Below are positions 1 through 64,000 of a stretch of 64,000 nucleotides of DNA, piece by piece; within the stretch, counting starts at the first letter, position 1, and the number at the start of each line of letters is the position of its first letter. The notes under the pieces were generated by a model. It searched no databases, was not told the DNA's origin, and saw only the letters and a program-made list of their open reading frames with translations. The position numbers and the translations under genes are program-made. Source of the stretch: Thermoplasmata archaeon (lineage in GTDB: Archaea > Thermoplasmatota > Thermoplasmata > RBG-16-68-12 > JAJISG01); contig JBHIBO010000009.1 of NCBI GenBank assembly GCA_046759185.1, positions 194-64,193 of the forward strand, given 5' to 3'.

Positions 1-9
1 GGAGGCTGC

Positions 10-1980
10 CTAGGCAGGGCCCCCCTGGGCGGGATTCGCCAAGGTCAGGGACTGGAGAGACAGGTTGTAGGCGCAGAGGTCCCGCAGGCTGCACGCCTCG
101 CACGCCGGGTTCGTGGGGCGACAGGTCGTTTGACCGTGCCGTACGAACAGTTCGTTCACCTCCACCCATAGGGACTGCGGGAGGAGCTGCCGCAAAGCCT
201 CCTCCGTCTCCCATTCGTCGCTGGTGTGGATGAGACCGATTCGGTTGGGGATGCGGTGGCAGTGGACATCCACCGGGATGGCCGGTTCACCGTACCCGTA
301 CACGAGGACGCAGTTCGCCGTCTTCCGCCCGACCAGGGGAAGGGTCAGGAGCTCGTCCATGTCTCCGGGAACCTCGCCCGCATATTCCCCCACAACGCGT
401 GCGGCGATCTCGCGGATGGCCTTGGCTTTCGTGCGGTAGAAGTTGGCGGGCCGGATGATCGCTTCGATTTCCTCCAAGGGCGCGTTCGCCAGCGCCTTGG
501 CTGTGGGATAGCGTGCGAACAGGGCCTCGGAGACGGCAGCGGTGGTGGGGTCCGCCGTGCGTTGCGAGAGGACCGTGGAGACCAGGACCACGAAGGGGTC
601 CTCCGTCCTGCGGGTGATCCGCCCGAGGGCCGTCTCCAACTCCGCAGACGCAAACGTGCCCGGAAGGTATGCCTCCTTGAGCCTCTGAATCACCTCTCGC
701 GTCCGCTGTTCCTTCCAGCCCTCTAGGTGCGTGAGTGCCTCCCCGGCCGTGTAGAGCGAACCCGTGATGAGAACAACTTCATGGGGTTCCGCCTCCGCCA
801 GGGCAAATCCCACAGCTTTGGCGACGGGGGTAATGACCTTTGCATGAGGGACATCCAGGTCCTTGGCCGCCGCCTCAGCGGAAAGGGCCCGGTCCGTGTC
901 CGGTTGGGTGACGACGATTTGGCGAACCAAAGGTGCGAGTTCTGCGGCAATGCCACGCGGATCCTTGTCGTTCAAGACGCCCAAGACCGCGACAGCCTCG
1001 CGTCCGGGAAAGACCTCAGCCAGCGTCTCTCGGAGCCTCCGGGCTCCATCCGGGGTGTGGGTGGAATCGACCACAACGGTCGGTGCGTGGTGGACCACCT
1101 CAAACCGGGCGGGCCAACGGGTCGTCCGGAACCCCTCCCGGACCGATCGCCGGCCGACGTTCCATCCGCGCTCTCCCAGGCTTTGGAGGGCCCCGTACGC
1201 GAGAGCCGCGTTCTCCGGTTGGTAGGTCCCGAGGAGGGGAGTGCGATAAGTACGCCCTGCCAAGGTGAAGGTCTGCCCCTCCAGGCCGTTCGAGATACGG
1301 TTGAAGTGAATGTTCCGACCCACCACGTGGAGGGGTGCCCCGACCTCCTCGCAACGAACGGCGATCTCCCTCAGGGCCTCCTGGTCCACCGTCCAGAGGG
1401 GAGTCCCCTCCTTCACGATGCCCGCCTTTTCCCGAGCAATGCGTGACACGGTTTTGCCGAGGAACTGCGTGTGTTCCCGCTCGATGTGGGTGATGACGGT
1501 GACGAGAGGTCGGAGGACGTTGGTGGCATCCAGCCGTCCCCCCATGCCCACTTCCACCACCCCGAGGTCCACCTCGCGCTCCCGAAAGTAGCGAAAGGCC
1601 ATGGCCGTGGTGAACTCGAAGAAGGTGGGCTGAAACGCCTCGCTCCGAGCCTGGAGCGCCTCTGCGTGGGGGCGGATGGCCTCCGTCAACCGGACGACCT
1701 CCGCGTTCGAGATGGCCTTCCCATCGACCTGGATCCGCTCGTTGAAGTGGACCAAGTGGGGGGAGGTGTAGAGGCCCACCCGATACCCGGCCTGGCGTAA
1801 GATGGCATCCAGGAAAGCGCAGACGGACCCCTTCCCCTTGCTCCCTGCGACGTGAATGCTGGGGAGCGCCTCGTGAGGGTTCCCGAGGCGGTCCAGAAGC
1901 TGGAGGACGTTGTCGAGGCCGAGCCGGACGCCCAGGCGTTCCAGCCCGTAGAGGTAATCCAGGCTTGCCTCGTACCCCAT
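10..1980 (-). CDS. Fusion protein: folylpolyglutamate synthase-like Mur ligase (FolC) N-terminal part fused to endonuclease III (Nth, HhH-GPD with 4Fe-4S) C-terminal part
   Basis: One uninterrupted 694-aa ORF. The N-terminal part carries the Mur-ligase P-loop VAGSKGKGS and a FolC-like body. The C-terminal ~210 aa has the HhH motif LPLVGRKTANCVL, the VDVH catalytic region, and the C-x6-C-x2-C-x5-C cluster-binding motif (CRPTNPACEACSLRDLC) typical of Nth. Start assigned to the internal ATG at MGYEASLDYLYG (1980); ATG at 2043 is an alternative. Confidence 0.7.
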   Translation of the reverse strand: MGYEASLDYLYGLERLGVRLGLDNVLQLLDRLGNPHEALPSIHVAGSKGKGSVCAFLDAILRQAGYRVGLYTSPHLVHFNERIQVDGKAISNAEVVRLTEAIRPHAEALQARSEAFQPTFFEFTTAMAFRYFREREVDLGVVEVGMGGRLDATNVLRPLVTVITHIEREHTQFLGKTVSRIAREKAGIVKEGTPLWTVDQEALREIAVRCEEVGAPLHVVGRNIHFNRISNGLEGQTFTLAGRTYRTPLLGTYQPENAALAYGALQSLGERGWNVGRRSVREGFRTTRWPARFEVVHHAPTVVVDSTHTPDGARRLRETLAEVFPGREAVAVLGVLNDKDPRGIAAELAPLVRQIVVTQPDTDRALSAEAAAKDLDVPHAKVITPVAKAVGFALAEAEPHEVVLITGSLYTAGEALTHLEGWKEQRTREVIQRLKEAYLPGTFASAELETALGRITRRTEDPFVVLVSTVLSQRTADPTTAAVSEALFARYPTAKALANAPLEEIEAIIRPANFYRTKAKAIREIAARVVGEYAGEVPGDMDELLTLPLVGRKTANCVLVYGYGEPAIPVDVHCHRIPNRIGLIHTSDEWETEEALRQLLPQSLWVEVNELFVRHGQTTCRPTNPACEACSLRDLCAYNLSLQSLTLANPAQGGPA

Positions 1981-2056
1981 GTCATCTGCGCTAAGGCTGG
2001 CGTCGTTCCATAAACCTTCCCGATTCCTGGTTGCGTCCCCCATCCTGGCGCGAATA

Positions 2057-2065
2057 TCTATAAGA
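2057..2065 (+). promoter_or_regulatory. TATA-box-like element TCTATAAGA 24-32 nt upstream of the coaBC ATG (leaderless-type promoter) in the divergent intergenic region
   Basis: AT-rich TCTATAAGA lies inside an otherwise GC-rich 108-nt spacer between the divergent FolC-Nth and coaBC genes. Confidence 0.4.
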
Positions 2066-2088
2066 GACCTGAGGGGGATTGATGCGCG

Positions 2089-3291
2089 ATGCACCCCAGC
2101 GAGGCCATCAGGGGCACGGCGGGGGAAGAGCTGCTGGGGAAGACCGTGGTCCTAGCGGTCTCGGGGAGCATCGCTGCCGTCGAGGCGGTCAAGCTCGCCC
2201 GAGAACTGGTTCGTCACGGGGCCGACGTCTATGGGGTCATGAGCGAGGCGGCCCTAGGCATCATCCACCCCAACGCCCTCTGGTTCGCCTCGGGCCGCCC
2301 GCCCGTGGTCGAGCTCGACGGTTCGGTCGCCTACCTGGACCTCTGCGGAAGGCAGGGGAAGGCGGACCTCTTCCTCGTCGCCCCCGCCACGGCGAACACA
2401 ATTTCCAAGATGGCCACCGGGGTGGACGATACCACCGTCACGACGTTTGCCACCACCGCCCTCGGAGCCGGACTCCCGATTCTTGTGGCGCCTGCCATGG
2501 ACGCCGTCATGTTCGACCAGCCCCTTCTCCAAGAGAACATCCGAAAACTGGAGGACTTGGGCGTGGAGTTCGTCGAGCCCCTCCGGGCCGAGGAGAAGGC
2601 CAAGATGGCGGAGGTAGAGTCCGTCGTGGCCCGCACGATGCGTCGACTGGGGCCTCGCGACATGGTGGGACAGAGGGTCCTCGTCATCGCGGGCTCCACG
2701 GCGGAACCCTTGGACGATATTCGTGTTCTTACGAACCGGAGTACCGGTGAGATGGGAATCGAGCTTGCACGGTCGGCCTTCCTCCGTGGGGCCGACGTGG
2801 AACTGTGGTTGGGGCAAGCCTCGTCCGCCGTCCCCTCCTACCTGAGCGCGTGGGGGTTCGAGACGACGGAGGAACTCTTGGGCCGGGTCTCCGAGATTGA
2901 TCACGACCTCTGCGCCGTCCCCGCCGCCATCGGGGACTACGTTCCGGAACCCGTGGAGGGCAAGGTCCCCTCGGGATCTCCTTCTTGGACGGTGGAGCTG
3001 CGCCCGAACGATCGGGTTCTGGAGCGCATCCGGGACGCCTTTTCCGGGACCCTCATCGGGTTCAAGCTCGAGTCGGGCGTCGGGCGGAAGGAGCTCGTGA
3101 GCCGGGCGAAAGGGCGTCTCGAGGAACTGAAGCTGGACTACATGGTCGCCAATGAATGGCAGGACGTGAAGCCAGGCTACACTGAGGCGGTACTCCTCAA
3201 CGGTTCGGGTGACCGCCAGGAACTTAGGGGCTCCAAACGGGAGGTCGCGGCTAGTTTGTGGGGGGCCGTTCTCGGTGGCCTCGCAGGGTAG
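2089..3291 (+). CDS. coaBC: Bifunctional phosphopantothenoylcysteine decarboxylase / phosphopantothenate-cysteine ligase (CoaBC, Dfp)
   Basis: N-terminal flavoprotein domain (KTVVLAVSGSIAAVEAVKLAREL) plus a C-terminal CoaB ligase domain; 400 aa; ATG at 2089. Confidence 0.85.
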   Translation: MHPSEAIRGTAGEELLGKTVVLAVSGSIAAVEAVKLARELVRHGADVYGVMSEAALGIIHPNALWFASGRPPVVELDGSVAYLDLCGRQGKADLFLVAPATANTISKMATGVDDTTVTTFATTALGAGLPILVAPAMDAVMFDQPLLQENIRKLEDLGVEFVEPLRAEEKAKMAEVESVVARTMRRLGPRDMVGQRVLVIAGSTAEPLDDIRVLTNRSTGEMGIELARSAFLRGADVELWLGQASSAVPSYLSAWGFETTEELLGRVSEIDHDLCAVPAAIGDYVPEPVEGKVPSGSPSWTVELRPNDRVLERIRDAFSGTLIGFKLESGVGRKELVSRAKGRLEELKLDYMVANEWQDVKPGYTEAVLLNGSGDRQELRGSKREVAASLWGAVLGGLAG

Positions 3292-3328
3292 CGCGTTCTG
3301 TCCCGGGCACCTCACGGCCTTCTTCCAG

Positions 3329-4144
3329 ATGCGCCCGCACGCAGACCCGTATCGAGCCGGATCTCGGGGCGCTGGCCTCAGCCTGTCTCGGGGCGTTCAC
3401 ACAAAGGTCCAGGCGAAGGATGCCTCGAAGGAACGGATTACCGTTCGGCTCAACGGCTACCTGGAACCGGCGGAGACAACGGAGCGTGCTGTTTCGCTCT
3501 TCCTGGAGGAACCCCTTGATGTTCGGGTGGACTCGGAGGTCCAGCTTCCCATAGGCCAGGGCTTTGGCATGAGCGGAGCGGGGGCCCTCAGCACCGTGCT
3601 TGCGCTGAACGAAGCCTTGGGCGAGCCCCGCAGCCGCGACGAGGTCATCGCGGTCGCACACCGCGCGGAGGTCGAGGCGCAGACGGGTCTCGGGGATGTC
3701 TATCCACAGGCCCTGGGCGGGCTGGACATTCGGGAACGACCTGGCGCCCCTCCCCACGGCCTCGTCCACCGGGTTCCCTTGGAGGCGGATGTCGTCCTGG
3801 TCGTCCTCGGCGATCCCTCCTACACGAAGGCGGTCCTGGACAATCCCATGGTACGAAGAAGCGTGAATGGCGTAGGAAAGCGGATGGTGGATCGCTTCCT
3901 CCCGCGTCGTGACCTCGACAGCTTCTTCCGTCTCTCTTGGCTCTTCGCCCGCCAGACGCTGTTGGCCACGTCGGAGATCCAGGCCGCGGTCATGCTTGCG
4001 AGCCTGTACGGGCAAGCCTCGATGGTCTTCCTGGGAAATTCCGTATTCGCCATCGGACAGACGGAGCAGCTGAAGGAGGCGCTGGACGAATCGGGCGACG
4101 TCGTCGTCGTGGGTGTGGACAACCGTGGCGCCCAGGTTGTGTGA
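3329..4144 (+). CDS. GHMP-family kinase, probably archaeal pantoate kinase (CoA pathway)
   Basis: GHMP ATP-binding motif PIGQGFGMSGAGALS. The gene sits immediately downstream of coaBC, as pantoate kinase does in archaea. Start placed at the internal ATG (MRPHADPY) after the coaBC stop. Confidence 0.55.
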   Translation: MRPHADPYRAGSRGAGLSLSRGVHTKVQAKDASKERITVRLNGYLEPAETTERAVSLFLEEPLDVRVDSEVQLPIGQGFGMSGAGALSTVLALNEALGEPRSRDEVIAVAHRAEVEAQTGLGDVYPQALGGLDIRERPGAPPHGLVHRVPLEADVVLVVLGDPSYTKAVLDNPMVRRSVNGVGKRMVDRFLPRRDLDSFFRLSWLFARQTLLATSEIQAAVMLASLYGQASMVFLGNSVFAIGQTEQLKEALDESGDVVVVGVDNRGAQVV

Positions 4145-4444
4145 TCAGAGCAGGGTGAACAACTGGTCGTCGCCACCGGTATCCAAGACCCCGAGTCGGG
4201 CCCCCGCGTCGAGCCACCCATGGGCGTAGTTCACCGCGGCGAAGGCCTCCACAGACCGACCCGTCTTCCGAAAGTGCGTGGCGTCCTCGTAGTAGGCGCG
4301 CGCCATCCCCAGGTAGTCCTGGGCAATCTGCCCGACGTACGAGCGTTCCGGGGCGATGACCTCCACCGCCTCCAAGGCTCGCTTCGTCAGCTCCAAGTCC
4401 TTCTCCAGCTTCGCCTCCAAGGCCCCGCTCATGACCCGCCTCAT
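4145..4444 (-). CDS. Small conserved hypothetical protein (99 aa, helical)
   Basis: Clean ORF with ATG start and a balanced, charged/helical sequence; no recognisable catalytic motif. Confidence 0.45.
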   Translation of the reverse strand: MRRVMSGALEAKLEKDLELTKRALEAVEVIAPERSYVGQIAQDYLGMARAYYEDATHFRKTGRSVEAFAAVNYAHGWLDAGARLGVLDTGGDDQLFTLL

Positions 4445-4676
4445 CGCCTCCCGGCGGAAAAGGCCCGCGATTCGGCTCTCGTCTGGAATCAGGCCGGATT
4501 CTCACGGCGACAGCCTCAAGAAGCCCATCACGCCCGTCCGTGATAGTGAGCAGCAATCCCCCCGGATTGAAGCAGGTCTACGGCCGTGCATTTCTCATCC
4601 AATTGGACCGAGGGGATGTGGAACTCGCCCGGGTCTTTGCTCGCGCCATGCTCCTGACCAACGGGAACGGGAACGG

Positions 4677-5276
4677 CTAGGCCTGAAGGCGGGCGAGGAC
4701 CGCCTCCTCCGCGGCCTCGGCCATCTTGGTCCGGGGAAGCGAGCCATCGAGGTTCACGAAACGGGGGGACTGGGCAAGCTCCTCGTACACCTGCTGCACC
4801 CTGGTCAAGAACGCAGTCCGCTCGAAGGGGCTGCGAGCCCGGGTGGCCGAAATGCGCGCCAGTCCTTCGGCGGGGTCAACGAGGAGCAGCAGGGTGAGAT
4901 CGGGTTCGAGCGTGATGAAGCTGGAGGCCCGTTCCAGCCAGTCCCGGGGGTCGTCCACTCTTCCTTCCAAGGCGACTCGTTGGTACGCCAGGGTCGAGTC
5001 CTGAAAGCGATCGCAAAGGACCACCTTCCCCTCGGACAGCCACCCCGTTATCCTCTCGACATGTACACCTCGGTCGGCCAAGAAGAGGAGGGTCTGGACG
5101 CGGGGATCTTCGTCCTCCTCCACCGCCCGTCGGACGGCATCCCCCAGCCACGAGCTCGTCGGCTCCTTTGTCTGGACGACGTCGATTCTGGTCTCTTGCA
5201 GGCGACGGGCTAGGCTCCTCGTCAGGGTGCTCTTTCCGGCGCCATCGATCCCCTCGAGGGTCACGAAGAGGGCCAC
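4677..5276 (-). CDS. tmk: Thymidylate kinase
   Basis: P-loop LEGIDGAGKST and dTMP-kinase body. The first 26 codons of the ORF-track ORF (MRYIKVF...) overlap a TATA-like box and are not coding; start re-assigned to the in-frame GTG at 5276 (VALFVTLEG). Confidence 0.8.
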   Translation of the reverse strand: MALFVTLEGIDGAGKSTLTRSLARRLQETRIDVVQTKEPTSSWLGDAVRRAVEEDEDPRVQTLLFLADRGVHVERITGWLSEGKVVLCDRFQDSTLAYQRVALEGRVDDPRDWLERASSFITLEPDLTLLLLVDPAEGLARISATRARSPFERTAFLTRVQQVYEELAQSPRFVNLDGSLPRTKMAEAAEEAVLARLQA

Positions 5277-5340
5277 GGGGCTTCCAAGAAGACGGCTCAG
5301 ATAAAGAAGCCGGAGGGAGAGAGGTCCCCGATTGAAAACC

Positions 5341-5349
5341 TTAATATAA
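5341..5349 (-). promoter_or_regulatory. TATA-box-like element (TTATATTAA on the minus strand) upstream of tmk
   Basis: AT-rich TTATATTAA inside a GC-rich spacer. It falls within the first codons of the ORF-track tmk ORF, which supports the downstream GTG start. Confidence 0.4.
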
Positions 5350-5557
5350 CGCACGTTTCTCCCGCTGCAGCCGGGAGGTTTTGAGGGGGCCGGGCCATCG
5401 CGTTTGAGCTGCGTCGGGACAACAGGCGGTTCGAGGACGTGGAGGACCGAGTCGGTTATTGTCGTCGATGTGGAGCTAGGCTCATTCTTCTCCCCAACGA
5501 CCGAAGGCAGGGTTACTGCTTCGACTGTCTCGATCTGCTCGAGATTGAGCGGTGACG

Positions 5558-6223
5558 TTACGGGGCGTCGCTGCCCTCGACCGTCACGCGGAGGCGTCCG
5601 ACACCCGAGACGCGAAGGTCAAGGCGATCCCCGGGGCGGACACGAGGCACGTTGGCAGGGGTCCCCGTTGCGATGACGTCCCCCCGTTCGAGGGTGATGC
5701 GGGTCGAGATGGCAGCCACGATGCCCGGGATGCGATGCACCATCTCGGCCGTGGAACCTCTCTGACGCAACTCCCCGTTCACCTCCAGGCATATCTCCAG
5801 GTCGTGGGGATCTCCCACATCTTCCCGGGGACGAAGCTTGGAAATGGGGGCGAAGCCGTCCATGCCCTTCGCCAACGTCCAGGGCAAGCCTTCGGCCATG
5901 GCGACGCGCTGCAGCTCCCGGGCCGTGATGTCGAGGAAGGCGCAGTATCCGAGGATGGAACCCTCGGCCTCCGAGGCTGGAACGGATTTCGTAGTGGCCC
6001 CCATCACGAAGGCCAATTCCGCCTCCGCCTCGAGGACCCCTGCCCCGAGAGGAGTAACGACCCGTCCCTCCTCGTGAAGCAGGGCGGTGGCGGGTTTGAG
6101 GAAGTAGACCGGTTCCGGTGGCGGCTCTGTCCCGCCCTCTCGGGCGTGGGCGCGGTAGTTACGGACGAGGCCGAGAATCTTGCCGACCCGAATCCTGCCG
6201 TCCGGTGTCTCCACCCAGCTCAT
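5558..6223 (-). CDS. Fumarylacetoacetate hydrolase (FAH) family protein (2-keto-4-pentenoate hydratase-like)
   Basis: FAH-fold signatures: YFLKPATAL, EAELAFVMG, GDVIATGTP. Confidence 0.8.
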   Translation of the reverse strand: MSWVETPDGRIRVGKILGLVRNYRAHAREGGTEPPPEPVYFLKPATALLHEEGRVVTPLGAGVLEAEAELAFVMGATTKSVPASEAEGSILGYCAFLDITARELQRVAMAEGLPWTLAKGMDGFAPISKLRPREDVGDPHDLEICLEVNGELRQRGSTAEMVHRIPGIVAAISTRITLERGDVIATGTPANVPRVRPGDRLDLRVSGVGRLRVTVEGSDAP

Positions 6224-6230
6224 GGCATCC

Positions 6231-7040
6231 CTACGCAGGGGGCTGAGAGGTGCGATCGATACGGGCTACCCGGGAGCGGGCGAGACTGATGGCGATGAGG
6301 GCCATCACCGCCGCCACGATGATTCCGAAGGCCGCAGCGACCTCTCCGACGTCTTGGACGAAGAGCTCCCCCAGGCCGGCGAGGAAATTGAAGGTCCCGT
6401 GCATGAGGACGGCCAGGAGGTAGAAGGGGAGGAGGGTCTTGCCGGGCACCAACCTGCTCACGGCCACGCCGTACCCGAAGGTCCCGGTGGCGGAGGCATG
6501 AAGGAGGGCGGAGGAGAAGCTCCGCACACCGATGAGAACCAACGAGGCGCCCAGGCCGCCCGCGGCGAAGGCGACGGCCCCGAAGGCCAGGTTCTCCGTG
6601 GCCGCGAACCCGAGCCCGGCGGAGGCACCGTACACGATGCCGTCCTCCACTTCGTTGATGCTTTCCGCGACCCGGAAGACGCCGAGCCCCTTGGCAAACT
6701 CCTCCGTGACGGGAGCCACGATGATGAGGAGCACCAGGACCCCCAGGTTGAGCTGAGATTCCAGGGCATCGACGAGGCCGACGTGGATGTGGCGGAGCAG
6801 GAAGGTTCCGGCCTCGAGAAGGACCGTGGCGAGGAGGAGGCTCAGAATGACGGCGACGATGACCCCGATGAAGGCGCCCCAGAGAAACGCCCGGAACACC
6901 CGCTGCCAGGGCTCCCTATCGTACCGCTCCGAATTCCGGAACCAGGCCACGAAGATGATGGGCGGGAGGAAGGCAAAGAAGATGAGGACCAGGATTACGG
7001 GGATCGAGAGAAGCCCTATCTGGGCGACGATGTCGATCAT
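6231..7040 (-). CDS. PrsW-family intramembrane metalloprotease
   Basis: Multi-TM protein with the EEFAKG (EExxK) motif and downstream FxxxH/HxxxN-like motifs typical of PrsW (DUF2324). Confidence 0.65.
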   Translation of the reverse strand: MIDIVAQIGLLSIPVILVLIFFAFLPPIIFVAWFRNSERYDREPWQRVFRAFLWGAFIGVIVAVILSLLLATVLLEAGTFLLRHIHVGLVDALESQLNLGVLVLLIIVAPVTEEFAKGLGVFRVAESINEVEDGIVYGASAGLGFAATENLAFGAVAFAAGGLGASLVLIGVRSFSSALLHASATGTFGYGVAVSRLVPGKTLLPFYLLAVLMHGTFNFLAGLGELFVQDVGEVAAAFGIIVAAVMALIAISLARSRVARIDRTSQPPA

Positions 7041-9682
7041 GTGGGTTTCGTTTCCTCCAGCGCGGCGTGGGCGGCGGCAAGGCGCGCCACGGGGACCCTG
7101 AAGGGGGAACAGGACACGTAATCCAGGCCGAGGTCGTGGCAGAGAGCGATGCTCCGGGGCTCACCGCCGTGTTCGCCGCAGATACCGACCTTCAGGTCCG
7201 AGCGGGTGGCGCGTCCCTTCTGTACGGCGATTCGCATGAGTTCCCCCACCCCCTTCGCGTCCAAGACCTCAAACGGGTTCTCCTCCAGGATCCCCTCCTC
7301 CAAGTAGTGCGCCAAGAACTTTCCCTCGGCGTCGTCCCGACTGAACCCGTACGTGGTCTGGGTCAGGTCGTTGGTCCCAAAGGAGAAGAACTCCGCGTCC
7401 CGGGCGATCTCGTCGGCCGTCAGGGCACCTCGGGGGATCTCGATCATGGTTCCGAAGGCGTAGGGGACCTCGAGTCCCCGCTCCTTCATGACCTCATCGG
7501 CCACGCGAACAAGCTCCTCCTTCACCCGAGCCAGCTCGTTCGGGTGGCCCACGAGGGGAATCATGATCTCGGGGAGGACGTCGACTCCCTTCGCTGCGAG
7601 GTCGCAAGCCGCCTCCAAGATGGCCCGCACCTGCATCTCGTTGATTTCGGGGTAGAGGAGGCCGAGACGGCAGCCCCGGAGCCCCAGCATGGGATTGGCC
7701 TCTCGGAGGGCTGCCACTCGCTCCAGGAGCGCTTCCTTGGCGCGAAGGCCCTCCCCGCCGCCTCCGTGACGAAGTTCCGTGACTTCCACAAGCAGGTCCT
7801 CGAAGCTCGGGAGGAATTCATGGAGGGGCGGGTCCAGGAGCCGTATGGTGACCGGCCGTCCCTCCATCTCCTTCAGGATGCCCACGAAGTCCCCCCGCTG
7901 GAGGGGCAGGAGTCGTTCCAGCGCCCGGAGTCGCTCCTCGCGGGAGGTTGCGAGAATCATCTCCTGCATGACCGGGAGCCTGTCGGCCGCCATGAACATG
8001 TGTTCCGTGCGGCAGAGCCCGATTCCCTCGGCCCCCATTTCCCGAGCCCGGGCGGTGTCTTCGGGGGTGTCCGCGTTGGCGCGCACACCCAGGCGTCGGA
8101 TGCCGTCCGCCATCTCGAGGAGGCTCCGGAACTCCGGGGTCATCTCTGGCTCCACGAGGGGGGCTTCCCCCAGGACCACCCGGCCCGTCGTGCCGTCGAT
8201 GGTGAGGAGGTCCCCTTGCTGTACCACCCGCTCCCCCACGGTGAAAGACCCAGCTCCATAATCGATACGGAGCGCCTCGCAGCCCGTCACACACGGCTTG
8301 CCCATGCCCCGGGTGACGATGGCCGCGTGGGAGGTGCGGCCACCACGGCCCGTGAGGACTCCCTGGGCCGCTACGATGCCATGGATGTCGTCCGGGGTGG
8401 TCTCGAGGCGGACGAGGATGACGGGGTCTCCCCTCGACGCCGCCTCTTCCGCTTCCGCCGGATCGAACACCACGGCGCCCACGGCGGCCCCTGGGGAGGC
8501 GTTTAGACCCGTGGCCAGGACCTCCACCTCGGCGTTCGGGTCGATCTGCCGGTGGAGAAGCCGTTCGACCTGCTCCGGCGTCACGCGGTGGACGGCCTCC
8601 TCCGCGGCGATGAGCCCCTCCTCCGTCATGTCCACGGCCGTCTTCACCGCGGCACCTGCCGTCCGTTGGCCCGTCCGGGTCTGCAGCATGTACAGACGGG
8701 CCTCTTCGATGGTGAATTCGATGTCCTGGATGTCTCGGAAGTGATCCTCCAGCCGCTCGGCGATCCGAGAAAGCTCTTCGAAAATCGGGGGCATCTGCTC
8801 CTTGAGTCGGCGGATGGGCTGCGGGGTCCGAATGCCCGCGACCACGTCCTCGCCCTGGGCATTGAGGAGATACTCCCCGTACAGGACCCGTTGACCGGTA
8901 GCGGGGTCTCGCGTGAAGGCGACGCCCGTTCCGCTATCGTCACCCCGGTTGCCGAAGACCATGACCTGGACGTTCACGGCGGTGCCTAGGTCCTCTGGGA
9001 TGTCGCTCACGGCCCGGTATTTCACCGCCCGCGCGCTGTTCCACGACCGGAAGACGGCGGCGATCGCTTCCCAAAGCTGGTCATGGGGATCCTGGGGGAA
9101 CGACTTCCCTTGGGCGTCGAAGACCCCCTTGTAGGCCTCCAGGACCCCTCGCCAGGCGTCGCCGTCCAGCTCGGTATCGTCCTCGACGTCGGCGGAGGCC
9201 TTGGCCTCCTCCAGATGTTCCTCGAACAGGGAACGGTGGAGCCCCACGACGGTATCGCCAAACATGGAAAGGAGGCGGCGGTAGCTGTTGAGCGCAAAAC
9301 CCTCGTCCCCGGTTTGGCGCGCCAGTCCCTCAACCGTCTCGTCGTTCAAACCCAGGTTCAGAACGGTGTCCATCATCCCAGGCATGGAGACGGCACCGCC
9401 AGAACGGACCGAGACGAGGAGGGGATTCTCGGGATTACCGAACTCCCGTCCGGCTGCCTCTTCGAGTTCCCGAAGGTGTGCCTCCACCTCTTCCCTCAGC
9501 CCCGCAGGGAGTTCCTCGGATTCCAGGTACGCCCTGCAGGCGTCCGTCGTGATTGTGAAGCCGGGGGGTACGGGGAGGCCGAGGCCGGTCATCTCCGCCA
9601 GACCGTACCCCTTTCCCCCGAGGGTCGCTTTGTCCTGTCCGACACCCTCCTGGAAGCTGTAGACAAACCGCCGCATGGCCAC
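7037..9682 (-). CDS. ppdK: Pyruvate, phosphate dikinase
   Basis: 881 aa. N-terminal ATP-grasp (KATLGGKGYGLAEM), central phospho-His domain (GGRTSHAAIVTRGMGKPCV), C-terminal PEP-utilising TIM-barrel domain (CRTEHMF). Overlaps the PrsW start by 4 nt. Confidence 0.9.
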   Translation of the reverse strand: MAMRRFVYSFQEGVGQDKATLGGKGYGLAEMTGLGLPVPPGFTITTDACRAYLESEELPAGLREEVEAHLRELEEAAGREFGNPENPLLVSVRSGGAVSMPGMMDTVLNLGLNDETVEGLARQTGDEGFALNSYRRLLSMFGDTVVGLHRSLFEEHLEEAKASADVEDDTELDGDAWRGVLEAYKGVFDAQGKSFPQDPHDQLWEAIAAVFRSWNSARAVKYRAVSDIPEDLGTAVNVQVMVFGNRGDDSGTGVAFTRDPATGQRVLYGEYLLNAQGEDVVAGIRTPQPIRRLKEQMPPIFEELSRIAERLEDHFRDIQDIEFTIEEARLYMLQTRTGQRTAGAAVKTAVDMTEEGLIAAEEAVHRVTPEQVERLLHRQIDPNAEVEVLATGLNASPGAAVGAVVFDPAEAEEAASRGDPVILVRLETTPDDIHGIVAAQGVLTGRGGRTSHAAIVTRGMGKPCVTGCEALRIDYGAGSFTVGERVVQQGDLLTIDGTTGRVVLGEAPLVEPEMTPEFRSLLEMADGIRRLGVRANADTPEDTARAREMGAEGIGLCRTEHMFMAADRLPVMQEMILATSREERLRALERLLPLQRGDFVGILKEMEGRPVTIRLLDPPLHEFLPSFEDLLVEVTELRHGGGGEGLRAKEALLERVAALREANPMLGLRGCRLGLLYPEINEMQVRAILEAACDLAAKGVDVLPEIMIPLVGHPNELARVKEELVRVADEVMKERGLEVPYAFGTMIEIPRGALTADEIARDAEFFSFGTNDLTQTTYGFSRDDAEGKFLAHYLEEGILEENPFEVLDAKGVGELMRIAVQKGRATRSDLKVGICGEHGGEPRSIALCHDLGLDYVSCSPFRVPVARLAAAHAALEETKPT

Positions 9683-9727
9683 CCCGGGGAAGTTGATGGT
9701 GGGGTGAGTTAAAAGTCTTGGTCGAGG

Positions 9728-10264
9728 CTAGAACGCCTTCTCCTCCTCCCTGAGGGCCGGCCGCATGCCTTCCAGGTAGCGGTACACGGCGGCGTGCTCG
9801 CTTCCCCGGAGGAGCATCTCCACGGCCCGACACGCTACGTCCAGGGGAAACGTGCGACCAAGGAGAGATACGGTGAGGCCGTAAACTGAGACGTAGGCCC
9901 CAGTGAGCTCCTCAATGAGGGCGCGCGTCCTACCGTGGGCGCCGATGACCCGTCCCTTCAACTGCAACCGGCGCGGGCGCTTTTCGGCATAATCCTTCAC
10001 GGAGTAGATGCGTAGGTAGGTGTCATCCTCTAGCAGCTTGAGCGCCCGGGCCTCCGAGAAACCCCGGGCGATCGCCGTCACGACGTCCTTCACGCGGAGT
10101 CCCAAGGAGGGATCCTCGGCCTTTGACTCGTCGATGGTGACCTCCCCCGTCTTGGAATCGACCTCCAGGCGGACGCCCGTCGTCTCCTCGAGGGCCTTCT
10201 TCGTCCTACCTTCGGGTCCGATGAGGACCCCGAGTCGGTCCATGGGAATGCGCGTGTAGAGCAT
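9728..10264 (-). CDS. KH-domain RNA-binding protein (Dim2/Pno1-like)
   Basis: Two KH-like GxxG segments (IGPEGRTKK, IGAHGRTRA). Conserved archaeal position next to the Rio1 kinase and aIF-1A. Confidence 0.75.
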   Translation of the reverse strand: MLYTRIPMDRLGVLIGPEGRTKKALEETTGVRLEVDSKTGEVTIDESKAEDPSLGLRVKDVVTAIARGFSEARALKLLEDDTYLRIYSVKDYAEKRPRRLQLKGRVIGAHGRTRALIEELTGAYVSVYGLTVSLLGRTFPLDVACRAVEMLLRGSEHAAVYRYLEGMRPALREEEKAF

Positions 10265-11023
10265 CTAGCCCCCCCGGGCGCGGCGGCCGAGCTCCTCGGC
10301 GTCGATGTCGAGATCTAGACTACGCAGATAGCGCGCCAGGTTGCGCATGTCTCGGGCAAACCACTCCTCGGCCTGCGGGTGATCCAGAGGGACCGCCTGT
10401 CCCACGTCGATGACGTAGGGAAGGCCACGCCAGAAGAGGAGGTTGTACTCGCTCAAATCGCCGTGGACGAGGCCGGCCCGGTGGATCCGCCTTAAGTCCA
10501 GGAGGAGAAGGTGGAGCAGACGCTCGGGGTCGTCAACGTGAACATGACGCAACTCGGGAGCCGGGCGGGTCTTGCTGCCCAGGTAGCTCATGACCAGGAC
10601 GTTGTCTCGGACGACGTAGGGCCGGGGGACCCGGACGTGGTACTGCCGCATCCGCGCCAGGTTCTTGAATTCCTTCGTCGCCCATGCGAAGATCAACTTC
10701 CTTCGACCCCCTCCGACGCGAAGGAACCGCGGGTCCCCCTCGATGTAGCGCGAGAGCGACCGGAAGGTCGAGGTGGACATCCGGTAGATCTTGACCGCGC
10801 GGGCCCCGTCCCGACTCGTCGCCCGGAAGACGTTGCCCTCCTTTCCGGTGGCCACGGGGTAGTCCAGGGTCTCGATGACCCGGTGGCTGATGAGCCGTTG
10901 AAGAACGAAGAGGGTCGCGCGGTCAAAGACCTCATCGTAGGTCTTCCGTTCATCCTCGTCGCGAATGCGCCGACGCCAGGCCTCCACCTGGGTCTCGAGG
11001 AGCCGGAGCGCGCCCTCCTCCAT
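10265..11023 (-). CDS. rio1: RIO-type serine/threonine protein kinase (Rio1)
   Basis: RIO kinase motifs: GKEGNVF, the VHGDLSEYN catalytic loop, and IDVGQAV. Confidence 0.85.
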   Translation of the reverse strand: MEEGALRLLETQVEAWRRRIRDEDERKTYDEVFDRATLFVLQRLISHRVIETLDYPVATGKEGNVFRATSRDGARAVKIYRMSTSTFRSLSRYIEGDPRFLRVGGGRRKLIFAWATKEFKNLARMRQYHVRVPRPYVVRDNVLVMSYLGSKTRPAPELRHVHVDDPERLLHLLLLDLRRIHRAGLVHGDLSEYNLLFWRGLPYVIDVGQAVPLDHPQAEEWFARDMRNLARYLRSLDLDIDAEELGRRARGG

Positions 11024-11040
11024 CCTCCGACCGCCATCCG

Positions 11041-11352
11041 TTAGAAGATATCCACGCTTTCGGGGATCACGCCCTTCCGGCTGAGGTAGGTCGCCTCGGT
11101 CTTCAGGTAGCGATAGACGATGTCGGCTTTCTCAGGCTGGAAGTCCCAAGGCTTCAAGATAACGAGGTCCCCCTCCCGGATCCACATCCGCTTCCGCAAC
11201 TTACCCGGAATCCGGGCGAGTCGAGAGACACCGTCGGCGGATGCGACCTTGATGTGGGAGGCGCCTAGGAGCTGGTCCGCGATTCCGAACATCTCCCCCT
11301 TCTTCTTGTTCGGGAGACGACTGCGGATGTACTCGCCCTCTTCCCCTGCCAA
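11041..11352 (-). CDS. eif1a: Translation initiation factor 1A (aIF-1A)
   Basis: 103-aa S1/OB-fold eIF-1A, with sequence MFGIADQLLGASHIKVASADGVSRLARIPGKLRKRMWIREGDLV. Confidence 0.85.
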   Translation of the reverse strand: MAGEEGEYIRSRLPNKKKGEMFGIADQLLGASHIKVASADGVSRLARIPGKLRKRMWIREGDLVILKPWDFQPEKADIVYRYLKTEATYLSRKGVIPESVDIF

Positions 11353-11431
11353 GGGCTAATCCATGCGGGACCGCGTATATGAGCGTTGGCCAGCCTGTTA
11401 TCCGTTCGGATAATGAGCCTCCGGGAGGCCT

Positions 11432-12178
11432 TCATGAAAACTGCTGATCGTCCGCAATGAGGACGCCGTCGGGGAGCCGAAGCTCCACGTCATCCACGAA
11501 CCCGAACCAATACACCACGATCCCGTCGCCGAAGAGGTCCACGTAGGGGCTCAGCTGCCGGCGCACGTGGCGTTTGATTTCGTACGGGTCGCCGAAGCTG
11601 GCCTTGCTTTCAATCCACTGGACGCGCCGTCCATCGAAGTCCAGAGGATCTTGGAGCAAGGCGTCGGGGGTCTTGTCGAACTTCTCTCGGAGTTCGGCCT
11701 CCTTCCGGAAGGGAACGTCTTGGGCTTCCAGCCACTGCCAGAGGCGCGCCTCCCCCCAGGCCCCTCGCTGGTATTGGCGGTCCGTTCCTGCGGGGGAGTA
11801 GATGAGATCTTCCTCGGTCGTTTCGCGGAGCTCCCTCCGGAGCCGATCGTCCTCCACGCTGTCCAGGTCCTTGACCATCTTCCAGAACCGCTTCCGGGAC
11901 ACACCCTCCTCCCCCATCACAAGCAGAGCGAGAAGCATGGGAGGGAAATTGCGTCGGCGGGCGAGCTCCACGAAGGATGTCCCCTGCCTCCACTGATGAC
12001 GGAGCCGCCGGCTCTGGCGCTTCACCTTGTAGAAACGCTTCGTGGCGTCCCGGACGACCCGCTGCGTGTAGATCACGGTGAGGAGCTCCTCGTCGTAGGA
12101 CGATGTCCGAATCAGCCGTTCGAGGTCCCTTCGGGTCTCCAGGCCTCGGTACAGCCCCTTGTAAGTCTCGTGGTCCAT
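11432..12178 (-). CDS. TPD-motif protein, CDIN1/C15orf41-like predicted PD-(D/E)xK nuclease
   Basis: Contains the family's name-giving KTPD motif (FDKTPDALL) and a C-terminal D...ExK nuclease motif (DFDGRRVQWIESK); 248 aa. Confidence 0.5.
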   Translation of the reverse strand: MDHETYKGLYRGLETRRDLERLIRTSSYDEELLTVIYTQRVVRDATKRFYKVKRQSRRLRHQWRQGTSFVELARRRNFPPMLLALLVMGEEGVSRKRFWKMVKDLDSVEDDRLRRELRETTEEDLIYSPAGTDRQYQRGAWGEARLWQWLEAQDVPFRKEAELREKFDKTPDALLQDPLDFDGRRVQWIESKASFGDPYEIKRHVRRQLSPYVDLFGDGIVVYWFGFVDDVELRLPDGVLIADDQQFS

Positions 12179-12208
12179 CTCAGCGTTCCGGGTTCCTATC
12201 GGGGCGAG

Positions 12209-12219
12209 CTTTATTAAAG
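12209..12219. promoter_or_regulatory. Palindromic TATA-like element CTTTATTAAAG in a divergent intergenic region (could serve both the TPD-nuclease gene and the MBL-hydrolase gene)
   Basis: An AT-rich perfect palindrome 31-41 nt upstream of the minus-strand start at 12178. Confidence 0.35.
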
Positions 12220-12318
12220 CGTTATGAGGCCAGTTTTCGTTCCGGGAGGCGTGTTGGCCCGCCCCATCCCTTGGAAAAGCGTAAAGAGAAGCCCTCCATC
12301 CGGAGACTGGGTGGAGCC

Positions 12319-13002
12319 ATGAAGGTCACCTGGCTGGGTCACGCGGCTTTCCTCCTGGAGGGGCGCGATCGGATTCTCGTAGATCCCTTTCTCACAGGAA
12401 ACCCCGCGGCCGCGACGACCGCCGAGGAGGTGGATTGCGATCTGGTGTGCGTGACGCACGCCCACGGAGATCACTACGGGGACGCGGTCGCCATCGCTAC
12501 GCGTCTCGGCGTTCCCCTGGTGGGAATCTACGAGATTTCCGTTGCGGCGGAGGCTCAAGGTGCCAGTGCCGTGGGAATGAACATCGGTGGCTCGACCACG
12601 GTGGGAGGGACGCGCATCACCATGACCCATGCCGTCCACTCCTCGTGCTTCGTCGGGAACGGCAAGGTGGAGGCGGGGGGAAACCCCGCTGGCTTTGTCT
12701 TCGACTCCGGCGCGCGGGTCTACCACGCCGGCGACACGGGGGTCTTCACCGACATGGCCCTCATTGGAGAGCTCTACCAACCGGAGTTGGCGCTCCTGCC
12801 GATCGGCGACTTCTACACGATGGGCCTGAGGGAGGCCACCAAGGCCACGGAGCTCCTGGGGGCGAAGGAGGTCATTCCCATGCACTACAACACCTTTCCC
12901 GTCATCGAACAGGACCCTGCGGTCTTTCGCACGGCGGTGGCGGAGAAGACGCCGTCTCAGGTTACCGTTCTGCAGCCCGGGGAGAGCCATAACGTAAGAT
13001 AG
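12319..13002 (+). CDS. Metallo-beta-lactamase-fold hydrolase (UPF0173 family)
   Basis: MKVTWLGHAAFLLEG...VCVTHAHGDHYG (the HxHxDH metal motif). ATG at 12319; the upstream part of the ORF-track ORF is antisense overlap and was discarded. Confidence 0.75.
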   Translation: MKVTWLGHAAFLLEGRDRILVDPFLTGNPAAATTAEEVDCDLVCVTHAHGDHYGDAVAIATRLGVPLVGIYEISVAAEAQGASAVGMNIGGSTTVGGTRITMTHAVHSSCFVGNGKVEAGGNPAGFVFDSGARVYHAGDTGVFTDMALIGELYQPELALLPIGDFYTMGLREATKATELLGAKEVIPMHYNTFPVIEQDPAVFRTAVAEKTPSQVTVLQPGESHNVR

Positions 13003-13042
13003 CAAACCTAAAGAGCCGCCATCGGGATGAGCGTACCTGGCT

Positions 13043-13825
13043 ATGGCGGCAGAGATCGCTCGCGTTATCTCAGAGGCGGCTTACCAGGCATACGAGAAGA
13101 AGCTCATGCGGGAGGTCCTCACAGGCCCTGTTCCCAGACACCTCGCCATCATCATGGACGGAAATCGGCGTTTCGCCGAGGAGGTGGGCCTGAGCTCCGC
13201 GGACGGCCACGAGCGGGGGCGGGAGAAGCTGGAGGAGGTCTTGGAGTGGTGCATGGACCTGGACATCCGCATCCTCACCGTCTATGCCTTCTCCACGGAG
13301 AACCTGAACCGGGATGACGGGGAACTGGACGATCTGATGAGCCTCTTCGCGAGGAACTTCCGGCGGGCGGGCGACGACGAGCGGGTGCATGAGAACCAGA
13401 TTCGCATCCGGGTCCTAGGCCAGACGGAGCGTCTCCCGCCAGCCGTCCAGGAAGCCATTCGCTACGCCGAGGAGAAGACCGCGAATTACGATTCCTACCT
13501 CTTCAACCTCGCCGTGGCCTACGGGGGACGCCAGGAGATCCTCGACGCCATCCGGCACTTAGTGGAGGATGCGATGGAGGGAGACATCGCCCTGGAAGAC
13601 ATTGACGAGGGCGTCTTCTCCAAGCGCCTCTATACGGCCGACCTCCCCGACCCTGACCTCATCCTGCGCACATCGGGAGAGGAACGCGTCAGCAACTTCC
13701 TCCTTTGGCAGCTCGCGTACAGCGAACTGTATTTCGTCGATGTCTTCTGGCCCGGCTTCCGGAAGATCGACTTCTTGCGGGCGATTCGCTCCTTTCAGAT
13801 GCGCCGCCGGCGCTTTGGCAGCTAG
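13043..13825 (+). CDS. uppS: Undecaprenyl diphosphate synthase (cis-prenyltransferase)
   Basis: Motifs HLAIIMDGNRRFA, RILTVYAFSTENLNR and LILRTSGEERVSNFLLWQLAYSELYF. Confidence 0.85.
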   Translation: MAAEIARVISEAAYQAYEKKLMREVLTGPVPRHLAIIMDGNRRFAEEVGLSSADGHERGREKLEEVLEWCMDLDIRILTVYAFSTENLNRDDGELDDLMSLFARNFRRAGDDERVHENQIRIRVLGQTERLPPAVQEAIRYAEEKTANYDSYLFNLAVAYGGRQEILDAIRHLVEDAMEGDIALEDIDEGVFSKRLYTADLPDPDLILRTSGEERVSNFLLWQLAYSELYFVDVFWPGFRKIDFLRAIRSFQMRRRRFGS

Positions 13826-14289
13826 GCCCGGGTCCGAGAACGACGGACCTCCGCCCCGCAGACGGGGCACGCCTCTAGGGCCGTAGGCCAGGATCGCCCG
13901 CAACCACGACACCGAAAGGACCAACCGACCTGCTGGCGAATCCCCGGGAGGAGGGCGGGCTGGTAACGGAGGCCCAGGCGGTCGGCGACGTTTTGGATGG
14001 CATAATCGTCGGTCACCACCGCCGCATCCAACTGCAGGGCCAGGGCGAGGACCTCGTGATCCGTGGGGGACAGCGCGGCCTGGTCCCCCGTCTCCTGGGA
14101 CACCTCCGACACACGTCGAAGATCCGTTTCCCGAGGCTCGAAGACCCGACTCTTCGTCTCCAGCACGGCCTCGACACGGGGGTCCAGCCCTCCCCTGCGG
14201 GCCTCCCGCAGGACGCTGGAGGGAACGTAGACGTCCCCGGCGAAATCCATGCCGGAGAGAATCGCGGAGGTGTCGAGAACGAGCTTCAC
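13822..14289 (-). CDS. nob1: PIN-domain endonuclease with C-terminal zinc ribbon (Nob1-like)
   Basis: PIN acidic residues (LVLDTSA, VVTDDYAIQNVA) plus a C-terminal CRGCG...CPVCG zinc ribbon; sits in a ribosome-biogenesis neighbourhood. Confidence 0.65.
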   Translation of the reverse strand: MKLVLDTSAILSGMDFAGDVYVPSSVLREARRGGLDPRVEAVLETKSRVFEPRETDLRRVSEVSQETGDQAALSPTDHEVLALALQLDAAVVTDDYAIQNVADRLGLRYQPALLPGIRQQVGWSFRCRGCGRSWPTALEACPVCGAEVRRSRTRA

Positions 14290-14306
14290 GGGAATCCTCG
14301 GGTGAC

Positions 14307-14603
14307 CTACGCGGTGAGCCGCTCCGTGATCGCTAGTCGGTCGTAAATCTCCTCCACGGCCCGTCTCGCGTCGGGTTCTTCGCCCCCTTTCACCAGGATG
14401 CGGCCGGTCTTGTAGAGGGTCCGTTCGGGCTTGTCATGAATCAGGAGGAGCACACCGCAGTCCGTGATGCGGTACCCGTCCTGCGCCAGGGCGTCACGGG
14501 CCTCCGCGAGGTTCAGGACAAGGTGCTTCCTGAGCGTGGCCACATAAGCAGCGGTGGTTCGGCAAGGCCGCATCATGAAGTAGCTCATGCGCCCCCTCTT
14601 CAA
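14307..14603 (-). CDS. Small hypothetical protein, possibly TBP-like fold
   Basis: 98-aa ORF. The segment VLLLIHDKPERTLYKTGRILVKGGEEPDARRAVEEIYDRL resembles a TBP half-repeat; weak. Confidence 0.35.
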   Translation of the reverse strand: MKRGRMSYFMMRPCRTTAAYVATLRKHLVLNLAEARDALAQDGYRITDCGVLLLIHDKPERTLYKTGRILVKGGEEPDARRAVEEIYDRLAITERLTA

Positions 14604-14614
14604 TCGGTCGGGGC

Positions 14615-15265
14615 CTATGTAGCTTCCGCCGAAGGGGCGTGAACGAGAGAGACCTCCTCGAGCGTCGCCAGCGACCCCTCCAGGAGCGCATCATAATGCA
14701 TTTTTGCCTCCTCGGCCTCCACAATGTCGAGTCTAGCCCGGGTCGTCGGATGGGCTGGGCCCAGGACGTCGCACACCTCGGGGCCTACGGAGATGGGGTA
14801 GCTTCCGATGCGCTCGGCTTCGTGTACGATGTCCACCTTGTCCCATCCGATGAGGGGTCGCAGGACGGGGAGGTCCACGGCCGCCTCGATGGCGCGCAGG
14901 TTCCAGAGGGTCTGACTCGACACCTGGCCCAGGCTCTCACCGGTGATGAGGGATCCCGCCCCCTCTCGTATCGCGAGCGCCTCAGCGACGCGGAACATGA
15001 GGCGCTTGGAGAGGACGAAGTAGTAGCGCCGGCGACCTCGCCGGGCGATCTCGGCCAGGGCGTCCCCCAAGCGTGCAACGTACAGGGCCGAGAAACCGAG
15101 TCGTGCGGCCAATTTCCGGGACTTCTCCTCGGGAGAGCGGTCGGTGAAGGGTTCCAGCGAACAGTGGAGGGCGGTGACCTCGGTGCCCTGCCTGGTCATG
15201 AGGTGACCGGCTACCGGACTGTCAATGCCACCACTCAGGAGGAGCGTACCCTTCCCTGTTTTCAA
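14615..15265 (-). CDS. PP-loop ATPase, ThiI-like sulfurtransferase domain without N-terminal THUMP/ferredoxin-like domains
   Basis: PP-loop LLSGGIDSPVAGHLM; ThiI motifs LITGESLGQVSSQTLWNL and PLIGWDK; a single Cys in PEVCDV where ThiI has its catalytic Cys; only 216 aa. Confidence 0.7.
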   Translation of the reverse strand: MKTGKGTLLLSGGIDSPVAGHLMTRQGTEVTALHCSLEPFTDRSPEEKSRKLAARLGFSALYVARLGDALAEIARRGRRRYYFVLSKRLMFRVAEALAIREGAGSLITGESLGQVSSQTLWNLRAIEAAVDLPVLRPLIGWDKVDIVHEAERIGSYPISVGPEVCDVLGPAHPTTRARLDIVEAEEAKMHYDALLEGSLATLEEVSLVHAPSAEAT

Positions 15266-15308
15266 CGCTTAACGACTGCGAGAGGCACTTATAACGCTTG
15301 GCGGCGGG

Positions 15309-16307
15309 TCACAGGCCCACGTATCGTCGGTAGAGGGCCTGGGCAACTTCCGGGGACCGAGCGCCCCGGACGAGAGCGCGACCGTCTGGGAAGATGGAGA
15401 GACCGTAAGGTGGGACTTCCAGGGACAGCAGGTACGGTGTCAGACGAACGCGAGCGACGCGGGTGAGGCGGGCCGCGAGCCGTTCCAGGGACACGTCCTC
15501 CTCCCGGCCGGGGTCCACGGAAACGGTGTCTCCGCCGCAGAGCTGAACGACGGTCGGTCCGTTGTGTGGTCTGAGGAATTCCGGGGGGCTCCGCTGGCAT
15601 GCGGGGCACCCGACCCGAGGCGAAATCCTAACGCGTTGGACGTCCGGCTCGCCGTCTCGTAGGACATAGAGGCCCGGGGTTGTTGTTCCCGTCCGGAGGA
15701 AACCAAGTGCATGCGATGCGAGGAGATCCCCCACCCTGGCAGCGACGGGGGCGAGGCCCGTCATACACGGGATGGTCGGCCTTTCAAGCTGGGCTGGGAG
15801 AAGCAGGCATCGAAAGCACGGGGTTTCCGGAGGGTGGAGAGGGCTGGCCATCCCTAAGGCGCCGGCCGCTCCCCCGTAGAGGAAGGGGATGCGGTACTGG
15901 ATGCAAGCCTCGTTGAGAAGGAAGCGGGTCCGGAGGTTGTCCGTTCCGTCTACGACCACGTCGCTGTCCCCGACCAACGGGAGTACGGTTCCCGCGTGAA
16001 CGTCTCGTACCCAAGCTTCGACCCGGGCCTCCGGGTCGAGGGCTCGGAGTCGAGCCTGCGCAGCTATCGCCTTGGGGTCGCCGATGTCTTCCTTTTCGTA
16101 GAATGACGTCCTTTCCAGGTTCCGGCGGTCGACGAGGTCGCGATCGACGAGGACAATCTCCCGGGCTCCTCGTTGCACCAATCGCTCGGCCGCGACAGCC
16201 CCGACCGCTCCGAGCCCGACGACTACCACACGCCCTTTCGTGGGGGTCGGGGACGTGACGTGGTCAGAGGGCCTCGGATGAACCTGTTCGTCCGCCTGTC
16301 CCAACAT
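15309..16307 (-). CDS. ThiF/MoeB/HesA-family E1-like adenylyltransferase with a ~90 aa C-terminal extension
   Basis: Rossmann motif VVVVGLGAVGAVAAERL, plus VDRDLVDRRNLERT and a CxxC...CxxC zinc motif (CFRC...CPAC); 332 aa. Confidence 0.75.
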   Translation of the reverse strand: MLGQADEQVHPRPSDHVTSPTPTKGRVVVVGLGAVGAVAAERLVQRGAREIVLVDRDLVDRRNLERTSFYEKEDIGDPKAIAAQARLRALDPEARVEAWVRDVHAGTVLPLVGDSDVVVDGTDNLRTRFLLNEACIQYRIPFLYGGAAGALGMASPLHPPETPCFRCLLLPAQLERPTIPCMTGLAPVAARVGDLLASHALGFLRTGTTTPGLYVLRDGEPDVQRVRISPRVGCPACQRSPPEFLRPHNGPTVVQLCGGDTVSVDPGREEDVSLERLAARLTRVARVRLTPYLLSLEVPPYGLSIFPDGRALVRGARSPEVAQALYRRYVGL

Positions 16308-16424
16308 TGGCCTGGGCTCCAGCTCGGGGCCGGTCAGCCGCCGACCTCCGCCCTTTTCTCGCCCAAGGAACGAGGAGCTTTATAGTCCCCCCGGCGCGAA
16401 GACCACTCCTCTTATGGGCCCATT

Positions 16425-17435
16425 GTGTACGCCACGCGCATGAGCCGTCTGGAACCCAGCCCGGTGAGGGAGATTCAGGCCGCCCAGGAGCGCATCGCGG
16501 ACACGGCCGTGCGAACCCCCCTGGTCCGTCTCAATCTGGAGGACACACCGGCTGACATCTACCTGAAACTGGAGAATCTGCAGCCTGTAGGCTCCTTCAA
16601 AATGCGGGGGGCCGGCAACGCCGTCCTGAAGGCGGTCGAAGAGGGGCTCGAGGAGCGGGTTTGGACCGTGAGCGCGGGGAACATGGCTCAGGGCCTGGCC
16701 TGGTATGCGCACCACGTCGGCCTCCCGAGCAGCGTCCTCGTCCCGGAGGACGCTCCCGCGACGAAGCTCGCAGCCCTGGAACGCATGGGGACCGAAATCG
16801 TGTCCGTGTCCCACGAGGAGACGTTCCGGGTTGCCGCGTCAGGCCGGTACGCGGGCATCCAGGGTCACTTCGTCCATCCCTTCGCGGACCCGGACGTCAT
16901 CGCGGGTAACGGCACCATCGGGTTGGAGATTCTTGAGGATCTCCCGACCGTCGACGCCGTCGTGATTCCCTACGGGGGCGGTGGACTCAGTGTCGGGATC
17001 GCCTCCGCCCTCCAGGCCCAGTCTCCCGGCATGAGGGTCTTCGCCGCGGAGGTGGAGACGGCCGCTCCGTTAGCGGCGTCCCTGGCCGCGGGCTCGCCAC
17101 AGGAGGTCACCCGTACACCGAGCTTCATCGATGGGATCGGGCACCCCCTGGTGTACCCGGATATGTGGCACCTAGCGAGGCGTCTCCTGACCAGCTCCCT
17201 GGTGGTCCCCTTGGCGGAGGTTGTGGCGGCCATCCGCCTTCTCCTCGAACGCCATCGAATTGTCGTCGAGGGGGGAGGGGCGACGGCTCTGGCGGCCGCG
17301 TTGGCGGGGGGAGTCGACGGCGAGAAGATCGTCTGCATTGTTTCGGGAGGAAACCTGGATGCGAGGAGTCTTCGTGCCATTCTCCGGGGGGAAATTCCTG
17401 AAGGACCCCGCGGTGGGAAAGATCACAGCGGATAG
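16425..17435 (+). CDS. PLP-dependent threonine ammonia-lyase / serine-threonine dehydratase (fold type II)
   Basis: PLP-lysine motif GSFKMRGA and a glycine-rich IPYGGGGLSVG loop. GTG start at 16425; the in-frame ATG at 16440 is an alternative. Confidence 0.8.
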   Translation: MYATRMSRLEPSPVREIQAAQERIADTAVRTPLVRLNLEDTPADIYLKLENLQPVGSFKMRGAGNAVLKAVEEGLEERVWTVSAGNMAQGLAWYAHHVGLPSSVLVPEDAPATKLAALERMGTEIVSVSHEETFRVAASGRYAGIQGHFVHPFADPDVIAGNGTIGLEILEDLPTVDAVVIPYGGGGLSVGIASALQAQSPGMRVFAAEVETAAPLAASLAAGSPQEVTRTPSFIDGIGHPLVYPDMWHLARRLLTSSLVVPLAEVVAAIRLLLERHRIVVEGGGATALAAALAGGVDGEKIVCIVSGGNLDARSLRAILRGEIPEGPRGGKDHSG

Positions 17436-17491
17436 ACCGCGATGAGTGGCGGATCTTCACGCGGGGAAAGTGTCCGCTGGCTGATCTCGAA

Positions 17492-17662
17492 TCAATTGTA
17501 CATCGACAGGTCGTCGCGGGAGGGGAACTCCCCCGGTCCCTCCTCCTCCCCCATGTCCTCAAACACGACGCCGAACAAGGCACCGACCATTTCCCGAAGC
17601 TGGGCAATCTCTTCACGCAGGCGCTTGACCTCTGCCAAAAGCTCGTCCCGGCTCTCCTCCAT
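17492..17662 (-). CDS. Small coiled-coil hypothetical protein (56 aa)
   Basis: Internal ATG start (MEESRDELLAEVKRLREEIAQLRE...); weak support. Confidence 0.3.
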   Translation of the reverse strand: MEESRDELLAEVKRLREEIAQLREMVGALFGVVFEDMGEEEGPGEFPSRDDLSMYN

Positions 17663-17702
17663 GGGGCACTCCCCTGTGATTTGGCCTAAGTGAGGCCTTG
17701 CT

Positions 17703-18272
17703 TTAACCCTTTCTCCAGCCCACAACGGCGTCGTAAACGGTGGACACCTTGCGGGATTCCCTCCGCTCGCAGACACCGCAGTAGAGCTGGCGTCCCTGCT
17801 TCACCATGGGCGACCGATCCCGCGTACACAAGCCTCGGACGACGCCCAGCTGCGGCTCGTTGGTCGCGAGCTGCAGCGACGGCTTGACCTGGACGACCCG
17901 AGCCCGGATTAGGTCCGCGATGCGCATCTCCCGCTTCGCATCCTCGGTGTACTGGTCGGAGATCTTGGAGATGTGAATCGTACCCGACGTGTCACCGGTC
18001 ACGGCCCGTTCCATGCCTTCGACGGCCTCGACGTCCACGATGACCATGCTCGGTCGGACATCCCTCACCGTGGCGAGCACGAGGTCGCCCACCTTGAGCT
18101 CGACGGGCGGGTTGAAACCACGCACGCGGGCGACGCGGTCCTGGGCGTCGAGGTTCAATTCGCCCATCTGGGACGCGTAGATGTCTCCCTCTGCCTCGTA
18201 CGTTCCCTCCCCGGCGATGTACTCCTCCGTCACGGCCACGCGCTGTCCTGGAAATACAACTTTGGCTTTCAT
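17703..18272 (-). CDS. csl4: Exosome complex RNA-binding protein Csl4 (S1 domain + zinc ribbon)
   Basis: S1 fold followed by a C-terminal CTRD...CGVC zinc ribbon; 189 aa. Confidence 0.8.
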   Translation of the reverse strand: MKAKVVFPGQRVAVTEEYIAGEGTYEAEGDIYASQMGELNLDAQDRVARVRGFNPPVELKVGDLVLATVRDVRPSMVIVDVEAVEGMERAVTGDTSGTIHISKISDQYTEDAKREMRIADLIRARVVQVKPSLQLATNEPQLGVVRGLCTRDRSPMVKQGRQLYCGVCERRESRKVSTVYDAVVGWRKG

Positions 18273-18898
18273 GTGTCCTCCCGCAGAATGCGATAGTGGT
18301 GAACTTCAACCTCACCTGCGCTCTTTCGGTGGTAGGGTTGCGAAAGGGGCAGCGGGAACTTATAGGTTCTCCGCTCCCGGACCGTTCCTCCCAGGCGGTT
18401 CACCTCCTGCTCCACGAACGGCCCGGTGGCCGCGTTGTGGAACGTATACACCACGGGAGCCGCCCGAAGGGCGGCCTCGAGGAAGGGACGGTCCGCGTGT
18501 TTCCTCTGCCCGCCGAAAGGGGGGTTCATGAAGACCGTATCGACCTCTTCGGCGAAGGCACGGACGTCGCTGTGGACAAACACCACGTCGAGGTCGCGCC
18601 TCTCGGCGTTGCCCCGGGCGACCCGAAGGGCTTCCTCATCCGCATCCAGGGCGATCACTCCCGAGGCCTCGAGATGGGCTGCACCCACCGCCAGGACTCC
18701 GTTCCCACACCCGAGATCCGCCACCCGACGTCGCCAGACGTCCCGATGGCCGTAGGCCCGAAAGAGGACCTCAGCGGCGATGTCCGCCGGGACAGGGTAC
18801 TGCTCTAATGTGTCCTTGGGCTTCGGGAGGGGATCGAGGGTCTGGAGGAAGATGGCGAGGTCCTTCCGCTTGATCGTCGGACAGGCTACGGGCTCCAT
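18269..18898 (-). CDS. Class I SAM-dependent N6-adenine-type methyltransferase (putative RNA methylase, METTL5-like)
   Basis: SAM motif DLGCGNGVL and catalytic NPPFG; overlaps csl4 by 4 nt. Confidence 0.7.
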   Translation of the reverse strand: MEPVACPTIKRKDLAIFLQTLDPLPKPKDTLEQYPVPADIAAEVLFRAYGHRDVWRRRVADLGCGNGVLAVGAAHLEASGVIALDADEEALRVARGNAERRDLDVVFVHSDVRAFAEEVDTVFMNPPFGGQRKHADRPFLEAALRAAPVVYTFHNAATGPFVEQEVNRLGGTVRERRTYKFPLPLSQPYHRKSAGEVEVHHYRILREDT

Positions 18899-18926
18899 GG
18901 GCGGGAAACCACGCCCCGGGAAGATT

Positions 18927-20162
18927 TCAATCTTTTCGCTTGAGCTGCTGCCCGGCCTCCTCGGCTCTCTGGGTCGCGTCCCGGAGCGGGATGTTCAGGG
19001 CGTCCGCAGCCTCCCGGACGTCCTCAAACTCGGGCTTGATGCTCAGGACCTCTCCCTGGGCACCCCGGGCGACCTTGAACTGGATCTTCGCCCCCTCGAG
19101 GGCGGGCACCTCCAGGGTCCTGGTTTCCCGTTCCAAGACCATGCGTCGTTGGGTCCGGTTTACCCGGACTCCCAGGGTCCCCGTCTCCCGCTGAATCAGA
19201 CCCACGATTCGGTCCTCCTGGCCCGGCGGGCTGAACACTTGGAGGAGGTGACCCGGTCGATTCTTCTTCGTCACCGTCGGAACGAGATGGAAGTCCAGGA
19301 CCCCCGCCGCCGTCAAGCGTTGCGCCAGATGTCCCAGGACCTCCCCCGTCACGTCATCGAGGTTGGTCTCCAGGACAGAGATGACCTCCTCTCCGGGGGG
19401 GCCGGTTCGACCCAGAATGGCGCGGAGGACGTTGGGGACTCCCTCCAGATCACGGCTACCCGCGCCGTACCCGATGGCCTCGGCGCGGATCGTGAAAGTA
19501 GGATCGAAACTGTCCACGAGGGCGGCCAACAGGGCGACCCCCGTGGGCGTCGCCAACGCCCCCATCGTTGATGTCTGATGGAAGGGGATGGCATGCACCG
19601 TCAGGATCTCGGCCACAACCGGGGGTGGGACGGGGAGACGACCATGACGAGTCTCCACGGTTCCGCTTCCCACGGCGACCGGCGTTGAGACGATCTGGGT
19701 CTGCCCGTCCAGGATGTCCAAGTCGTCGAGGAGCAGAGCCGTACCGAGCAAGTCTAGGATGGTGTCCGATGAGCCGAGTTCATGAAGGAGGACCTTCTCG
19801 CCGTCTTCCCCGTGTACGTCGCCCTCCGCATGTACCAGGATGCTCCCGGCCCGAAGCGCCATCTCCAGAGCCTGGTCAGTCAAGGTGAGGCCCGCGGCCA
19901 CCTCTTCAAGGGCTGCGAGAAACGCCGCTCCCGATCTCTCTTCCTCCTTCGACGGAAGGGACCAGTCCATCCACTGCACGCCGAGGCCGCCTCGGTGGAC
20001 GCGTTTGGCCTCCAGGGAAGCCGGCTGCCCCGCGTGTTTGGAGACGGCTACGGCCAGCCCGTCGAGGGGCTCCTGATTCGCTCCCAGGTCCAGCAGGCAA
20101 CCCAGGAGCATGTTCCCGCTGACGCCGGCCAACGACGGGTCCAAGAGGAGCACGCCGGCCAA
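18927..20162 (-). CDS. larC: LarC-family nickel-insertion protein (DUF111)
   Basis: N-terminal LLLDPSLAGVSGNMLLGCLLDLG signature, 411 aa. Confidence 0.8.
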   Translation of the reverse strand: MAGVLLLDPSLAGVSGNMLLGCLLDLGANQEPLDGLAVAVSKHAGQPASLEAKRVHRGGLGVQWMDWSLPSKEEERSGAAFLAALEEVAAGLTLTDQALEMALRAGSILVHAEGDVHGEDGEKVLLHELGSSDTILDLLGTALLLDDLDILDGQTQIVSTPVAVGSGTVETRHGRLPVPPPVVAEILTVHAIPFHQTSTMGALATPTGVALLAALVDSFDPTFTIRAEAIGYGAGSRDLEGVPNVLRAILGRTGPPGEEVISVLETNLDDVTGEVLGHLAQRLTAAGVLDFHLVPTVTKKNRPGHLLQVFSPPGQEDRIVGLIQRETGTLGVRVNRTQRRMVLERETRTLEVPALEGAKIQFKVARGAQGEVLSIKPEFEDVREAADALNIPLRDATQRAEEAGQQLKRKD

Positions 20163-20172
20163 GGAACCACCT

Positions 20173-20448
20173 CTAAGCGATGTAGCGGTCGGCGGAGCCT
20201 TCGTAGTCCCTCAGCGCCACGACGCTCGAAAGCTGTCCGATGATCTCACGTGCGAGGTCTCGGGTAAAAGCATGCTCCGGAATCTCGTCCGTCTCCTGAA
20301 TCCACGTAAGGACCTCCCCCAGTGCCTCCTTCATCTCGTCCGTGGTGAGGTCCTGATCCATGCGGGAGACGGCTTCCTCCGTCCGAAGCATGGCCAAAAC
20401 GAAGTCCTTGCACAGGCCGACGAGGTGCGTGACCTTCTCCGCCGTCAT
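20173..20448 (-). CDS. Hypothetical protein (91 aa, acidic)
   Basis: ORF with ATG start lying between larC and the arsC-like gene on the same strand. Confidence 0.35.
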   Translation of the reverse strand: MTAEKVTHLVGLCKDFVLAMLRTEEAVSRMDQDLTTDEMKEALGEVLTWIQETDEIPEHAFTRDLAREIIGQLSSVVALRDYEGSADRYIA

Positions 20449-20507
20449 CGTGCGTCCCCGGTCCGAAGAAAGGCATCCTGGCGGAATAAAGGTTACTTGG
20501 GGGACAC

Positions 20508-20903
20508 CTACAGCTCCGCCAGGAGCCCCCGAACGCGCCCCTCAATCTCGTCCCGGAGGCCCCGGGCCTCCTCCTCCCCCATCCCGCCCGGGTCGGGGAG
20601 GGACCATTCCTCGGCGCGGTCGAGGATATTGGCGGGGCAAGCTTCCTCCGGGCTGCACCCCATGGTGACGATTCGGTCGGCCTGGCGTGCGAAGGCCATG
20701 TCCACCTCCTTCGGGACGTGGAGGGAGATATCGATGTTCCGCTCTCCCATGAGGCGCACCGCGACCGGGCTTACTTGCGAGGCGGGCTTCACGCCCCCGC
20801 TACGGACTAGGACCCCACGCGCCGCATGATGACGGGCGAACCCTTCCGCCATCTGGCTTCGGAAGCTGTTACCCACGCAGATGAAGAGGACCCGCTTGAC
20901 CAT
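20508..20903 (-). CDS. Low-molecular-weight phosphotyrosine phosphatase / arsenate reductase (ArsC, LMW-PTP family)
   Basis: CX5R P-loop in VLFICVGNSFRSQMAEGF. Confidence 0.8.
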   Translation of the reverse strand: MVKRVLFICVGNSFRSQMAEGFARHHAARGVLVRSGGVKPASQVSPVAVRLMGERNIDISLHVPKEVDMAFARQADRIVTMGCSPEEACPANILDRAEEWSLPDPGGMGEEEARGLRDEIEGRVRGLLAEL

Positions 20904-20927
20904 GGCCCACTCCCGGCGAAGTCCCGC

Positions 20928-22391
20928 TCAGTAGCGGGTAAGCGTGGGATCGACCTGCGCTGCCCAAGCATCGATGCCCCCCGCCATGTTCCAGACGCGG
21001 GTGAACCCCAGGTCCCGTAGGAACTGGGTGATGCGTGCGCTGCGGGATCCGGTGTGGCAGTGGACGACGATGTTGTCTGCCGTGCTGAGTTCCCCGACCT
21101 TGTACGGGACCTCCCCCACCGGCATGAGTTTCGCGCCGTCGATGTGAACGATCTGCCACTCGATCGGCTCCCGGACGTCCAGGAGTGTGGCGTCGCCCTT
21201 CTGGACCATCACCGCTGCTTCCTGCACATCGACCTGGAACTCGCTCGCCAGGGCGTTCTCCGCCCCCAGGCCGCAGAAGGCCTCGTAGTCGATCAGCTCC
21301 GTCACCGTTGGGTTCTCCCCGCAGACGGGACAGCCCGGGTCCTTCCGGAGCTTCAGCTCCCGGAAGCTCATCTTCATCGCATCGAAGAGCAGCAGGCGTC
21401 CGACCAGGGTGTCCCCTTTCCCGAGGAGGACCTTCAGTGCCTCGTTGGCTTGGAGACTCCCCACGATCCCTGGCAGGACTCCTAGGACGCCGCCCTCCGC
21501 GCAGCTGGGCACGAGGCCCGGCGGCGGGGGCTCGGGGTAGAGGCACCGGTAGCAGGGACCCTGCGACGCGTCGAAGACGGAGACCTGCCCCTCGAAGCGG
21601 AAGATGCTTCCGTAGATGTTGGGCTTGCCCAGGATGACGCTCACGTCGTTGACGAGGTACCGGGTCGGGAAGTTGTCCGTCCCGTCGATGATGACGTCAT
21701 AGTCTCCCAGGATGTCGAGGGCGTTCTCACTGGTCAGGCGAACCTCGTGGGACTCCACCTGCACCCCGGGGTTGAGCGCTTCTAGCCTCTCCTGGGCCGC
21801 CTTCAGCTTGGGCCGGGCGAGGTCGTTGGTGTTGAAGAGGACCTGACGCTGGAGGTTGCTTTCGTCCACGGCGTCAAAATCCACCAGGCCGAGGCGGCCC
21901 ACGCCCGCGGCGGTGAGGTACATCCCCAGGGGAGCCCCGAGACCGCCTACGCCCACGATCAGGGCGCTGGATCGACGGAGGGTCTCTTGCCCCTCCAGAC
22001 CCACTTCCGGGAGGATCAGGTGTCGGCTGTAGCGCTTAATCTCTTCCTGTGTCAACCCCGCCTGGGGAGGCGGGCGCGGGCCGAGGGTAACGTTGGGGAA
22101 GGCGCCGCCGGCCACGCTGGGCACGATGATGACGGTGTCCCCCTCGGTCACGGAGGTGGCCTCCCGTTCCAGGTAGCGAATGTCCTCCTCGTTCACGTAG
22201 ACGTTCACGAAATTTCGGAGCTTGCCGTTGTCCCCGAGGAGGTACCGTTTGAGGGGTTCGTACTCTACGGCGAGCCCGTCCAAGAGCTCCTGGATCGTCT
22301 CTCCCTCCACGTCCAGGCTGTCTCGGTTCCCCACGTACTGCCGCAACGGCGTGGGAATTCGGATGGTCACGTTCGGCTTACTCATGCGCAC
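20928..22391 (-). CDS. Tri-domain fusion: MoaD/ThiS/CysO-like ubiquitin-like domain (ends ...PSVAGG) + MoeZ/MoeB-type E1 adenylyltransferase + C-terminal rhodanese
   Basis: Residues 1-96 form a beta-grasp Ubl ending in the GG motif typical of MoaD (GDTVIIVPSVAGG). Then comes the E1 domain (HLILPEVGLEGQETL, LIVGVGGLGAP, CxxC...CPVC), then a rhodanese domain with its active-site Cys (VVHCHTGSRSAR). Confidence 0.8.
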   Translation of the reverse strand: MRMSKPNVTIRIPTPLRQYVGNRDSLDVEGETIQELLDGLAVEYEPLKRYLLGDNGKLRNFVNVYVNEEDIRYLEREATSVTEGDTVIIVPSVAGGAFPNVTLGPRPPPQAGLTQEEIKRYSRHLILPEVGLEGQETLRRSSALIVGVGGLGAPLGMYLTAAGVGRLGLVDFDAVDESNLQRQVLFNTNDLARPKLKAAQERLEALNPGVQVESHEVRLTSENALDILGDYDVIIDGTDNFPTRYLVNDVSVILGKPNIYGSIFRFEGQVSVFDASQGPCYRCLYPEPPPPGLVPSCAEGGVLGVLPGIVGSLQANEALKVLLGKGDTLVGRLLLFDAMKMSFRELKLRKDPGCPVCGENPTVTELIDYEAFCGLGAENALASEFQVDVQEAAVMVQKGDATLLDVREPIEWQIVHIDGAKLMPVGEVPYKVGELSTADNIVVHCHTGSRSARITQFLRDLGFTRVWNMAGGIDAWAAQVDPTLTRY

Positions 22392-22824
22392 TCTCTCCTA
22401 CTTTTCCACGACGTTTAAACCTCAAGGGCTCCTCCACCATCTCCTCCTCTTCCCGGCGCCAAGCGGTCACGTCTCCCGACGCCTCTAACGCCGTGGCCAG
22501 GATGAGATAGGTGTACCACGGCCACGCCCGTTCGGTATCGTAGCGGGAGGGGGCGGCGGGGTGGTCGGGGTGGGAGTGATAGAACCCGAGCATGAGGAGG
22601 CCGCGATCGCGGGCCTCCCGATCCGCGTCGACGATGTCCCGAGGATCGATTTCGTAGCGGTCGCGTGTCGTCGCGGCGCGGAGATTGGTGGCCCGCCGGA
22701 TCGCCGTGACCTTGCGAACCTCTCCATCGAGGCCCAGAAGCACGCCGCACACCTCCGAGGGGTAGCCTTCTCGGGCGTGCTCTCGAAGTTCCTGGAGCAA
22801 CCTCTCCTCGAGTTCGAGCATCAA
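22378..22824 (-). CDS. JAMM/MPN+ metalloprotease (Mec+-like)
   Basis: JAMM motif E...HSHPDHPAAPSRYD (HxHx7SxxD) plus an upstream conserved Glu; 148 aa; overlaps the neighbouring genes at both ends. Confidence 0.8.
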   Translation of the reverse strand: MMLELEERLLQELREHAREGYPSEVCGVLLGLDGEVRKVTAIRRATNLRAATTRDRYEIDPRDIVDADREARDRGLLMLGFYHSHPDHPAAPSRYDTERAWPWYTYLILATALEASGDVTAWRREEEEMVEEPLRFKRRGKVGESAHE

Positions 22825-23762
22825 CCCTCCTCCCAGTAGCGTTCCGTCAGGTAGCGGTCGCCTGCGTCAGGAAAGACGGTGACGACAGTCCCCCTTCGGA
22901 GCCCCTTCGCGACTTGCAGTGCGGCGGCGAGGGCCGCACCCGATGAGGTCCCCACGAGAAGGCCTTCCCGCTCGGCCAGAAGGCGGGCGTGCCGCTGGGC
23001 TTCCTCCGTCTCCACGAAGAGGGTGTCGTCCTGAATCGTGGCGTCAAAGATTCCGGGCCGTATGGAGCTCTCCATGTGCTTCAGTCCCTCGATGCCATGG
23101 AGGGGTTCTCCGGGTTGGATACCGAGGATTTGGACCGAGGGGTCGTCTTCCCTGAGGCGTCGCCCGGTGCCCACCAAGGTCCCGCCCGTCCCCACCCCTG
23201 CAACGAAGTGGGTTATCTCGCCCCCCGTCTGATCGAGGATTTCCGGTGCGGTGCCCTCGTAGTGGGCCGCCCAATTCGCCGGGTTGTTGTATTGATCCAC
23301 GTAGAGGTACGCCCCGGGGTCCTCCCGATGGATCCGTGCGGCCACCCGCTGGGCCCCGTCGGTTCCCGCCAACGGGTCCGTCAGGACGAGTTCTGCGCCG
23401 AAGGAGCGCATGATGGTCTGACGGCCCCGACTCGCGTTGGAGGGGAGGACCAGCTTGGTGGGGATGCCCGTCGCGGCGCCGAGCATGGCTAGGGCGATGC
23501 CCGTGTTGCCGGAGGTGGCTTCCAGCAGGGTCATCCCCGCGCGGTAGGCGCCCGAAGCCAGGGCGTCGCGGATCATCCACAGCGCGGGTCGGTCCTTGAC
23601 GCTGCCCCCCGGGTTGAACCACTCGGCCTTGGCACGAAGCGTGACCCCATCCAGATCCCAAGACGCGGCATCCAGTCGGAGGAGCGGCGTGTTTCCAATC
23701 AAGGCTGTGATCGAAGCCTCCTGGAGCCTCCGGCCTGGCGTGCTTCCCACGCTGTCCTGCAT
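22821..23762 (-). CDS. cysM: Cysteine synthase (CysM/CysK family, PLP fold type II)
   Basis: PLP-lysine motif NPGGSVKDRPA, plus TSGNTGIALA and GVGTGGTLVG. Confidence 0.85.
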   Translation of the reverse strand: MQDSVGSTPGRRLQEASITALIGNTPLLRLDAASWDLDGVTLRAKAEWFNPGGSVKDRPALWMIRDALASGAYRAGMTLLEATSGNTGIALAMLGAATGIPTKLVLPSNASRGRQTIMRSFGAELVLTDPLAGTDGAQRVAARIHREDPGAYLYVDQYNNPANWAAHYEGTAPEILDQTGGEITHFVAGVGTGGTLVGTGRRLREDDPSVQILGIQPGEPLHGIEGLKHMESSIRPGIFDATIQDDTLFVETEEAQRHARLLAEREGLLVGTSSGAALAAALQVAKGLRRGTVVTVFPDAGDRYLTERYWEEG

Positions 23763-24137
23763 CTACGTGCCGTCCCCTTGGTAGGCCTTGAGGCCGATGC
23801 GCAGGGTGCTCAGGGAGAGGAGGGCACACTTGAGGCGAGCGTGGCTGATGGGGATGCCGAGGGTCTGCAGGACGGCGTCCTCGTCGATCTCGAGGACCTC
23901 CTTCAGGGTCTTCCCCTTGAGCTTCACGGTGAGCATGGAGGCGGAGGCCTGGCTGATGGCGCACCCTTCTCCCTGGAACTTCACGTCCTCCACGACGGCG
24001 TCGTCATCGAGCTTGAGGTAGAGGGCAATCTCGTCCCCGCACAGGGGGTTGTCCTCCCGGGCCCAGATATCGGCTTCCGCCAGGTCTCCCTTGTTCCGGG
24101 GGTTTTGGTAGTGATCCAGGATGGCCTCCTGATACAT
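23763..24137 (-). CDS. sufU: SufU/IscU-like Fe-S cluster assembly scaffold (NifU N-terminal type)
   Basis: Conserved motifs NPLCGDEIALYL, GEGCAISQASASM and HARLKCALL. Start at the ATG at 24137. The upstream 240 codons of the ORF-track ORF overlap sufS out of frame and are spurious. Confidence 0.8.
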   Translation of the reverse strand: MYQEAILDHYQNPRNKGDLAEADIWAREDNPLCGDEIALYLKLDDDAVVEDVKFQGEGCAISQASASMLTVKLKGKTLKEVLEIDEDAVLQTLGIPISHARLKCALLSLSTLRIGLKAYQGDGT

Positions 24138-24145
24138 CTCGTAGC

Positions 24146-25423
24146 TCACAGCCGGAAGACCTCCTTGACCCTCTCCAAGCCCTCGGCCAAGCGGTCGGCC
24201 TCGTCCCGGGTGTTGTACACGTAGAAGCTTGCTCGGGTGGTAGCGGGCACGTCCAGGCGGTCCATGAGGGGCTGAGCGCAGTGGTGACCGGCCCGGACGG
24301 CGATGCCTTCTGCGTCCAGGATCGAGGCGATGTCGTGGGCATGGACCCCCTCGAGCAGGAACGACAGAACGCCGGCTCGCTCTTTCACGTCGGTGGGGCC
24401 GTAGACGTGCAAGCCGTCGATGGCACCGAGCCGCTCCAAGGCATGTGCGCCGAGGACCATCTCGTGCTCTCGGACCCGGTGCATGTCTAACCCCTGGAGG
24501 TAGTCCACCGCGGCCCCGAGGCCGATGGCCCCCACGATGTTGGGCGTTCCTGCCTCGAACTTCCAAGGCAGGTCGTTCCAGCGGGCCCACCCTAGGTGGA
24601 CTTCCCGGATCATCTCCCCACCCCCCAGGAAGGGCTCCATCTCCTCCAGGACCTCCTCCCGCCCACACAGGGCCCCGATGCCCGTAGGCCCCAGCATCTT
24701 GTGCCCGGAGACGGCAAGGAAGTCGGCATCGATGGCCTGGGCGTCCACGGGCATGTGGGGGGCCGACTGGGCGGCGTCGACGAGGCAGAGGGCGTCGACC
24801 TCGTGGGCCCGCTTGGCGATCTCCGCCACGGGATTGATCGTCCCCAACACGTTGGAGCACTGGGTGACCGTGACGAGCTTGGTCTTCGAGGTAATGAGCT
24901 CGTCGTAGTCCTCCATTTTCAGCGTGCCGTCATCGTGAACATCCACCCACTTGAGGACCACGCCCTTCTGGTCCTGCAGGAAGTACCAGGGGATCGTGTT
25001 GGAGTGGTGCTCCATCACCGTGGAGACGATCTCGTCTCCCTCTTGGAGGCCCCCCTTCATCCCCCAGCCGTAGGCCACGGCGTTGATGGCCTCCGTCGTC
25101 CCGCTGGTGTAGACGACCTCTTCGCGAGCCCGGACGTTGAGGAAGGCCTGGAGCTTGTCCCGGGCGTCCTCGTACTCCTCCGTTGCCCGCTCCCCGAGTT
25201 CGTGGATGGCCCGATGGACGTTGGCCGTGTAGTGGTCCAGGTACTCGTTCATCTTCTCCACCACGGCCCGGGGTTTCTGGGACGTGGCCGCGTTGTCCAA
25301 GTAAACCAGCCGCTTCCCGTGGACCTCCTGGTCCAGAACGGGGAAGTCCTTCCGGACGACTCGTGCGTCCAAAACGCCCTCCTTCACCTTGCCCACCATC
25401 GCTATGCCTCCTCTCGCAACCAA
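24146..25423 (-). CDS. sufS: Cysteine desulfurase SufS (class II aminotransferase fold)
   Basis: Motifs YLDNAATSQKP and SGHKMLGPTGIGAL (PLP-Lys), and a C-terminal catalytic Cys region (RAGHHCAQP); 425 aa. Confidence 0.85.
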   Translation of the reverse strand: MVARGGIAMVGKVKEGVLDARVVRKDFPVLDQEVHGKRLVYLDNAATSQKPRAVVEKMNEYLDHYTANVHRAIHELGERATEEYEDARDKLQAFLNVRAREEVVYTSGTTEAINAVAYGWGMKGGLQEGDEIVSTVMEHHSNTIPWYFLQDQKGVVLKWVDVHDDGTLKMEDYDELITSKTKLVTVTQCSNVLGTINPVAEIAKRAHEVDALCLVDAAQSAPHMPVDAQAIDADFLAVSGHKMLGPTGIGALCGREEVLEEMEPFLGGGEMIREVHLGWARWNDLPWKFEAGTPNIVGAIGLGAAVDYLQGLDMHRVREHEMVLGAHALERLGAIDGLHVYGPTDVKERAGVLSFLLEGVHAHDIASILDAEGIAVRAGHHCAQPLMDRLDVPATTRASFYVYNTRDEADRLAEGLERVKEVFRL

Positions 25424-26145
25424 TCGTACCCTCGTTCCTCCAGCTCGGCCGCCAACTCTCTGCCGCCCGATCGGGCGATACGCCCCTCCATCAAGACGTG
25501 CACTTCCTGGGGGAGGATGTACCGGAGGATGCGCTGATAGTGCGTGATGAGGAGGATCCCCGTACCCTCCCGGGCGAGCCGATTCATCGCGTCGGCGACG
25601 ACCTGGAGGGAGTCGATGTCGAGCCCGGAGTCCGTCTCGTCCATGACGGCCAAGGGAGGACGCAACAGGGCCAACTGAAGGACCTCCGCTCGCTTCTTCT
25701 CGCCCCCGGAGAATCCCTGGTTCACGTACCGGTGGAGAAACGCATCCTCGATCCCCAGATGTTCGAGCTCCTGCCGCACCTGCGCGTCGAACGCCTCCCC
25801 GTTGGACTCCTCGGGCCGCAGGGACCGGTAGGCCTCCCGCAGGAACCGCTTCATCTTGACCCCCGGAAGGTCGGTGGGGTATTGGAAGCCTAGGAACAGG
25901 CCGCGACGGGCCCGTTCGTCTGTGTCCATGGCCAGGAGGTCCTCTCCATCCAGAAGCACTTGGCCGTCGAACACGCGGTATCCAGGATGCCCCAGCAGAA
26001 CGTACGCGAGGGTGGACTTCCCACTCCCGTTGGGCCCCATGAGGGCGTGAACCTCTCCCTGCCGAACCGAGAGGCTGATGCCTCGGAGGATCTGCTTCTC
26101 CTCGATGCCGGCACGGAGGTCTAGGATGTCCAACTGGGCTGGCAT
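25402..26145 (-). CDS. sufC: Fe-S cluster assembly ATPase SufC (copy 1)
   Basis: ABC ATPase with Walker [10 protein letters not shown] and signature [14 protein letters not shown]. Confidence 0.85.
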   Translation of the reverse strand: MPAQLDILDLRAGIEEKQILRGISLSVRQGEVHALMGPNGSGKSTLAYVLLGHPGYRVFDGQVLLDGEDLLAMDTDERARRGLFLGFQYPTDLPGVKMKRFLREAYRSLRPEESNGEAFDAQVRQELEHLGIEDAFLHRYVNQGFSGGEKKRAEVLQLALLRPPLAVMDETDSGLDIDSLQVVADAMNRLAREGTGILLITHYQRILRYILPQEVHVLMEGRIARSGGRELAAELEERGYDWLREEA

Positions 26146-26169
26146 GAACGCTCCCGAACCCTGATTCGC

Positions 26170-26182
26170 ATAACGGCGTTAT
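26170..26182. promoter_or_regulatory. Palindrome ATAACG-G-CGTTAT about 25-35 nt upstream of the sufC (copy 1) start: candidate operator
   Basis: Perfect 6-bp arms flank a single central base. The identical motif, in the same gene-relative orientation, occurs upstream of the divergent sufC copy 2. Confidence 0.5.
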
Positions 26183-26281
26183 CGGTTAAGTACTTCTTCT
26201 CTCCCATGCGGCCCCGAAACAATCGAAAGCCGACTTTAAGGGTTTGTGACAGGTGAGGGGAGGCGACGGTCGCAAGGACTC

Positions 26282-27016
26282 TCACGCTGGGTTGCGCGAG
26301 GCCTCCTTGCCGAGCACTTCAGAACGAATCTGGACGCAGGCCTCGCAGATGGCCTTCTTCCGGTCCGGATCGGAGACGCCTCCTGCGAGGCGCTCCTCCA
26401 AGCCGTCGAGCTGCTCCTCCACGACAGGGTGGCTGCGAAGGGTCGCGTCCTCCCCCCGCCGCCCGCTCATGTATTGGCTTACGGCGGGTTGGCTGACTCC
26501 CAGAAGGGAGGCTACACGTACCTGGCCCCGCTCGGGGACCAGGCGTCGAGCGATCTCGGAGCGAACGAAGGGAAGCAGACGTTCGACCACGAAGGTCTCA
26601 CACGGCTGCTTGGGGAACCCGCCAGGCTCCCCGAGGGCGAGGAGGAATTTGGGTTTCGAGACGCCGCCGAGGATGCACGAGCACGGACCGACGCCCTCCA
26701 TTCTCCGGTAGGAGGTGCATGCCCCACAGATCGCGGCCGTCAGCTTGGGCCCCGACAGGCCGTTCGCGATCCGGGCAGCCAATCGTTCCCCATACTTGCC
26801 CAGTTGTGGGTTTCGCTGTGGGGAGCGCCGGCCGCGCCGCTTCGTGATATAGTGGCTGACCGCCGCCTGGGTGAGCCCCATACGCTCGGCGATATCCCGC
26901 TGGCTCAGCTCGTGCTCGGTAGCGAGGCTCTGGGCGATGCCGGCGCGGAGCGCAGGAAGAAACGCCGGGACGGAGTGCTCACACCATTGGCGCCTACCGA
27001 GGTCGTCCATGTTCAA
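26282..27016 (-). CDS. Putative transcriptional regulator with two HTH domains and conserved cysteine clusters (candidate Fe-S/redox-sensing regulator of the suf locus)
   Basis: Two HTH-like segments (SQRDIAERMGLTQAAVSHYITKRRG and VRVASLLGVSQPAVSQYMSGRRG). Cys clusters CGACTSY...GPCSC and CEAC. Located between the two divergent suf units. Confidence 0.55.
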   Translation of the reverse strand: MNMDDLGRRQWCEHSVPAFLPALRAGIAQSLATEHELSQRDIAERMGLTQAAVSHYITKRRGRRSPQRNPQLGKYGERLAARIANGLSGPKLTAAICGACTSYRRMEGVGPCSCILGGVSKPKFLLALGEPGGFPKQPCETFVVERLLPFVRSEIARRLVPERGQVRVASLLGVSQPAVSQYMSGRRGEDATLRSHPVVEEQLDGLEERLAGGVSDPDRKKAICEACVQIRSEVLGKEASRNPA

Positions 27017-27097
27017 TACGGTGTGATATGGAGGGTGACAGATAAAAAGTTGCGGACCCTTTATCGTCGGCGAGAGCCGGGCTGGTTACGCTTAAAT

Positions 27098-27112
27098 AAT
27101 AACGCCGTTATT
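27098..27112. promoter_or_regulatory. Palindrome AATAACG-C-CGTTATT directly abutting a TTAAATAAT TATA-like element upstream of sufC copy 2: candidate operator
   Basis: Same ATAACG-N-CGTTAT core as at 26170-26182. It sits about 42 nt upstream of the sufC2 ATG and is adjacent to AT-rich TATA-like sequence. Confidence 0.5.
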
Positions 27113-27153
27113 GATTTCATGGGGTCAGGGAGACCATCGAGAGGTCGTCAGGA

Positions 27154-27912
27154 ATGTCGGTGCTCGAAATCAAGAATCTACACGCCGGGGTCGATGGAAA
27201 GGCCATCCTCCACGGCCTCAATCTCACCGTCAGGGCCGGGGAGATTCACGCCCTCATGGGGCCCAACGGCAGCGGCAAATCGACGCTCTCCCATGTCTTG
27301 ATGGGGCACATCCGCTACGAGGTCTACGAGGGCGACGTCCTTCTCGACGGGACATCCATTCTCGGGCTCCTGCCTCACTACCGGGCGCGGCTTGGCCTCT
27401 TCCTCGGGTTCCAATACCCTCAGGAGGTCCCCGGGGTCAAAATGGGGAGCTTCCTGAACGCCGCCTACAAGCGGATGCATCCGGAGGAGGAGATGGAGAT
27501 CCCCGAGTTCTTCGCCTACGTGGGTGAGCGGATGAAACTGCTGAAGCTGGATCCAAGCTTCGGGGCCCGGTACCTGAACGACGGCTTCTCGGGCGGTGAG
27601 AAGAAACGGGCGGAGGTTCTCCAGATGCTCGTCCTCGCGCCTCGAATTGCTGTCCTGGACGAGAGCGACTCGGGCCTGGATATCGACGCGCTCAAGACGG
27701 TAGCCGAAGCCATCGACCACTATGCCGGTCCGGAGGTGGGCATCCTGTTGATTACCCACTATCAACGGCTCCTCGACTACGTGATCCCCGACTTCGTCCA
27801 CGTCCTGGTGGATGGCAAGATCGCCCTCTCAGGGGGCAGCGACCTGGCCCACAAGCTGGAGGAGCTCGGCTACAAGTGGATAAAGGAAGAAACCACTGTG
27901 GAGGTGGTCTAG
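27154..27912 (+). CDS. sufC: Fe-S cluster assembly ATPase SufC (copy 2)
   Basis: Walker [10 protein letters not shown] and signature [14 protein letters not shown]; paralogous to copy 1. Confidence 0.85.
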
Positions 27913-27913
27913 C

Positions 27914-29314
27914 ATGGCCCTGGAGCCCGAGATGGCGAACCGAGAGTACAAATACGGCTTCCGAGACGACATCCAGTACGTTTACCGGACGCCCAAGGGT
28001 CTCAGCGAGGACGTGGTCCGGGAGATCTCCGGGCTGAAGAACGAGCCCGAGTGGATGCTCAAGATGCGCCTTCGCGGCTACAACCACTTCCTGGAGCGGG
28101 TCATGCCCGATTGGGGCGGGGACCTCCACGACATCGACTTCGATGACATCAGCTATTACCTCAAGCCCTCGGAGAAGGAGGGTCGAACCTGGGAGGAGGT
28201 CCCAGAGAAGATTCGGGAGACCTTCGACCGTCTGGGGATTCCGGAGGCCGAGCGCAAGTTCCTGGCCGGGGTGGGGGCCCAATATGACTCCGAGGTGGTC
28301 TACCACAAAACCCTGAAACACCTCGAGGAACAGGGCGTCGTCTTCATGGGCACGGACGCCGCGCTGAAGGAGTACCCCGAGATCTTCCAGGAGTACTTCG
28401 GGACCCTGGTGCCACCGGAGGACAACAAGTTCGCCGCCCTGAACACCGCCGTCTGGAGCGGCGGAAGCTTCGTCTACGTTCCCAAGGGAGTCAAACTGGA
28501 GCAGCCGCTGCAGGCCTACTTCCGCATCAACTCGGAGAACATGGGACAGTTCGAGCGCACCCTCATCGTCGGGGACGAGGACAGCTACTTCCACTACATC
28601 GAGGGCTGCACGGCTCCCACGTACACGACCAACTCTCTCCACGCCGCCGTCGTGGAGGTGATCGCACGACCCGGGGCGAACGTCCGCTACACAACGCTGC
28701 AGAACTGGTCGGACAACGTGTACAACCTGGTCACGAAGCGGGCCTACGCCTACGAGAACAGCACGGTGGAGTGGGTGGACGCCAACATCGGGAGCCGGCT
28801 GACCATGAAGTACCCGTCCGTCTACCTCGTGGGCAAGGGGGCCAAGGCGGAGATCCTGTCCGTGGCCTACGCGGGGAAGGGGATGCACCAGGACGCCGGG
28901 GCCAAGGCCATCCACCTCGCATCCGACACCCAGTCCCGGATCACGAGCAAGTCGGTCTCCCAGAACGGCGGACGGGTGACCTACCGGGGACAGCTGGCCG
29001 TCGCCAAGGGGGCCGAGAACGTGAAATCCAACGTCCGTTGCGACGCCCTCATGCTCGATGCCGTTTCCCGCTCGGACACCTACCCCTACATGGACATCGA
29101 GGAGGAGGACGCCTCCATCACCCACGAGGCGACGGTGGGGAAGATCAGCGAAGACGTGCTCTACTACCTAATGTCCCGGGGCCTCACGGAGAACGAGGCG
29201 ATGAACATGGTGGTCCTGGGCTTCCTGGAGGTCTTCACCAAGGAGCTGCCCATGGAGTACGCTGTGGAGTTTAACCGCCTCATCAAGATGGAGATCGAGG
29301 GAAACGTCGGATAG
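27914..29314 (+). CDS. sufB: Fe-S cluster assembly protein SufB
   Basis: 466-aa SufB/SufD beta-helix family protein with SufB-type N-terminal region; starts 2 nt after the sufC2 stop. Confidence 0.9.
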
Positions 29315-29341
29315 GCCCGGCGCGTCCTTGGGCGAGATTTC

Positions 29342-30649
29342 ATGGAATTCGAACTGGGGTACGCCACCGAGGAGCGGGTCGGCGAGCTCTCCGCAAGACG
29401 CGGTGAGCCGGCCTGGTTACACAAGGATCGGGCCCGGGCGCTGGACGCCTTCCTCGTGATGCCGGTGGAGCCCCTAGCCCTCTTCACGCGTCACACGGAT
29501 CTGCGGGGTGTGGAGGTCGGGAAGGTCACCCCCGTGGAAGACGGGCAGGCGGAAGCGGTCGTACCGGTCTACGATGGCGAGGACAGGGCAGCCTTCGCCC
29601 GCGTGAGCGAGGGCCGACTTCGAGAGGTCCGAATCACCGAGAAACTCCGGGGACGCGACTTCTACCTGAACGAGGCCCTCGGCCTCCTCGAGGAGCGGCC
29701 CAAGGTAGCGAAGAGCCTGCTGGCCCGACCCGATTCCCTGCCCAAGGACGACAAGTTCGGGATGATGAGCCGCGCCCTGTTCTCGACCGCCCTTGTCCTC
29801 TCTGTGCCGCCCCGCGTAGACATCACGCGTCCCATTCACCTCCAGTGGTCGTTTGCGGACCCCGCGTCTGCGCTGCACACCCGTACTCTCATCCACCTCG
29901 GGGCCGGGAGCCGCGTCTCCGTGATCGAGGAGTTCGTCTCGGATGGCGCCGGCGGGGACATGGAGGAACAGAGCCTCTTCGGGAACGCCACAGAGGTGTA
30001 CCTGGAGGAAGGTGCCCGCCTGGACTATGTAGCCATCGAGCGGTTCGCCAACCACGTTGTGTCCTTCTTCACTCGGCAGGCGACCGTCGGTCCCGATGGG
30101 AGCTTCCATCAGGCCTTGGGGAGTTTCGGTGGGTTCCTGACGAAGTCTCGGGCGGACAGCATCCTAGCGGGCCAGGGCTCGCGGATCCGACAGGTGGAGG
30201 TGGTCTACGGCACGGGCCAGGAACGGTACGATAACACGAACTTCGTCACCCACCGGGGCCGTGACTCGGTTAGCGACCTCCTTTCCAAAGCCGTCATGCA
30301 AGAGCGGTCTCGCTCGACACTGAAAGGGGTCATCACCATCGAGGAGGAGGCGGGCAACGCCGACTCCTACTTGGGACAGTACTCCATGCTCCTCAGCCGC
30401 AAGTCCAAGTCCACGGCCATCCCCAGCCTGGAGATCAAGACCAACGATGTCCAGCGTGCTCAACACGCGGCGTCCGTCGCCCAGCTCGATGAGGACCAGG
30501 TCTTCTACCTCATGAGCCGGGGGATCCCCAGGGACTCGGCGCGGCGTATGCTCGTCGAAGGTTTTCTGACGCCCATCGTGGAGACGGTACCTCTCCCCGA
30601 TGCTCGGGCCCAACTGTACGATCTTATCGGCACGAAGTGGGTCGCGTAG
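29342..30649 (+). CDS. sufD: Fe-S cluster assembly protein SufD
   Basis: 435-aa SufB/D-family paralogue downstream of sufB. Confidence 0.8.
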   Translation: MEFELGYATEERVGELSARRGEPAWLHKDRARALDAFLVMPVEPLALFTRHTDLRGVEVGKVTPVEDGQAEAVVPVYDGEDRAAFARVSEGRLREVRITEKLRGRDFYLNEALGLLEERPKVAKSLLARPDSLPKDDKFGMMSRALFSTALVLSVPPRVDITRPIHLQWSFADPASALHTRTLIHLGAGSRVSVIEEFVSDGAGGDMEEQSLFGNATEVYLEEGARLDYVAIERFANHVVSFFTRQATVGPDGSFHQALGSFGGFLTKSRADSILAGQGSRIRQVEVVYGTGQERYDNTNFVTHRGRDSVSDLLSKAVMQERSRSTLKGVITIEEEAGNADSYLGQYSMLLSRKSKSTAIPSLEIKTNDVQRAQHAASVAQLDEDQVFYLMSRGIPRDSARRMLVEGFLTPIVETVPLPDARAQLYDLIGTKWVA

Positions 30650-30650
30650 G

Positions 30651-30962
30651 ATGGCGGACCGGGTCCTCCTCGGCAAGCTCGGTGACTTTGACGAGGGTCG
30701 CATCCACGGCCTCGAGGTCGAGGGACGCCAGCTCATTCTCGTCAACCTCGGAGGGACCCTTCACGTGCTCGACGGAATCTGCACCCACGCCTATGCCGAG
30801 CTCGCCATGGGGTTCCTGACCGGGGAGTATGTGCGCTGTCCTCTGCACCTGTCCCAATTCGACGTGGAGACGGGCGAGGCGATCGGCCCTCCTGCGGAGG
30901 AGCCGCTGCAAACGTACCCCGTGGAGGTAGAGGGCGACTCGGTCTACGTCCTCGTCGGCTGA
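30651..30962 (+). CDS. Rieske [2Fe-2S] ferredoxin-like protein
   Basis: Rieske motifs CTHAYAEL and CPLHLSQF (CxH...CxxH). ATG starts 2 nt after the sufD stop. Confidence 0.75.
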   Translation: MADRVLLGKLGDFDEGRIHGLEVEGRQLILVNLGGTLHVLDGICTHAYAELAMGFLTGEYVRCPLHLSQFDVETGEAIGPPAEEPLQTYPVEVEGDSVYVLVG

Positions 30963-30974
30963 AAGGCCGACACC

Positions 30975-32111
30975 TTACGCTTCCAAAGAGAATTCCTCGT
31001 ACGCGGTCTCGCACGGAGGCCCGTAAGCGATGAGAAACCGCCTCTCGTCGACATCCATGATCGCGGAGACGGCGGTCTGGTAACGCTGTTCCTCCGGCAG
31101 CTCGGTCATGGGGTGACGACAGAGGGACTTGGGGGCGTTCTCGTGGTCCTGGAGTATGGCCTGGATGTCTGGGATGGTAAGCTCTTGTTCCCCCCTGCGC
31201 GTGAGGAGTTCGTCGATGCGATCCTGCCGCTCGAAAGTGGAAGTAATCTCGTAGATGAGGGGCTGCCAGATGCCCAACGCGTCCGGGTCGTGGAAGTGGT
31301 TGGCATGGGTTAGAATCCCCTCCGACGGAGTCTGCTCGGACGTCCCCACCGGGGAGGATTCCAGGTCTAGGACCCGGGCGTAGTTCCCGAGGGCCTGCCC
31401 GACGACGAAGTTCGCCGAACACGATCCGGGGGTGTCGTGCACAACCCGAGCGGCGTCGTCCACGGTCTTCGCCTGGAGAATCTGCCAGCAGCGGACATGG
31501 AAGGGCACGCCGAAGCGCTCCCAACTGTCCTTGTCCGACAGCATGCCGTTAATGAGGAGTCCGAGTCCCGCCGAGTTCAGGCCGATCTTGGGCCCCACGA
31601 TGCCTGCCTCGGTGAAGGCGAGGACTGTGGGGCCTCCGTCAACACGGTAGCGGACCACGAGCGCTTCGATGCCGGGGAGCCAGTCCCAATTCTGGGCCAT
31701 GAGGAGGTGGGCACCCCGGGTTCGATGGGGGAGGAGCGCGAGGGACGTGCAGCCACTAGGGAGCCGGTCGCTCGCCAGATTCTGGCCGCGCTGCGAGGAC
31801 GCCGTGTAGACGACTTCGTAGCGAAGGTTGAGGGCCAAGACCTCGTCTTCGGGGAGGTTTGCACCCTCCGCCACCCCCCGCATCGCCTCCAAATAGCCCC
31901 TGTCCGCCTGTGCCACGACGGTCTCGTACTGCTGGGCCCGATTCAGGACCTCGTCCTTGGGGAGGCCCCACTCGGCCTCGAAGCGGTAGAAGTAGAGGTC
32001 CAGGTTGCGGCGGATCTGGGAAGGCGCTTGGTTGCCCTGGGCATACCCGATGTCCCACGGACCCCCCTCCGATTCCACGTACGCGACGTCCCCCGACCCG
32101 GCCATCATCAA
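30975..32111 (-). CDS. Peptidase C45 / acyl-CoA:6-aminopenicillanic acid acyltransferase-like Ntn hydrolase
   Basis: 378 aa with the conserved SGCTSL nucleophile region and family-like AQNWDW and FTEAG segments. Confidence 0.6.
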   Translation of the reverse strand: MMMAGSGDVAYVESEGGPWDIGYAQGNQAPSQIRRNLDLYFYRFEAEWGLPKDEVLNRAQQYETVVAQADRGYLEAMRGVAEGANLPEDEVLALNLRYEVVYTASSQRGQNLASDRLPSGCTSLALLPHRTRGAHLLMAQNWDWLPGIEALVVRYRVDGGPTVLAFTEAGIVGPKIGLNSAGLGLLINGMLSDKDSWERFGVPFHVRCWQILQAKTVDDAARVVHDTPGSCSANFVVGQALGNYARVLDLESSPVGTSEQTPSEGILTHANHFHDPDALGIWQPLIYEITSTFERQDRIDELLTRRGEQELTIPDIQAILQDHENAPKSLCRHPMTELPEEQRYQTAVSAIMDVDERRFLIAYGPPCETAYEEFSLEA

Positions 32112-32129
32112 CCGTCCTTGCGGTCCTCC

Positions 32130-33113
32130 CTAGAACGCCAAGGTCTCACGCATGCCTTGGAGGATGCGTTCCTCGCTGGGAAGGTAGAGCTGTTCCCGCG
32201 CGAAGAGGGGCACTTGTACGTCATAGCCCGTGATGCGCCTGACGGGGGCCTCGAGGCTGAGAAAGGACTCTTCCGTGATTCGGGCCGCGACCTCTGCGCC
32301 CACGCCTAACGTCCGGGGCGCCTCATGGATGACTACGGCCCGCCCGGTCTTCTGCACGGACGCGTTGACCGTGTCACTGTCCAAAGGCGCGATCATCTGA
32401 AGGTCGATGATCTCGACGTTGACGACGTCCTCCTTCTCAAGGGTCTTGACTGCCTCCCTAGCCCGCTGCAGCATGCTTCCGTAGGCGACGACCGTGAGGT
32501 CTTCCCCCTCTTGGATGATCTCCGCCCCGTTCAGGGGAGGGACCTTGCGTCGGTCCTTGGGCAACTCCTCCCGTCCGCGCCGATAGAGCGCCTTGGGCTC
32601 CATGAAAACTACGGGATCGGGGTCGCGGATGGAGGCCTTGAGCAGCTCCCAGGCCTTTCGCGGTGACCGGGGGATGACCACCTTCAGGCCTGGTGTATGG
32701 GCGTAGTAGGCCTCCCGGCTCTCCGAGTGGTGCTCCAAGGCCCGCACGCCGGCCCCGTAGGGCATCCGGAGCACCAAGGGGACGGTGTACCGGCCCTGGC
32801 TGCGCTTGCGGTATCGGGCGGCGTGGCCTTCCACCTGGTGAAAGGCCTGATAGGCAAAGCCACTGAACTGGAGTTCGGCGATGGGATGGAAGCCGTAAAG
32901 GGCGAGGCCAATGGCCGAACCGACGATGGCCACTTCCGAGAGCGGCGTGTCCACGATCCGTTTCTCGCCAAATTCCTCGAGGAGCCCGTCGCTGACGCGG
33001 AAGATGCCGCCATCCACCCCCACGTCCTCCCCCAGGAGCAGAACGGTCTCGTCCCGGGCCATCTCCTCCCGCAGGGCCTGGTTCAGCGCCTGGACCATGG
33101 TGACGCCCGCCAA
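32130..33113 (-). CDS. 2-oxoacid dehydrogenase E1 component beta subunit (transketolase-like)
   Basis: Typical E1-beta N-terminus MVQALNQALREEMARDETVLLLGEDVG and transketolase C-terminal domain. Confidence 0.85.
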   Translation of the reverse strand: MAGVTMVQALNQALREEMARDETVLLLGEDVGVDGGIFRVSDGLLEEFGEKRIVDTPLSEVAIVGSAIGLALYGFHPIAELQFSGFAYQAFHQVEGHAARYRKRSQGRYTVPLVLRMPYGAGVRALEHHSESREAYYAHTPGLKVVIPRSPRKAWELLKASIRDPDPVVFMEPKALYRRGREELPKDRRKVPPLNGAEIIQEGEDLTVVAYGSMLQRAREAVKTLEKEDVVNVEIIDLQMIAPLDSDTVNASVQKTGRAVVIHEAPRTLGVGAEVAARITEESFLSLEAPVRRITGYDVQVPLFAREQLYLPSEERILQGMRETLAF

Positions 33114-34229
33114 CTACTCCCCTCCGTCCTCTTCCTGACGGGCGCGCACCCAGTCTTCCACCTCGCGGCGCTGCCGTTCCACGTAAGGGGGATTCTTCGC
33201 GTACGCGTGGTCAAAGATGACGTTCGGATTGCCATCGAGCCGTCGCTCGAAGCGCTCCACTGCGTGGTCTACCTCGATGACCGCCGCCGTGGTCCAGTTC
33301 TTGACCATCTCCTCGTCCAAGTGCCCCCGCCTGATGAGGTACTCCTGGAACCGGGGAAGGGGATCCCGCTTCTCCCACTCCTTCACCTCCTCCGCGGGAC
33401 GGTACTTCGAGGGGTCGTCCGCTGTGGTGTGGAAGCTCAGGCGGTAGGTCAGCGCCTCGATGAAGGTAGGGCCTCCTCCCTTCCGCGCGCGCTCTGCGGC
33501 CTCCCGCGTGGCCACGTAGACGGCCAGGATGTCGTTGCCGTCCACCTGGAGGGACCGCATTCCATACGCGATCCCCTTCTGCGCCAGGGTTTTGGATCGG
33601 GTCTGCTTGTGCAGGGGGACGCTGATGGCCCACCGGTTGTTCTGGCAGAGAAAGACCACGGGAAGCTCGAGGACCTGGGCAAGATTCAGCGCCTCGTGGA
33701 AGTCCCCCTCGCTGGTAGCCCCGTCGCCGAAGAAGGTGAGGACCACGTCGTCCTTGCCCTGCAGCTGGATGCCCCACGCAATCCCCACGCCGTGGGGAAT
33801 CTGGCTAGCCACAGGGACGGCGATGGGCAGGTCCCGGGACTCCTTCGGGAAGCGAATGCCCTCCTCGTACCCCGCCGTGAAGACCAGGTCGTCCTCCAGG
33901 CGGATCCCTCTCCAGATCGTGGCGGCGGCCTCCCGAAAGGAGGGCACGAACCAGTCCGTCTTCCGGAGGGCGTAGATGCTTCCGAGCTGAGCGGCCTCCT
34001 GCCCCCGGGACGGCGCGAAGGTCCCGATGCGGCCCTGGCGTTGCAGCTTCTCCTTTCGCTCGTCAAACTCTCGGGTGAGAAGCATCGTCCTGAAGAGGTC
34101 GAGCAGGTCCTCCTCCGGGATGTCGGGTTCGAGATCTTCGTCCACCTCCCCCTTCTCGTCGAGGATCGACAGATGCGTGATCTCAGAATCCAGGTCCACC
34201 GTCACACGAGGCATCGCGGTCCTCTCCAT
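33114..34229 (-). CDS. 2-oxoacid dehydrogenase E1 component alpha subunit (TPP-binding)
   Basis: TPP motif GDGATSEGDFHEALNLA...NNRWAIS; directly upstream of the beta subunit. Confidence 0.85.
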   Translation of the reverse strand: MERTAMPRVTVDLDSEITHLSILDEKGEVDEDLEPDIPEEDLLDLFRTMLLTREFDERKEKLQRQGRIGTFAPSRGQEAAQLGSIYALRKTDWFVPSFREAAATIWRGIRLEDDLVFTAGYEEGIRFPKESRDLPIAVPVASQIPHGVGIAWGIQLQGKDDVVLTFFGDGATSEGDFHEALNLAQVLELPVVFLCQNNRWAISVPLHKQTRSKTLAQKGIAYGMRSLQVDGNDILAVYVATREAAERARKGGGPTFIEALTYRLSFHTTADDPSKYRPAEEVKEWEKRDPLPRFQEYLIRRGHLDEEMVKNWTTAAVIEVDHAVERFERRLDGNPNVIFDHAYAKNPPYVERQRREVEDWVRARQEEDGGE

Positions 34230-34400
34230 GAGCAGCGGTGCCGGGGAGGCTGTCGGACGCCTTCCTCGTCTCCGCCGTTGGCATCCGGGGGACTAGGACA
34301 TCCCGCCCTCTTAAGTTCCCAGGGTACAGCGTGGCCCCGGTGCCGTCTTAGGTAATCTGAACCATTTCCACGAGGAGGGGACGACGCCGGACACCGTGCT

Positions 34401-37001
34401 CTAGGGCAGGCGTGCCAGCCACTCCGCCACTGCGCTCCTGTTCCGTTCCAGCCAGATGGAATTGAGGCGAATCCGCTCAAGGGCCTGCTGGATTCGCCGC
34501 TTGGCAGCCGGGGCCGGGTTCGCTTTGAAGAAGGTCTCCACCTCCTCCATCCGCTCGGGCGTCGTGAAGGCATCGGTGATGCCCACCACTCTTGCGATGC
34601 TGAATCCCCCTGGGCTGTAACGGCGGTCAAGCTCCGCCCAGTTGTCCTTGACAAACTCCCAGGCCAGGTCGCGCCCGTGCCGGTTCGCGGCAACCCCGAC
34701 GATCACGCTCACGGTGTCCTGGGTGCGCACTTCTTCCTCTTCAAGCGAACGACCCAGGGTCTCCTTCAGGAGCTCGGCCGCCTTGGGTCGAGTCGTGGCG
34801 GTGAGGAGACGAAGCTTCTCCTCGTTCAAATCCGCTTCCCGTTCGAGGTGCCAGAGGGCCTCGTACGACGCCCTGTCTCCCTCCTGTCCCGCGATGCCGT
34901 ACGTGACCCCCTTCAGATCGGGAGCTAGTGTGGTCGGGTCGCCCAGGTACGCATCGAAGCGCCGCAGGGCCTCTGCCACGGTCCCTTGGTCCTCGACCCA
35001 GCCCAAACGACCCAGGACGGCGCTGCGCATGAGGGCCTCCAGATGGCTCTCTTCGGGGGTGGCATCCCAACCGACCCGTTCGGCGACAGGACGGAAGAGG
35101 CGGCGCACATACCCCTGGAAGTCCGGGAGGTAGGGCTCATCGGCGATGAGGACTTCGAAGGCATGAAGGTTGGAGGCAATCTCGCGCCAGATAGTCGAGT
35201 CCGTCTCCTCCACGTAGGCTTGTGTGAGGGACAGATAGAGGGTGGCCGGCACGTAGCCCGCCCGCATGAGGGCGTAGGCATCGCTCTGGAGGCCGAGACG
35301 GTCCACCGAGGGGAGTCCTGCCGCCCGGAGGGCTGAGAACAGATGTTCCCATTCTTCCGACGGGTAGTTCACGCGGTAAAAACCGGTCTGGCCCGCGTTC
35401 ACCTTGAACCAGTCAAGCTTCTCGCGGGTGGTGGCAGGAAAGACATGGCCCACGGCCCGATTTTCAGCAAGGAGGGAAGCCGGCGAGCCTCCCGCGCGCT
35501 GAATGGCAATCGGCACCTTCCACAGGGTCTCGTCCTTTCCGGGCCCCTCGAGGTGCTCGTAGAGGAAGCGAGATTGCGTTAGACCCACGCGCAGTTCCGT
35601 GTTCTCGCGTTGACTCTCCACCTCGAGTAGGGGGAATCCGGTCTGCCGCACCCAGCTGGCCATGAGGGCCCGCACCGGCTCCCCCGAGGCGGTCTCCAAG
35701 GCATTCCATAGGTCCCCGGTGCGAGCGTTACCATACGCGTGGGCATCCATGTACGCCCGCAGCCCCTTCTGGAACGTCTCCTCCCCCAGGAACTGCTCCA
35801 ACATCCGCAAGACGCTGGCACCCTTGGCGTAACTGATGTTGTCAAAGATCTCCCGGATCTCCGCGGGGTTATGCACCGGGACCTCGATAGGATGGGAGTT
35901 TCGGAGACCGTCCAACGTCAGGCCCACCGCCGTGTCCTGATAGAGGAACTGGGTCCACATGTGCCACTCCGGGTAGAGCGCCGCCACCGCCTTGGTTCCG
36001 ATCCACGAGGCGAAGCTCTCGTTGAGCCAGAGGTCGTCCCACCACTCCATGGTCACAAGATCGCCAAACCACATGTGGGCGACCTCGTGGGCCATGACGT
36101 CCACGATGTACTGGCGGGTGATACGGGCCGATTCCTTCGGGTCGAATAGGAGGATGCGTTCCCGATAAGTGATGGCCCCCCAGTTCTCCATGGCCCCAGC
36201 CGCGAAGTCGGGAAGGGCCAGGTGATCCAACTTGGGGAGCGGGTAGGGGATGCCAAAGTAGTCGTTGAAATAGTCCAGGATCTGAACGGCACTCTCCAGG
36301 GCGAAGCGGCCCAGTTCCTCCTTGCCCCTCACCGTGACGACGCGCACCTGGGTCCCTCCGCCCGCGGTCGTTTCCACGGCGGCCAGGTCTCCCACAACAA
36401 AGGCGAGCAGGTAGGTGGACATCCGTGGGGTCTCCGCGAACCGCACGGCCTTCGTCCCGTCGCCGAGGTCCTTCTCTTCCACCACCGGTGTGTTTGACAC
36501 GGCGGTGAGCTGGGAGGGCACGACGAGGGTGAGGTCGAAGGTGGCCTTTCGCGCGGGTTCATCCCAGCAGGGGAACGCCCTCCGGGCATCCGTGGCCTCG
36601 AACTGCGTCGTCGCCATGAAGTGGTCCTCGCCCTCGGGGTTCGTGTATTGACTCCGATAGAACCCCCGGAGCTGATCGTTCAGAATCCCAGTGAAACGGA
36701 GGGACACAACGGCCTTCCCGGCCGGGAGGCTCTTGGCAAACCTCAGCGTGACCCGTTGCATCTCAGCATCCAGGTCGATGTTCTCGGGCTCCAGCACCTC
36801 TTCGTCTCTTCCGGTCAGCTGGGCCCCGAGGATCTCCAGCTCGATGGCGTTCAGGGAAACCTCGGACGTCGCCTCACGCACGGTCACATCGATGTCCACC
36901 TCCCCCTCGAAGGTGAGAGCCTCCAAGTCGGGCGTGAGAGACAGGGTGTACTTTTCCGGGATCACGCTGGTCGGCAGGCGATAGGTTTGTTCCTCACTCA
37001 T
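34401..37001 (-). CDS. pepN: M1-family aminopeptidase N (tricorn-interacting factor F3-like)
   Basis: GAMEN motif and zinc site HEVAHMWFGD...WLNESFA. Start placed at the ATG giving MSEEQTYRLPTS. Confidence 0.85.
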   Translation of the reverse strand: MSEEQTYRLPTSVIPEKYTLSLTPDLEALTFEGEVDIDVTVREATSEVSLNAIELEILGAQLTGRDEEVLEPENIDLDAEMQRVTLRFAKSLPAGKAVVSLRFTGILNDQLRGFYRSQYTNPEGEDHFMATTQFEATDARRAFPCWDEPARKATFDLTLVVPSQLTAVSNTPVVEEKDLGDGTKAVRFAETPRMSTYLLAFVVGDLAAVETTAGGGTQVRVVTVRGKEELGRFALESAVQILDYFNDYFGIPYPLPKLDHLALPDFAAGAMENWGAITYRERILLFDPKESARITRQYIVDVMAHEVAHMWFGDLVTMEWWDDLWLNESFASWIGTKAVAALYPEWHMWTQFLYQDTAVGLTLDGLRNSHPIEVPVHNPAEIREIFDNISYAKGASVLRMLEQFLGEETFQKGLRAYMDAHAYGNARTGDLWNALETASGEPVRALMASWVRQTGFPLLEVESQRENTELRVGLTQSRFLYEHLEGPGKDETLWKVPIAIQRAGGSPASLLAENRAVGHVFPATTREKLDWFKVNAGQTGFYRVNYPSEEWEHLFSALRAAGLPSVDRLGLQSDAYALMRAGYVPATLYLSLTQAYVEETDSTIWREIASNLHAFEVLIADEPYLPDFQGYVRRLFRPVAERVGWDATPEESHLEALMRSAVLGRLGWVEDQGTVAEALRRFDAYLGDPTTLAPDLKGVTYGIAGQEGDRASYEALWHLEREADLNEEKLRLLTATTRPKAAELLKETLGRSLEEEEVRTQDTVSVIVGVAANRHGRDLAWEFVKDNWAELDRRYSPGGFSIARVVGITDAFTTPERMEEVETFFKANPAPAAKRRIQQALERIRLNSIWLERNRSAVAEWLARLP

Positions 37002-37126
37002 CGGACTCCTCCTTCCTCCGCAGGCTCGCCCAAGGCCCCTCCCATGTATGTATTTGACGACCACCAAGAGTATTTACCCAACGCAAGAATATTCTGACAA
37101 GCTGGCGAGCGTCAAGGCGGTGTGCC

Positions 37127-38875
37127 ATGCCAGAAGGAGATGTCGCAGTCCGAATTGGAGGCGCCGCCGGGGATGGGGTCACCTCGACGGGCGAGATTTA
37201 CGCCATTACCTGCGCCCGGAGCGGCCTCCACGTCACGACCTACGAGAGCTATCAGTCGGTCATCCGTGGCGGCCACGTGTGGTTTCAGATCCGGGCGGCT
37301 AATGAGAAGCGGTACTCGCAGGGGGACACCTTCCACCTCCTCGCTGGCTTGGATCAGCAGACCTTGGACATCCACGTGCCCTTGCTCACGCCGCCGGGGG
37401 GCGTGATCTTCGACGCCGATCGACACGACCTGGACGCAAGCACGCTCCCGGAAGGGGTGCGATCCTTCCCCTTGCCGTCCCAGGCCATTTCCATGGACGT
37501 GAGCGGGAAGCCCCTCATGCAGAACGTCGCCACCCTCGGGGCGATCGTTCACCACGTCGGGCTCGATCTGAAGGTCCTCAACAGCGGCCTCGCCAAGATG
37601 TTCGGGCGAAAGGGGGAGGAGATCGTCAAGCTCAACGAGACGGTGGCGGAGAGGGGCTACGAGCACGCCCAGGAGCACCACAAGGCCCACGCGTTCGGCC
37701 TGCGACCCAACGAGGAGGGTCGGCCCCTCATGTCCGGGAACCAGTCCATCTGCCTCGGCGCCCTGGCGGGGGGCGTGAAGCTGGTGGCCCAGTACCCCAT
37801 GACCCCTGCCTCCTCCATCATGCACTGGATGGCCGCGCACGCCAAGGATTACGGGGTCCTCTTGAAGCAGACGGAGGACGAGCTGGCGGCCATGAACCTC
37901 ATCATCGGAGCCAACTACGCGGGGGCCCGGGCGATGACCGCCACGTCCGGCGGCGGCTACTCCCTCATGGTGGAAGCGACAGGCCTGGCGGGAATGACGG
38001 AGACCCCGGCCGTGATTGTGGAAGTCCAGCGAGCGGGCCCCTCGACGGGACTGCCTACCAAGACGGAGCAAGGCGACCTCCAGATGGTTTTCGGGGCCTC
38101 TCAGGGGGACTTCCCGCGGATCATTTTGGCTCCTCGGAACCCGGAGGAGTGCTTCGAGGCCGCCTGGCGCGCCTTCAACCTGGCCGAGAGCTACCAGTGT
38201 CCCGTGTTCATCATGTCCGACCTCTACCTCGGGGAAATGTGGCGGACGGTGGAACCCCCTGACTTCCAGGTGCCCATCGTTCGGGGCCTCGTTGTCGAGG
38301 AGGGGGAGGAGGACTACCACCGGTACAAGATTACAGAATCCGGTATCTCACCTCGGGCGCTTCCCGGAGAGTCCGGCCTCATGTTCGTCGCTGGTAGTGA
38401 CGAGCACAACGAGAAGGGCGAGCTTCTCAGCGACGTTCTGGCCGGCATTCCGGAGCACATCGATACGCGCGCTCGGATGATGGACAAAAGGATGCGAAAG
38501 CTCGAGACAGCCCTGAATGAAATGAAGCCGCCGGAGCTGTGGGGGCCGGAGAGCGCGGACCTGACCCTCGTCTCCTGGGGGTCCACCCAGGCGGCCGTGC
38601 GAGACGCCCTCGAGATTCTCCAGGGGAATGGGGTGACCGCCAATTCCCTTGAGTTCTCGGACCTATGGCCGCTCCGAGTGGAAGAGGCACGAAATGCGTT
38701 GGAGGCCGCCTCCGAGACGCTTATCATAGAGGCGAACCACACAGGCCAATTCCACCGTCTGCTGCGGTCGGAGACGGGCATCCGATCGGATCACGAGTTC
38801 CTCAAGTATGACGGGGAGCCCTTCTACCCGCGGGAGGTCGCGCGGAAGGCGCAGGAGGTGCTGCGTGGCCGTTGA
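37127..38875 (+). CDS. 2-oxoacid:ferredoxin oxidoreductase subunit alpha (fused gamma-alpha type, two-subunit OFOR)
   Basis: 582 aa. N-terminal gamma-like domain followed by an alpha domain (GYPMTPASSIM). Confidence 0.85.
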   Translation: MPEGDVAVRIGGAAGDGVTSTGEIYAITCARSGLHVTTYESYQSVIRGGHVWFQIRAANEKRYSQGDTFHLLAGLDQQTLDIHVPLLTPPGGVIFDADRHDLDASTLPEGVRSFPLPSQAISMDVSGKPLMQNVATLGAIVHHVGLDLKVLNSGLAKMFGRKGEEIVKLNETVAERGYEHAQEHHKAHAFGLRPNEEGRPLMSGNQSICLGALAGGVKLVAQYPMTPASSIMHWMAAHAKDYGVLLKQTEDELAAMNLIIGANYAGARAMTATSGGGYSLMVEATGLAGMTETPAVIVEVQRAGPSTGLPTKTEQGDLQMVFGASQGDFPRIILAPRNPEECFEAAWRAFNLAESYQCPVFIMSDLYLGEMWRTVEPPDFQVPIVRGLVVEEGEEDYHRYKITESGISPRALPGESGLMFVAGSDEHNEKGELLSDVLAGIPEHIDTRARMMDKRMRKLETALNEMKPPELWGPESADLTLVSWGSTQAAVRDALEILQGNGVTANSLEFSDLWPLRVEEARNALEAASETLIIEANHTGQFHRLLRSETGIRSDHEFLKYDGEPFYPREVARKAQEVLRGR

Positions 38876-39731
38876 GGTCCACGTCATCAAGTCGGACACG
38901 AAGGTCACCTGGTGCCCCGGCTGTGGTGACTTCGGCGTCCTGAACGCGACCTTGAAGGCGGTTCAGGCCACGCAGCTCGATCCCAAGGACCTGGTCGTGG
39001 TCTCCGGGATCGGCTGTTCATCCAACTTCCCCCACTTCCTCCGGTCCTACGGCTTCCATGGCATCCACGGGCGTGTCATGCCCGTCGCCTCGGGAATTCG
39101 CTTGGCCAACCCGGAACTCACGGTCATCGCGACGGGCGGCGACGGGGACGGGTACGGCATCGGCCTCGGCCACTTCATTCACGCCATGCGGCGCAACTTC
39201 GACCTCACGTACATCGTGATGAACAACGAAATCTACGGTCTCACCACGGGGCAAGCCTCCCCCACGAGCGAGAAGGGCCACGTCACGAAGTCCACGCCTT
39301 GGGGGTCCATCGAGTGGCCCGTGAACCCCATTGCCCTTGCTCTCAGTGCCGGTGCCTCGTACATCTCGCGGGGCTTCTCCGGGGACCCCAAGCAGATGGC
39401 CACCCTCATCGAAGGTGGTCTCCGACACAAGGGATTCGCCCTCGTGGACGTCTTCTCTCCCTGCGTGACGTACAACAAGGTGAACACCTACCCCTTCTTC
39501 CGGGAACGGATCTACAAGCTGGAGGATGAAAGCCACGACACGTCGGACCTCATGGCGGCGTACGCGAGAGCGCACGAATGGGGGGATAGGATCCCGATCG
39601 GTCTTTTCTACCAGGTTGAGAAGCCTACGTACGAGGAGGAGGAGCCTGCGTTGAAACTCGGCCCGCTGGTGAGGCAGCCCCTGGCCCTCTCCAAGGAGCA
39701 GAGGAGACAGCTCCTCACAGAGTTCCTCTGA
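38865..39731 (+). CDS. 2-oxoacid:ferredoxin oxidoreductase subunit beta (TPP-binding)
   Basis: Motifs WCPGCGDFG and GIGCSS...ATGGDGDGYGIG. GTG start overlaps the alpha-subunit stop. Confidence 0.8.
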   Translation: MAVEVHVIKSDTKVTWCPGCGDFGVLNATLKAVQATQLDPKDLVVVSGIGCSSNFPHFLRSYGFHGIHGRVMPVASGIRLANPELTVIATGGDGDGYGIGLGHFIHAMRRNFDLTYIVMNNEIYGLTTGQASPTSEKGHVTKSTPWGSIEWPVNPIALALSAGASYISRGFSGDPKQMATLIEGGLRHKGFALVDVFSPCVTYNKVNTYPFFRERIYKLEDESHDTSDLMAAYARAHEWGDRIPIGLFYQVEKPTYEEEEPALKLGPLVRQPLALSKEQRRQLLTEFL

Positions 39732-39908
39732 TCTCCAACCCGCAGGTGGTGTCGCCCTCGAATCAGTGGGCTCAGGCCCTATCCCAGCGAGGCGGGACCC
39801 TGCAAGAACTCAGTGTCCTTTAACTCCGACAGTTTCGATTCCGATGACCCCAGATCGGCCTTGGTCAGAGTCGCATCTCGGCTCAGCCGGAATCAAGAGA
39901 AGAGAAGT

Positions 39909-39933
39909 GAGGGAGACGACGGTGGCCTCCCTC
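39909..39933. terminator. 7-bp stem hairpin (GAGGGAG-N11-CTCCCTC) in a convergent intergenic region
   Basis: Perfect inverted repeat between the convergent OFOR beta subunit and the cupredoxin gene. There is no T-tract, so a terminator function is uncertain. Confidence 0.25.
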
Positions 39934-39951
39934 GTGGGACGTTTGCCACGC

Positions 39952-40494
39952 CTAGCTGACGACGAATCCACCCTCCAGTTTCATGAACTGGTGGCCCCAG
40001 CCGCAGAACTGGTTGCACTGGATGTCAAAGGTTCCGGCCGTATCTGCGAGGAAGGTTACGATCGTGGGGGAGGCCGAGTCCCCTACGGCGGGAATGTTCA
40101 GGTCGTACCCGCTGATCATGACGGAGTGGTCTTCCAAGCCTTGGTTCTCCGCCTCTTCGATGAGGTCGCGGAGTTCCAGGCCCGTCTTTCCGCCAAACTG
40201 GGTGTTGTTCTCCCACGCTGCAATCGTCCGATCCATGAACTGTCCATGAATCGCATGGCTCAGGGCCTCGGCACCCATGACCAAGAGGGTCACTTCCGTG
40301 CCTCGTGCTGCTTCGATGCGGGGCACTTCGGTGCCGTCCTCGTCGTAGATGACGAAGCCCCAGTGATGCGCGACGACAGTGAACGTCGCCTGGGGTGCCG
40401 GAGCCGGGACCGTCAGAGCGATGACGCCCCCTCCGATCGCGAGGCCGGCGACTAGTGCGACACCAATCCAGATCCAGAGCCTCCTATTCTCCAT
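39952..40494 (-). CDS. CuA-type cupredoxin, cytochrome c oxidase subunit II-like (single N-terminal TM)
   Basis: CuA ligand pattern H...CNQFCGWGHQFM (CxxxCxxxHxxM); a TCTATAAAG TATA-like box lies 24-32 nt upstream on its strand. Confidence 0.6.
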   Translation of the reverse strand: MENRRLWIWIGVALVAGLAIGGGVIALTVPAPAPQATFTVVAHHWGFVIYDEDGTEVPRIEAARGTEVTLLVMGAEALSHAIHGQFMDRTIAAWENNTQFGGKTGLELRDLIEEAENQGLEDHSVMISGYDLNIPAVGDSASPTIVTFLADTAGTFDIQCNQFCGWGHQFMKLEGGFVVS

Positions 40495-40517
40495 GAGAAT
40501 GACGTTCGCCTTTCGAA

Positions 40518-40526
40518 TCTATAAAG
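40518..40526. promoter_or_regulatory. TATA-like element TCTATAAAG in a divergent intergenic region
   Basis: AT-rich element 24-32 nt upstream of the minus-strand cupredoxin start (leaderless spacing) and about 50 nt upstream of the plus-strand wHTH gene. Confidence 0.4.
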
Positions 40527-40575
40527 AGAGAGGGCAATTCCCCGAGCTGAGTCCCAGAGTTGGGAATGAGCTCCC

Positions 40576-40938
40576 ATGCTTATCAAGGACCGCAGGCTCC
40601 AAGACGCGCTCTTACGAGCGCTTGCCGACGAGCAGAGCAGGCGGATTCTCGCGGCGACGAGCAACCGTCCCCGGTCTGCGGCGGACCTGATCCATGAGGA
40701 AGGACTCCCCAGTTCGTCGACCTACCGGCGGCTCCACGAACTGGAGGAGGAGGGCCTGCTGGCGGTGGCTCGGACCGTCCTGACGTCGGAGGGGAAGAAG
40801 TACCTGATGTACAAGGCGACCTTTCGTGAGGTGAGCTTGAAGTTCCAATCCGGAGAGGTGGTTGTCTCGGCCGTCCCCAACCTCGATGCGGTCCAGAAGG
40901 CGTTCCGCCTCTTCCACTCCTTCCAGGAGGAGCAATAG
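40576..40938 (+). CDS. ArsR/TrmB-like winged-HTH transcriptional regulator
   Basis: wHTH segment RRILAATSNRPRSAADLIHEEGLPSSSTYRRLHELEEEGLL; its stop overlaps the start of the first small membrane gene. Confidence 0.6.
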   Translation: MLIKDRRLQDALLRALADEQSRRILAATSNRPRSAADLIHEEGLPSSSTYRRLHELEEEGLLAVARTVLTSEGKKYLMYKATFREVSLKFQSGEVVVSAVPNLDAVQKAFRLFHSFQEEQ

Positions 40939-41222
40939 TGGTCGACCACCCCTACCTCGTGGCAGCCAAGATCACCGTCCTCCTCCTCGGTAGTGCCATC
41001 GCCCTCCTGTCGTACCTGGCGCATCGGCGGAACGGCGGACCTATCATGCTGGCCCTCTCCGCGGGGTTCGCCCTCATCGCGTTCGGTTCCTTCCTGGAGG
41101 GCCTTCTCTTCGAGGTCCTTCGGTGGGACCTCCCTACGGTCCATCTGGTCGAGTCCGTCTTCGTCCTCGCAGGACTCGTGACCTTGGCCATCGTGCTACG
41201 TCCGAGGGGCGTGAGAAGCTGA
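40938..41222 (+). CDS. Small two-TM membrane protein (paralogue A1)
   Basis: 94 aa with two hydrophobic helices separated by a basic loop (HRRNGGP); the segment AGFALIAFGSFLEGLLFEVLRWDL is shared with the fourth gene of the array. Confidence 0.5.
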   Translation: MVDHPYLVAAKITVLLLGSAIALLSYLAHRRNGGPIMLALSAGFALIAFGSFLEGLLFEVLRWDLPTVHLVESVFVLAGLVTLAIVLRPRGVRS

Positions 41223-41245
41223 CCATCTGGGCCTCCCTCAGTATT

Positions 41246-41485
41246 GTGGCCCTCATCGTGGCCGCCTTCCCACCCACGTACTTCGCGGTGAGACTGCGTA
41301 AGTCGAATCCCGCCTATGCGCGCCTAGCCGGTTTCCTCGCCCTCGCCCTCGCCGTCCACGTCATCTTCCACGTTGCCGACCTGTTCGTAGGAATCTCGGC
41401 ACTCGTCTTGGGCGTGGAGGCCCTCTCCGCCGCGTTTATCTTGGTTTTCGCGGCGCTATACTGGAAGCTTCGTGAGGAGGGATAG
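41246..41485 (+). CDS. Small two-TM membrane protein (paralogue B1); start uncertain (GTG)
   Basis: Hydrophobic helix, basic loop (RLRKSNP), second helix. The upstream part of the ORF-track ORF overlaps gene A1 in another frame and was trimmed. Confidence 0.4.
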   Translation: MALIVAAFPPTYFAVRLRKSNPAYARLAGFLALALAVHVIFHVADLFVGISALVLGVEALSAAFILVFAALYWKLREEG

Positions 41486-41514
41486 CCACCGTCCTCGAGT
41501 CCCCCCTCCAGATC

Positions 41515-41787
41515 GTGGTCCTGTCATTCCTAGGGCTCTCCTTGGCCATCTTCCTTGTTCGCATGCTCCGCGATCGGACCCCCCGTAGGGGAAAGGTCCT
41601 GGGCTTCGGGATTGGGTTCTCGACCTTCCTCTCTGCTTGGATTCTCGTTGAGCTCATCGGCACGCTGGCGCCTCTAGCCTGGGCGGAGATCAGCGACACC
41701 TTGCACTTCGGCGTCTTGCTCGCGCTCGCCGTCTGGCTGAACGTGCGTTGGGGATGGGCGTTTCTGGCAGCCCGGGAGGGGAGCTGA
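41515..41787 (+). CDS. Small two-TM membrane protein (paralogue B2)
   Basis: 90 aa with the same helix / basic loop (RMLRDRTPRRG) / helix layout. Confidence 0.45.
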   Translation: MVLSFLGLSLAIFLVRMLRDRTPRRGKVLGFGIGFSTFLSAWILVELIGTLAPLAWAEISDTLHFGVLLALAVWLNVRWGWAFLAAREGS

Positions 41788-42068
41788 CGGAGCACCCCAC
41801 CCTCGCCGTCTTTCGCCTCGCCATCGTCGCTGCGGGGGCGATCGTGACCCTCTGGGGGCTGCGGATGGTCGTTCAGGCCCGCGGTCACCGGGATACGTTT
41901 CTCTTTTTGACCGCAGGATTCGCCCTTCTGACCCTCGGGGCGGTGGTTGAGGGCGTCCTCTTCGAGTTCTTCGGATGGGACCTGACCCCGGCCCACACTG
42001 CCGAGGCACTGATAGCAGCGCTCGGATTCGCCCTCATCTTAATCTCCATCCAACGGAGCCAGATATGA
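41748..42068 (+). CDS. Small two-TM membrane protein (paralogue A2); start uncertain
   Basis: Clear similarity to A1 (HP.L...AGFAL..G..EG.LFE..WDL...H). Overlaps B2 by about 40 nt if the TTG at 41748 is used. Confidence 0.5.
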   Translation: MGMGVSGSPGGELTEHPTLAVFRLAIVAAGAIVTLWGLRMVVQARGHRDTFLFLTAGFALLTLGAVVEGVLFEFFGWDLTPAHTAEALIAALGFALILISIQRSQI

Positions 42069-42223
42069 GAGCACAAGGAGCGGGCCGTCAAGGAAGCCGT
42101 CAGACATCGTTCTGAGGTCGATGGCGCCTCAGTCTAGTCATGTCGGTCTCGACCCGCGCGTGACGCTTCACGACGGTACCCGTCCAGGTCGGAGCCAGGC
42201 GGTTCCTCGCAAGAGGGGCGTTC

Positions 42224-43360
42224 TTAGGGCCGGAAGCGCGTGGGCCGCCCCCGTCTCCGGCCCACCCTCTGAGAGAGCTGGGCCTTCGAGAGCAGCTTCT
42301 CCTCAACGCTGGCCAGGAGTCTCGCTTCAAAGTCCTCCCCATCCCCTCGTCCAAATACGAGGGACCAGTCAAGCAAGTACTCTCCATTCGTGGCTCCCTC
42401 CACCGCCCCGATGCCCGCCTCCGTTCGCATCAGCACCGTGTCGAACCCGGTCGGAGACCCGGTACGGCCCACGGAGAGATCGGCAAAGCGGTTGGAGTAG
42501 TCAAGGCAGGAGAGGCAGCTGGAATCAAAGGCCAGATAGAACTCGGCCAGATCGATGCGCGAATCGGTCCCGTCCGAGTATCGAACGCGAACATCGTCGG
42601 GGACGGTGATGGATTCAACGAGCCGGCCCTGGGGGCTCACGGCCCGCTCGAAGAATCCCCTCTTCCATCGGGCATTCGAGAGGGCACCATAGCAGAACTC
42701 CCCGATGATGAGGGCGATGTCCTGACTTGGCGGGACCCCGTTGAGCTGCATCCGTCGAATCATCCGGGTCTGGCAGGGCTTGCTCACTACGGCCAGGCGC
42801 AGGGGCTTTGGCTCCGAGCGCCAGAGGTCGCGCAGGAAGCGTACCGTCTGAGGCTTGCGGAACGGGTCTCCCCGCGGCACTTCGACCGGGTCCTCTCGGC
42901 GGATCAGGGCGTGTCCGGTCGGGTTCGTGCCAGGAGGTGCCGGAACGACTGCGGCATCGATCTTCCCTGCCTCGAGGAGGTAGGTCAAGAGCGCGCGGAG
43001 GGTTCCCCGGTCATCTGGGCGAGGTTCCCACGAGGAGGAAGTCAGGCAGGTTGCCCGCAGGACGCGGCCCAAGGGACTCTCGCGGATCCCGTATCGGGTC
43101 TCCAGGGCCAGGTCCAGCTCTTCGACTTCCGGACAGGAGACGTAGCACATCCCAGCGGTCGCGCACTCGGAGGGCGCGTACTCGAAGGCGTCGCCACTGA
43201 CGGCGGCCGCGTCACATCCCTCCCGGGCACAGGCATCGAGACAGATGAGACAGAAGGTGCACCTACCGGGGTCGTAGACCTCGCGCAGGAGGTCCGCGAA
43301 TGTCTTGGGGGCCTCCCAAAGAGATCCGTCGGAGGTTCTCACTGCCACGGGCTGGGGCAT
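42224..43360 (-). CDS. FrhB/FdhB-family protein (coenzyme F420 hydrogenase/dehydrogenase beta subunit-like) with N-terminal 4Fe-4S motifs
   Basis: N-terminal Cys clusters CTFCLICLDAC and CYVSCP, followed by an FrhB-like body; 378 aa. Confidence 0.65.
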   Translation of the reverse strand: MPQPVAVRTSDGSLWEAPKTFADLLREVYDPGRCTFCLICLDACAREGCDAAAVSGDAFEYAPSECATAGMCYVSCPEVEELDLALETRYGIRESPLGRVLRATCLTSSSWEPRPDDRGTLRALLTYLLEAGKIDAAVVPAPPGTNPTGHALIRREDPVEVPRGDPFRKPQTVRFLRDLWRSEPKPLRLAVVSKPCQTRMIRRMQLNGVPPSQDIALIIGEFCYGALSNARWKRGFFERAVSPQGRLVESITVPDDVRVRYSDGTDSRIDLAEFYLAFDSSCLSCLDYSNRFADLSVGRTGSPTGFDTVLMRTEAGIGAVEGATNGEYLLDWSLVFGRGDGEDFEARLLASVEEKLLSKAQLSQRVGRRRGRPTRFRP

Positions 43361-43453
43361 GACACGGCCTGTCTAAGGCCTTTGAGAAAGGCATGTATAT
43401 GCTGACGCTTAGAGTAAGTATACCGCGCCACATAGAATGTACTGGAGGTATCC

Positions 43454-43807
43454 ATGCGCATTCGGACCCCCGTCGACGAACGGATTACCCTTCACGTGCT
43501 CCGGCATCCGCCCTCGGCCGGAGAGGCGGCGGAAGACGCTCGCGAGGTCGAAAGGCCCCGTGGAGCCTTGCGGGAGGCCCTGGGACGTGCAGACCAGGAA
43601 TATCGGAGCGTCCTCCGGGAGGTGAAACCCGTCTTCTATTACGGAAACGCCACGCCAACCGTCATGCGCATCCCTCGCCCAACGGCCGATCGACTCCGCT
43701 CATCTCTGCGCCTCCGGGAGACCGTTCACGGGGTGTGGGGGCCAGAGACCGTCCAACATGGTGACGCCCTGTACGAGCTCTGGATCCAGCATCAGCTCTG
43801 CGGCTAG
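43454..43807 (+). CDS. Hypothetical protein with internal duplication (MRIRTPVDERI / MRIPRPTADRL)
   Basis: ATG preceded by a GGAGGT Shine-Dalgarno sequence 5 nt upstream and TATA-like AAGTATAC about 30 nt upstream. Confidence 0.45.
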   Translation: MRIRTPVDERITLHVLRHPPSAGEAAEDAREVERPRGALREALGRADQEYRSVLREVKPVFYYGNATPTVMRIPRPTADRLRSSLRLRETVHGVWGPETVQHGDALYELWIQHQLCG

Positions 43808-44015
43808 CCGTCGGGGAGAGATTACCCAATGAGACCCCAGATCGCGGTCCCTCTGTCCATGGCGGAGGCGGGCCCCGAGCATCAGGGCCCGGTCTATGAA
43901 GAATGGGATGGGCGGGCGAGATAAACTAAATGACACTGATAGCCTATACTCTCCTCTCGATAGATACGCAAAACTAAAGGGCAGTTTGCGCGTTTTTCGC
44001 ATCACGGTGCGTACC

Positions 44016-44549
44016 ATGGCTGGAACTGAGGGTGGAAGTGCGTGGGCCAACCGCTTCATCGTGGCGGGGATCCTGCTGGGGGCGGTCACGTTCGGCGTCT
44101 TCGCCGGGCTCCTTCTCTTGACGCTCACGGGGCAGCCGATCTCCCGGGCCCTTGCGGCAGGAGGCATCGGCGTGTGGTTGCTCGTGGGCGGTGTCGGCCT
44201 CCTGATTCTCACGATTGGCGTCGTGACCACGGCACTCTTCTATCAGCACATCGAGGTGACCATGGGGAGGCCCTACAGGGGCGTGATGATGAACATCCTG
44301 GCATGGCTTCACCTGACGCTGCTGCCCATCGCGGGTCTGGTGGCAGCGTTGATGTTCACATATGTGGGATGGGCGGGAGGCATTGGCGGGGTCGCCCCTG
44401 AGTTTGGCGGGGGAGGCCTAAACCCCGGGGAGATTCATGCGATCGCGGCCCCGTTTGTCGACCCCATCGGCTACGCCTTGGCCGTGGCGTTCCTGGGGGT
44501 CCTCCTGGGCGGCCTCGGTTACGTCATCATGTGGATAAGGAAGCGCTAG
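44016..44549 (+). CDS. Polytopic membrane protein, hypothetical
   Basis: Four or five hydrophobic helices. The start was moved to the ATG (MAGTEGG) downstream of an AT-rich promoter-like region that the ORF-track ORF had included. Confidence 0.5.
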   Translation: MAGTEGGSAWANRFIVAGILLGAVTFGVFAGLLLLTLTGQPISRALAAGGIGVWLLVGGVGLLILTIGVVTTALFYQHIEVTMGRPYRGVMMNILAWLHLTLLPIAGLVAALMFTYVGWAGGIGGVAPEFGGGGLNPGEIHAIAAPFVDPIGYALAVAFLGVLLGGLGYVIMWIRKR

Positions 44550-44644
44550 CCGCCCCTCTTGGGCTACCCGTCGCCTGGTCGGGCGAGGCGTCCCGGTGAG
44601 TAGCGGAGCGACTCGATCGGCCACCTCCGCGAACCAGCTGGGGT

Positions 44645-45214
44645 CTAGGCGGTGCGAGGAGGGCCGTCGGCCGACGTGCGAAGTCTCTCGTGGAACTGTT
44701 TCCGGAACCTCGCCACCTTCGGGGCGACAATGGCACGGCAATAGGGCTGCTCGGGATTCTTGAGGAAGTAGTCCTGGTGATACTCCTCCGCGCGATAGAA
44801 CGAGTCAAAGGCGACGACCTCTGTGACGATGGGATCTTGCCAAACGCCGGGATGAAACTCGGCGATGACCCGCTTCGCGCTATCCTCCTGCGTGGGGGTG
44901 TGATAGAAGATGGCGGAGCGGTACTGCGGTCCCACGTCGGGACCCTGCCGGTTGAGGGTCGTGGGATCGTGGACGGAGAAGAAGACCCTGAGGAGGTCTT
45001 CGTACGAGAGGAGGGTGGAATCAAAGCGCATCTGGACCGCCTCTGCGTGTCCCGTGGTCCCTCTGCCGACCTGCCGGTATGAGGGATTGACGACGGTCCC
45101 GCCCGAGTACCCGACCTCGACGCTCTCGACGCCGCGGAGGGTCTCGAAGAGAGGCTGTAGGCACCAAAAGCACCCTCCTGCGAGGGTCGCCGTTTCCAGG
45201 CCGTCCTCGTTCAT
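44645..45214 (-). CDS. msrA: Peptide methionine sulfoxide reductase MsrA
   Basis: Active site GCFWC. Start placed at the ATG (MNEDGLETATLAGGCFWC). Confidence 0.85.
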   Translation of the reverse strand: MNEDGLETATLAGGCFWCLQPLFETLRGVESVEVGYSGGTVVNPSYRQVGRGTTGHAEAVQMRFDSTLLSYEDLLRVFFSVHDPTTLNRQGPDVGPQYRSAIFYHTPTQEDSAKRVIAEFHPGVWQDPIVTEVVAFDSFYRAEEYHQDYFLKNPEQPYCRAIVAPKVARFRKQFHERLRTSADGPPRTA

Positions 45215-45240
45215 GTGGGATGTCCTTCCACGCCTAGGAC

Positions 45241-45663
45241 TTAGAGGAGCTCGGCGTTGAGCGTGATCTCGGTGTTGAGTAGGCGGGAGATGGGACAATC
45301 CTCCTTTGCCCCCTCAGCCGCCTTTAGAAAGGCTTCGCTCGTCGCGCCTGGCACCTTAGCCACCACGTCGAGGTTGACGGAGGTCGTTGTCCACCCCCCT
45401 CCCGTCTTCTCAAAGTTCAGTGTCGCCGTGGTGCGGATGTCCTCCGGAGAGAATCCCGCGTTGCCCAGGGCGCTCGAGAGGGCCATGGAGAAGCAGCCTG
45501 CGTGAGCCGCCGCAACGAGCTCCTCGGGGTTCGTCCCCGGTTCGTCCTTGAACCGGGTGGTGAAGGAATAGGGGACCCCCTTCAGTACGCCGCTATCCGT
45601 CGAGAACGATCCCTTTCCGTCTTGGAGCCCGCCCAACCAGATGGCGCTAGCGTGTCGCTTCAA
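45241..45663 (-). CDS. osmC: OsmC/Ohr-family peroxiredoxin-like protein
   Basis: OsmC fold with two conserved Cys (AHAGCFSM and KEDCPIS); 140 aa. Confidence 0.8.
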   Translation of the reverse strand: MKRHASAIWLGGLQDGKGSFSTDSGVLKGVPYSFTTRFKDEPGTNPEELVAAAHAGCFSMALSSALGNAGFSPEDIRTTATLNFEKTGGGWTTTSVNLDVVAKVPGATSEAFLKAAEGAKEDCPISRLLNTEITLNAELL

Positions 45664-45835
45664 TTGTCACTCCCCGAGAAGACGACGGCCGGGCAGTGCC
45701 TTTAATGCTTGCCCCTGCGCAGAGTCCCCGGGCCGAGGGACAGAGGCGAACGCGGCACCGCCCAGCCGACACCAGGGTGTGAGCCGGCTCAGGATCGCCC
45801 TTACCTTCTTTATCGAGAGATCCCTCCTCTTACAG

Positions 45836-46486
45836 GTGGCGTCCCTCCTGGTCGAGTTCCGCGTGGCCTCCGACCGGTGTCCACTGATCCGCCTAACACG
45901 CGAATTTGAGAGTGTAGAGGTCGAGTACCTGGACATGGCCCAGACTTCAGGGGACGCGTTCCTGGAGGTTTTCGAGGTTCGGGGCCCTCGGGCAGTGGCG
46001 TTCGGCGAGGCCCTCGCGTCCACCAAGGGCGTCTCGCAGGTTCAAGTCCAGGAAGAGGGTTCCGACAAGATTGTTGGCCAGGGGGTCATCGCGCAACGCT
46101 GCGTTCGGAGGGTGTTGGCTCAGGACGGGTGGATGCCTTCGAAGGTCGTGGCGGCCGGGGGCAAGGAAACGATTTCCGTGTTTGTCTCCGATCTGGATGA
46201 GGCCCGCGATCTGGTCAACCACGTCCAGAACCAATACCCAAGCTTTGAGTTGGCAAAGATCACCTCTCAGGGATCGGGAGCTAGGGCCTTCGGGAGGGCG
46301 GGGGGCTTCGGTCTGACGCGGCGGCAGGAGGAGGTCCTGCGAAGGGCCATCTCCGAAGGCTACTTCGACTCCCACAGGAGAAAATCTGCCAAAGAGATCG
46401 CCGATCGCATGGGGGTCGACCGCAGCACCTTCGCACGCCACCTGCGCGCGGCTTTGAAGAAAGTGCTCTCGAACCTGCTGGGGTGA
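45836..46486 (+). CDS. HTH_10 (bacterio-opsin activator-like) DNA-binding protein
   Basis: C-terminal HTH_10-like segment LTRRQEEVLRRAISEGYFDSHRRKSAKEIADRMGVDRSTFARHLRAALKKV. Start uncertain (GTG at 45836 or ATG at 45935). Confidence 0.55.
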   Translation: MASLLVEFRVASDRCPLIRLTREFESVEVEYLDMAQTSGDAFLEVFEVRGPRAVAFGEALASTKGVSQVQVQEEGSDKIVGQGVIAQRCVRRVLAQDGWMPSKVVAAGGKETISVFVSDLDEARDLVNHVQNQYPSFELAKITSQGSGARAFGRAGGFGLTRRQEEVLRRAISEGYFDSHRRKSAKEIADRMGVDRSTFARHLRAALKKVLSNLLG

Positions 46487-46494
46487 GAGAGGAC

Positions 46495-47289
46495 TCAGAG
46501 ATTCAGAAACGGCTTCAGTGCGTCCGCCAGGGCCTGGACCTTCTCCTCCAAGGTTCCCGGAATGAACTGCCGCTTCCGTTCCACGGGTTCTCCCTCCACC
46601 AGGTCGTCCACGATGGTGAAGGAGCCCGCCAGTCCCACCTCCTCGTCCCGCAAGCCCAGGTCCGCCGCCGTCCATACCTGCACCCACCCGGACTCGGCTG
46701 CTGCCTCCACCCTGTCGAAGTCGGGGAACCGAGGCTCGTTGGAGCCCACCACCACGGATACGACGGCTGGCATCGGAGCGGCCAGGACCTCGTAGCTGGA
46801 TTCGAGAGCGCGTCGGGCGATGACGGAGTCCCCCTCCACCCGCACGTCGTCCGCAAAGGTGATCTGCGGGACGTCCAACCACTCCGCGAGGCCCGGGGGC
46901 ACCTGCCCTGTGCTGGAATCGGCGGACTCTTCCCCACAGATGACCAGATCGTACTTTCCCAGCTTCTCGACCGCCCGCGCCAGGGTGAGGGAGGTCGGGT
47001 AGGTGTCGGCACCGGCGAAGGCTCGATCGCTCAGCAAGACTGCCCGATCGGCCCCCATGCCCAGACAGAGCTCCAAGTATTCCTTGAACAAGGGCGGTCC
47101 CATGGAGATGAGGGTGACCGTGCCGCCGTAGGCGTCTCTGAGCGCCAAGGCCACCTCCAACGCGTTCTTGTCCGGCGGGTTCAGCACGTTCTCCGCGGCC
47201 GCCCGATCCAGGGTCTTCGTCTCCGGGTTCAGCGTGACCTCCTCGGGCTTGGGGACCACCTTCAGCGAGACGACGATGTGCATGCTCAT
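46495..47289 (-). CDS. etfB: Electron transfer flavoprotein beta subunit
   Basis: EtfB N-terminus MHIVVSLKVVPKPEEV; 264 aa. Confidence 0.85.
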   Translation of the reverse strand: MSMHIVVSLKVVPKPEEVTLNPETKTLDRAAAENVLNPPDKNALEVALALRDAYGGTVTLISMGPPLFKEYLELCLGMGADRAVLLSDRAFAGADTYPTSLTLARAVEKLGKYDLVICGEESADSSTGQVPPGLAEWLDVPQITFADDVRVEGDSVIARRALESSYEVLAAPMPAVVSVVVGSNEPRFPDFDRVEAAAESGWVQVWTAADLGLRDEEVGLAGSFTIVDDLVEGEPVERKRQFIPGTLEEKVQALADALKPFLNL

Positions 47290-48299
47290 GCCGCCACCAT
47301 CCTCGTCTCCTCAAGCTTTTCAATGAGGGGAGGGAGAAGTTCGAAGAGGTCCCCGACCACGCAGAGGTCCGCCTGGTCGAAGATCGGAGCATTCTCGTCG
47401 GTGTTGATGGCCACCACCGTGCTGACATCTTTCAGGCCGGAGACGAAGTGGCTGGCGCCACTGGCTCCGAGGATAATGGCCAGCTTGGATCGCAGGGAAA
47501 TGCCCGTGGAACCGACCTGTTTCTCGCGGCCAGCGACCCCAATGTCCACGAGCGGCCGGGTCACCCCGATGGCCGCGTCCAGCAGCGAGGCCAGCTCTTC
47601 CACCAGGGCGAGGTCGCCCCCAGTGCCCATGCCCGCCACGAGCGCCCGGAGGGCGGAATTGACCTCCTCCCGGGGCAAGACTCTTCGCTCCAAGACGCGG
47701 CAGCGAATCTCCTCCGGTCGGAGGTCCACGGCAACAGTCTCGACGTGCCCTTCCCGCGCGTCATCGGCTTCGAGAGGTGCAAAGATACCCGGGCGCACCG
47801 TAGACATCTGAGGGCGTCCCGTCTCCGACGTGATGATGGCAAGGATGCTTCCGCCAAAGCCCGGGACGGCGGATAGTAGGAGGCCCTTCTCACGATCCAC
47901 GTCGAGGCGGGTAGCATTGGCCGTGAGTCCCGTCCCAAGCCGGACGGCCAACCGACCGGCGAGATCTCTTCCATTATTCGTCGCGCCGAGGAGGAGGATG
48001 TTGGGTCTGCGCTCCTCGATGAGGTGGGCCATGACCTTCGCATAACCGTCCGTTGTGTACCCTGCCAAGAGGGGATGGTTCACCAAGAGGACCTCGTCCG
48101 CTCCGAATCGAATGGCCTCCCTTCCCAGGTCGTCTGTCTTGTGACCCAGGATGATGGCCGCGAGGGACTCGTCCAACTCGTCCGCCAACGCCCGGCCCCT
48201 GCCTAGGAGTTCGAGTCCCACCGGGAGGAGATGGCCTTGCTCCTGCTCCAGGTAGACCCAGAGACCCTGGTGGGCATCCCCCTGCGCCTTGGGGCTCAT
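47286..48299 (-). CDS. etfA: Electron transfer flavoprotein alpha subunit
   Basis: EtfA FAD-binding C-terminal domain; overlaps etfB by 4 nt. Confidence 0.85.
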   Translation of the reverse strand: MSPKAQGDAHQGLWVYLEQEQGHLLPVGLELLGRGRALADELDESLAAIILGHKTDDLGREAIRFGADEVLLVNHPLLAGYTTDGYAKVMAHLIEERRPNILLLGATNNGRDLAGRLAVRLGTGLTANATRLDVDREKGLLLSAVPGFGGSILAIITSETGRPQMSTVRPGIFAPLEADDAREGHVETVAVDLRPEEIRCRVLERRVLPREEVNSALRALVAGMGTGGDLALVEELASLLDAAIGVTRPLVDIGVAGREKQVGSTGISLRSKLAIILGASGASHFVSGLKDVSTVVAINTDENAPIFDQADLCVVGDLFELLPPLIEKLEETRMVAA

Positions 48300-49450
48300 C
48301 CCCGCACCGCCTTCGTTGGGGCAAGCAGCTCCATCACGTCGACGACGCGGGCCCCCTGCATCCGGTGCGTGCTATCCTCGAAGTTCTGGATGCAGTAAGG
48401 ACACGAGGTGGCCAGAAGCGGGATGTCCGCCTCCTTCACCTGCTCCATCCGCTTGTCGGACAGCCTCTCTCCCCCCTCCTCCCGCCACATGCCTCCGCCG
48501 CCCCCTCCGCAACAGAGGGCGTTCAGCCGGTTGTCCCGCAATTCCTCAAGCTCCAGGCCGGGCACCGACTCCAAGAGCTTCCTTGGAGGTTCGAAGATGC
48601 CGTTGTAGCGACCCAGGTAGCAGGGATCGTGGTAGGCCACCCGGGAACCCTTCACCTTGGCCGGCTTCAGGATCCCCTTGTCCAGCATGTGCTCCAGGTA
48701 CTCCGTGTAGTGAAGCACCTCGGCCTCCAGGCCGTAGCGGGGGTACAGATTCCGGAACATGTCGAAGCAGTGAGGAGAGATGGCCACGATGGTGTTCGCT
48801 CCTGTACCCTCGAAGGTCTTCACGTTCTCCTCGACGAGCCCCTGCAGGTAGCCCCTCTCGCCGGTGACGCGCACCGCGTCCCCGCAGCACCTCTCCCGGC
48901 TCCCCAGGATACCCACCTCCACGCCGGCCTGGTTGAGAACCTGCATTAGGCCTCGGGCCACGCCCTGCAAGCGGGGATCGTAGGAGCCTGCACATCCCAC
49001 ATACAGCAGGACGGACACCCCCTCGGCGGCGTCCCGCACCTTCAGGCCCTCGGCCCACCTAGCCCGCTCGGACCGGGGGTCGTTCCAGGGATTTCCCTCC
49101 TCCAGGGTCGACCAGAGGAGCTTGTTCATCTCGCGTGGAACCGTCCTCGCCTTGAAGGCCAGGGCCCGGAGCCCCATGATGGCCTCCACAATGTGGACAT
49201 CTCGGGGGCAGCGGACTTCGCAGGAGCGGCAGGCGCTGCACATCCAGATGTCTTCCATCCCCCCCTCCAGACCCAGCTGGGCCCGCCGAAGAATCCTTCG
49301 GGCTGAGAGGGGGCGATCGAGGTAGGACAGGAGGGGGCAAGACGCGGTGCAGGTCCCGCATTGGAAGCAGGGATTCATGGCCCCAGCCGTGATCTCATAC
49401 ACCTTCTGCCAGAGCTCGTCGTCCAGCTCCACCACGGCCTCGGCCATCAT
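48296..49450 (-). CDS. HdrD/GlpC-like Fe-S oxidoreductase with two 4Fe-4S ferredoxin motifs and two CCG domains (soluble, no TM)
   Basis: Ferredoxin motifs CFQCGTCTASCP and CSACRSCEVRCP; CCG domains CCGD...PHCF and CCGGGGG...CPYC. Confidence 0.8.
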   Translation of the reverse strand: MMAEAVVELDDELWQKVYEITAGAMNPCFQCGTCTASCPLLSYLDRPLSARRILRRAQLGLEGGMEDIWMCSACRSCEVRCPRDVHIVEAIMGLRALAFKARTVPREMNKLLWSTLEEGNPWNDPRSERARWAEGLKVRDAAEGVSVLLYVGCAGSYDPRLQGVARGLMQVLNQAGVEVGILGSRERCCGDAVRVTGERGYLQGLVEENVKTFEGTGANTIVAISPHCFDMFRNLYPRYGLEAEVLHYTEYLEHMLDKGILKPAKVKGSRVAYHDPCYLGRYNGIFEPPRKLLESVPGLELEELRDNRLNALCCGGGGGGMWREEGGERLSDKRMEQVKEADIPLLATSCPYCIQNFEDSTHRMQGARVVDVMELLAPTKAVRG

Positions 49451-52400
49451 TCCGCCCCCTCCGCGACCTCCGCTTCGCGCGTGCTGTCTTGCAGTTCCTG
49501 AATCCGCTCGTGCAGCTGCTGCATTCGCTGGGCGAACAGCTTCCCCTCCGCGGCGGTGAACCAGCCCAGATCGAGCTTCTGGGGGTCATAGCCCCGGGCC
49601 TCCACCTTCTTCTTCCACCGACGGAACCGTTTCTCCGTCTCGTAGTTGGCCGTTAGGTAGTGGCAGTCGCCCAGGTGGCAACCGCTGATCATGACCGCCC
49701 CCGCCGAACGCTCGAAGGCCCGGAGGATAAACTTCTCCGAGACCCGGCCGGAGCACATGGTTCGGATGATACGGGAGGACGGCGGGTACTGGAACTTGGC
49801 GATGCCCGCCTGGTCCGCTCCGGCGTAGGAACACCAGTTGCAGGCGAAGACCACGGCCTTGTCCTCGGGGTTCTCCTCCGTCGCGGCGTCGACCTGGGCG
49901 AGTATCTGTTCGTCGGTGTACCCGGGCATGGTGATGGCGTCTACGGGGCAGGCCGCGGCGCAGGTGCCACAGCCCGTGCACGCCGCCTCCACCACGATGG
50001 CGGGTTCCTTCACCTCCGCGATGATGGCATGATAGGGGCAGACCTTGGCGCAGAGGGTGCAGCCCGTGCACGCCTCGGCGTCCACGATGGCCGTCAGCGG
50101 CTCCATCTCCACCTCATCCCGAGCCAGGAGCACGGACGCCTTGCCCGCGGCGCCCAGTCCCTGGGAGATGGACTCCCCGACGTCCTTCGGCCCCTGGCAG
50201 GCACCGGCCAGGTACACCCCTTGGACCGCAGCCTCCGTGGGTCCTAGCTTGGGGTGGCTCTCCAGGAGGAAGCCGTCCTGTCCTATGGACAACTTGAGTT
50301 GCTCCTCCACCGCGCCAGGGACGGGGGGGTCGAGGCCCACTACCAGGACCAGCTGGTCCGAGGGAATGGCCACGTCCTCGTCCGAAAGCGTGTCATGGAG
50401 GAGGAGGCGGCCGTCCTCCCAGGCGACCTGCTCCTCTGTGGCCGCCTCGTCCGAAATCCGAAAGAACTGGACGCCCCAACGGCCTGCTTCCTCGTAGAGC
50501 TCCTCGGCGTGACGGCTGTAGGTCCGGATGTCTTTGGAGACCACGCGGACCCTCTTGCCCTGCTTGCGCAGTCGGAGGGCCTGCTGAATCATGGACTGGC
50601 AGCAGTACCGGGAGCAGCCCTTGTCGCCCTGGCGGGAGCCGATGCAGCCCAGGAAGGTGACCTTCTCGGCCTCCGCGGAGGGCATCGTCTGCTCTAGGTC
50701 CAGGTTGGTGATGACCCGGGCATCCTCCCCGTATCCCAGCGTGTCCGGGACGAAGGGCGTGGCCCCCGTGGCCATCACGATGCCGCCGACGTTCAGATTC
50801 TCGTCGTTAGTCAAGGTGACGTCAAAGTTGCCGACGTAACCGCTGACCACCTCGACCTCCGTGCCGAGGTGGACCTTCACGCCGGCCTGGGCCACCTCCC
50901 GTTTCTTCTCTCGCACGACCTCCCGGCCGGGGAGTCCGATGCCCGACACGTGGTCCAGCTTCCGGACAATCCCCCCGAGCTGCAGCTCCCGCTCGACGAG
51001 GTGGGTCTCGAAGCCCTGATCCGCGAGGGCCGTAGCGGCGCTCATACCGGCCACGCCTCCGCCGACCACCAGTGCCTTCCGGACGACCTGCTGCCGCACC
51101 TTCGCCAAGGGCTGGAGGCGTCGGGCCTTCTCCACCGCCATCCTCACCAAGTCCTGGGCCTTCCCCGTGGCCGCCTCGGGCTCCTTCTTGTGAACCCACG
51201 AGTCCTGGTTCCGGATGTTGGCCATCTCCAGCAGGTAGGGGTTCAGGCCCGCCCGTGCACAGGCCTTCATGAAGGTGGGCCCGTGGGTCTTCGGGGAGCA
51301 CGCCGCCACCACGGCCCGATTGAGCTTCTTATCCCGAATGGTCTCAGTGATCTGCCTCAGGGTGTTGGCCGAGCAGGAGAACATCTGCCGTTGAGCATGG
51401 GCGACCCCATCCAGATCTCCTGCGGCGTCCACGACCTCCGGGACGTTCACGGTGCCCGCGATGTTGGACCCGCAGTCGCAGATGAAGACGCCCACCTTGG
51501 GGTCCCCCGAGACGTCGATGGGCTCCACGGCCTCAGGGACGGGCCAGGTCCGGGTCTCGACGTAGCTCAGGGCGCTCGCGGCGGCGCCGCTGGCCCCCGC
51601 CACGCTGTCCGGGATGTCCTTGGGACCGGAGGCGCAACCGGCCACGTAGATACCGTCCCGGGTCGTCTGTTCCAGGCTGCCTCGGGTCCCGACGGTCCGA
51701 ACGAAGCCGTCGGTGTCGACCTCCACTTCGAGGACGGAGGCCAGGTCCTCCAGCCCCCTGGACGGCAGCAGGGCCGGGGCCAGGACCACGAGGTCGAAAT
51801 CCTCCTCCTGGACAGCGCCCGCGTAGGTGTCCTCGTAGCGCACACGGACATCCCCACCGTTGCCTTGAATCTGGGAAGGCCGTCCGCGAATGTACCGGAC
51901 GCCCTCTTCCTGGCTCCGGTGGAAGAAGTCGTCGAAGCCCTTTCCGTAGGCCCGGATGTCCATGTAGAGGACCGTGACGTCCTCAATCCCGTGGTCCACG
52001 GCCTGGACGGCCTCCTTGATGGAGTACATGCAACAGACCCGAGAGCAGTAGTGGCAGAACCGGTGGTCCCGAGAGCCCACGCACAGGACGAAGAGGAGGC
52101 GACCAGGATGGGTCCCGTCACTGGGCTTCACCACCTCTCCGGCCGTGGGCCCTGCGGCGTTCAGGAGCCGCTCGAACTCCATGGAGGTGAGGATGTCCGG
52201 GTGTTCGCCGTATCCGTATTCCGGCAGGTTGCGGGGGTCGAAGAGATCGAAGCCCGTTGTTACGATGACGGCGGCGGCCTCGCGGACGTGGCGCGTGACG
52301 GGTTTCATGTTGAAGTCGATGCATTTCGGCAGGCAGGCCTCGACACATCGACCGCAAGGGAGGTAGTTGGGGGGTTCGTTGAGACACGCGTCGACATCGA

Positions 52401-52836
52401 TGGTGTAGGCGCCGGGCTCCGCCTGTTCGAAGGGCGTGTAGATGGCCTTCCTCGCACCCACGCCCACGTCGAACTCGTTGGGCAGAATCTGAGGGCACAC
52501 AGGCACGCAGTCGTCGCATCGGGTGCACTCGTCGGTGACGTAACGGGCCGCCTGATCGATAGTGACGGTAAACGCCCCCGCGCTACCCTCGACCTCCGTT
52601 ACCTCGGCTAGGGGTAGGACCTCAATGTTCTCGTTCTGGATGACCTCGCTGATCTTCGGAGCCTCGATGCAAATGGAACAGTCCAACGTGGGGAAATTCT
52701 TGTCCAGGGCGGCCATCTTCCCGCCGATGGAGGGGGTCCGTTCCACCAAGGTGACCCGGCAGCCTGCGTCCGCCAGGTCCAAGCAGGCCTGGATGCCTGC
52801 GATGCCTCCGCCGATGACGACGACACGGTTCTCCAT
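49447..52836 (-). CDS. hdrA: Heterodisulfide reductase subunit A-like flavoprotein fused to MvhD (HdrA-MvhD, 1129 aa, second Rossmann/FAD-like region present)
   Basis: N-terminal region VVVIGGGIAGIQACLDLADAG with the HdrA Cys cluster, several 4Fe-4S motifs, a second region ALVVGGGVAGMSAATALADQG, and a C-terminal MvhD domain (VVFACNWCSYAGAD...GCHLGDCHY). Confidence 0.8.
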   Translation of the reverse strand: MENRVVVIGGGIAGIQACLDLADAGCRVTLVERTPSIGGKMAALDKNFPTLDCSICIEAPKISEVIQNENIEVLPLAEVTEVEGSAGAFTVTIDQAARYVTDECTRCDDCVPVCPQILPNEFDVGVGARKAIYTPFEQAEPGAYTIDVDACLNEPPNYLPCGRCVEACLPKCIDFNMKPVTRHVREAAAVIVTTGFDLFDPRNLPEYGYGEHPDILTSMEFERLLNAAGPTAGEVVKPSDGTHPGRLLFVLCVGSRDHRFCHYCSRVCCMYSIKEAVQAVDHGIEDVTVLYMDIRAYGKGFDDFFHRSQEEGVRYIRGRPSQIQGNGGDVRVRYEDTYAGAVQEEDFDLVVLAPALLPSRGLEDLASVLEVEVDTDGFVRTVGTRGSLEQTTRDGIYVAGCASGPKDIPDSVAGASGAAASALSYVETRTWPVPEAVEPIDVSGDPKVGVFICDCGSNIAGTVNVPEVVDAAGDLDGVAHAQRQMFSCSANTLRQITETIRDKKLNRAVVAACSPKTHGPTFMKACARAGLNPYLLEMANIRNQDSWVHKKEPEAATGKAQDLVRMAVEKARRLQPLAKVRQQVVRKALVVGGGVAGMSAATALADQGFETHLVERELQLGGIVRKLDHVSGIGLPGREVVREKKREVAQAGVKVHLGTEVEVVSGYVGNFDVTLTNDENLNVGGIVMATGATPFVPDTLGYGEDARVITNLDLEQTMPSAEAEKVTFLGCIGSRQGDKGCSRYCCQSMIQQALRLRKQGKRVRVVSKDIRTYSRHAEELYEEAGRWGVQFFRISDEAATEEQVAWEDGRLLLHDTLSDEDVAIPSDQLVLVVGLDPPVPGAVEEQLKLSIGQDGFLLESHPKLGPTEAAVQGVYLAGACQGPKDVGESISQGLGAAGKASVLLARDEVEMEPLTAIVDAEACTGCTLCAKVCPYHAIIAEVKEPAIVVEAACTGCGTCAAACPVDAITMPGYTDEQILAQVDAATEENPEDKAVVFACNWCSYAGADQAGIAKFQYPPSSRIIRTMCSGRVSEKFILRAFERSAGAVMISGCHLGDCHYLTANYETEKRFRRWKKKVEARGYDPQKLDLGWFTAAEGKLFAQRMQQLHERIQELQDSTREAEVAEGAE

Positions 52837-53375
52837 TAGCTGGCACCTCCTCGGGCAAGCTCTCGGCCCTTCCGGAAGGCCTCCTCGTTGAGCTGTTCTG
52901 TGCCCTTGGGTACGCTGTCCAGAATCGCTCTCCGAGCGCCCTCCTCGGTCACGACATCGGTGAGCTCGACCAGGGCCCCGATCATGACGATGTTCGCCAC
53001 GACCTTCTTGCCCATCGCTTCGGCGGCCTTGAGGGCCGGAATGAAGCTAGTCCTCCGGCTCCATTCCCTCGTCGGGTGGACCAGTCCCTTCTCGAAGAGG
53101 GCCTGGCCATCGGGCTTCATTGTCTCGTGGAATCGGTCGAACGCGTCTTGGGCCATGGCCATGAAGATGTCAGGCTTCTCCACGAGCGGGTAGCGAATCT
53201 CCTTCTCGCTGATGACCAGGTCCGCCTTGGACCAGCCCCCCATCTTCTCCGGGCCGTAGTCCTCCGTCAGGACGGCGGCCCCATGGTCGTATAGGACGGC
53301 GGCCCGACCAAGGATCTTGCCCGTGGTGATGATGCCCTGGCCGCCGAAACCCGCCATACGAATTTCGGTCCTCAC
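52836..53375 (-). CDS. korC: 2-oxoacid:ferredoxin oxidoreductase gamma subunit
   Basis: Gamma-subunit signature GFGGQGIITTGKIL; 179 aa. Confidence 0.8.
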   Translation of the reverse strand: MRTEIRMAGFGGQGIITTGKILGRAAVLYDHGAAVLTEDYGPEKMGGWSKADLVISEKEIRYPLVEKPDIFMAMAQDAFDRFHETMKPDGQALFEKGLVHPTREWSRRTSFIPALKAAEAMGKKVVANIVMIGALVELTDVVTEEGARRAILDSVPKGTEQLNEEAFRKGRELARGGAS

Positions 53376-54223
53376 GGCAACCCCTCCCGGACCTTCCGGA
53401 GGAGCTTGTCCTTGCCGACATGGTATGCGGCTCGCTCCACGTCCACGAAGTTGCCCACGACGATGGGATCTCCCCGCCGCATGGTAATCCCCACCTCCCT
53501 GAGGTCGGCATCGTTGTCCACGACGGCCTCGTGACGGAAGTGAGTCATCTCGTCCATCGCGTCCGCGAACCTGTTCTTCCGGCCGAAGCCGATGGGGCAG
53601 GGAGAGATCATCTCCACAAATGCCAGCCCATCCACTTCGAAGGCTCGCCGGATGGCGTCTTTCAGTTGGCGCACGTGGAGCGTGGTCCAGCGAGCCACAA
53701 AGGGTGCACCGCAGGCCGCGGCCAGCAGAGGCATGTTGAAGGCTTGCTCAAAGTTACCGTAGGGCGTGGTGGTCGTCCGGGCGGCGTAGGGCGTCGTGGC
53801 CCCGAACTGCCCTCCTGTCATGCCATAGTTGAAGTTGTTCACGAACAGGAGATTGAGGTCGAGGTTGCGGCGGACCGCGTGGATGAAATGGTTGCCTCCA
53901 ATGGTGATCAGGTCCCCGTCGCCCGAGAAAACGGTCACCTCAAGTTCCGGCCTCATTAGTTTGAGGCCCGTCGCGAAGGGAATGGGCCTCCCGTGGGTGG
54001 TGTGGTACGAATCGATGTTGACGTAGCCGGCCACGCGCGCGCTACAACCAATCCCCGAGACGACGACGTGCTTGTCTGAAGGCGTCTCGGACTCCTCAAT
54101 GGCCTCCACGTAGCACCGAACGGCGTTCCCCAGTCCGCAGCCGGGGCACCAGATGTGAGGGAACCTCTCCTTCCGCAGCAGGACGTCTTCTGGATGGCTG
54201 TCCGTCAGCGATGTGCCGCTCAT
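53372..54223 (-). CDS. korB: 2-oxoacid:ferredoxin oxidoreductase beta subunit (TPP)
   Basis: Motifs WCPGCGLGNAV and GIGCSA...FSGDGDLITIGGNH. Confidence 0.85.
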   Translation of the reverse strand: MSGTSLTDSHPEDVLLRKERFPHIWCPGCGLGNAVRCYVEAIEESETPSDKHVVVSGIGCSARVAGYVNIDSYHTTHGRPIPFATGLKLMRPELEVTVFSGDGDLITIGGNHFIHAVRRNLDLNLLFVNNFNYGMTGGQFGATTPYAARTTTTPYGNFEQAFNMPLLAAACGAPFVARWTTLHVRQLKDAIRRAFEVDGLAFVEMISPCPIGFGRKNRFADAMDEMTHFRHEAVVDNDADLREVGITMRRGDPIVVGNFVDVERAAYHVGKDKLLRKVREGLP

Positions 54224-55395
54224 GCGACCGCCCTCCTCAGAGCACGCAAGATCTCCTTCGGATGGAAGATGCGTCCCCCAGGGAGCCCCAGGTGATGCAC
54301 ATCGCAGTCGGCCGCCTCTCTAGCAGGATGGACCATCTGGCCCATGTTGACCTCGGCGACGACAATCGAGTCGACTTGCCCGGAAAGCCGGCGCACGGGT
54401 TTCCTGGGAAAGGGCCACGCCGTGATGAGGCGCAACATGCCAGCTTTGATGCCCTCCTTCCGAGCCGCCTGGACGGCTTCCCAACCAGGTCCCGAAGTGG
54501 AGCCGTAGACCACGAGTCCCACCTCGGCGTCGTCAACGAGCCGCTGCTCGTACTCGACGATCTCTTCCTCGTTCTCCCTGATCTTCCCCGCGAGCCGGGG
54601 GACGAGGGCCTCCTGGCTCAGGGGGCTCGTGACCGGGTAGCCGATGTCATTGTGGGTTAGCGCCGTCATGTGAAACCGGTAGCCCTCCCCAGGTAGGGCC
54701 ATGGGGGGCACAAGGTGCGAGCTGTCGAAGGGCAAGTAGCCCTCCGCCGGGACGTCGGGTATGGGCCGGTACGCCGTCTCGATCTCCTCTTCGGGTGGAA
54801 TGACGAGCCTCGTGGTCATCTGGCCGATGATCTGGTCTGCCATCACCATGACGGGAATGCGATACGTCTCCGCCGCGTTGAAGGCCTTGATGGCAAAATC
54901 GAACATCTCCTGGACCGTGCCCGGAGCGTAGGCCACCATCTCGTAGTCCCCATGGGAGCCCCAGCGGGCTTGCATCATGTCCCCTTGGGAGGTCAAGGTC
55001 GGTAGGCCTGTGCTCGGCCCGCCCCGTTGCACGTCCACGATGACACACGGGGCCTCGAGCATGAAGGCCAGGCCGACATGCTCCATCATCAGGGACAGCC
55101 CGGGGCCCGAGGTGGCGGTCATGGCCTTCGCCCCCCCGCAGGAAGCTCCGATGACGGCCGCGAGACTCCCCATCTCGTCCTCCATCTGGATGTATTCGCC
55201 GCCCACCAGCGGAAGCCTCTGGGAGGCCCTCTCGGCGATTTCTGAGGAGGGCGTGATGGGGTATCCGGCGTAGAATCGACAGCCGGCAGCGATGGCCCCC
55301 TCCATCACGGCGATGTCACCTTTGACGAAGTGCTCTCCTGTCAGCACGGGGCGGGGATCAAGCAACGGCTTCCACCTCCAAGGAGTAGATGGCAA
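54220..55395 (-). CDS. korA: 2-oxoacid:ferredoxin oxidoreductase alpha subunit
   Basis: [10 protein letters not shown] region and alpha-subunit body, 391 aa; 4-nt overlaps with neighbours. Confidence 0.85.
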
Positions 55396-56068
55396 ACTCC
55401 GGACACACGTCTCGGCACATTCCGCAGTTGACGCAGGCGTCCTCCTTCCCCTCCCTCACCCTCGGGTAGCGGTAGCCCTTCTCGTTGAGCTCCTCGCTCT
55501 TCTCGAGGACGTCCAACGGACAGAGCTCCCAGCAGAAGGAGCACTCCTTGCACCGGTGGGGGAGGACGTAGACCCGTCCCCGGGGGGCGGCTTGCCGATC
55601 GAGATCGACGGGGGTTCGCAACGATTGGAGGTAAAGGGCTTCCCGGGAGACGGGCTGCAAGCTCGGCCTTGGGAAGGTCTCCGCCAAGACGGGGGGCTCC
55701 AGAGGAGCCCCTTCGACCTCCATCGACTCGGAGGGTGGGACCACCAGGTGTTGCTCGACCTCCTCCATCGGCAGGTCGCCAAACAGAGCACGAACGGCCT
55801 CACCCATCGTCTGGAGGAACTCGTCTCGAATGTCTCGGTACTCATAGACGTAGCGAAAGCGACCCCGGAAAGACTTCTTCCTTCGGTCGATGATGCCACG
55901 GGCGTGGAGGCGATCAAGGACTGTGCTCACGGTGGCGTAGGTGACCTCCGTGCCGGAGTCACTCAATGCCTCCTTCACGCGTCGAGTCGGCGCGCTGTGG
56001 AGGCTCCGGAGGACACCCAGAACGCGTGTCTCGAGAGGGCCTAACCTCAAGGTCCGAACCTCGGACAA
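55358..56068 (-). CDS. Fusion: N-terminal BlaI/TrmB-like winged HTH + C-terminal 2x[4Fe-4S] ferredoxin (OFOR delta-subunit-like)
   Basis: wHTH region [15 protein letters not shown]...[34 protein letters not shown]. The C-terminus carries [12 protein letters not shown] and [12 protein letters not shown], typical of PorD/KorD. TTG start; in-frame ATG alternatives exist further downstream. Confidence 0.55.
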
Positions 56069-56082
56069 TTGTAATAGTACAA
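56069..56082. promoter_or_regulatory. Overlapping palindromes ACAATTGT / TTGTA-ATAG-TACAA immediately upstream of the wHTH-ferredoxin gene start
   Basis: Inverted repeat TTGTAatagTACAA abutting the annotated start codon, in a 178-nt intergenic spacer. Confidence 0.35.
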
Positions 56083-56246
56083 CTATCCGTAAAGCCGGTC
56101 TGCAACTATGCGGAGGCTTTTTGAGGGGATGCCAGCAGCCCCGAACGACCCTTCTCCTGGGAGGCTGCGGCTAGGAAGCCACCGGTCCGGTTGATGCCCA
56201 CGCCTTCGGACGTTCTGAGGATCGGACAACGAGGAAGACAACGCCG

Positions 56247-56690
56247 CTAGTGGAACTGGAGCTTCTCCCCGAGAGCGGCCTGGAGGAGGTCCGCGTGTTC
56301 TCGGTAGCTCTCCTCGTCCGTGAGGGAGAACGCCTCTGTGCCGGTGGCCGTCTCCACCTCCAGGGTGCCCTTGGCCACGACGTCGGGATCGTCCATCCTC
56401 GCGCTCCGAATCTCCGAGTACGGCAAGGCATGGTTCAGCTTGTGGGCGCTAACCACGGCCTCCGGCGCCTGCTCGGAGAGTTTCTCGGTCCTCCTCTTGG
56501 CCCGCGCTTTCGCCATGAGGATGCCGCCGACTTCAAGGGCCGCTCCCAGCCCCGCCTTCCCCACGGTCGCAGCGATGATGCGTTCCGAAGTGACCATGAG
56601 GCTCCAATGTCTCTTCCCGCTTCGGACGCCGCCAATGACTCCAAGGGTCTTCTCATCCATCGAGGTTCCACCTCCGAGCTCGGGGACCAT
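56247..56690 (-). CDS. Hypothetical protein
   Basis: 147-aa ORF (probably starting at the ATG giving MDEKTLGV); no recognisable motif. Confidence 0.4.
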   Translation of the reverse strand: MVPELGGGTSMDEKTLGVIGGVRSGKRHWSLMVTSERIIAATVGKAGLGAALEVGGILMAKARAKRRTEKLSEQAPEAVVSAHKLNHALPYSEIRSARMDDPDVVAKGTLEVETATGTEAFSLTDEESYREHADLLQAALGEKLQFH

Positions 56691-56700
56691 GGCCCCGAAG

Positions 56701-56773
56701 TGGGCTCAGCCGGATTCGAACCGGCGATCTTCGCTGTGTGAGAGCGACGTCATAACCGCTAGACCATGAGCCC
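56701..56773 (-). tRNA. tRNA-Val (anticodon CAC)
   Basis: Cloverleaf folded by hand. Acceptor stem GGGCUCA/UGAGCCC, D-arm GUC-UAGCGGUUAU-GAC, anticodon stem UCGCU/AGCGA with loop CUCACAC, 5-nt variable loop, T-arm GCCGG-UUCGAAU-CCGGC, discriminator A; no intron. Confidence 0.8.
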
Positions 56774-56868
56774 GCCGTTGCTCATCGAACATGGCCGTAA
56801 AGTTCCTTTGGCCGCGGACGAGGGCGTCAGCCTTAAGGAGGCCTCGCGGGATGGCTGGGCGGAAGACC

Positions 56869-57177
56869 ATGGCCAAGACGGATGCGCGGGACTCCTCGAT
56901 GAAGGAGGTGCAGGGCGCGTTGGAGGACCGGGGATACGCCCTCCACTTCACCACGGAGCGGAAGGGCGAAACCATCACCGCCAACCTAGAGTTGCGCAAC
57001 TTGGAAGAGGAGAAGTCCTTGGTGAGGCTCGTGGCTTCCGGTCGGATCGAAGACATCGACCTCACCCTGGGTTTCGACGTGGAGGAGGAAGAGCTCTGGA
57101 ACTTCGTCATGCGATTGATGGGACTCTGGGAGGCCACACAGGGCTCCGGTGATTTGGACCTGGACACCACTGAGTAG
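56869..57177 (+). CDS. Hypothetical protein
   Basis: Acidic 103-aa ORF from an internal ATG (MAKTDARD...); weak. Confidence 0.3.
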   Translation: MAKTDARDSSMKEVQGALEDRGYALHFTTERKGETITANLELRNLEEEKSLVRLVASGRIEDIDLTLGFDVEEEELWNFVMRLMGLWEATQGSGDLDLDTTE

Positions 57178-57221
57178 CCCGATGGGTTTTATAGCGACCG
57201 CGGGTTTCACGAGGGCAGCAC

Positions 57222-57455
57222 ATGGATTCTTCTAACGTGCTCACCGCCCTCGAAGAGCTCGAGAAGTGGCGCGCCCGCCGGGTCAAGATTCAGAATCGTC
57301 TGGCCGCCAGCCGGCGTGAACGGTGGACCTTGGAGAGGGAGCTGGAGAAGCTGGGTCGGCAACTCTCGGGGCTGGCCGACGCCCTATTTAGCCCCGAGGA
57401 GCGAGACGCGGACGCTCATCTCATTCCACCCTTCCTCCTGGGGAGGCAGCCATGA
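57222..57455 (+). CDS. Small coiled-coil hypothetical protein
   Basis: 77-aa ORF. Its TGA stop overlaps the ATG of the next small ORF (ATGA), which suggests translational coupling. Confidence 0.35.
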   Translation: MDSSNVLTALEELEKWRARRVKIQNRLAASRRERWTLERELEKLGRQLSGLADALFSPEERDADAHLIPPFLLGRQP

Positions 57456-57676
57456 GTCTCGCACCAATGTGGGACGAATACCGCCGCCTCCTCCGACAGC
57501 GAAAGGCCCTCCATCGGGCGATCGAGGACTTGGACGATGAGGAGGCTCTCCTCCTTGAGGAGATCGTGCAGGTGGAGGGGCAGATCGCCTACTACACCTC
57601 GCTCACGAAGGACATGAAGAAGGCGCTGGAGCCCCATCGCCTCGGCCAACTCCTACGCTCTTTGAACAAGGGTTAG
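57452..57676 (+). CDS. Small coiled-coil hypothetical protein
   Basis: 74-aa ORF coupled to the preceding one. Confidence 0.35.
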   Translation: MSLAPMWDEYRRLLRQRKALHRAIEDLDDEEALLLEEIVQVEGQIAYYTSLTKDMKKALEPHRLGQLLRSLNKG

Positions 57677-57702
57677 TCGCACTCCGGGGTCAGAGGAAGG
57701 GC

Positions 57703-58701
57703 ATGGATCTGCGTACCGTTTGGATGGAAGGAGACGTGGTCCACCTTATCGACCAGCGCCTTCTCCCCGCGGAGTACAAAGTGTTCGAGGCCTCCGACTA
57801 CAACGACGTGGGCTTCGCCATCGCGGAGATGGTCGTGCGGGGTGCTCCGGCCATCGGGGCCACCGCTGCCTACGGGATGGCCCAGGCCTCCCTGCAAGGA
57901 CGTGACTTGAAGGAGGTCGCGGCGTACTTCCGGGCCACCCGCCCCACAGCTCACGACCTCTTCTTCGCCGTGGACCACATGCTGGAGGCGGCCAAGGAGG
58001 GCCGCGATCTCGTGGAGGCGGCGGAGGCCTACGCGGAGGACAGCCTGGCGCGATGTCGCGCCATGGGGAAGCACGGCCTCCCCCTCGTGGGGGACGGCGC
58101 AAGAGTTCTTACGCACTGCAACGCCGGCGCCCTGGCCACGGTGGGGTACGGGACGGCGTTGGCGCCCATCCGAGCCGCCATAGAGGCGGGCCGCAACGTG
58201 TTCGTCTTCGTGGATGAAACCCGACCGCGGCTGCAGGGAGCGAAGCTCACGGCCTGGGAACTGGACCGCGAGGGGATTGACCACGCCGTCATCGCGGACA
58301 ACGCCGCTGGCCTCTTCATGGCCCGAGGAGACGTGGACCTCGTCATCACCGGGGCGGACCGCATCGCGGCCAATGGCGATGTGGCGAACAAGATCGGCAC
58401 CTATGAGAAGGCCGTCCTCGCGAAGGAGAATGGGATACCCTTCTACGTCGCGGCGCCGGTGAGCACGTTTGATTTCTCGTTGGCCAGCGGGAACGACATC
58501 CCCATCGAGGAGCGGAACGACGAGGAGGTCCGGGAGGTGGGTGGCGAGAGCCTGACACCCCCCGGAAGCCCGGTGCGTAACCCCGCTTTCGACGTGACTC
58601 CGGCACGCTACATCTCAGGGTACATCACCGAGCGGGGGGTCCTCCGGGTCGACGATCTCCACGAGCTCAAGGACGAGGTCGTCGGGCGAAACCGTAAGTA
58701 A
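57703..58701 (+). CDS. eIF-2B alpha/beta/delta-family isomerase (methylthioribose-1-phosphate isomerase MtnA / ribose-1,5-bisphosphate isomerase)
   Basis: Family motifs VRGAPAIGATAAYG, THCNAGALATVGYGTAL and VITGADRIAANGDVANKIGT. Confidence 0.8.
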   Translation: MDLRTVWMEGDVVHLIDQRLLPAEYKVFEASDYNDVGFAIAEMVVRGAPAIGATAAYGMAQASLQGRDLKEVAAYFRATRPTAHDLFFAVDHMLEAAKEGRDLVEAAEAYAEDSLARCRAMGKHGLPLVGDGARVLTHCNAGALATVGYGTALAPIRAAIEAGRNVFVFVDETRPRLQGAKLTAWELDREGIDHAVIADNAAGLFMARGDVDLVITGADRIAANGDVANKIGTYEKAVLAKENGIPFYVAAPVSTFDFSLASGNDIPIEERNDEEVREVGGESLTPPGSPVRNPAFDVTPARYISGYITERGVLRVDDLHELKDEVVGRNRK

Positions 58702-58727
58702 ACGCATCCCCTCCGAGCCGGGATTGC

Positions 58728-59081
58728 ATGGTCCTGACCAGCAGCGCCGTGAGCCACATCTGGTTCTTGGTCAAAGACCTGGACGCCGCGATTCGCTTCT
58801 TTGGCGACGTCCTCGGTTTCCGACTCCTGGAGGCCCGACCTAAGGCCGCCCGATTCGACGCGAACAACCTGACCATCGGCCTCTTCCAGGTGGAGGACGG
58901 CGATGGCGCATCCCCTGTAGTGACCTTTCGGATGGAGCACGGGATGGAGGGCTTCCACGCCTTCCTCCGAGAGAAGGGGGTCAAGACCAAGGCCGTAGAC
59001 CTCGACTTTATTGGCAAGGTTCTGGCCGTGGAGGACCCCGACGGCCACCTGCTCTGGGTCCACGAGCCCAAGGGCGAATAG
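58728..59081 (+). CDS. VOC-family (glyoxalase/bleomycin-resistance) protein
   Basis: 117 aa with the VOC beta-alpha-beta-beta-beta module (HIWFLVKDLDAAIRFFGDVLGF...LLWVHE). Confidence 0.7.
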   Translation: MVLTSSAVSHIWFLVKDLDAAIRFFGDVLGFRLLEARPKAARFDANNLTIGLFQVEDGDGASPVVTFRMEHGMEGFHAFLREKGVKTKAVDLDFIGKVLAVEDPDGHLLWVHEPKGE

Positions 59082-59110
59082 GCTATGTAGCGCCCCTTCG
59101 ATGGACGACT

Positions 59111-60166
59111 GTGCTTCTCCATTCCACCTGGTTCGGCACCTTCCTCCTCGAGGACGGAGAGGTCGTGAAGGCCCGTTTGTACCCCAAGAGCCCCGAGGTT
59201 CTCGCGACCAATATGCTCCGGGTGGAGGATGGCAAGGTGTTGCGGGAGGAGCGTCGGATCGTGGAGGGGATGGGGGAGTACCTCGTCACCGAGGGTCGGC
59301 TCGAGAGGCTGGGGGGAACGCGCACGAAGGAGCCCCCACCCTTCCTCAATCCCGCGGAATTTGGTTTCGACGTCGACCTCCTTCGGCGGGCCATGATCGT
59401 TCTGGGGAAGAAGCGGATGCAGCGCGCGGTTCAACCGGCGGACCACGTGATCCAGGGCATCCGAACCCTCGACGAGCTGACCCATGCCCGGGACCTCCTG
59501 ATGGAACGGCTCCGTGACTGGTACGCCCTCCACTTCCCGGAGCTAGCGCGCATGGTGGAGGCCGTCCGGTTCACGGAGCTCGTGGCCGAGCGGGGACACC
59601 GGAACGAGATGCCCCTCGAGGCGGGAGACTCCCTGGGAGCCGACATCGAGGCGAAAGATCTGCATCCCATCCAAGAGCTCGCGTCCAACCTCCGTGCCCT
59701 GCAGCGTGAGCGAACGAAGCTGGAGGGGTACCTGGAGGGGCGCATGCAGGAGGTGGCCCCCAACGTGGCCCACCTGGCAGGCCCCCTCGTCGGCGCGCGG
59801 CTTCTCGCCCTGGCCGGAGGGTTGGAGGAGCTCTCGCGGAAGCCGGCCAGCACGATCCAACTCCTGGGTGCCGAGAAGGCGATGTTTCGCCATCTGCGCA
59901 AGGGGACGAAACCACCCAAACACGGTGTCCTCTTCCAGCACCCCTGGGTCCACTCGGCCCCCTACTGGCAACGCGGCCCCATCGCCCGTGCCCTCGCAGG
60001 GAAGATCGCCATCGCGTCCCGGGCGGACGCCTACACGGGACGATTCATTGCGGAGGATCTCAAGAAGGAGGTAGTGACGGCCGTCGAAGAGGCCAAGAGG
60101 ACCCACCCGAAGCCGGCACCCCGCCGCGGGAAGAGGGGCCGCCGACGGAAGGGTTATCGCAAATAG
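59111..60166 (+). CDS. nop5: C/D box sRNP protein Nop5 (Nop56/58 homologue)
   Basis: Nop domain (LAGPLVGARLLALAGGLEELSRKPASTIQLLGAEKAMFRHL) and a lysine-rich C-terminal tail. Confidence 0.8.
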   Translation: MLLHSTWFGTFLLEDGEVVKARLYPKSPEVLATNMLRVEDGKVLREERRIVEGMGEYLVTEGRLERLGGTRTKEPPPFLNPAEFGFDVDLLRRAMIVLGKKRMQRAVQPADHVIQGIRTLDELTHARDLLMERLRDWYALHFPELARMVEAVRFTELVAERGHRNEMPLEAGDSLGADIEAKDLHPIQELASNLRALQRERTKLEGYLEGRMQEVAPNVAHLAGPLVGARLLALAGGLEELSRKPASTIQLLGAEKAMFRHLRKGTKPPKHGVLFQHPWVHSAPYWQRGPIARALAGKIAIASRADAYTGRFIAEDLKKEVVTAVEEAKRTHPKPAPRRGKRGRRRKGYRK

Positions 60167-60202
60167 GTCATCGCTATAAGCCTCCTCCTCCTAGTTCCCG
60201 GC

Positions 60203-60529
60203 ATGGGTTCGAAGCCGACCGATGTCAGCGACGCCGAGCTCAAGGAACTCGTTCAATCCGGCTCCGTAGTTGTCGTGGACTTCTGGGCGCCTTGGTGCCA
60301 ACCCTGCAAGTTCGTCTCTCCCGTTGTGGAGAAACTGGCCGGCCGGTACGGCGATGACATCGAATTCGTGAAAGTGAACATCGACGACAACCCAGACTCC
60401 GCCACGAGGTACCAGATCATGGGCGTGCCCACCCTCCTCTTCTTCAAGAAAGGGGACGTGGCCGAGCGCATCGTGGGCGTGGTCCCTGAGGACCGGATCG
60501 AGAGCAGCGTCCAAGAGCTCCTGGCGTAA
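60203..60529 (+). CDS. trxA: Thioredoxin
   Basis: WCQPC active site and thioredoxin fold, 108 aa. Confidence 0.85.
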   Translation: MGSKPTDVSDAELKELVQSGSVVVVDFWAPWCQPCKFVSPVVEKLAGRYGDDIEFVKVNIDDNPDSATRYQIMGVPTLLFFKKGDVAERIVGVVPEDRIESSVQELLA

Positions 60530-60545
60530 TCAGGACCTGATGGGG

Positions 60546-62210
60546 CTACGCCTCATTCGTGTCCCGCAGTTTGCGGCGCAGCACCTTCCCCACGAGGGTG
60601 GTCGGCAGTTCGTCCCGGAACTCCAAGGTTTTCGGGACGCTCCGCTTTGCCATGTTCTTCGCCAGGTAGTCGAGGAGATCCCCGTCGGTGACCTTCCCTT
60701 CGTACCCCTCCTGCAGCTTGACGAACGCCTTCGGCACCTCGCCTGAGAACTCATCAGGGACGCCGATGACGGCCGCCTGTTCCACGGCCTCGTGCTCGAA
60801 GAGCACCTCCTCGATGTCTCGAGGGTAGACGTTCTGGCCGCCGACGATGATCATGTCTTTCTTTCGGTCCACGATGTGGAAGTAGCCGTCCTCATCCATT
60901 TTGGCGATGTCGCCGGTGTAGAACCAGCCGTCCCGGAGGACGAGGGACGTCTCGTCGGGCCTGTTCCAATACCCCTTCATCACCTGGGGACCGCGTATGA
61001 CGAGTTCGCCAATCTCGCCCAGTGGGATCTCTTGGGTACCCGTCTCGACGTCCATGATTTTCGCTTCTGTGTCGGGGATGGGAATGCCGATGGAGCCGAA
61101 CCGAACCTTGGCTCGGTCGTCCATGGGGTTCGCGTGGGTGATGGGGCTGGTCTCCGTGAGCCCGTATCCCTCCACGATCATGGCCCCCGTGGCGTCCTCC
61201 CATTGGCGGGCCACCTCCTGGGGCAGCGGGGCCGCCCCGGATAAGCAGTATTGGATGGAGCGGAGATCGTACTTCCGCAGGCTCGGGTCGGAGAGGAGTG
61301 CCACGTACATCGTGGGAACCCCCGGGAAGTGAGTGGGCCGGTGCTTCTGGATCGCCTTAAAGGTGTCCTTCTTGTGGAACTGGGGGAGGAGGATGATGGA
61401 CGCGCCATTGTGGAGGGCCACGTTCATGCAGACGGTCATTCCATACGTGTGGAAGAACGGGATGACCGCCAGGACCACACCCTGATCCCCCATGTAGCTA
61501 AGGGCGCTCCCCTGGAGGGCGTTGGACACCTGGTTGTAATGGGTCAACATGACCCCCTTGGGGGTCCCCGTCGTCCCGCCAGTGTAGAGGAGCACGGCCA
61601 GGTCTTCCCGGGGGTCGATGTCCACCGGCTCAAGGTCTCCTTCCGCGGCTTCAAGTTCATCGGGGAGACGGGTGGTGCCTGGGAACTTGCGAGGCTGGGC
61701 TTTCTTGAGGAATGCGAGTCGGGCGAGCATGCGCGGCATGTACTCGGTAACGCTCGTGAGGATGACCCGCTCCAGCGGGGAGTCCTGTCGCACATTATGG
61801 ACAGGCTCGTAGACGAGATCCAGTGCGATCATGATCTTGGCGCCGCAGTCCTTGAGCTGGGCCTTGATCTCCCGCTCAACACGGGTCGGGTCGAAGGGAA
61901 CGGTAATGCCCCCCGCTTTCAGGATGCCAAAGTGGGCAATGAGGAACTGGGGGCAGTTGGGGAGGAAGAGCGCCACGCGGTCCCCCTTCTGCACGCCGAG
62001 CTGTTGGAGGCGGACGGCCATCCTGTCAGAGAGGGCGTCCAGCTCTCCGTACGTCATCTCCCGATTGAAGAAGATCGTGACCGGACGATTCGGGACACGG
62101 GCTGCCGTGTCCTGAAGGAGCTGATACAAGGGCATCTCCGGGTACTCTATGGTCTCCGGAACACCTTCTGGCCACGCGTCTACCCAAATCCGATCTTTCG
62201 CTTCCGCCAT
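60546..62210 (-). CDS. Long-chain fatty acid-CoA ligase (AMP-dependent synthetase/ligase)
   Basis: AMP-binding motif LLYTGGTTGTPKGV plus GYGLTE and a C-terminal GKVLRR. Confidence 0.85.
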   Translation of the reverse strand: MAEAKDRIWVDAWPEGVPETIEYPEMPLYQLLQDTAARVPNRPVTIFFNREMTYGELDALSDRMAVRLQQLGVQKGDRVALFLPNCPQFLIAHFGILKAGGITVPFDPTRVEREIKAQLKDCGAKIMIALDLVYEPVHNVRQDSPLERVILTSVTEYMPRMLARLAFLKKAQPRKFPGTTRLPDELEAAEGDLEPVDIDPREDLAVLLYTGGTTGTPKGVMLTHYNQVSNALQGSALSYMGDQGVVLAVIPFFHTYGMTVCMNVALHNGASIILLPQFHKKDTFKAIQKHRPTHFPGVPTMYVALLSDPSLRKYDLRSIQYCLSGAAPLPQEVARQWEDATGAMIVEGYGLTETSPITHANPMDDRAKVRFGSIGIPIPDTEAKIMDVETGTQEIPLGEIGELVIRGPQVMKGYWNRPDETSLVLRDGWFYTGDIAKMDEDGYFHIVDRKKDMIIVGGQNVYPRDIEEVLFEHEAVEQAAVIGVPDEFSGEVPKAFVKLQEGYEGKVTDGDLLDYLAKNMAKRSVPKTLEFRDELPTTLVGKVLRRKLRDTNEA

Positions 62211-62366
62211 GCTACTCCCCCGCGAGGCTCGATGAGCACGACGCGGCTATTAAACGGTTGCTCTGGCCTGGCTGAGTCCAAACACTCATCTGGACAACAC
62301 GTCTGGGACGATCGAGGGTGAAAGGCTGGGGCAGACCGAGGGTCGAGGGGGTGGGCAGTTCTGGCG

Positions 62367-63569
62367 ATGTTCAACAGAAACACCACACTCTTGATTCTCG
62401 GCGGCGCCCTCGTGAGCGTCCCCATTGGCCTGGTTCTCGTCTCCCTTCCGGTCTATCTCGAACGCCTCCCGATGTTCGGGACGACGCTTATTGGGTTCGT
62501 GCTGACCGTGACGGGCGTGACAGCCGTTGCGCTGATGATCCCGGTCGGGCTGATGGCCGACCGTTTCGGGCGGCGGCGCATTCTCGCACTCGGCGGCCTC
62601 GTGGCGGCCCTCGCCCTGTATCTCTTGGGCTTGGCGGACTCTGTCCTGAGCGTGCTCGTCTTCGCGGTCCTCTTCGGTGCCTCCGAGGCGTTCTTCTACT
62701 CGACCTGGAACGCCTTGCTTGCGGATGCGAGTTCGGAACGGACCCGAACGATGGTCTTCGGGGTGAGCTTCACCGCGAGCGCCATCGGAATGGCGGCTGG
62801 AACCCTCATAGGGAGCGTGGCCGACCAAGGCATCCTGGGAGGCCTCACTCCTCAGGCTGCCTACCAGCCCCTCTTTCTCCTCCTGGGGACCCTCCTGCTC
62901 GTAGTCCCGGCAATCATACCCCTCCTGCGCTTGCCCCACAGAGGGAAGCCGACGGTACGGGGCCTCCTCCCTGCCGAATCCCGACGCGTGATAACCCGCT
63001 TTCTGGCCGCGAACATCCTCATCGGGACCGGGGCGGGCATGATTATCCCTCTCTTCTCGTTGTGGTTCTTCCGTCAGTTCGGCGTCGGCGAGACCTTCCT
63101 GGGACCCCTATTCGCTGTCTCGAGCATGGTTGCGGCCGCGGCCTTCTTGGTCGCCCCCTCCATCGCGCGACGTGCGGGCCTCATTCGGGCGGTCGTTTCC
63201 CTCCAGGTCGTGGCGACGCTCGTGCTCTTCCTCATACCGCCCGCGGCGGCCCTCGGAGCCTCGGCTCTGCTGGCGGTTTCCGTTCTCTACGTAGTCCGCA
63301 ACGCTCTGATGAACATGACCTGGCCCGTTCTCACGTCCTTCCTCATGGGGGCCGTGGACGTGAACGCCCGGTCCGCCGCAAGCGCGGTGACGTCCGTGTC
63401 CTTCCGCCTCCCCTTCGCGCTGAGCGTGAGCCTAGGCGCCTACCTGTTGGATATCGACCTCGCGCTCCCCTTCTTCGTCACGGGAGTCCTCTACGCTTTG
63501 GGTACCGCGGCCTTTTGGGCGTTCTTCCGAGGCTATGAGTTGCCCGAGGGGGAGGCGGTTCCCACATGA
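62367..63569 (+). CDS. MFS transporter
   Basis: Twelve predicted TM helices; MFS loop motif MADRFGRRRIL. Confidence 0.8.
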   Translation: MFNRNTTLLILGGALVSVPIGLVLVSLPVYLERLPMFGTTLIGFVLTVTGVTAVALMIPVGLMADRFGRRRILALGGLVAALALYLLGLADSVLSVLVFAVLFGASEAFFYSTWNALLADASSERTRTMVFGVSFTASAIGMAAGTLIGSVADQGILGGLTPQAAYQPLFLLLGTLLLVVPAIIPLLRLPHRGKPTVRGLLPAESRRVITRFLAANILIGTGAGMIIPLFSLWFFRQFGVGETFLGPLFAVSSMVAAAAFLVAPSIARRAGLIRAVVSLQVVATLVLFLIPPAAALGASALLAVSVLYVVRNALMNMTWPVLTSFLMGAVDVNARSAASAVTSVSFRLPFALSVSLGAYLLDIDLALPFFVTGVLYALGTAAFWAFFRGYELPEGEAVPT

Positions 63570-63618
63570 TCGCCGTCGAACACGACCCGTCCTCGACCGA
63601 TACCGCGGAGCCTGGGGG

Positions 63619-63985
63619 CTAGTAGGGCGGATTCCGGTAGGGCTCGGGGGTCTCCGGCTTCTCCACCTCGCGCCGGAGCACCTCCATGAGCTGTTTCTGG
63701 CGGATCTTGTCGAACCCGATGTAGAAGAGAAGGAGGCCTACGATGACGGTGGCTATGGACCCCATGAGGAAGAACGCCCGTCCCACCTCGTCGCTCAGCG
63801 TGAGGGCGATGAGTGCATCCGTGATGGCCGGGAACCCCGCCAAGACGGTGGCGATCCCCCCCCAACGCCACGAAGAAGGTGTCGATGACGATCAGCCCGC
63901 CGTAGATGAGCTGGCCCGCCGTGAGGAGGCCGTTGACGATCGTGTTCGCGAGGCTCCCGAGCCAGTCCCAGAAGTCCTGGGGCAT
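63619..63985 (-). pseudogene. Small membrane protein gene interrupted by a +1 frameshift in a C8/G8 homopolymer (63856-63863)
   Basis: ORF 63985-down (MPQDFWDWLGSLANTIVNGLLTAGQLIYGGLIVIDTFFVALGG...) loses frame exactly at the run of eight C. Removing one base joins it in frame to ORF 63619-63843 (...IATVLAGFPAITDALIAL...). Confidence 0.5.
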
Positions 63986-64000
63986 GGTGCCGGTGGGGCC

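Follow-up and report, generated by a model that had tools for sequence, protein, structure and literature searches.

A probable bacterial-type sulfur-carrier cysteine module behind the suf genes of a Thermoplasmata archaeon

In a 64,000-nucleotide stretch of DNA from an uncultured Thermoplasmata archaeon (the window), we found a three-gene cluster that probably encodes a sulfur-carrier cysteine module of the CysO/CysM/Mec+/MoeZ kind, bacterial in type, laterally acquired and ending a suf operon. The initial annotation had read the cluster as an archaeal-context version of this pathway, and the CysO/Mec/CysM/MoeZ interpretation drew support from comparative genomics, namely operon structures, gene co-occurrence and conservation of the carrier's Gly-Gly (GG). 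None of the outcomes that the annotation had named as refuting was observed. The archaeal part of the claim needs to be narrowed: the host is an archaeon, with eIF-1A, RIO1, Csl4, Nop5 and an aIF-2B family protein encoded in the window, but the system is not specific to archaea, and the same fusion is also frequent among bacteria. Direct observations cover gene order, domain and motif content, conservation and co-occurrence, and the features are collected in Table 1. Counted against the CysO-pathway reading is that all four components fall under the NCBIfam equivalog cutoffs for CysM, MoeZ, SAMP1 and desampylase.

Gene layout and domain content

The three genes, encoding a CysM-type PLP enzyme, a JAMM/MPN+ metalloprotease and a ThiS/MoaD-ThiF-rhodanese fusion, are co-directional and overlapping, all on the minus strand and in the frames originally claimed. 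The cysM stop and the JAMM start share 1 nt (TGATG), and the JAMM stop and the fusion start share 8 nt (ATGAGTAA). The JAMM and fusion lengths in Table 1 are counted from ATG; the initial annotation used a 148-aa JAMM form with a TTG start one codon upstream and a 487-aa fusion form with a GTG start at 22391. The same three genes were recovered when an identical Logan contig was called independently. The profile searches that had been proposed returned PALP, Prok-JAB, ThiS, ThiF and Rhodanese on the three proteins, with every match exceeding its Pfam gathering threshold. Motif and domain inspection of the window found no second ubiquitin-like (Ubl) protein, JAMM or rhodanese besides the cluster's own, and no cysE, serB or sulfate-assimilation genes were found in the 64 kb. 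A second E1 gene in the window adjoins ThiI, and in one related archaeal locus (L003) a separate ThiS gene adjoins an AOR gene.

Table 1. Features of the cluster and its neighbours, in window coordinates, from high to low position.
Feature	Position	Strand	Size or residues	Details	Profile match
sufC paralogue	25402..26145	-	247 aa		TIGR01978 319 bits, cutoff 213
sufS cysteine desulfurase	24146..25423	-	425 aa		Aminotran_5 496; TIGR01979 579 bits, cutoff 475
sufU	23763..24149	-	128 aa	GTG start overlapping sufS stop	TIGR01994 116 bits, cutoff 92.5
CysM-type PLP enzyme (PALP gene)	22821-23762	-	313 aa		Pfam PALP 246 bits
JAMM/MPN+ metalloprotease gene	22378-22821	-	147 aa from ATG		Pfam Prok-JAB (PF14464) 91 bits
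ThiS/MoaD-ThiF-rhodanese fusion gene	20928-22385	-	485 aa from ATG		
CysO-like beta-grasp sulfur-carrier domain	22104..22385	-	aa 1-94	end ...IVPSVAGG94	
Linker	22056..22103	-	aa 95-110	AFPNVTLGPRPPPQAG; variable, predicted disordered	
MoeB/MoeZ-type E1 adenylyltransferase domain	21312..22055	-	aa 111-358		
Rhodanese domain, C-terminal	20958..21227	-	aa 387-476	loop C443-HTGSR-S	
LMW-PTP/ArsC-like protein	20508..20903	-	131 aa	C9-x5-R + C83, C89	Pfam LMWPc 70 bits

The CysM-type assignment of the first protein held in an alignment and in a neighbor-joining tree. The enzyme has its PLP lysine in S54-V-K56-D-R, a TSGNTG loop and the motif E-G-L-K228-H, and it lacks the CysK loop insertion (~13 residues), as do E. 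coli and M. tuberculosis CysM. In the tree, its clade lies beside these two CysM proteins and apart from the CysK pair (100% bootstrap for that pair, with deeper nodes weakly supported). The top PDB match was E. coli CysM (237 bits; M. tuberculosis CysM, 184 bits), an enzyme that uses sulfide or thiosulfate, and the score on TIGR01138 cysM (373.1, cutoff 394.2) is a near miss for the E. coli-type equivalog. The EGLKH motif is invariant in 120/120 nearest homologues. Lys228 occupies the column of M. tuberculosis CysM Arg220, presumably the phosphate-binding residue of that enzyme, and keeps the positive charge. The C-terminal tail after WKYL measures 9 aa, and 7-14 aa in nearly all homologues; the long tail of M. 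tuberculosis CysM (22 aa after WKYL) is absent. Judged from sequence, with Lys for Arg220, a short tail and a closer match to E. coli CysM, the window enzyme is not a strict M. tuberculosis-type CysM. The invariant EGLKH motif with its lysine and the missing tail are among the less expected features of this subfamily.

The HxHx7SxxD motif reported for the JAMM protein proved complete, with all metal and catalytic residues present by motif position and by alignment to 2KCQ (E23 and HSHPDHPAAPSRYD; H82-S-H84-x7-S92-x2-D95). Structure 2KCQ is also the top PDB match (E=3e-24), and it is 76-82% identical to the JAB ORF that, in Salinibacter/Salinivenus loci, separates cysM from the Ubl gene. The solved structure belongs to the cysM-JAB-Ubl-E1/Rhd operon type.

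The third protein is, as had been described, a Ubl followed by a MoeZ-type adenylyltransferase and a rhodanese in one polypeptide, scoring 51.5 bits on ThiS, 275 on ThiF (PF00899) and 66 on Rhodanese (PF00581). The E1 domain matched ThiF, MoeB and Uba4 in the PDB at E=1e-56 to 1e-59 and carries a GVGGLG nucleotide loop, a zinc site made of C278xxC281 (CYRC) and C352xxC355 (CPVC), and a C295 loop (SCAEGG). It scored above the cutoff of NCBIfam MoeB NF006444 (458.5; cutoff 449) and under that of MoeZ NF005902 (476.8; cutoff 647), and so falls outside the MoeZ equivalog. The nucleotide loop, tetracysteine zinc site and catalytic residues are invariant among the homologues compared, as are rhodanese residues C443, G446, R448 and S449 across 52 homologues. 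The rhodanese is predicted to be the persulfide carrier that turns the carrier acyl-adenylate into a thiocarboxylate.

The carrier domain and the proposed cycle

The description of the N-terminal ~96 residues as a beta-grasp Ubl agrees with their ThiS/MoaD score and with their best solved relatives, which are CysO proteins. The ThiS match (PF02597, cutoff 22.5) spans residues 10-96 of the 487-aa form. M. tuberculosis CysO (3DWG_C) aligned end to end, with the GG falling on the CysO C-terminus (69 bits, E=2e-18), and an Amycolatopsis CysO homologue (4N6E_B) reached 64 bits; MoaD and SAMP1 proteins gave 25-34 bits only. Predicted confidence is high across the domain (pLDDT 80-93) and below 50 at residues 90-108 of the fusion. 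The GG at 93-94 (95-96 in the numbering of the initial annotation) is internal, with the linker and E1 following it, rather than a free C-terminal Gly-Gly as in CysO-type carriers. PS[IV]AGG is nevertheless retained by all fused homologues (118/118). Conservation does not extend to the linker sequence, and the spacing from GG to (R/K)YSRH is mostly 22 aa. Free-standing carriers of unfused operons are 55-68% identical to the Ubl and share its gene position and an IVPSIAGG end. The nearest of the free-standing carriers mostly have tails of 1-5 residues after GG, which indicates that proteolytic maturation appears usual in this carrier family.

From these sequence features, the JAMM protein is predicted to be the Mec+ counterpart, cutting after GG94 of the carrier and also hydrolysing carrier-Cys. 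The operon setting of the nearest CysM homologues and the co-occurrence of CysM with a Ubl (both described below), the conservation of PS[IV]AGG, the variable linker and the tailed free relatives together make this double role in carrier trimming and cysteine release very probable. The cleavage site would lie at the N-terminal edge of the linker, between the GG and the A.

Alternatively, the Ubl might never be released, serving as a permanent docking or regulatory domain as in some ThiF fusions, with the true carrier encoded elsewhere. Campylobacter-type thiamine operons offer such a case, combining a Ubl-ThiF whose Ubl is thought to be a non-carrier with a solo ThiS (PMC1779556), and cleavage of the window fusion is a prediction. 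We nonetheless consider this arrangement highly improbable: the GG is invariant despite being internal, the domain is orthologous to the free-standing carriers, fused and separate Ubl states are interspersed in the E1 tree, a solo Ubl is absent from the operon and the window, and a JAMM gene lies upstream in 25/29 fused loci.

For the favoured reading, a released carrier that delivers sulfur to cysteine, we propose a cycle whose every chemical step we infer. The 485-aa protein would be made inactive, as a CysO-like Ubl, GG, a ~16-aa disordered linker, E1 and rhodanese. The co-translated JAMM would cut after Gly94 and free the carrier's C-terminal glycine, which the freed E1 would adenylate with ATP, and a persulfide on rhodanese Cys443 would convert the adenylate into the thiocarboxylate. 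The adenylation and Cys443 steps are proposed because of homology to MoeZR and Uba4 and because all catalytic residues are present. The CysM-type enzyme would turn O-phosphoserine or O-acetylserine into an aminoacrylate; attack on it by the carrier thiocarboxylate, followed by an S-to-N acyl shift, would give carrier-Gly-Gly-Cys. The same JAMM would then hydrolyse the carrier-Cys peptide bond, whose geometry matches that of the fusion junction, and thereby set cysteine free and restore the carrier. The outcome would be an oxidation-tolerant cysteine supply co-expressed with the cysteine-consuming Suf Fe-S machinery. The chemistry of the CysO pathway and the role of MoeZR are established for M. 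tuberculosis (PMC3227635). As MoeZR serves MoaD proteins as well as CysO (PMC3227635), the window E1 may have other clients.

Distribution, ancestry and the suf neighbourhood

The nearest homologues of the CysM-type enzyme (~60% identity; Acidobacteria and others) sit in PALP-JAB-ThiS-ThiF/Rhd or PALP-JAB-ThiF/Rhd operons, and a conserved JAMM/E1 neighbourhood of the PALP gene, on which the initial reading had partly hinged, turned out to be strong in both archaea and bacteria. Among related loci of species-representative genomes, those with a Ubl, fused or separate, have CysM upstream in 35/46 cases and those without one in 0/21 (Fisher p = 1e-9). Of the fused loci, 29 had sufficient DNA upstream; seven of these scored as having no CysM next to the fusion, and at least one of the seven (L028) is a detection artefact. 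The same Ubl-E1 fusion is found across at least nine phyla of bacteria, and in the E1 tree fused Acidobacteria form the sister group of the archaeal clade. A 2024 survey in mSystems listed an archaeal MoaD-MoeBR fusion and suggested its transfer from Acidobacteria. The module is bacterial-type and probably laterally acquired; its design is widespread, and its operon type, fusion and JAMM trimming were largely anticipated.

The co-occurrence of CysM and Ubl bears on whether the cluster could instead be a general Ubl/SAMP-like system for molybdopterin, tRNA thiolation or conjugation, with CysM a standard O-acetylserine sulfhydrylase B that uses sulfide or thiosulfate and shares only its location with the sulfur genes. 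Public annotations lean this way, naming the fusion MoeB or SAMP1 (ubiquitin-like small modifier protein 1) and the protease desampylase; NCBIfam scores are sub-threshold for UbaA (339/450), SAMP1 (50/60) and desampylase (102/130), and the mSystems survey places the MoaD-MoeBR fusion under Moco biosynthesis. The dual service of mycobacterial MoeZR to MoaD and CysO (PMC3227635) and the rank of E. coli CysM as the closest solved structure also fit. However, CysM tracks the presence of a Ubl, CysO outscores MoaD and SAMP1 by ~35 bits as a match to the Ubl, and genes of the moaA/C/E, ncsA and ttuA types are absent beside the module in every locus inspected. The ThiS beside the AOR gene in L003 would cover tungsten or molybdenum cofactor needs there, and the window's ThiI has an E1 adjoining it. 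We therefore regard a general Ubl/SAMP-like system as unlikely.

The initial annotation also placed the cluster directly downstream of sufS-sufU-sufC. The position was right; the actual order is sufC-sufS-sufU, with the sufC paralogue as the first gene of the co-directional run and the sufU stop codon directly abutting the cysM ATG. The module directly follows sufS-sufU in 9/9 distinct archaeal loci examined, which include the window, L003, L004, L005 and L011-L014 (in L012, sufU is represented by its end only). Bacterial copies of the module mostly stand without a suf neighbour. The constant archaeal placement is among the less expected features. At the other end, the LMW-PTP/ArsC-like gene starts 24 nt downstream of the fusion gene and may close the operon; its product is under the NCBIfam ArsC cutoffs, and the gene has the same position in L004 and not in L003 or L005.

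Of the proposed link between suf and cysteine formation, the adjacency stands, being conserved in archaea. A flow of SufS sulfur into cysteine is less likely, because SufS consumes cysteine and the route would be circular. Co-regulation is the better reading of the conserved position after sufS-sufU.

The same placement could mean that SufS-SufU loads the rhodanese while the CysM-like beta-replacement makes another sulfur compound, such as a specialised thiol, or that the thiocarboxylate is an Fe-S sulfur relay. In keeping with this, CysO's physiological sulfur donor is stated as unknown even in M. tuberculosis (PMC3227635), and the subfamily-specific EGLKH is unlike both characterised CysM types. 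Bacterial modules usually lack suf, which argues that the core function is independent of Suf; the PLP enzyme keeps every cysteine synthase signature and reaches 373 bits on the cysM model, and additional conserved tailoring enzymes are missing from the cluster. On balance, such an alternative product or relay appears quite unlikely. It is similarly doubtful, in our judgement, that the Thermoplasmata module is integral to Suf, with JAMM cleavage of the carrier-E1 pro-protein as a switch that starts thiocarboxylate chemistry, SufS-SufU as the physiological persulfide donor of the rhodanese and the Lys-type (EGLKH) CysM specialised for protein thiocarboxylates. If this were true, it would answer the source of CysO sulfur for the Thermoplasmata lineage and define a Lys-type CysM subfamily.

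Comparison with known systems

The major concepts are unchanged, since the pathway, operon type, fusion and JAMM trimming each have precedents. If the cysteine model is right, hundreds of archaeal and bacterial proteins named MoeB or SAMP1 would become CysO-MoeZ pro-proteins of a thiocarboxylate-dependent cysteine pathway, and metabolic reconstructions would change for abundant uncultured Thermoplasmata, Acidobacteriota, Gemmatimonadota and others. The module would also offer an uncomplicated example, in prokaryotes, of a ubiquitin-like protein that is synthesised as part of a fusion and freed by a JAMM protease, with one protease predicted for both carrier maturation and product release. The constant suf linkage provides a concrete candidate for the sulfur donor of CysO-type carriers.

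The M. tuberculosis CysO-CysM-Mec+ system (Rv1335-Rv1336-Rv1334) with MoeZR (Rv3206c) has the same four activities as the window cluster, namely a beta-grasp carrier with GG, a CysM-type PLP enzyme, a JAMM protease and an E1 with rhodanese, and the likeness extends to the end-to-end CysO alignment, the absent CysK loop and the intact JAMM and rhodanese motifs. Neither ClpS nor the helical protein found beside actinobacterial operons (PMC1779556) adjoins the window cluster. It also differs in that carrier and E1 form one fusion, from which the carrier would need proteolytic release, moeZ lies inside the operon whereas M. tuberculosis moeZ is unlinked, the module is attached to sufS-sufU, and CysM has Lys228 for Arg220 and misses the 22-aa C-terminal tail.

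An operon type with JAB, E1-Rhd, ThiS/MoaD and cysteine synthase was described in 2006 by Iyer, Burroughs and Aravind (PMC1779556, Table 1 row 4c). Its bacterial members (e.g. Salinibacter, Chloroflexus, Solibacter) have the same content and the order cysM-JAB-Ubl-E1/Rhd, and their proteins are 50-60% identical to those of the window. In the window, by contrast, the Ubl and E1 form one ORF, as they also do in many bacteria, the host is archaeal and sufS-sufU precede the module.

QbsE/QbsD (thioquinolobactin) and HcyS/HcyD (Wolinella methionine) are pro-carriers trimmed by JAMM proteases. In the window, the tail is a whole activating enzyme of ~390 aa, rather than 1-2 residues or a downstream synthase subunit, and one protease is also predicted to release the product. 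MoaD-MoaE fusions, which are cut by DR0402, and M. tuberculosis MoaX likewise resemble the window fusion in having residues after GG, with cleavage by JAMM or other means required before adenylation; papers cited in PMC11237513 and PMC8832034 document JAMM cleavage of a MoaD-MoaE fusion.

The Haloferax SAMP1/UbaA/HvJAMM1 system is another archaeal set of Ubl, E1 and JAMM, and the profile matches to it are weak, with all three window proteins under the NCBIfam cutoffs. The window E1 has a rhodanese, whereas the 270-position UbaA model has none. The window components are also set apart from the Haloferax system by their bacterial descent and by their genomic link to CysM.

Gene organization and the enzymes of the cluster

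Three tightly packed, co-directional genes on the minus strand (20928-23762) encode a CysM-like PLP enzyme (PALP), a Prok-JAB (JAMM) protease and a ThiS-ThiF-Rhodanese fusion, and they lie directly downstream of suf genes. Both features had been claimed in the initial annotation and are confirmed by our ORFs and by genes called independently on a public contig of identical sequence (L001), where the same three genes were returned. Their Pfam scores were all far above threshold. Coordinates are collected in the table.

Features of the sulfur cluster, its neighbourhood and other genes of the window
Feature	Positions	Strand	Remarks
Mur ligase/HhH-GPD ORF, 694 aa	10-2094	-	
98-aa ORF	14307-14603	-	
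Second ThiF-family E1 (332 aa) and ThiI PP-loop protein	14615-16307	-	E1 directly upstream of ThiI
LarC-type nickel insertion protein, 411 aa	18927-20162	-	just downstream of sulfur cluster
91-aa ORF	20173-20448	-	
ArsC/LMW-PTP-like gene	20508-20903	-	C9-x5-R, Cys83, Cys89; 24 nt downstream of fusion gene
ThiS-ThiF-Rhodanese fusion, 485 aa	20928-22385	-	Pfam; ATG overlaps JAB stop by 8 nt
Prok-JAB protein, 147 aa	22378-22821	-	Pfam; ATG shares 1 base with cysM stop (TGATG)
PALP enzyme (cysM), 313 aa	22821-23762	-	Pfam
sufU	23763-24149	-	stop codon abuts cysM ATG directly
sufS	24146-25423	-	upstream of cysM, same strand
Region with two sufC paralogues	25402-30962		
sufC (paralogue 1)	25402-26145	-	upstream of cysM, same strand; leads sufS-sufU-cysM run
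244-aa protein, two helix-turn-helix regions	26282-27016	-	between both sufC genes
sufC (paralogue 2)	27154-27912	+	leads divergent sufC-sufB-sufD-Rieske run
Hdr/ETF-like gene cluster	46495-52836	-	

The PALP enzyme is, judged by its sequence, CysM-like, as had been proposed, and not a strict M. tuberculosis-type CysM. Against PDB chains it scored 237 bits with E. coli CysM, 184 bits with M. tuberculosis CysM and ~180-225 bits with CysK and CBS proteins. It lacks a ~13-residue loop of CysK proteins, and in a neighbor-joining (NJ) tree, whose reference sequences were verified as 100% identical to the PDB chains, it falls beside both CysM references and apart from CysK. Deep bootstraps were weak (42% for E. 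coli plus M. tuberculosis CysM, with the value for the JAB-linked clade distorted by rooting), and the placement therefore rests on the indel, motif signatures and synteny instead of the tree. The column of M. tuberculosis Arg220 and E. coli Arg210 is occupied by Lys228, within an EGLKH motif that is invariant in the 120 nearest homologues, and the long C-terminal tail of the M. tuberculosis enzyme is missing. The score against TIGR01138, 373 bits, is just below the cutoff of 394. None of the components reached the NCBIfam equivalog cutoffs for CysM, MoeZ, SAMP1 or desampylase, so no existing curated family name applies.

The expected motifs of the other two proteins are all present. The E1 region of the fusion matches ThiF, MoeB and Uba4 at E ~1e-56 to 1e-59 and carries GVGGLG, the CYRC and CPVC zinc motifs and an SCAEGG loop; it is followed by a rhodanese loop, C443HTGSRS. 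Across 52 homologues there is no variation at the E1 catalytic and zinc residues or at rhodanese Cys443, in keeping with the MoeZ-type adenylyltransferase plus rhodanese first described. The JAB protein has E23 and the predicted HxHx7SxxD signature (H82-x-H84-x7-S92-x2-D95), with every metal-binding residue that had been set beforehand as a check. Its best solved relative is 2KCQ from Salinibacter. In genomes of Salinibacter and Salinivenus, the JAB ORF that separates cysM from the Ubl gene is 76-82% identical to 2KCQ, so that this structure represents the operon type.

Several other genes of the window deserve mention. The second E1, which is NF009123-like and has no rhodanese domain, and its ThiI partner (216 aa from a TTG start, 194 aa in the gene call on the public contig) are kept in L001 and in the archaeal locus L004; no Ubl gene lies beside them, and they may form a separate sulfur-transfer pair, e.g. 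for tRNA s4U or thiamine. The ArsC/LMW-PTP-like protein scored below NCBIfam ArsC cutoffs and may have some function in the operon linked to thiols or persulfides; its gene occupies the same position in L004, and other genes stand there in the archaeal loci L003 and L005. The larC gene is also found in L001 and is absent from that position in L004. The 91- and 98-aa ORFs are conserved and had no Pfam match; both L001 and L004 carry them at matching positions. In the 694-aa ORF, the middle and C-terminal domains of a Mur ligase are joined to an HhH-GPD base-excision glycosylase domain at the C-terminus, an unusual pairing. Finally, one co-directional cluster resembles an electron-bifurcating Hdr-ETF complex, here in a non-methanogen. 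Its 1129-aa HdrA-like flavoprotein has two pyridine-nucleotide-disulfide oxidoreductase modules, ferredoxin domains and, at the C-terminus, an MvhD/FlpD domain, and is followed by a Fer4+CCG protein of HdrC/B type and by both ETF subunits, alpha and beta.

The fused carrier and its proposed maturation

The N-terminal Ubl of the fusion is a CysO-like beta-grasp domain (Pfam ThiS), as had been suggested, and its GG (residues 93-94) is internal, with the E1 downstream. It aligns over its full length with M. tuberculosis CysO at 69 bits, placing PSVAGG exactly on the C-terminal PAVAGG of CysO. The alignment with an Amycolatopsis CysO homologue scored 64 bits, against no more than 25-34 bits for MoaD-like and SAMP1 proteins. 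PS[IV]AGG is kept in 118/118 full-length fused homologues, where the residue after GG is small (S, A, N, G, V or T) and the ~22 residues from GG to (R/K)YSRH vary freely. An AlphaFold2 run on a 52-sequence alignment, read for confidence and secondary structure only, modelled the Ubl with confidence (pLDDT 80-93), and pLDDT fell below 50 in the linker, residues 90-108. An assembly or frameshift artefact was rejected as the source of the fusion, given 118 independent full-length clusters with the same architecture.

Among free-standing carriers, those closest to the Ubl come from bacteria (55-68% identity) and share an IVPSIAGG end, beyond which most (among P0241-P0360, the bacterial free-standing homologues) have 1-5 extra residues: GG-SDGD, GG-RRGL, GG-RS or GG-R. 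These tails imply obligatory C-terminal trimming of free-standing CysO-like carriers in many bacterial phyla. Adenylation requires a free glycine carboxylate, a point made in the literature for MoaD fusions; carriers of this family thus seem as a rule to mature by proteolysis, the fusion being the extreme case. In M. tuberculosis, the carrier-GG-Cys adduct hydrolysed by Mec+ contains an alpha-peptide bond, the same kind as GG-Ala95 of the fusion. By this analogy, one JAMM could plausibly do both jobs, carrier maturation and cysteine release. JAMM cleavage of MoaD-MoaE is documented in papers cited in PMC11237513 and PMC8832034, and for MoaX the need for cleavage is documented.

We propose a cycle in which the fusion would be made as a pro-protein and cut by the JAMM after Gly94. 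The E1 would then adenylate the carrier, and the rhodanese persulfide would turn the adenylate into a thiocarboxylate. This would attack the CysM aminoacrylate, formed from O-phosphoserine or O-acetylserine, followed by an acyl shift, and the JAMM would release cysteine. We infer the chemistry by transfer from the mycobacterial system; the gene content, motifs and associations are observed.

Distribution and origin

The ThiS-ThiF-Rhodanese architecture is common, with >118 clusters at >=63% identity, several of them named Thermoplasmata. The order sufS-sufU-PALP-JAB-fusion is kept in 9/9 distinct archaeal loci (the window, L003, L004, L005, L011-L014; in L012 only the sufU end is covered among suf genes), in which the fusion proteins are as little as 64% identical to that of the window. 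The nearest non-archaeal CysM homologues, ~60% identical, belong to operons of the form PALP-JAB-ThiS-ThiF/Rhd (Acidobacteria, L007) or PALP-JAB-ThiF/Rhd (L009), and the conserved JAMM/E1 neighbourhood anticipated for the CysM-like gene is thus found in relatives.

A one-genome-per-species scan gave 80 loci, analysed by stop-to-stop ORFs: Ubl and E1 share one ORF in 34, a separate Ubl gene lies just upstream in 21, and 25 are without Ubl. Counting only loci with >=2 kb of upstream sequence, CysM is upstream in 35/46 Ubl-bearing versus 0/21 Ubl-less loci (Fisher p = 1e-9), and a JAB gene in 39/46 Ubl-bearing loci. The fused form occurs in Acidobacteriota, Gemmatimonadota, Chloroflexota, Spirochaetota, Ignavibacteria, Elusimicrobia, Verrucomicrobia, Negativicutes and archaea. 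An archaeal-specific invention was rejected, as the same single-ORF fusion is present in those bacterial groups.

The window comes from an uncultured Thermoplasmata archaeon and encodes the archaeal markers eIF-1A, RIO1, Csl4, Nop5 and a protein of the aIF-2B family. An NJ tree of the E1-Rhd region groups the archaeal proteins in a single clade, with fused Acidobacteria as its sister; among bacteria, fused and separate states are intermixed. This topology points to more than one fusion or fission event, and to a single transfer into archaea of a gene that was already fused.

The suf linkage and comparison with known systems

The initial annotation had taken the suf adjacency to link sulfur mobilisation to cysteine formation. 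The adjacency stands, and SufS might on that basis serve as sulfur donor to the carrier pathway. SufS consumes cysteine, however, so as donor it would yield no net cysteine; since this route is chemically circular, we rank it as improbable and read the linkage as joint regulation of the Suf Fe-S machinery and a supply of cysteine. The helix-turn-helix protein between the two sufC genes is a candidate regulator of both suf operons, and the same layout is present in L004. SufS-like genes also lie within 6 kb of the cysM-JAB-Ubl-E1 module in the bacterial loci L081 (Chloroflexus sp.), L049 and L053, and L081 has a SufU-like gene as well; in none of the three are these genes directly adjacent to the module, unlike in Thermoplasmata. 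The donor to CysO is not known even in M. tuberculosis, where thiosulfate is probably not physiological (Voss et al., PMC3227635). Within the 64-kb window we found no cysE, serB/serC, sulfate/sulfite reduction or Moco genes and no second Ubl, JAMM or rhodanese.

Iyer, Burroughs and Aravind (2006) described an uncharacterised operon of ThiS/MoaD, an E1 fused to rhodanese, JAB and a cysteine synthase in several bacteria, together with an actinobacterial variant with ClpS and other Ubl-ThiF fusions (PMC1779556). Makarova and Koonin (2010) noted that Thaumarchaeota have Ubl-E1 fusions and that Thermoplasma has E1 enzymes of bacterial type. In 2024, a survey of fusions in archaea listed one of MoaD with MoeBR, chiefly from unclassified Euryarchaeota and Poseidoniales; it suggested transfer from Acidobacteria and placed the fusion under Moco biosynthesis. 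Our literature searches found no paper linking CysO/CysM/Mec to Thermoplasmata.

Domains, motifs and synteny agree with a thiocarboxylate-dependent CysO/Mec+/CysM system with a MoeZ-type activator, and none of the contrary observations named in advance was made; we consider the proposed function of the module reasonably probable. Three points are less expected: the link to suf does not vary across the archaeal lineage, the CysM enzymes form a Lys-type subfamily with EGLKH, and the pro-carrier design runs through the whole family. Overall, we regard the module as a variant, with a fused carrier, of a pathway type already known; Thermoplasmata acquired it laterally, and it is widespread in bacteria.

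Follow-up and report, generated by a model that had tools for sequence, protein, structure and literature searches.

How can a sulfur carrier be adenylated when it is translated as the N-terminal part of its own activating enzyme? This question is raised by a minus-strand gene in the window, the stretch of 64,000 nucleotides of Thermoplasmata archaeon DNA that was analyzed, where a CysO-like ubiquitin-like domain (Ubl), a linker, a MoeZ-like E1, and a rhodanese are joined in one reading frame. The last Gly of the carrier is internal in the primary product, with 391 residues after it, so obtaining a free Gly carboxylate from the fusion requires proteolysis. Sequence comparisons suggest that the fusion is probably a pro-protein cut at its Gly-Gly (GG) by the adjacently encoded JAMM protease, with the carrier feeding CysO-type cysteine synthesis.

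The fusion gene and its operon

The gene and its neighbors are laid out as follows, all on the minus strand.

20508..20903, minus strand: LMW phosphatase / ArsC-family gene (LMWPc, 3.3e-19), 24 nt downstream of the fusion
20928..22385, minus strand: fusion gene, CysO-like Ubl + linker + MoeZ-like E1 + rhodanese (485 aa, 52.8 kDa from the ATG; alternative GTG at 22391)
20958..21227, minus strand: rhodanese domain, residues 387-476 (Pfam Rhodanese, 4.7e-18; active-site loop CHTGSRS)
21318..22061, minus strand: E1 adenylation domain of the ThiF/MoeB/MoeZ type, residues 109-356 (Pfam ThiF, 4.6e-82; PDB matches to ThiF, MoeB, and Uba4)
22062..22103, minus strand: disordered linker AFPNVTLGPRPPPQ, residues 95-108 (AF2 pLDDT <50; variable columns in homologues)
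22104..22109, minus strand: Gly93-Gly94 codons GGC GGC (predicted scissile bond Gly94-Ala95)
22104..22385, minus strand: Ubl, ThiS/MoaD/CysO-type beta-grasp, residues 1-94 (Pfam ThiS; CysO 3dwg_C; AF2 pLDDT ~90)
22378..22821, minus strand: JAMM/MPN+ metalloprotease, 147 aa (Prok-JAB, 4.7e-26; PDB 2kcq and PfJAMM1 5ld9)
22821..23762, minus strand: CysM-like PLP-dependent cysteine synthase (PALP, 5.6e-73; PDB CysM matches including M. tuberculosis 3dwg_A)
23763..24137, minus strand: SufU/IscU-like scaffold (NifU_N)
24146..25423, minus strand: SufS-type cysteine desulfurase (Aminotran_5, 9.5e-149; same gene order in loci L081 and L082)

Translation of 20928..22391 on the minus strand agrees with that in an earlier note on this DNA, the Ubl ending ...GDTVIIVPSVAGG and the chain continuing AFPNVTLGPRPPPQAG.... 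The ATG at 22385 is a likelier start codon than the GTG at 22391, given a GGAG 7 nt upstream of it and the 485-aa homologues predicted by gene callers, including the 100% identical P0001. Two figures in the earlier note depend on this choice. Its placement of the GG at residues 95-96 and its 14-nt overlap between the JAMM gene and the fusion are correct when counted from the GTG, but from the likelier ATG the dipeptide is at residues 93-94 and the overlap is 8 nt (ATGAGTAA). The JAMM ATG and the cysM stop codon have one base in common (TGATG).

In the fusion protein, Pfam detects ThiS at 10-96 (E 1.5e-13, profile positions 1-76 of 76), ThiF at 121-356, and Rhodanese at 389-478. The E1 domain contains the motifs GVGGLG, CYRC, and CPVC and is followed by a C-terminal rhodanese carrying the catalytic Cys. 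In NCBIfam, the E1-rhodanese portion scores 477 against the MoeZ equivalog cut-off of 647 (below it) and 458.5 against 449 for MoeB PRK08762 (above it). Database entries for homologues of the fusion are named 'MoeB' or 'SAMP1', and these names hide both the carrier and the pathway.

The JAMM gene, which overlaps the fusion from upstream, encodes a peptidase with an intact metal-binding motif (E...HSHPDHPAAPSRYD; pattern E...H-S-H-x7-S-x2-D) that matches PDB 2kcq with an E value of 3e-24. The CysM-like gene, two upstream of the fusion, has TIGR01138 cysM as its best NCBIfam model, scoring 373 bits, narrowly under the cut-off of 394, and is syntenic in 60 of 80 related loci. The SufS-type desulfurase is a possible source of the rhodanese persulfide, or may merely serve Fe-S assembly; as a sulfur donor it would consume cysteine to make cysteine, a point counted against the pathway proposed below. 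The LMW phosphatase / ArsC-family gene is kept downstream of the fusion in L001 and L082.

An assembly or frameshift artefact was considered as the origin of the fusion and rejected, as an independent contig is 100% identical and 118 full-length homologues have all three domains. The artefact reading is also contradicted by 31 fused loci in species-representative genomes.

Gly-Gly at the carrier boundary

The N-terminal domain has the beta-grasp Ubl fold of the carrier family, as evidenced by its full-profile match to Pfam ThiS, its match to CysO, and an AF2 pLDDT of ~90. The fusion protein contains four GG dipeptides, and the boundary GG is only one of them. When the Ubl was aligned with CysO, MoaD, and SAMP sequences, as the earlier note had proposed, this GG coincided with the final position in each of four independent carrier models: Pfam ThiS (76/76), NCBIfam SAMP1 (91/91), NCBIfam moaD_arch (88/88), and M. 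tuberculosis CysO, of which residues 2-93 in 3dwg_C (93 being C-terminal) align to Ubl residues 5-94 with an E value of 4e-17. A chance dipeptide is discounted by this coincidence with four terminal positions.

The earlier note had also stated that related homologues lacking GG at the domain boundary would refute its prediction, and this check came out in favor of the prediction. The dipeptide is invariant in all 118 full-length fusion homologues (63-100% identity), as is the preceding I-V-P-S-[IV]-A, whereas residues 95-110 vary freely. At greater distance, GG is kept in 86 boundary-spanning representatives of clusters formed at 50% identity, which follow the pattern [PA]x[ILVM]AGG and then a linker of 9-39 aa (measured as the GG-to-RYxRH distance). 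It is also present in 31/31 fused genomic loci. The exceptions among 150 representatives are one with ACG for AGG and three with garbled or deleted boundaries. At P1', most of the distant representatives have Ala, Ser, or Thr, residues as small as Cys.

The linker was rightly described as Pro-rich, with 5 Pro in 16 residues in the window and Ala/Pro-rich sequences of variable length in homologues. The AlphaFold (AF2) model has a mean pLDDT of 87.5, and residues 93-108 form its only long segment below 50; the region around the GG is thus predicted to be accessible to cleavage. HvJAMM1 cuts linear fusions without needing a diglycine, as PMC8832034 states, citing Hepowit 2012. By this precedent, conservation of the GG is explained by the chemistry of the E1 and the thiocarboxylate, not by what the protease recognizes, a further point counted against the pathway proposed below.

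The Ubl fragment released by the predicted cut has a computed mass of 10,524 Da, or 10,393 Da without Met1. The peptide spanning the boundary is EATSVTEGDTVIIVPSVAGGAFPNVTLGPR, and the semi-tryptic peptides on either side of the cut are EATSVTEGDTVIIVPSVAGG and AFPNVTLGPR.

Fused and split carriers in related loci

A genome scan with an alignment of 6 closer Ubl sequences gave 80 loci, a sample biased by these queries towards the IVPS[IV]AGG subfamily. The cysM-JAMM-cysO-moeZ order is conserved across this set (31 fused, 49 split), and the synteny reaches Acidobacteriota, Chloroflexia, and Gemmatimonadales. None of the 80 carriers ends at GG; the dipeptide is followed by 1-421 residues, and even the 49 split carriers bear tails of 1-32 aa, so trimming is needed clade-wide. 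From the lack of GG ends, trimming by a JAMM would seem to be built into the system and may serve regulation. The tail of a split carrier is read out of frame where its gene overlaps the start of moeZ, so a shift of 1 nt would make one gene of the two. At least five switches between the fused and split states occur on the E1 tree, and both forms interconvert within orders.

These switches bear on a reading in which the fusion is never cleaved, the Ubl acting as a docking, regulatory, or pseudo-substrate domain while the E1 activates a free carrier encoded elsewhere. Such an arrangement would parallel ThiS-ThiF fusions that have an additional solo ThiS in the operon, yet it is improbable here. 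Orthologous split loci have the same Ubl as a separate protein, and the GG stays invariant even in deeply diverged sequences, next to a linker that is free of constraint. Moreover, no convincing free GG-terminated beta-grasp ORF was found in the 64-kb window or in the fused loci L081-L083. In established E1 chemistry, a thiocarboxylate cannot form on an internal Gly, and CysM requires the carrier thiocarboxylate.

If the pro-protein is cut, which peptidase cuts it? Among loci with enough flank, the JAMM gene is the immediate upstream neighbor in 29/29 fused versus 27/46 split ones (Fisher p = 1.8e-5, with loci counted without phylogenetic correction). The arrangement also occurs in L081, L082, and L083. 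On the other hand, Mec+, the JAMM protein of M. tuberculosis, hydrolyzes CysO-Cys and is required at every turnover of the CysO pathway, as described in PMC3227635. Since this role already explains JAMM adjacency, adjacency alone does not identify the maturase. The GG might accordingly be cleaved by another peptidase or by autocatalysis, the adjacent JAMM being only a Mec+-type CysO-Cys hydrolase. The Mec+ role would account fully for the gene's position (PMC3227635), and in 19/46 split loci the carrier has a tail after the GG and a JAMM is not adjacent; trimming in these can be done by a distant JAMM or another peptidase. Maturation without the JAMM is nevertheless unlikely, given the excess of adjacency in fused loci and the existence of P0238, a single JAB-ThiS-Rhodanese-ThiF chain that retains the GG. 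In addition, the enzymes for which a cut behind the carrier Gly has been shown, with QbsE, MoaD-MoaE, and SAMP1 fusions, are JAMMs, as reported in PMC5925218 and PMC8832034, and a Gly-X peptide bond at this position is what a Mec+-type active site hydrolyzes in any case.

The earlier proposal of a JAMM-processed Ubl polyprotein is therefore upheld by GG conservation, linker disorder, fused/split switches, the 0/80 count of GG ends, and P0238, while the gene adjacency on which it had drawn is not specific evidence.

A proposed pathway and its relation to known systems

In the proposed pathway, which we infer for cleavage, protease identity, and cysteine-forming chemistry alike, the 52.8-kDa pro-protein would consist of a CysO-type carrier, a disordered linker of ~15 residues, and its own MoeZ-type E1-rhodanese. 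The JAMM, encoded immediately upstream and presumably translationally coupled, would hydrolyze Gly94-Ala95 to yield, in 1:1 stoichiometry, a carrier of 94 residues whose Gly-Gly carboxylate is free and an E1-rhodanese of 391 residues. The carrier would then be adenylated by the E1, and the adenylate converted to a thiocarboxylate via the rhodanese persulfide. The CysM-like enzyme would join the thiocarboxylate to activated serine, forming carrier-Cys, from which the same JAMM would free cysteine and regenerate the carrier, in the manner of M. tuberculosis Mec+. Points counted against this pathway include the scores of JAMM, CysM, and E1, all under their NCBIfam equivalog cut-offs (desampylase, cysM, and MoeZ, respectively), the 19/46 tailed split loci without an adjacent JAMM, and the one ACG representative.

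A different role for the released Ubl would be mainly that of a SAMP-like protein modifier, the JAMM being a desampylase, and not that of a carrier for cysteine biosynthesis. The host is archaeal, and NCBIfam gives SAMP1 as the top name to the Ubl (50 bits) and Haloferax desampylase (desamp_Halo) to the JAMM (102 bits), but both scores are under their cut-offs (60 and 130, respectively), so the pair falls outside the Haloferax-type families as NCBIfam delimits them. CysO is the closest solved Ubl, and the tight cysM-JAMM-Ubl-E1-rhodanese synteny is common to Acidobacteriota, Chloroflexia, and Gemmatimonadales and agrees with both the M. tuberculosis pathway and operon type 4c (PMC1779556). A mainly modifying role is thus very improbable, and cysteine synthesis is the favored function.

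A broader proposal, which can be put forward only tentatively, is that the carrier may be an obligatory pro-protein throughout this CysO clade, in view of the 0/80 count, with the operon JAMM acting once as an endopeptidase on a carrier-E1 zymogen and then repeatedly as a CysO-Cys hydrolase. Through its metal or redox state, the activity of such a dual-function JAMM would control how carriers enter thiocarboxylate-dependent cysteine synthesis as well as how the pathway turns over. The carrier has repeatedly become fused, to E1, to rhodanese-E1, and to JAMM, and this would be accounted for if any extension after the GG is tolerated.

If the pathway is correct, this would be a clear case of a prokaryotic Ubl that is translated in one chain with its own E1 and set free by a JAMM cutting at Gly-Gly, a parallel to the ubiquitin-ribosomal-protein and polyubiquitin precursors of eukaryotes. 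The CysO pathway of M. tuberculosis would also gain a wider range, with archaea (Thermoplasmata) and many soil bacteria included. Searches of the literature for experiments on a fusion of CysO to MoeZ, or of a Ubl to an E1, gave comparative-genomic mentions only. With a prediction of the mechanism dating from 2006 and experiments on closely similar cases, it would be interesting rather than surprising to a specialist.

An N-terminal Ubl on an E1 adenylation domain is also found in the Ubl-E1-TBP fusion of Thaumarchaeota (PMC2948915) and in the Ubl-ThiF proteins of Campylobacter and relatives (PMC1779556). These differ in Ubl family and C-terminal domains, and a cysM-JAMM context is not reported for them. 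The Campylobacter type has a second, solo ThiS, so its fused Ubl may not be a substrate.

Closer in mechanism are carriers with residues after the GG that must be removed before adenylation. QbsD removes the residues CF that follow the GG of QbsE, and a like role on CxnE (tail SEAARAEESR) is proposed for CxnF, as PMC5925218 relates. Here too the JAMM is in the cluster, and split relatives of the window fusion have such tails, but the QbsE and CxnE extensions are 2-10 residues, whereas that in the window is a whole enzyme of 391 residues.

Carriers fused in frame to a pathway partner provide a second precedent, with release by a JAMM shown experimentally. M. tuberculosis MoaX, also a MoaD-MoaE fusion and reportedly cleaved, does not count towards the evidence here. 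MoaX is listed as a gene in PMC3227635. The Deinococcus radiodurans JAMM DR0402 cleaves a natural MoaD-MoaE fusion, exposing the Gly (shown in 2018; PMC8832034), and HvJAMM1 cleaves linear SAMP1 fusions, including SAMP1-MoaE, by the account in PMC8832034. The MoaD partner is the downstream sulfur acceptor MoaE and not the activating E1, the product is molybdopterin and not cysteine, and not every catalytic cycle requires the JAMM.

The gene content of the window is identical to that of operon type 4c of Iyer, Burroughs and Aravind (2006; PMC1779556), which combines ThiS/MoaD, E1-rhodanese, JAB, and cysteine synthase, although its Ubl is a separate gene and archaea are not in its table. The same work predicted that a JAB could free a ThiS/MoaD fused to another protein to give a free C terminus (PMC1779556). 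The M. tuberculosis CysO/CysM/Mec+/MoeZ system (Burns et al. 2005, as described in PMC3227635) has the same four activities, its cysM, JAMM gene, and cysO are clustered, and the window Ubl aligns end-to-end with CysO 3dwg_C. Unlike the carrier in the window, CysO of M. tuberculosis is made as a protein by itself, 93 aa long and ending at GG, and moeZ is unlinked; fusion to the E1 adds the need for a maturation cut before the first cycle. The window host is archaeal (Thermoplasmata-like), and its CysM and E1 score just under the cysM and MoeZ equivalog cut-offs. The system is thus predicted to be a variant of the known CysO type, with an operon type and a JAB release idea that were both published in 2006.

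Placement and conservation of the boundary diglycine

The fusion gene (20928..22391, minus strand) translates as ...GDTVIIVPSVAGG, then AFPNVTLGPRPPPQAG, then the start of the E1 domain, LTQEEIKRYSRHLILPEVG, which bears out the reading in the earlier note. Both glycines at the Ubl/E1 boundary are GGC codons (22104..22109, minus strand). Their numbering as residues 95-96 holds when counted from a GTG at 22391, but an ATG at 22385, which makes them Gly93 and Gly94, is more likely to be the start given the GGAG 7 nt upstream and the 484-485-aa homologues proposed by gene callers. Likewise, the overlap with the JAMM peptidase gene is 14 nt from the GTG but 8 nt (ATGAGTAA) from the likelier ATG, from which residues are numbered throughout. 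One homologue, on an independent contig, is 100% identical to the fusion.

Pfam detects ThiS, ThiF, and Rhodanese domains in the fusion; the E1 domain has GVGGLG and two CxxC pairs, and the rhodanese active-site loop is CHTGSRS. Four GG dipeptides occur in the protein, and only the boundary one falls on the last position in each of four independent models:

Pfam ThiS: profile 1-76 aligned, GG at 76 of 76
NCBIfam SAMP1: GG at 91/91
NCBIfam archaeal MoaD: GG at 88/88
M. tuberculosis CysO chain 3dwg_C (93 residues): GG at residue 93, E 4e-17

The proposed comparison with CysO, MoaD, and SAMP proteins thus identifies the boundary GG as a canonical carrier C-terminus that is now internal.

Loss of the boundary GG in homologues had been named as evidence against processing, and such loss is rare. 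The 120 best database matches are all tri-domain or truncated forms of the same fusion. Across 118 aligned full-length fusions (63-100% identity), every sequence has G93 and G94 directly after I-V-P-S-[IV]-A; residues 95-110 differ widely, with an indel among them. An HMMER search run exhaustively with fusion residues 1-170, against a library of one representative per 50%-identity cluster, gave 3568 matches at E<=1e-10. Among the best 150 of these, 86 span the boundary as [PA]x[ILVM]AGG, an Ala/Pro-rich linker, and the E1 start, with 9-39 residues between GG and RYxRH and mostly Ala, Ser, or Thr after GG. The few exceptions are one representative with ACG and three with a deleted or frameshift-like boundary, each a single database representative; two more outside the search pattern have the GG. 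Public names for the tri-domain fusion (P0004, P0007, P0014, P0046, P0113) are "molybdopterin-synthase adenylyltransferase MoeB" or "ubiquitin-like small modifier protein 1", which convey neither the fusion nor its cysteine-pathway context.

Homologues with other architectures also occur:

P0159 (486 aa): ThiS-Rhodanese-ThiF, GG kept
P0168 and P0217 (about 190 aa): tandem ThiS-ThiS, internal GG kept
P0238 (634 aa): JAB-ThiS-Rhodanese-ThiF in one chain, GG kept, physically tying the protease to its presumed substrate
P0233 (384 aa): Rhodanese-ThiF-ThiS, Ubl C-terminal

An AlphaFold2 model (42-sequence alignment) has three confident domains (mean pLDDT 87.5, pTM 0.75), and its sole long stretch with pLDDT <50 is residues 93-108, the GG and linker. 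The predicted scissile bond, between Gly94 and Ala95, is where this exposed, disordered tether begins. Alignments to the NCBIfam models MoeZ and MoeB start at fusion residues 100 and 110 (model positions 4 and 10), indicating that the linker is in essence the E1's own N-terminal tail. The carrier and E1 genes are joined end to end.

Genomic context

The minus-strand genes around the fusion are tightly coupled, in the order SufC-SufS-SufU-CysM-like-JAMM-fusion-LMW phosphatase/ArsC (assigned by domain search):

25402..26145, minus: SufC
24146..25423, minus: SufS
23763..24137, minus: SufU
22821..23762, minus: CysM-like PLP enzyme
22378..22821, minus: JAMM/MPN+ peptidase, its ATG sharing one base with the cysM stop (TGATG)
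20508..20903, minus: LMW phosphatase/ArsC-family gene, 24 nt downstream of the fusion

The JAMM motif, E...HSHx7Sx2D, is complete, and the closest matches are the Salinibacter MPN protein 2kcq and Pyrococcus JAMM1. The JAMM, CysM-like, and E1 proteins just miss the NCBIfam equivalog cut-offs for desampylase, cysM, and MoeZ, respectively. The window has 64% G+C and archaeal genes such as Csl4, and the nearest homologues carry the name Thermoplasmata.

The LMW phosphatase/ArsC gene also follows the fusion in two archaeal relatives (L001, L082) and was not found in the bacterial loci. Between it and methyltransferase/Csl4 genes sits a LarC-type nickel-insertion gene (18927..20162, minus; Ni_insertion E 1e-102), absent from the corresponding position in L082. 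A second ThiF-family E1 (15309..16307, minus; 332 aa), without Ubl or rhodanese, adjoins a ThiI-like PP-loop protein (14615..15265, minus) and a second PALP enzyme (16425..17435, plus); together they may form a separate sulfur-relay or tRNA-thiolation module. L082 also has a ThiF gene further downstream.

Fused and split carriers

With a Ubl-only alignment as query, a scan covering one genome per species gave 80 loci, 31 with cysO and moeZ fused and 49 with them split, across which the gene order cysM-JAMM-cysO-moeZ is conserved. Three loci are archaeal (Methanomassiliicoccales, Thermoplasmata, "Methanobacteriota"); the bacterial loci are mainly from Acidobacteriota, with single loci from Chloroflexia, Gemmatimonadales, Eisenbacteria, Dormiibacterota, and Chitinophagaceae.

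In none of the 80 loci does the carrier end at GG. Split carriers have 1-32 residues beyond it (e.g. AA, R, F, RHVG, SSLRCICS); these are encoded where the carrier gene overlaps the moeZ start codon out of frame, and a shift of one base would therefore fuse the two genes. At least five fused/split transitions among 74 loci (Fitch parsimony, neighbour-joining tree of the E1-rhodanese part) suggest that the forms are functionally interchangeable and that post-GG trimming would be needed clade-wide. Most useful among the new observations is that all carriers of the CysO clade are produced with residues beyond the GG, so that trimming by JAMM appears to be an obligatory step.

Of the fused loci with enough flanking sequence, 29/29 have JAMM immediately upstream, versus 27/46 split loci (Fisher p = 1.8e-5, without phylogeny correction); 19 split loci have post-GG tails but no nearby JAMM. 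Three further contigs repeat the fused arrangement, one carrying a fusion with a Ubl only 34% identical. Adjacency of JAMM is expected from a role like that of Mec+, the M. tuberculosis CysO-Cys hydrolase, alone, and does not identify the maturase.

Several split CysO homologues have Cys-rich tails (SSLRCICS, LNLRCICR, ...PLRCICS, ...CRTMCCCPACRCC, CCVMTCGT, CCALI, CCCCCCL, a single C; examples from L004-L080, e.g. L048 6001-6294, L057, L032, L030, and L066, and proteins P0200, P0230, P0242, and P0263). A Cys-initial tail mimics the CysO-Cys product. On the E1-rhodanese tree, archaeal fused genes (the window fusion, L001-L003) group beside bacterial fused ones (L010, an unclassified bacterial MAG; L062, Chloroflexia; L059, Gemmatimonadales) rather than apart from all bacteria, a grouping that suggests the entire operon moved between domains.

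Proposed processing and known systems

GG conservation, the disordered linker, and the fused/split loci support the prediction that JAMM cleaves at the internal GG. Translation yields a 52.8-kDa pro-protein, which JAMM would cut between Gly94 and Ala95, giving carrier (10.5 kDa) and E1-rhodanese (42.3 kDa) in equal amounts. By the family's established chemistry, the E1 would adenylate the exposed Gly carboxylate, and a thiocarboxylate would then be made by the persulfide of the rhodanese. On the model of M. tuberculosis (PMC3227635), the CysM-like enzyme would form carrier-Cys, from which a Mec+-like JAMM would free cysteine and regenerate the carrier. One active site would hydrolyze Gly-Ala once and Gly-Cys repeatedly, and the small P1' residues of the fusions fit such sharing.

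JAMM cleavage has been shown experimentally for a natural MoaD-MoaE fusion and linear SAMP1 fusions (PMC8832034); for short tails beyond the GG, trimming by a JAMM is described in QbsE and proposed in CxnE (PMC5925218). PMC8832034, citing Hepowit 2012, describes the diglycine as dispensable for HvJAMM1 cutting of linear fusions; on that account, GG conservation reflects the chemistry of the E1 and not recognition by the protease.

Ubl-E1 fusions have been noted in Thaumarchaeota (PMC2948915); a literature search found no study of a CysO-MoeZ fusion. In gene content (ThiS/MoaD, E1-rhodanese, JAB, cysteine synthase) the operon is of type 4c in Iyer et al. 2006, and those authors suggested JAB as a peptidase that could release ThiS/MoaD from a fusion with another protein (PMC1779556). 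The type of system is already known; new here is the fusion, in an archaeon, of the carrier to the enzyme that activates it.

Follow-up and report, generated by a model that had tools for sequence, protein, structure and literature searches.

A tandem helix-turn-helix protein and a TATA-adjacent palindrome as a putative repressor–operator pair of the split suf locus in Thermoplasmata

The window analysed in this study (the whole 64-kb stretch of DNA from a Thermoplasmata archaeon) carries the suf genes in two divergent units, and the promoter of each unit contains an identical copy of a short palindrome next to a TATA-like box. These palindromes are probably operators of the protein encoded between them, which would act as a single-chain pseudo-dimer, repress both suf units and respond to a signal read by its cysteines. 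The repressor–operator interpretation is supported at both suf promoters by comparative analysis of orthologous loci.

The genes of the suf locus, identified with Pfam and NCBIfam models, are listed in Table 1 together with the other features discussed below. In agreement with the preliminary description of this DNA, they form two divergent suf units, each with its own SufC (the two proteins share 56% identity). The PALP, JAB and ThiS–ThiF–rhodanese genes (20928..23762, minus strand) overlap or adjoin one another, and their order is the same in the orthologous loci L002, L003, L005–L007, L009 and L010. The loci of relatives additionally hold two ferritin-like genes beside the suf and cysteine-synthesis set. 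The gene of the presumed regulator is transcribed in the same direction as sufC1 and away from sufC2. Originally described as lying between the two units, it is in fact at the head of the minus-strand one.

Table 1. Coordinates of the genes and promoter elements of the suf locus in the 64-kb window.
Feature	Position	Strand	Description
ThiS–ThiF–rhodanese fusion	20928–22391	-	Pfam; continues the sufC1-sufS-sufU operon
JAB metalloprotease	22378–22824	-	Pfam; continues the sufC1-sufS-sufU operon
PALP (CysK/CysM-like) gene	22821–23762	-	Pfam; continues the sufC1-sufS-sufU operon
sufU	23763–24149	-	TIGR01994, 117 bits (cut-off 92.5)
sufS (cysteine desulfurase)	24146–25423	-	TIGR01979, 579 bits
sufC1	25402–26145	-	TIGR01978, 319 bits (cut-off 212.8); first gene of the sulfur-supply operon
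Putative operator, sufC1 promoter	26170–26182		ATAACGCCGTTAT on the minus strand (ATAACGGCGTTAT on the plus strand), exact match; kept in 11/11 genomes
TATA-like box, sufC1 promoter	26185–26192	-	TACTTAAC (TACTTAAT in relatives); operator 2 nt downstream
Relic of a pair of deleted ferritin-like genes	26193–26246	-	Its promoter, CAAACCCTTAAAGTCGGC (about 26234–26242), with the first five codons, ATGGGAGAGAAGAAG
Regulator gene	26282–27016	-	244 codons, TTG start; tandem duplication of a Cys-bearing HTH module
Weak operator-like element	27015–27027		AATACGGTGTGAT; between the TATA box and the start codon of the regulator gene
Candidate TATA box, regulator promoter	27040–27049	-	CTTTTTATCT; roughly 29 nt upstream of the TTG start
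TATA-like box, sufC2 promoter	27091–27098	+	CTTAAATA (CTTATATA in relatives); abuts/overlaps the operator
Putative operator, sufC2 promoter	27099–27111		ATAACGCCGTTAT, exact match; kept in 12/12 genomes
sufC2	27154–27912	+	TIGR01978, 315 bits; first gene of the scaffold operon
sufB	27914–29314	+	TIGR01980, 705 bits
sufD	29342–30649	+	TIGR01981, 213 bits, just below the cut-off of 222; Pfam SUFBD_core, 207 bits
Rieske protein gene	30600–30962	+	Rieske PF00355

Exact matches to the palindrome ATAACGNCGTTAT were found at two positions of the window. The identity of the two copies had been reported correctly in the preliminary description, with the second one placed one nucleotide too far (27100–27112 instead of 27099–27111). 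The palindrome was absent from all of 100 dinucleotide-preserving shuffles of the window (chance expectation 0), and a search allowing up to three mismatches detected no further copies with one or two mismatches in the 64 kb. It lies 24 nt upstream of the ATG of sufC1 (26145) and 42 nt upstream of that of sufC2 (27154), close to the roughly 25–45 nt given previously. Both copies read ATAACGCCGTTAT in the direction of their gene, i.e. they have the same relative orientation, as had been noted, although this is uninformative, since the centre base (G or C among relatives) is not conserved. When up to two mismatches to the relaxed core ATAACNNNGTTAT were allowed, a single additional weak site was detected in the window, at 12213 (ATTAAAGCGTTAT). 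This site, as well as a TATA box with an ATAACG half-site at 5345, was rejected as an operator, both resembling chance matches or ordinary promoters.

The analysis was extended to 11 orthologous Thermoplasmata loci (L001–L011), which together with the window comprise 164.7 kb. All of them retain the synteny, the motif and the motif spacing, with the flanking intergenic DNA diverged, and they encode regulator orthologues of 54–83% identity. The conservation upstream of suf orthologues, which had been proposed as a check, was complete and at fixed spacing: the motif precedes sufC2 in 12/12 genomes (42–45 nt from the start) and sufC1 in 11/11 (21–24 nt). In either promoter region the sole conserved intergenic block, besides the start codon, consists of the TATA-like box and ATAACnnCGTTAT. 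The preliminary description had regarded a random scatter of the motif as an argument against an operator; no such scatter was observed, as every site with at most one mismatch to ATAACNNNGTTAT in the 164.7 kb of clade sequence is located at a suf promoter. The palindrome itself had been given as ATAACG-N-CGTTAT, whereas its family-wide conserved core is ATAAC-N3-GTTAT. This twelve-genome footprint argues that the regulator and its presumed sites form a functional pair.

Both suf promoters have a common architecture, in which the putative operator starts 0–2 bp past the conserved TATA-like box in all genomes compared; in the window, the second palindrome copy directly abuts its box (Table 1), as had been described. 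The box of sufC2 forms an invariant block in alignment A2, and in that of sufC1 (alignment A3) TTAA does not vary and TAC hardly does. We infer a TATA role for both boxes, at sufC2 from archaeal promoter architecture. The element at 27040–27049, whose GATAAAA is kept in the close clade, probably serves as the TATA box of the regulator's own promoter, and its distance from the TTG start suggests that the regulator mRNA is probably leaderless. A consensus operator is absent from this promoter. The operator-like sequence AATACGGTGTGAT found there differs by one mismatch from AATACNNNGTTAT, the box located upstream of single-module paralogues of Thermoplasmata, and CAATACGGNGTGATAT is conserved in L001–L006 and not in L007–L011. 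With a chance expectation of 0.22 per window this element is weak, and it may be considered a possible autoregulatory site. A scan of the window for bacterial promoters and terminators yielded nothing, as expected for an archaeon. A naive survey of promoters based on ORFs, unreliable because of the spurious antisense ORFs arising at 64% G+C, was used exclusively for spotting AT-rich boxes.

The gene located between the two suf promoters had been described as encoding a Cys-rich double-HTH protein, and this was confirmed by the identification of two HTH_3-like motifs and eight conserved cysteines. Module 1 matches PF01381 (HTH_3) above the Pfam threshold (34.6 bits, cut-off 23), and module 2 passes the threshold for YdaS_toxin (32.3 vs. 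30 bits) and stays below that for Cro (23.1 vs. 32.7). The Pfam scan revealed 16 HTH families at E≤0.01, and NCBIfam produced only four generic sub-threshold matches (the best, ArsR/SmtB HTH, with 27.2 bits against a cut-off of 55). The two halves of the protein are 37% identical (E 5e-15), which reflects an internal tandem duplication, and the two modules fill all 244 residues. The TTG start is conserved in relatives, unlike the ATG at 27010. All eight cysteines (C10, C95, C98, C110, C112, C137, C222 and C225) are conserved; they are arranged in a Cys-Glu...CxxC set per module, with an additional CxC in module 1. Among 22 aligned homologues the invariant residues of the recognition helices are G45, Q48, A49, V51, S52, H53 and Y54 in the first, and Q174, P175 and Y180 in the second. 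The AlphaFold2 model (pLDDT 87, pTM 0.84) is confident as one body and predicts an all-helical fold, in which the modules carry extra long helices with candidate Cys ligands. A sequence profile search of the PDB gave only generic Cro/HipB/ArsR-type HTH matches (the nearest being lambda-repressor-like, Cro and HipB), and comparison of the whole model with the PDB using Foldseek revealed no structural neighbour at E<0.1.

Single-module relatives of the regulator are widespread in archaea (at least 489 clusters at 50% identity, detected at E≤1e-10, all of them unnamed). The signature of this family, i.e. P-C-E, LPxxR, (S/T)Q(A/P)AVS(H/Q)Y, RG and CxxC, is found in both halves of the regulator. 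Single-module homologues of Bathyarchaeia, Nitrososphaerota, Methanomethylicia, Njordarchaeota and a Halobacteria-labelled MAG carry a TATA box followed by ATAAC-N3-GTTAT before their own genes. In 60 non-orthologous loci, 21 sites have at most one mismatch, and 19 of them lie no more than 200 nt ahead of a gene of the regulator family; they come from five other phyla and, here too, a TATA box directly adjoins them. The occurrence of the same TATA box and palindrome before single-module genes of five other phyla indicates that the motif is tied to the regulator protein family. HTH-ThiN (ThiR-type) fusions use the same module as their DNA-binding domain, as revealed by BLASTP with the two regulator modules (P0316, E 1e-10 and 1e-8; P0339, E 1e-7 and 1e-6). 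A further fusion, recovered with the regulator profile (L047), joins the module to PF10120 and carries a box close to the consensus, ATAAGTAGGTTAT, where its own gene starts. A distant two-module homologue (P0030, 34% identity), encoded after a hemerythrin gene, has no box of the ATAAC-N3-GTTAT type within 14 kb; it is probably of different specificity and lends no support to the pairing of such proteins with the palindrome.

In the mechanism that we propose, the regulator, in which one HTH module is duplicated and fused in tandem, would act as a single-chain pseudo-dimer, with the two recognition helices of one molecule (TQAAVSHY and SQPAVSQY) placed on the half-sites ATAAC and GTTAT. Only 8 bp separate the centres of the half-sites, a short distance for two HTHs that sit in successive major grooves, and this counts against the model. 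Since the operator occupies the DNA from just after the TATA-like box to a point ahead of the expected transcription start, a bound protein should block recruitment of TFB or RNA polymerase, and possibly also the binding of TBP. The preliminary description had proposed a shared operator overlapping the promoters, with the product of 26282–27016 as the repressor; the comparative evidence agrees with this proposal, repression being the expected effect. The joint targets would be the scaffold operon (sufC2-sufB-sufD-Rieske) and the sulfur-supply operon (sufC1-sufS-sufU-cysK/M-JAB-ThiS/ThiF/rhodanese), and the regulon may be larger than these two units, which were counted within 64 kb of the genome. 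The conserved cysteines are most likely where the signal is perceived, presumably through an Fe-S cluster or their thiol state. A cluster delivered once the SUF output suffices would hold the regulator on the DNA, and its loss would lead to derepression, i.e. a feedback control resembling that exerted by holo-SufR or IscR in bacteria. The motif with its positions, its conservation and its association with this protein family are observed, as is the internal duplication; we infer DNA binding by the regulator, its monomeric mode, the sign of the regulation and the nature of the signal.

The thiol state may matter in a different manner, with the same repressor–operator pair in place: the cysteines could form a thiol/disulfide or Zn-thiolate redox switch, comparable with the CxxC switch of SurR in Pyrococcus, or be purely structural, with control exerted by the protein level or by a partner. 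Among 141 representatives of the family, the N-terminal CE was found in 127 and CxxC in 116, and these motifs are also present in the HTH-ThiN fusions, which have a separate ligand domain, and in members encoded beside unrelated genes, so that they might serve as a structural metal site rather than an Fe-S sensor. Moreover, the CxxC pairs of the regulator are placed inside predicted helices, and many single modules additionally carry a C-x2-H...C-x2-C set resembling a Zn site. However, haloarchaeal HTH-ThiN relatives devoid of these cysteines exist, which suggests that the cysteines are an add-on and that the fold does not require a metal site. Furthermore, the two-module protein contains no other candidate sensing domain, and its context is Fe-S assembly, for which bacteria use established cluster-sensing feedback. 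We consider a signal other than an Fe-S cluster unlikely, and sensing of the cluster by the regulator remains the preferred reading.

The other alternatives concern the palindrome and the sign of its effect. Binding of the palindrome by another factor, e.g. a single-module paralogue encoded elsewhere, with the two-HTH protein regulating something else, might be suggested by Thermoplasmata MAGs that have the two-module gene and also encode single-module paralogues with the near-identical helix ITQAAVSHY (L018/L009, L054/L010 and L019/L008). This is improbable, as the regulator gene and both sites occur together in all 12 genomes, the box tracks genes of the family outside the orthologous loci, the upstream boxes of the paralogues are of a distinguishable variant (AATAC-N3-GTTAT) and no paralogue is encoded in the 64-kb window. 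Even less credible is the role of the palindrome as a part of the core promoter or a hairpin of the 5' leader RNA, despite its location at the TATA-like box and the 5-bp stem that it could form in principle. Its arms are invariant and only the three central bases vary, hence no compensatory changes are seen; an A/U-rich stem of 5 bp closing a 3-nt loop would be only marginally stable; and with the TATA box centred near -26, both palindromes would lie upstream of the expected start. In addition, the box follows the genes of one protein family across phyla, and its exact form occurs nowhere else in the window. Activation of the suf operons by the bound regulator appears equally far-fetched. Depending on where their site is positioned, certain archaeal regulators can both activate and repress, but the sites described here follow the putative TATA box and precede the expected start. 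Archaeal repressors (MDR1, Phr, TrmB, NrpR, LrpA) bind at this position, and activators bind upstream of BRE/TATA. Repression from the TATA-adjacent palindromes by the protein encoded between them is the reading adopted here.

In functional terms, the regulator appears to be a non-homologous analogue of SufR and IscR. SufR of cyanobacteria and actinobacteria binds a [4Fe-4S] cluster and represses the suf operon, and a divergent arrangement of sufR and sufBCDS is known in cyanobacteria. The similarities include the location of the regulator gene at the suf locus, a palindromic operator in the suf promoter, conserved cysteines and the expected Fe-S feedback. In contrast to the Cro/XRE-like tandem duplication described here, SufR is a homodimer with an ArsR/DeoR-type winged HTH and a C-terminal Cys4 domain; the operator sequence also differs, and the promoter context of the regulator is archaeal (TATA/TFB). 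There was no SufR-family model among the NCBIfam matches of the regulator, i.e. no sequence relationship to SufR. With IscR and other members of the Rrf2 family (NsrR, RirA, RsrR) it would share the Fe-S biogenesis targets and, possibly, three cysteines plus a carboxylate or similar ligands per DNA-binding unit (here the invariant Cys-Glu with CxxC); however, its fold is different (all-helical), its lineage is archaeal and Rrf2 (PF02082) gave no match in the Pfam scan. ThiR was reportedly described by Rodionov in 2017 in J Bacteriol. Unlike ThiR, the regulator has two DNA-binding modules per chain and would target suf rather than thiamine genes; the ThiN ligand domain (PF10120) gave no Pfam match in it, and haloarchaeal ThiR-type proteins do not have its cysteines. 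SurR of Thermococcales (Pyrococcus) is an ArsR-type winged HTH protein with an N-terminal CxxC redox switch, which binds GTTn3AAC. It resembles the regulator in its archaeal origin, two DNA-binding domains per chain, CxxC, the link with sulfur/redox physiology and a short GTT/AAC palindrome with a 3-nt spacer, yet the half-sites are inverted here (AAC-N3-GTT within ATAAC-N3-GTTAT), and SurR was not found among the regulator matches in the PDB profile search or with Foldseek. As in Cro/C1 proteins (XRE, HTH_3), an HTH above the Pfam HTH_3 threshold is combined with a short palindromic operator, whereas the tandem fusion of the modules, each with additional long helices and cysteines, is a difference.

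To our knowledge, the control of Fe-S cluster assembly has hardly been described in archaea: we found work on bacterial SufR, IscR and RisR in the literature, and no archaeal suf regulator, no paper on the motif and no characterised counterpart of the regulator. We put forward, tentatively, that this may be the first recognisable archaeal-type sensor-regulator of Fe-S biogenesis, a pseudo-dimer that would read Fe-S or thiol status via Cys-Glu...CxxC in each module and shut both suf operons at the TATA-adjacent ATAAC-N3-GTTAT. It would also be an entry to an ancient unnamed family (at least 489 clusters in at least six phyla, including the ThiR DNA-binding domain) with a shared type of operator and mostly autoregulated. 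The locus offers a concrete and cheap hypothesis, comprising one 244-residue protein, one 13-bp site and two promoters. A tandem-fused HTH protein would be a natural single-chain dimer, useful for studying how palindrome recognition evolves following fusion, and the box preceding hundreds of small unnamed HTH genes could enable reconstruction of the regulons of a whole family of archaeal transcription factors, and clarify how this family relates to ThiR. The set presumed to be co-regulated, i.e. two SufC paralogues, SufS/U and a cysteine route of the CysM-JAB-ThiS/ThiF type, with ferritin-like genes in relatives, suggests that sulfur supply is coupled to cluster assembly in uncultured sediment Thermoplasmata.

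The window also retains a trace of these ferritin-like genes. The relic listed in Table 1 is fused to the sufC1 promoter, and in L005–L007 the same sequence begins intact ferritin-like genes (alignment A4).

An exact search of the window for the palindrome ATAACGNCGTTAT detected two copies, at 26170-26182, where the preliminary description had placed it, and at 27099-27111, one base away from the 27100-27112 claimed there. The motif was absent from 100 dinucleotide-preserving shuffles, and a search of the window (G+C content approximately 64%) allowing up to three mismatches yielded no added site with one or two mismatches. Both copies are located directly behind a TATA-like box, which abuts the palindrome in the sufC2 promoter (CTTAAATA followed by ATAACG) and is separated from it by CG in the sufC1 promoter (TACTTAAC-CG-ATAACG); the motif ends 42 nt and 24 nt from the respective ATG codons. 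With the relaxed core ATAACNNNGTTAT and up to two mismatches, a single extra, weak site was found in the window (ATTAAAGCGTTAT, 12213-12225, two mismatches), lying between two divergent ORFs, one of 248 residues (11432-12178, minus strand) and one resembling the beta-lactamase fold; it is compatible with chance (2.55 expected). A BRE/TATA-like box in the style of the suf promoters (AAACCTTAATATAACGCACGTTTC, 5340-5360) leads into one ATAACG half-site and precedes a possible small ORF with CxxC...CxxC (approximately 5440-5555); it is probably an ordinary promoter.

A profile search of GTDB species genomes with the cysteine-rich, two-HTH regulator encoded between both suf operons recovered 71 loci; its closest protein homologues derive from uncultured Thermoplasmata MAGs. 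Orthologues with both HTH modules (54-83% identical) are encoded in loci L001-L011, all of which share the gene order Rieske-sufD-sufB-sufC2, regulator, sufC1-sufS-sufU-cysK-JAB. In each of these loci the box lies 42-45 nt before the start of sufC2 and also 21-24 nt before that of sufC1, except in L004, whose contig ends before sufC1. Both promoter alignments have diverged except in the columns of the TATA-like box, of the start codon and of the arms ATAAC and GTTAT, which are invariant. Since the three central bases vary (GCC, GGC, ACC, GCT, GGT, ACT), the conserved core is ATAAC-N3-GTTAT, and the identical orientation of the two window copies, to which attention had been drawn, carries no information. 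No box away from the suf promoters was found in the 164.7 kb of clade sequence searched; the motif is thus not scattered at random, and it is kept in front of the suf orthologues.

The genes assigned to the two suf units, on the minus and plus strands, were identified correctly in the preliminary description (see the table); SufC1 and SufC2 are 56% identical. The minus-strand unit extends further than was listed there, and each of the genes that follow sufU overlaps or abuts the next. The additional PALP-JAB-ThiS-ThiF-rhodanese arrangement is kept in relatives and resembles a CysO/CysM/Mec-type cysteine route. Cysteine is the substrate of SufS, and it looks as if a sulfur-carrier cysteine synthesis set is co-transcribed with the cysteine desulfurase. 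A gene for a LarC-type nickel-insertion protein (PF01969, 18927-20162) lies just past this operon, and tRNA-Val(CAC) (56700-56773) was the sole RNA gene detected in the window.

Features of the suf region in the window and of related loci
Feature	Sequence	Positions	Strand	Remark
PALP (CysK/CysM-like), JAB metalloprotease and ThiS-ThiF-rhodanese fusion genes, in this order after sufU	window	20928-23762	minus	Pfam
sufU	window	23763-24149	minus	
sufS	window	24146-25423	minus	
sufC1	window	25402-26145	minus	TIGR01978, 319 bits (cut-off 212.8)
Ferritin relic	window	26193-26246	minus	
Degenerate box AATACGGTGTGAT	window	27015-27027		between TATA-like box and TTG start of the regulator gene
TATA-like box of the regulator gene, CTTTTTATCT	window	27040-27049	minus	
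sufC2	window	27154-27912	plus	TIGR01978, 315 bits (cut-off 212.8)
sufB	window	27914-29314	plus	
sufD	window	29342-30649	plus	
Rieske protein	window	30600-30962	plus	
Ferritin-like fusion remnant	L005	6723-6929		68 codons
Ferritin-like gene pair	L006	6799-7284, 7331-7807		
Ferritin-like gene pair	L007	6770-7878		
Ferritin-like gene pair	L010	6822-7850		
Paired family genes with boxes	L025	~2940-3060, 8900-9060		
Paired family genes with boxes	L039	5866, 11801		
Paired family genes with boxes	L044	5845-5993		
Paired family genes with boxes	L047	5997, 11813-11929		

The two halves of the regulator are homologous (37% identity, E 5e-15). Each comprises an N-terminal helix that opens on an invariant Cys-Glu, an HTH, an RRG turn and a long CxxC-carrying helix; the recognition helices of the two HTHs are TQAAVSHY and SQPAVSQY, and module 1 has an extra P-C-x-C. 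Eight cysteines are invariant or nearly so in 22 homologues. The AlphaFold2 model is a confident, all-helical single body (pLDDT 87, pTM 0.84), for which Foldseek found no PDB neighbour (best E 0.2). Sequence profiles matched just generic Cro/HipB-type HTHs, no curated NCBIfam family (including SufR models) covered the protein, and the Pfam scan detected no Rrf2 domain.

An HMM search of 1.84 billion representatives revealed 1906 relatives (489 with E<=1e-10), nearly all of them single modules of approximately 100-135 residues; two-module proteins number only three, and a few relatives reach approximately 310-325 residues. An N-terminal CE occurs in 127 of 141 single modules, and CxxC follows the HTH in 116. 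Where named in the sources, they are called 'hypothetical', 'predicted transcriptional regulator' or 'XRE family'. Upstream of the single-module genes of Bathyarchaeia, Nitrososphaerota, Methanomethylicia, Njordarchaeota and a Halobacteria-labelled MAG, ATAAC-N3-GTTAT stands immediately behind a TATA box (e.g. CTTTTATATATAACGGTGTTATATATAAAGC in L043). The 60 non-orthologous loci contain 21 sites with no more than one mismatch, and 19 of these are located up to 200 nt upstream of a gene of the family. The box therefore goes with the protein family of the regulator; no other argument speaks as strongly for binding of the suf sites by the neighbouring regulator.

Comparative genomics thus supports the operator/repressor interpretation proposed earlier, and the regulator and the palindrome are likely to constitute a repressor-operator pair. 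In the best-supported reading, a single regulator chain would occupy each palindrome, acting as a pseudo-dimer; at 8 bp, the distance between the half-site centres is short. In both promoters the site would fall downstream of the TATA box but ahead of the expected transcription start, where archaeal repressors usually bind, so that the bound protein would occlude TFB and RNA polymerase, perhaps also TBP, and both suf units would be repressed and released together. Activation of the suf units is unlikely because of this position, and binding of the palindrome by a different factor is unlikely given the co-occurrence of box and family genes. The palindrome could also act as an RNA hairpin or a core-promoter element, which is improbable since no compensatory change is seen in its invariant arms, just five A/U-rich pairs would make up the stem, and the box follows one protein family across phyla.

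The signal is less certain than the repressor-operator pairing. An Fe-S cluster on Cys-Glu...CxxC, closing a feedback loop as in SufR and IscR, is a tentative candidate, somewhat short of an even chance; the system would then work like these regulators, whose logic is feedback on the cluster, while its sequence places it in neither family. The cysteines could instead form a thiol or Zn redox switch or serve as a metal site of purely structural function. This alternative has to be taken seriously, because the Cys motifs are spread across the family and are found even in members that possess a separate sensor domain or whose neighbours are unrelated. Haloarchaeal members fused to a ThiN domain have none of the cysteines, and the fold therefore does not need them.

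Such fusions of the module to a ThiN domain (PF10120) also occur in Methanomethylicia and Thermoprotei. A 323-residue protein of L047 with a box at its start has this architecture, and both window modules align to the N-termini of such proteins (E 1e-10 to 1e-6). Rodionov et al. reportedly described ThiR in 2017 as HTH plus ThiN. The DNA-binding module of the regulator is a member of an uncharacterised archaeal family, of which the DNA-binding domain of ThiR also forms part.

Thermoplasmata also carry a second type of single-module paralogue (L016, L020-L024, L026, L028, L029, L033, L034, L038, L045, L046, L050, L052, L055, L057, L058, L064, L066, L068 and L070), starting with MLQPxE, without the N-terminal Cys and with a C-terminal RFCxYH...CxxC. 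Approximately 40-80 nt upstream of the matched gene lies a variant box, AATAC-N3-GTTAT (TTAAATAC-N3-GTTATA), and TrmB-family regulator and glycosyltransferase genes are conserved neighbours. For some of these loci, the MAG also encodes the two-module suf regulator.

Nitrososphaerota-labelled and Methanomethylicia MAGs contain two family genes approximately 5.5 kb apart, each with 1-3 upstream boxes; a 543-residue double ABC ATPase (Pfam) is encoded divergently from one of them, and the intervening genes seem to code for YcaO/TfuA-type and methanogenesis-marker-like proteins. In a Bathyarchaeia MAG (L030, 4717-7625), a double overlapping box precedes a single-module gene flanked by class-V aminotransferase/SepSecS-like and ThiI (THUMP) genes, another sulfur-transfer context for the family. 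The distant two-module homologue P0030 (34% identical; L072, 4928-6368) is encoded downstream of a hemerythrin-domain gene and adjoins multicopper oxidase and DsbD-like genes; no ATAAC-N3-GTTAT was found within 14 kb, and its specificity is therefore probably different. P0101 (226 aa, A+T-rich organism, CE...CRIC in both halves) appears to have arisen by a separate tandem duplication of this module.

The regulator gene, on the minus strand at 26282-27016, shares its orientation with the sufC1 unit and is transcribed away from sufC2. Relatives keep the TTG start at 27016 but not the ATG at 27010, and the mRNA is probably leaderless, since the TATA-like box lies approximately 29 nt before the TTG. 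The degenerate box AATACGGTGTGAT has one mismatch to the AATAC-N3-GTTAT variant and is conserved only in L001-L006, being absent from L007-L011; it may be bound by a paralogue or act as a weak site for autoregulation. In L006-L008, L010 and L011 two tandem ferritin-like genes (PF00210; weak archaeal DPS match) separate the regulator gene from the sufC1 promoter. In the window, as in L001 and L003, the gene pair is reduced to its promoter (CAAACCCTTAAAGTCGGC) and initial five codons, which are fused to the promoter of sufC1; transcripts from this relic promoter would need to pass through the candidate operator.
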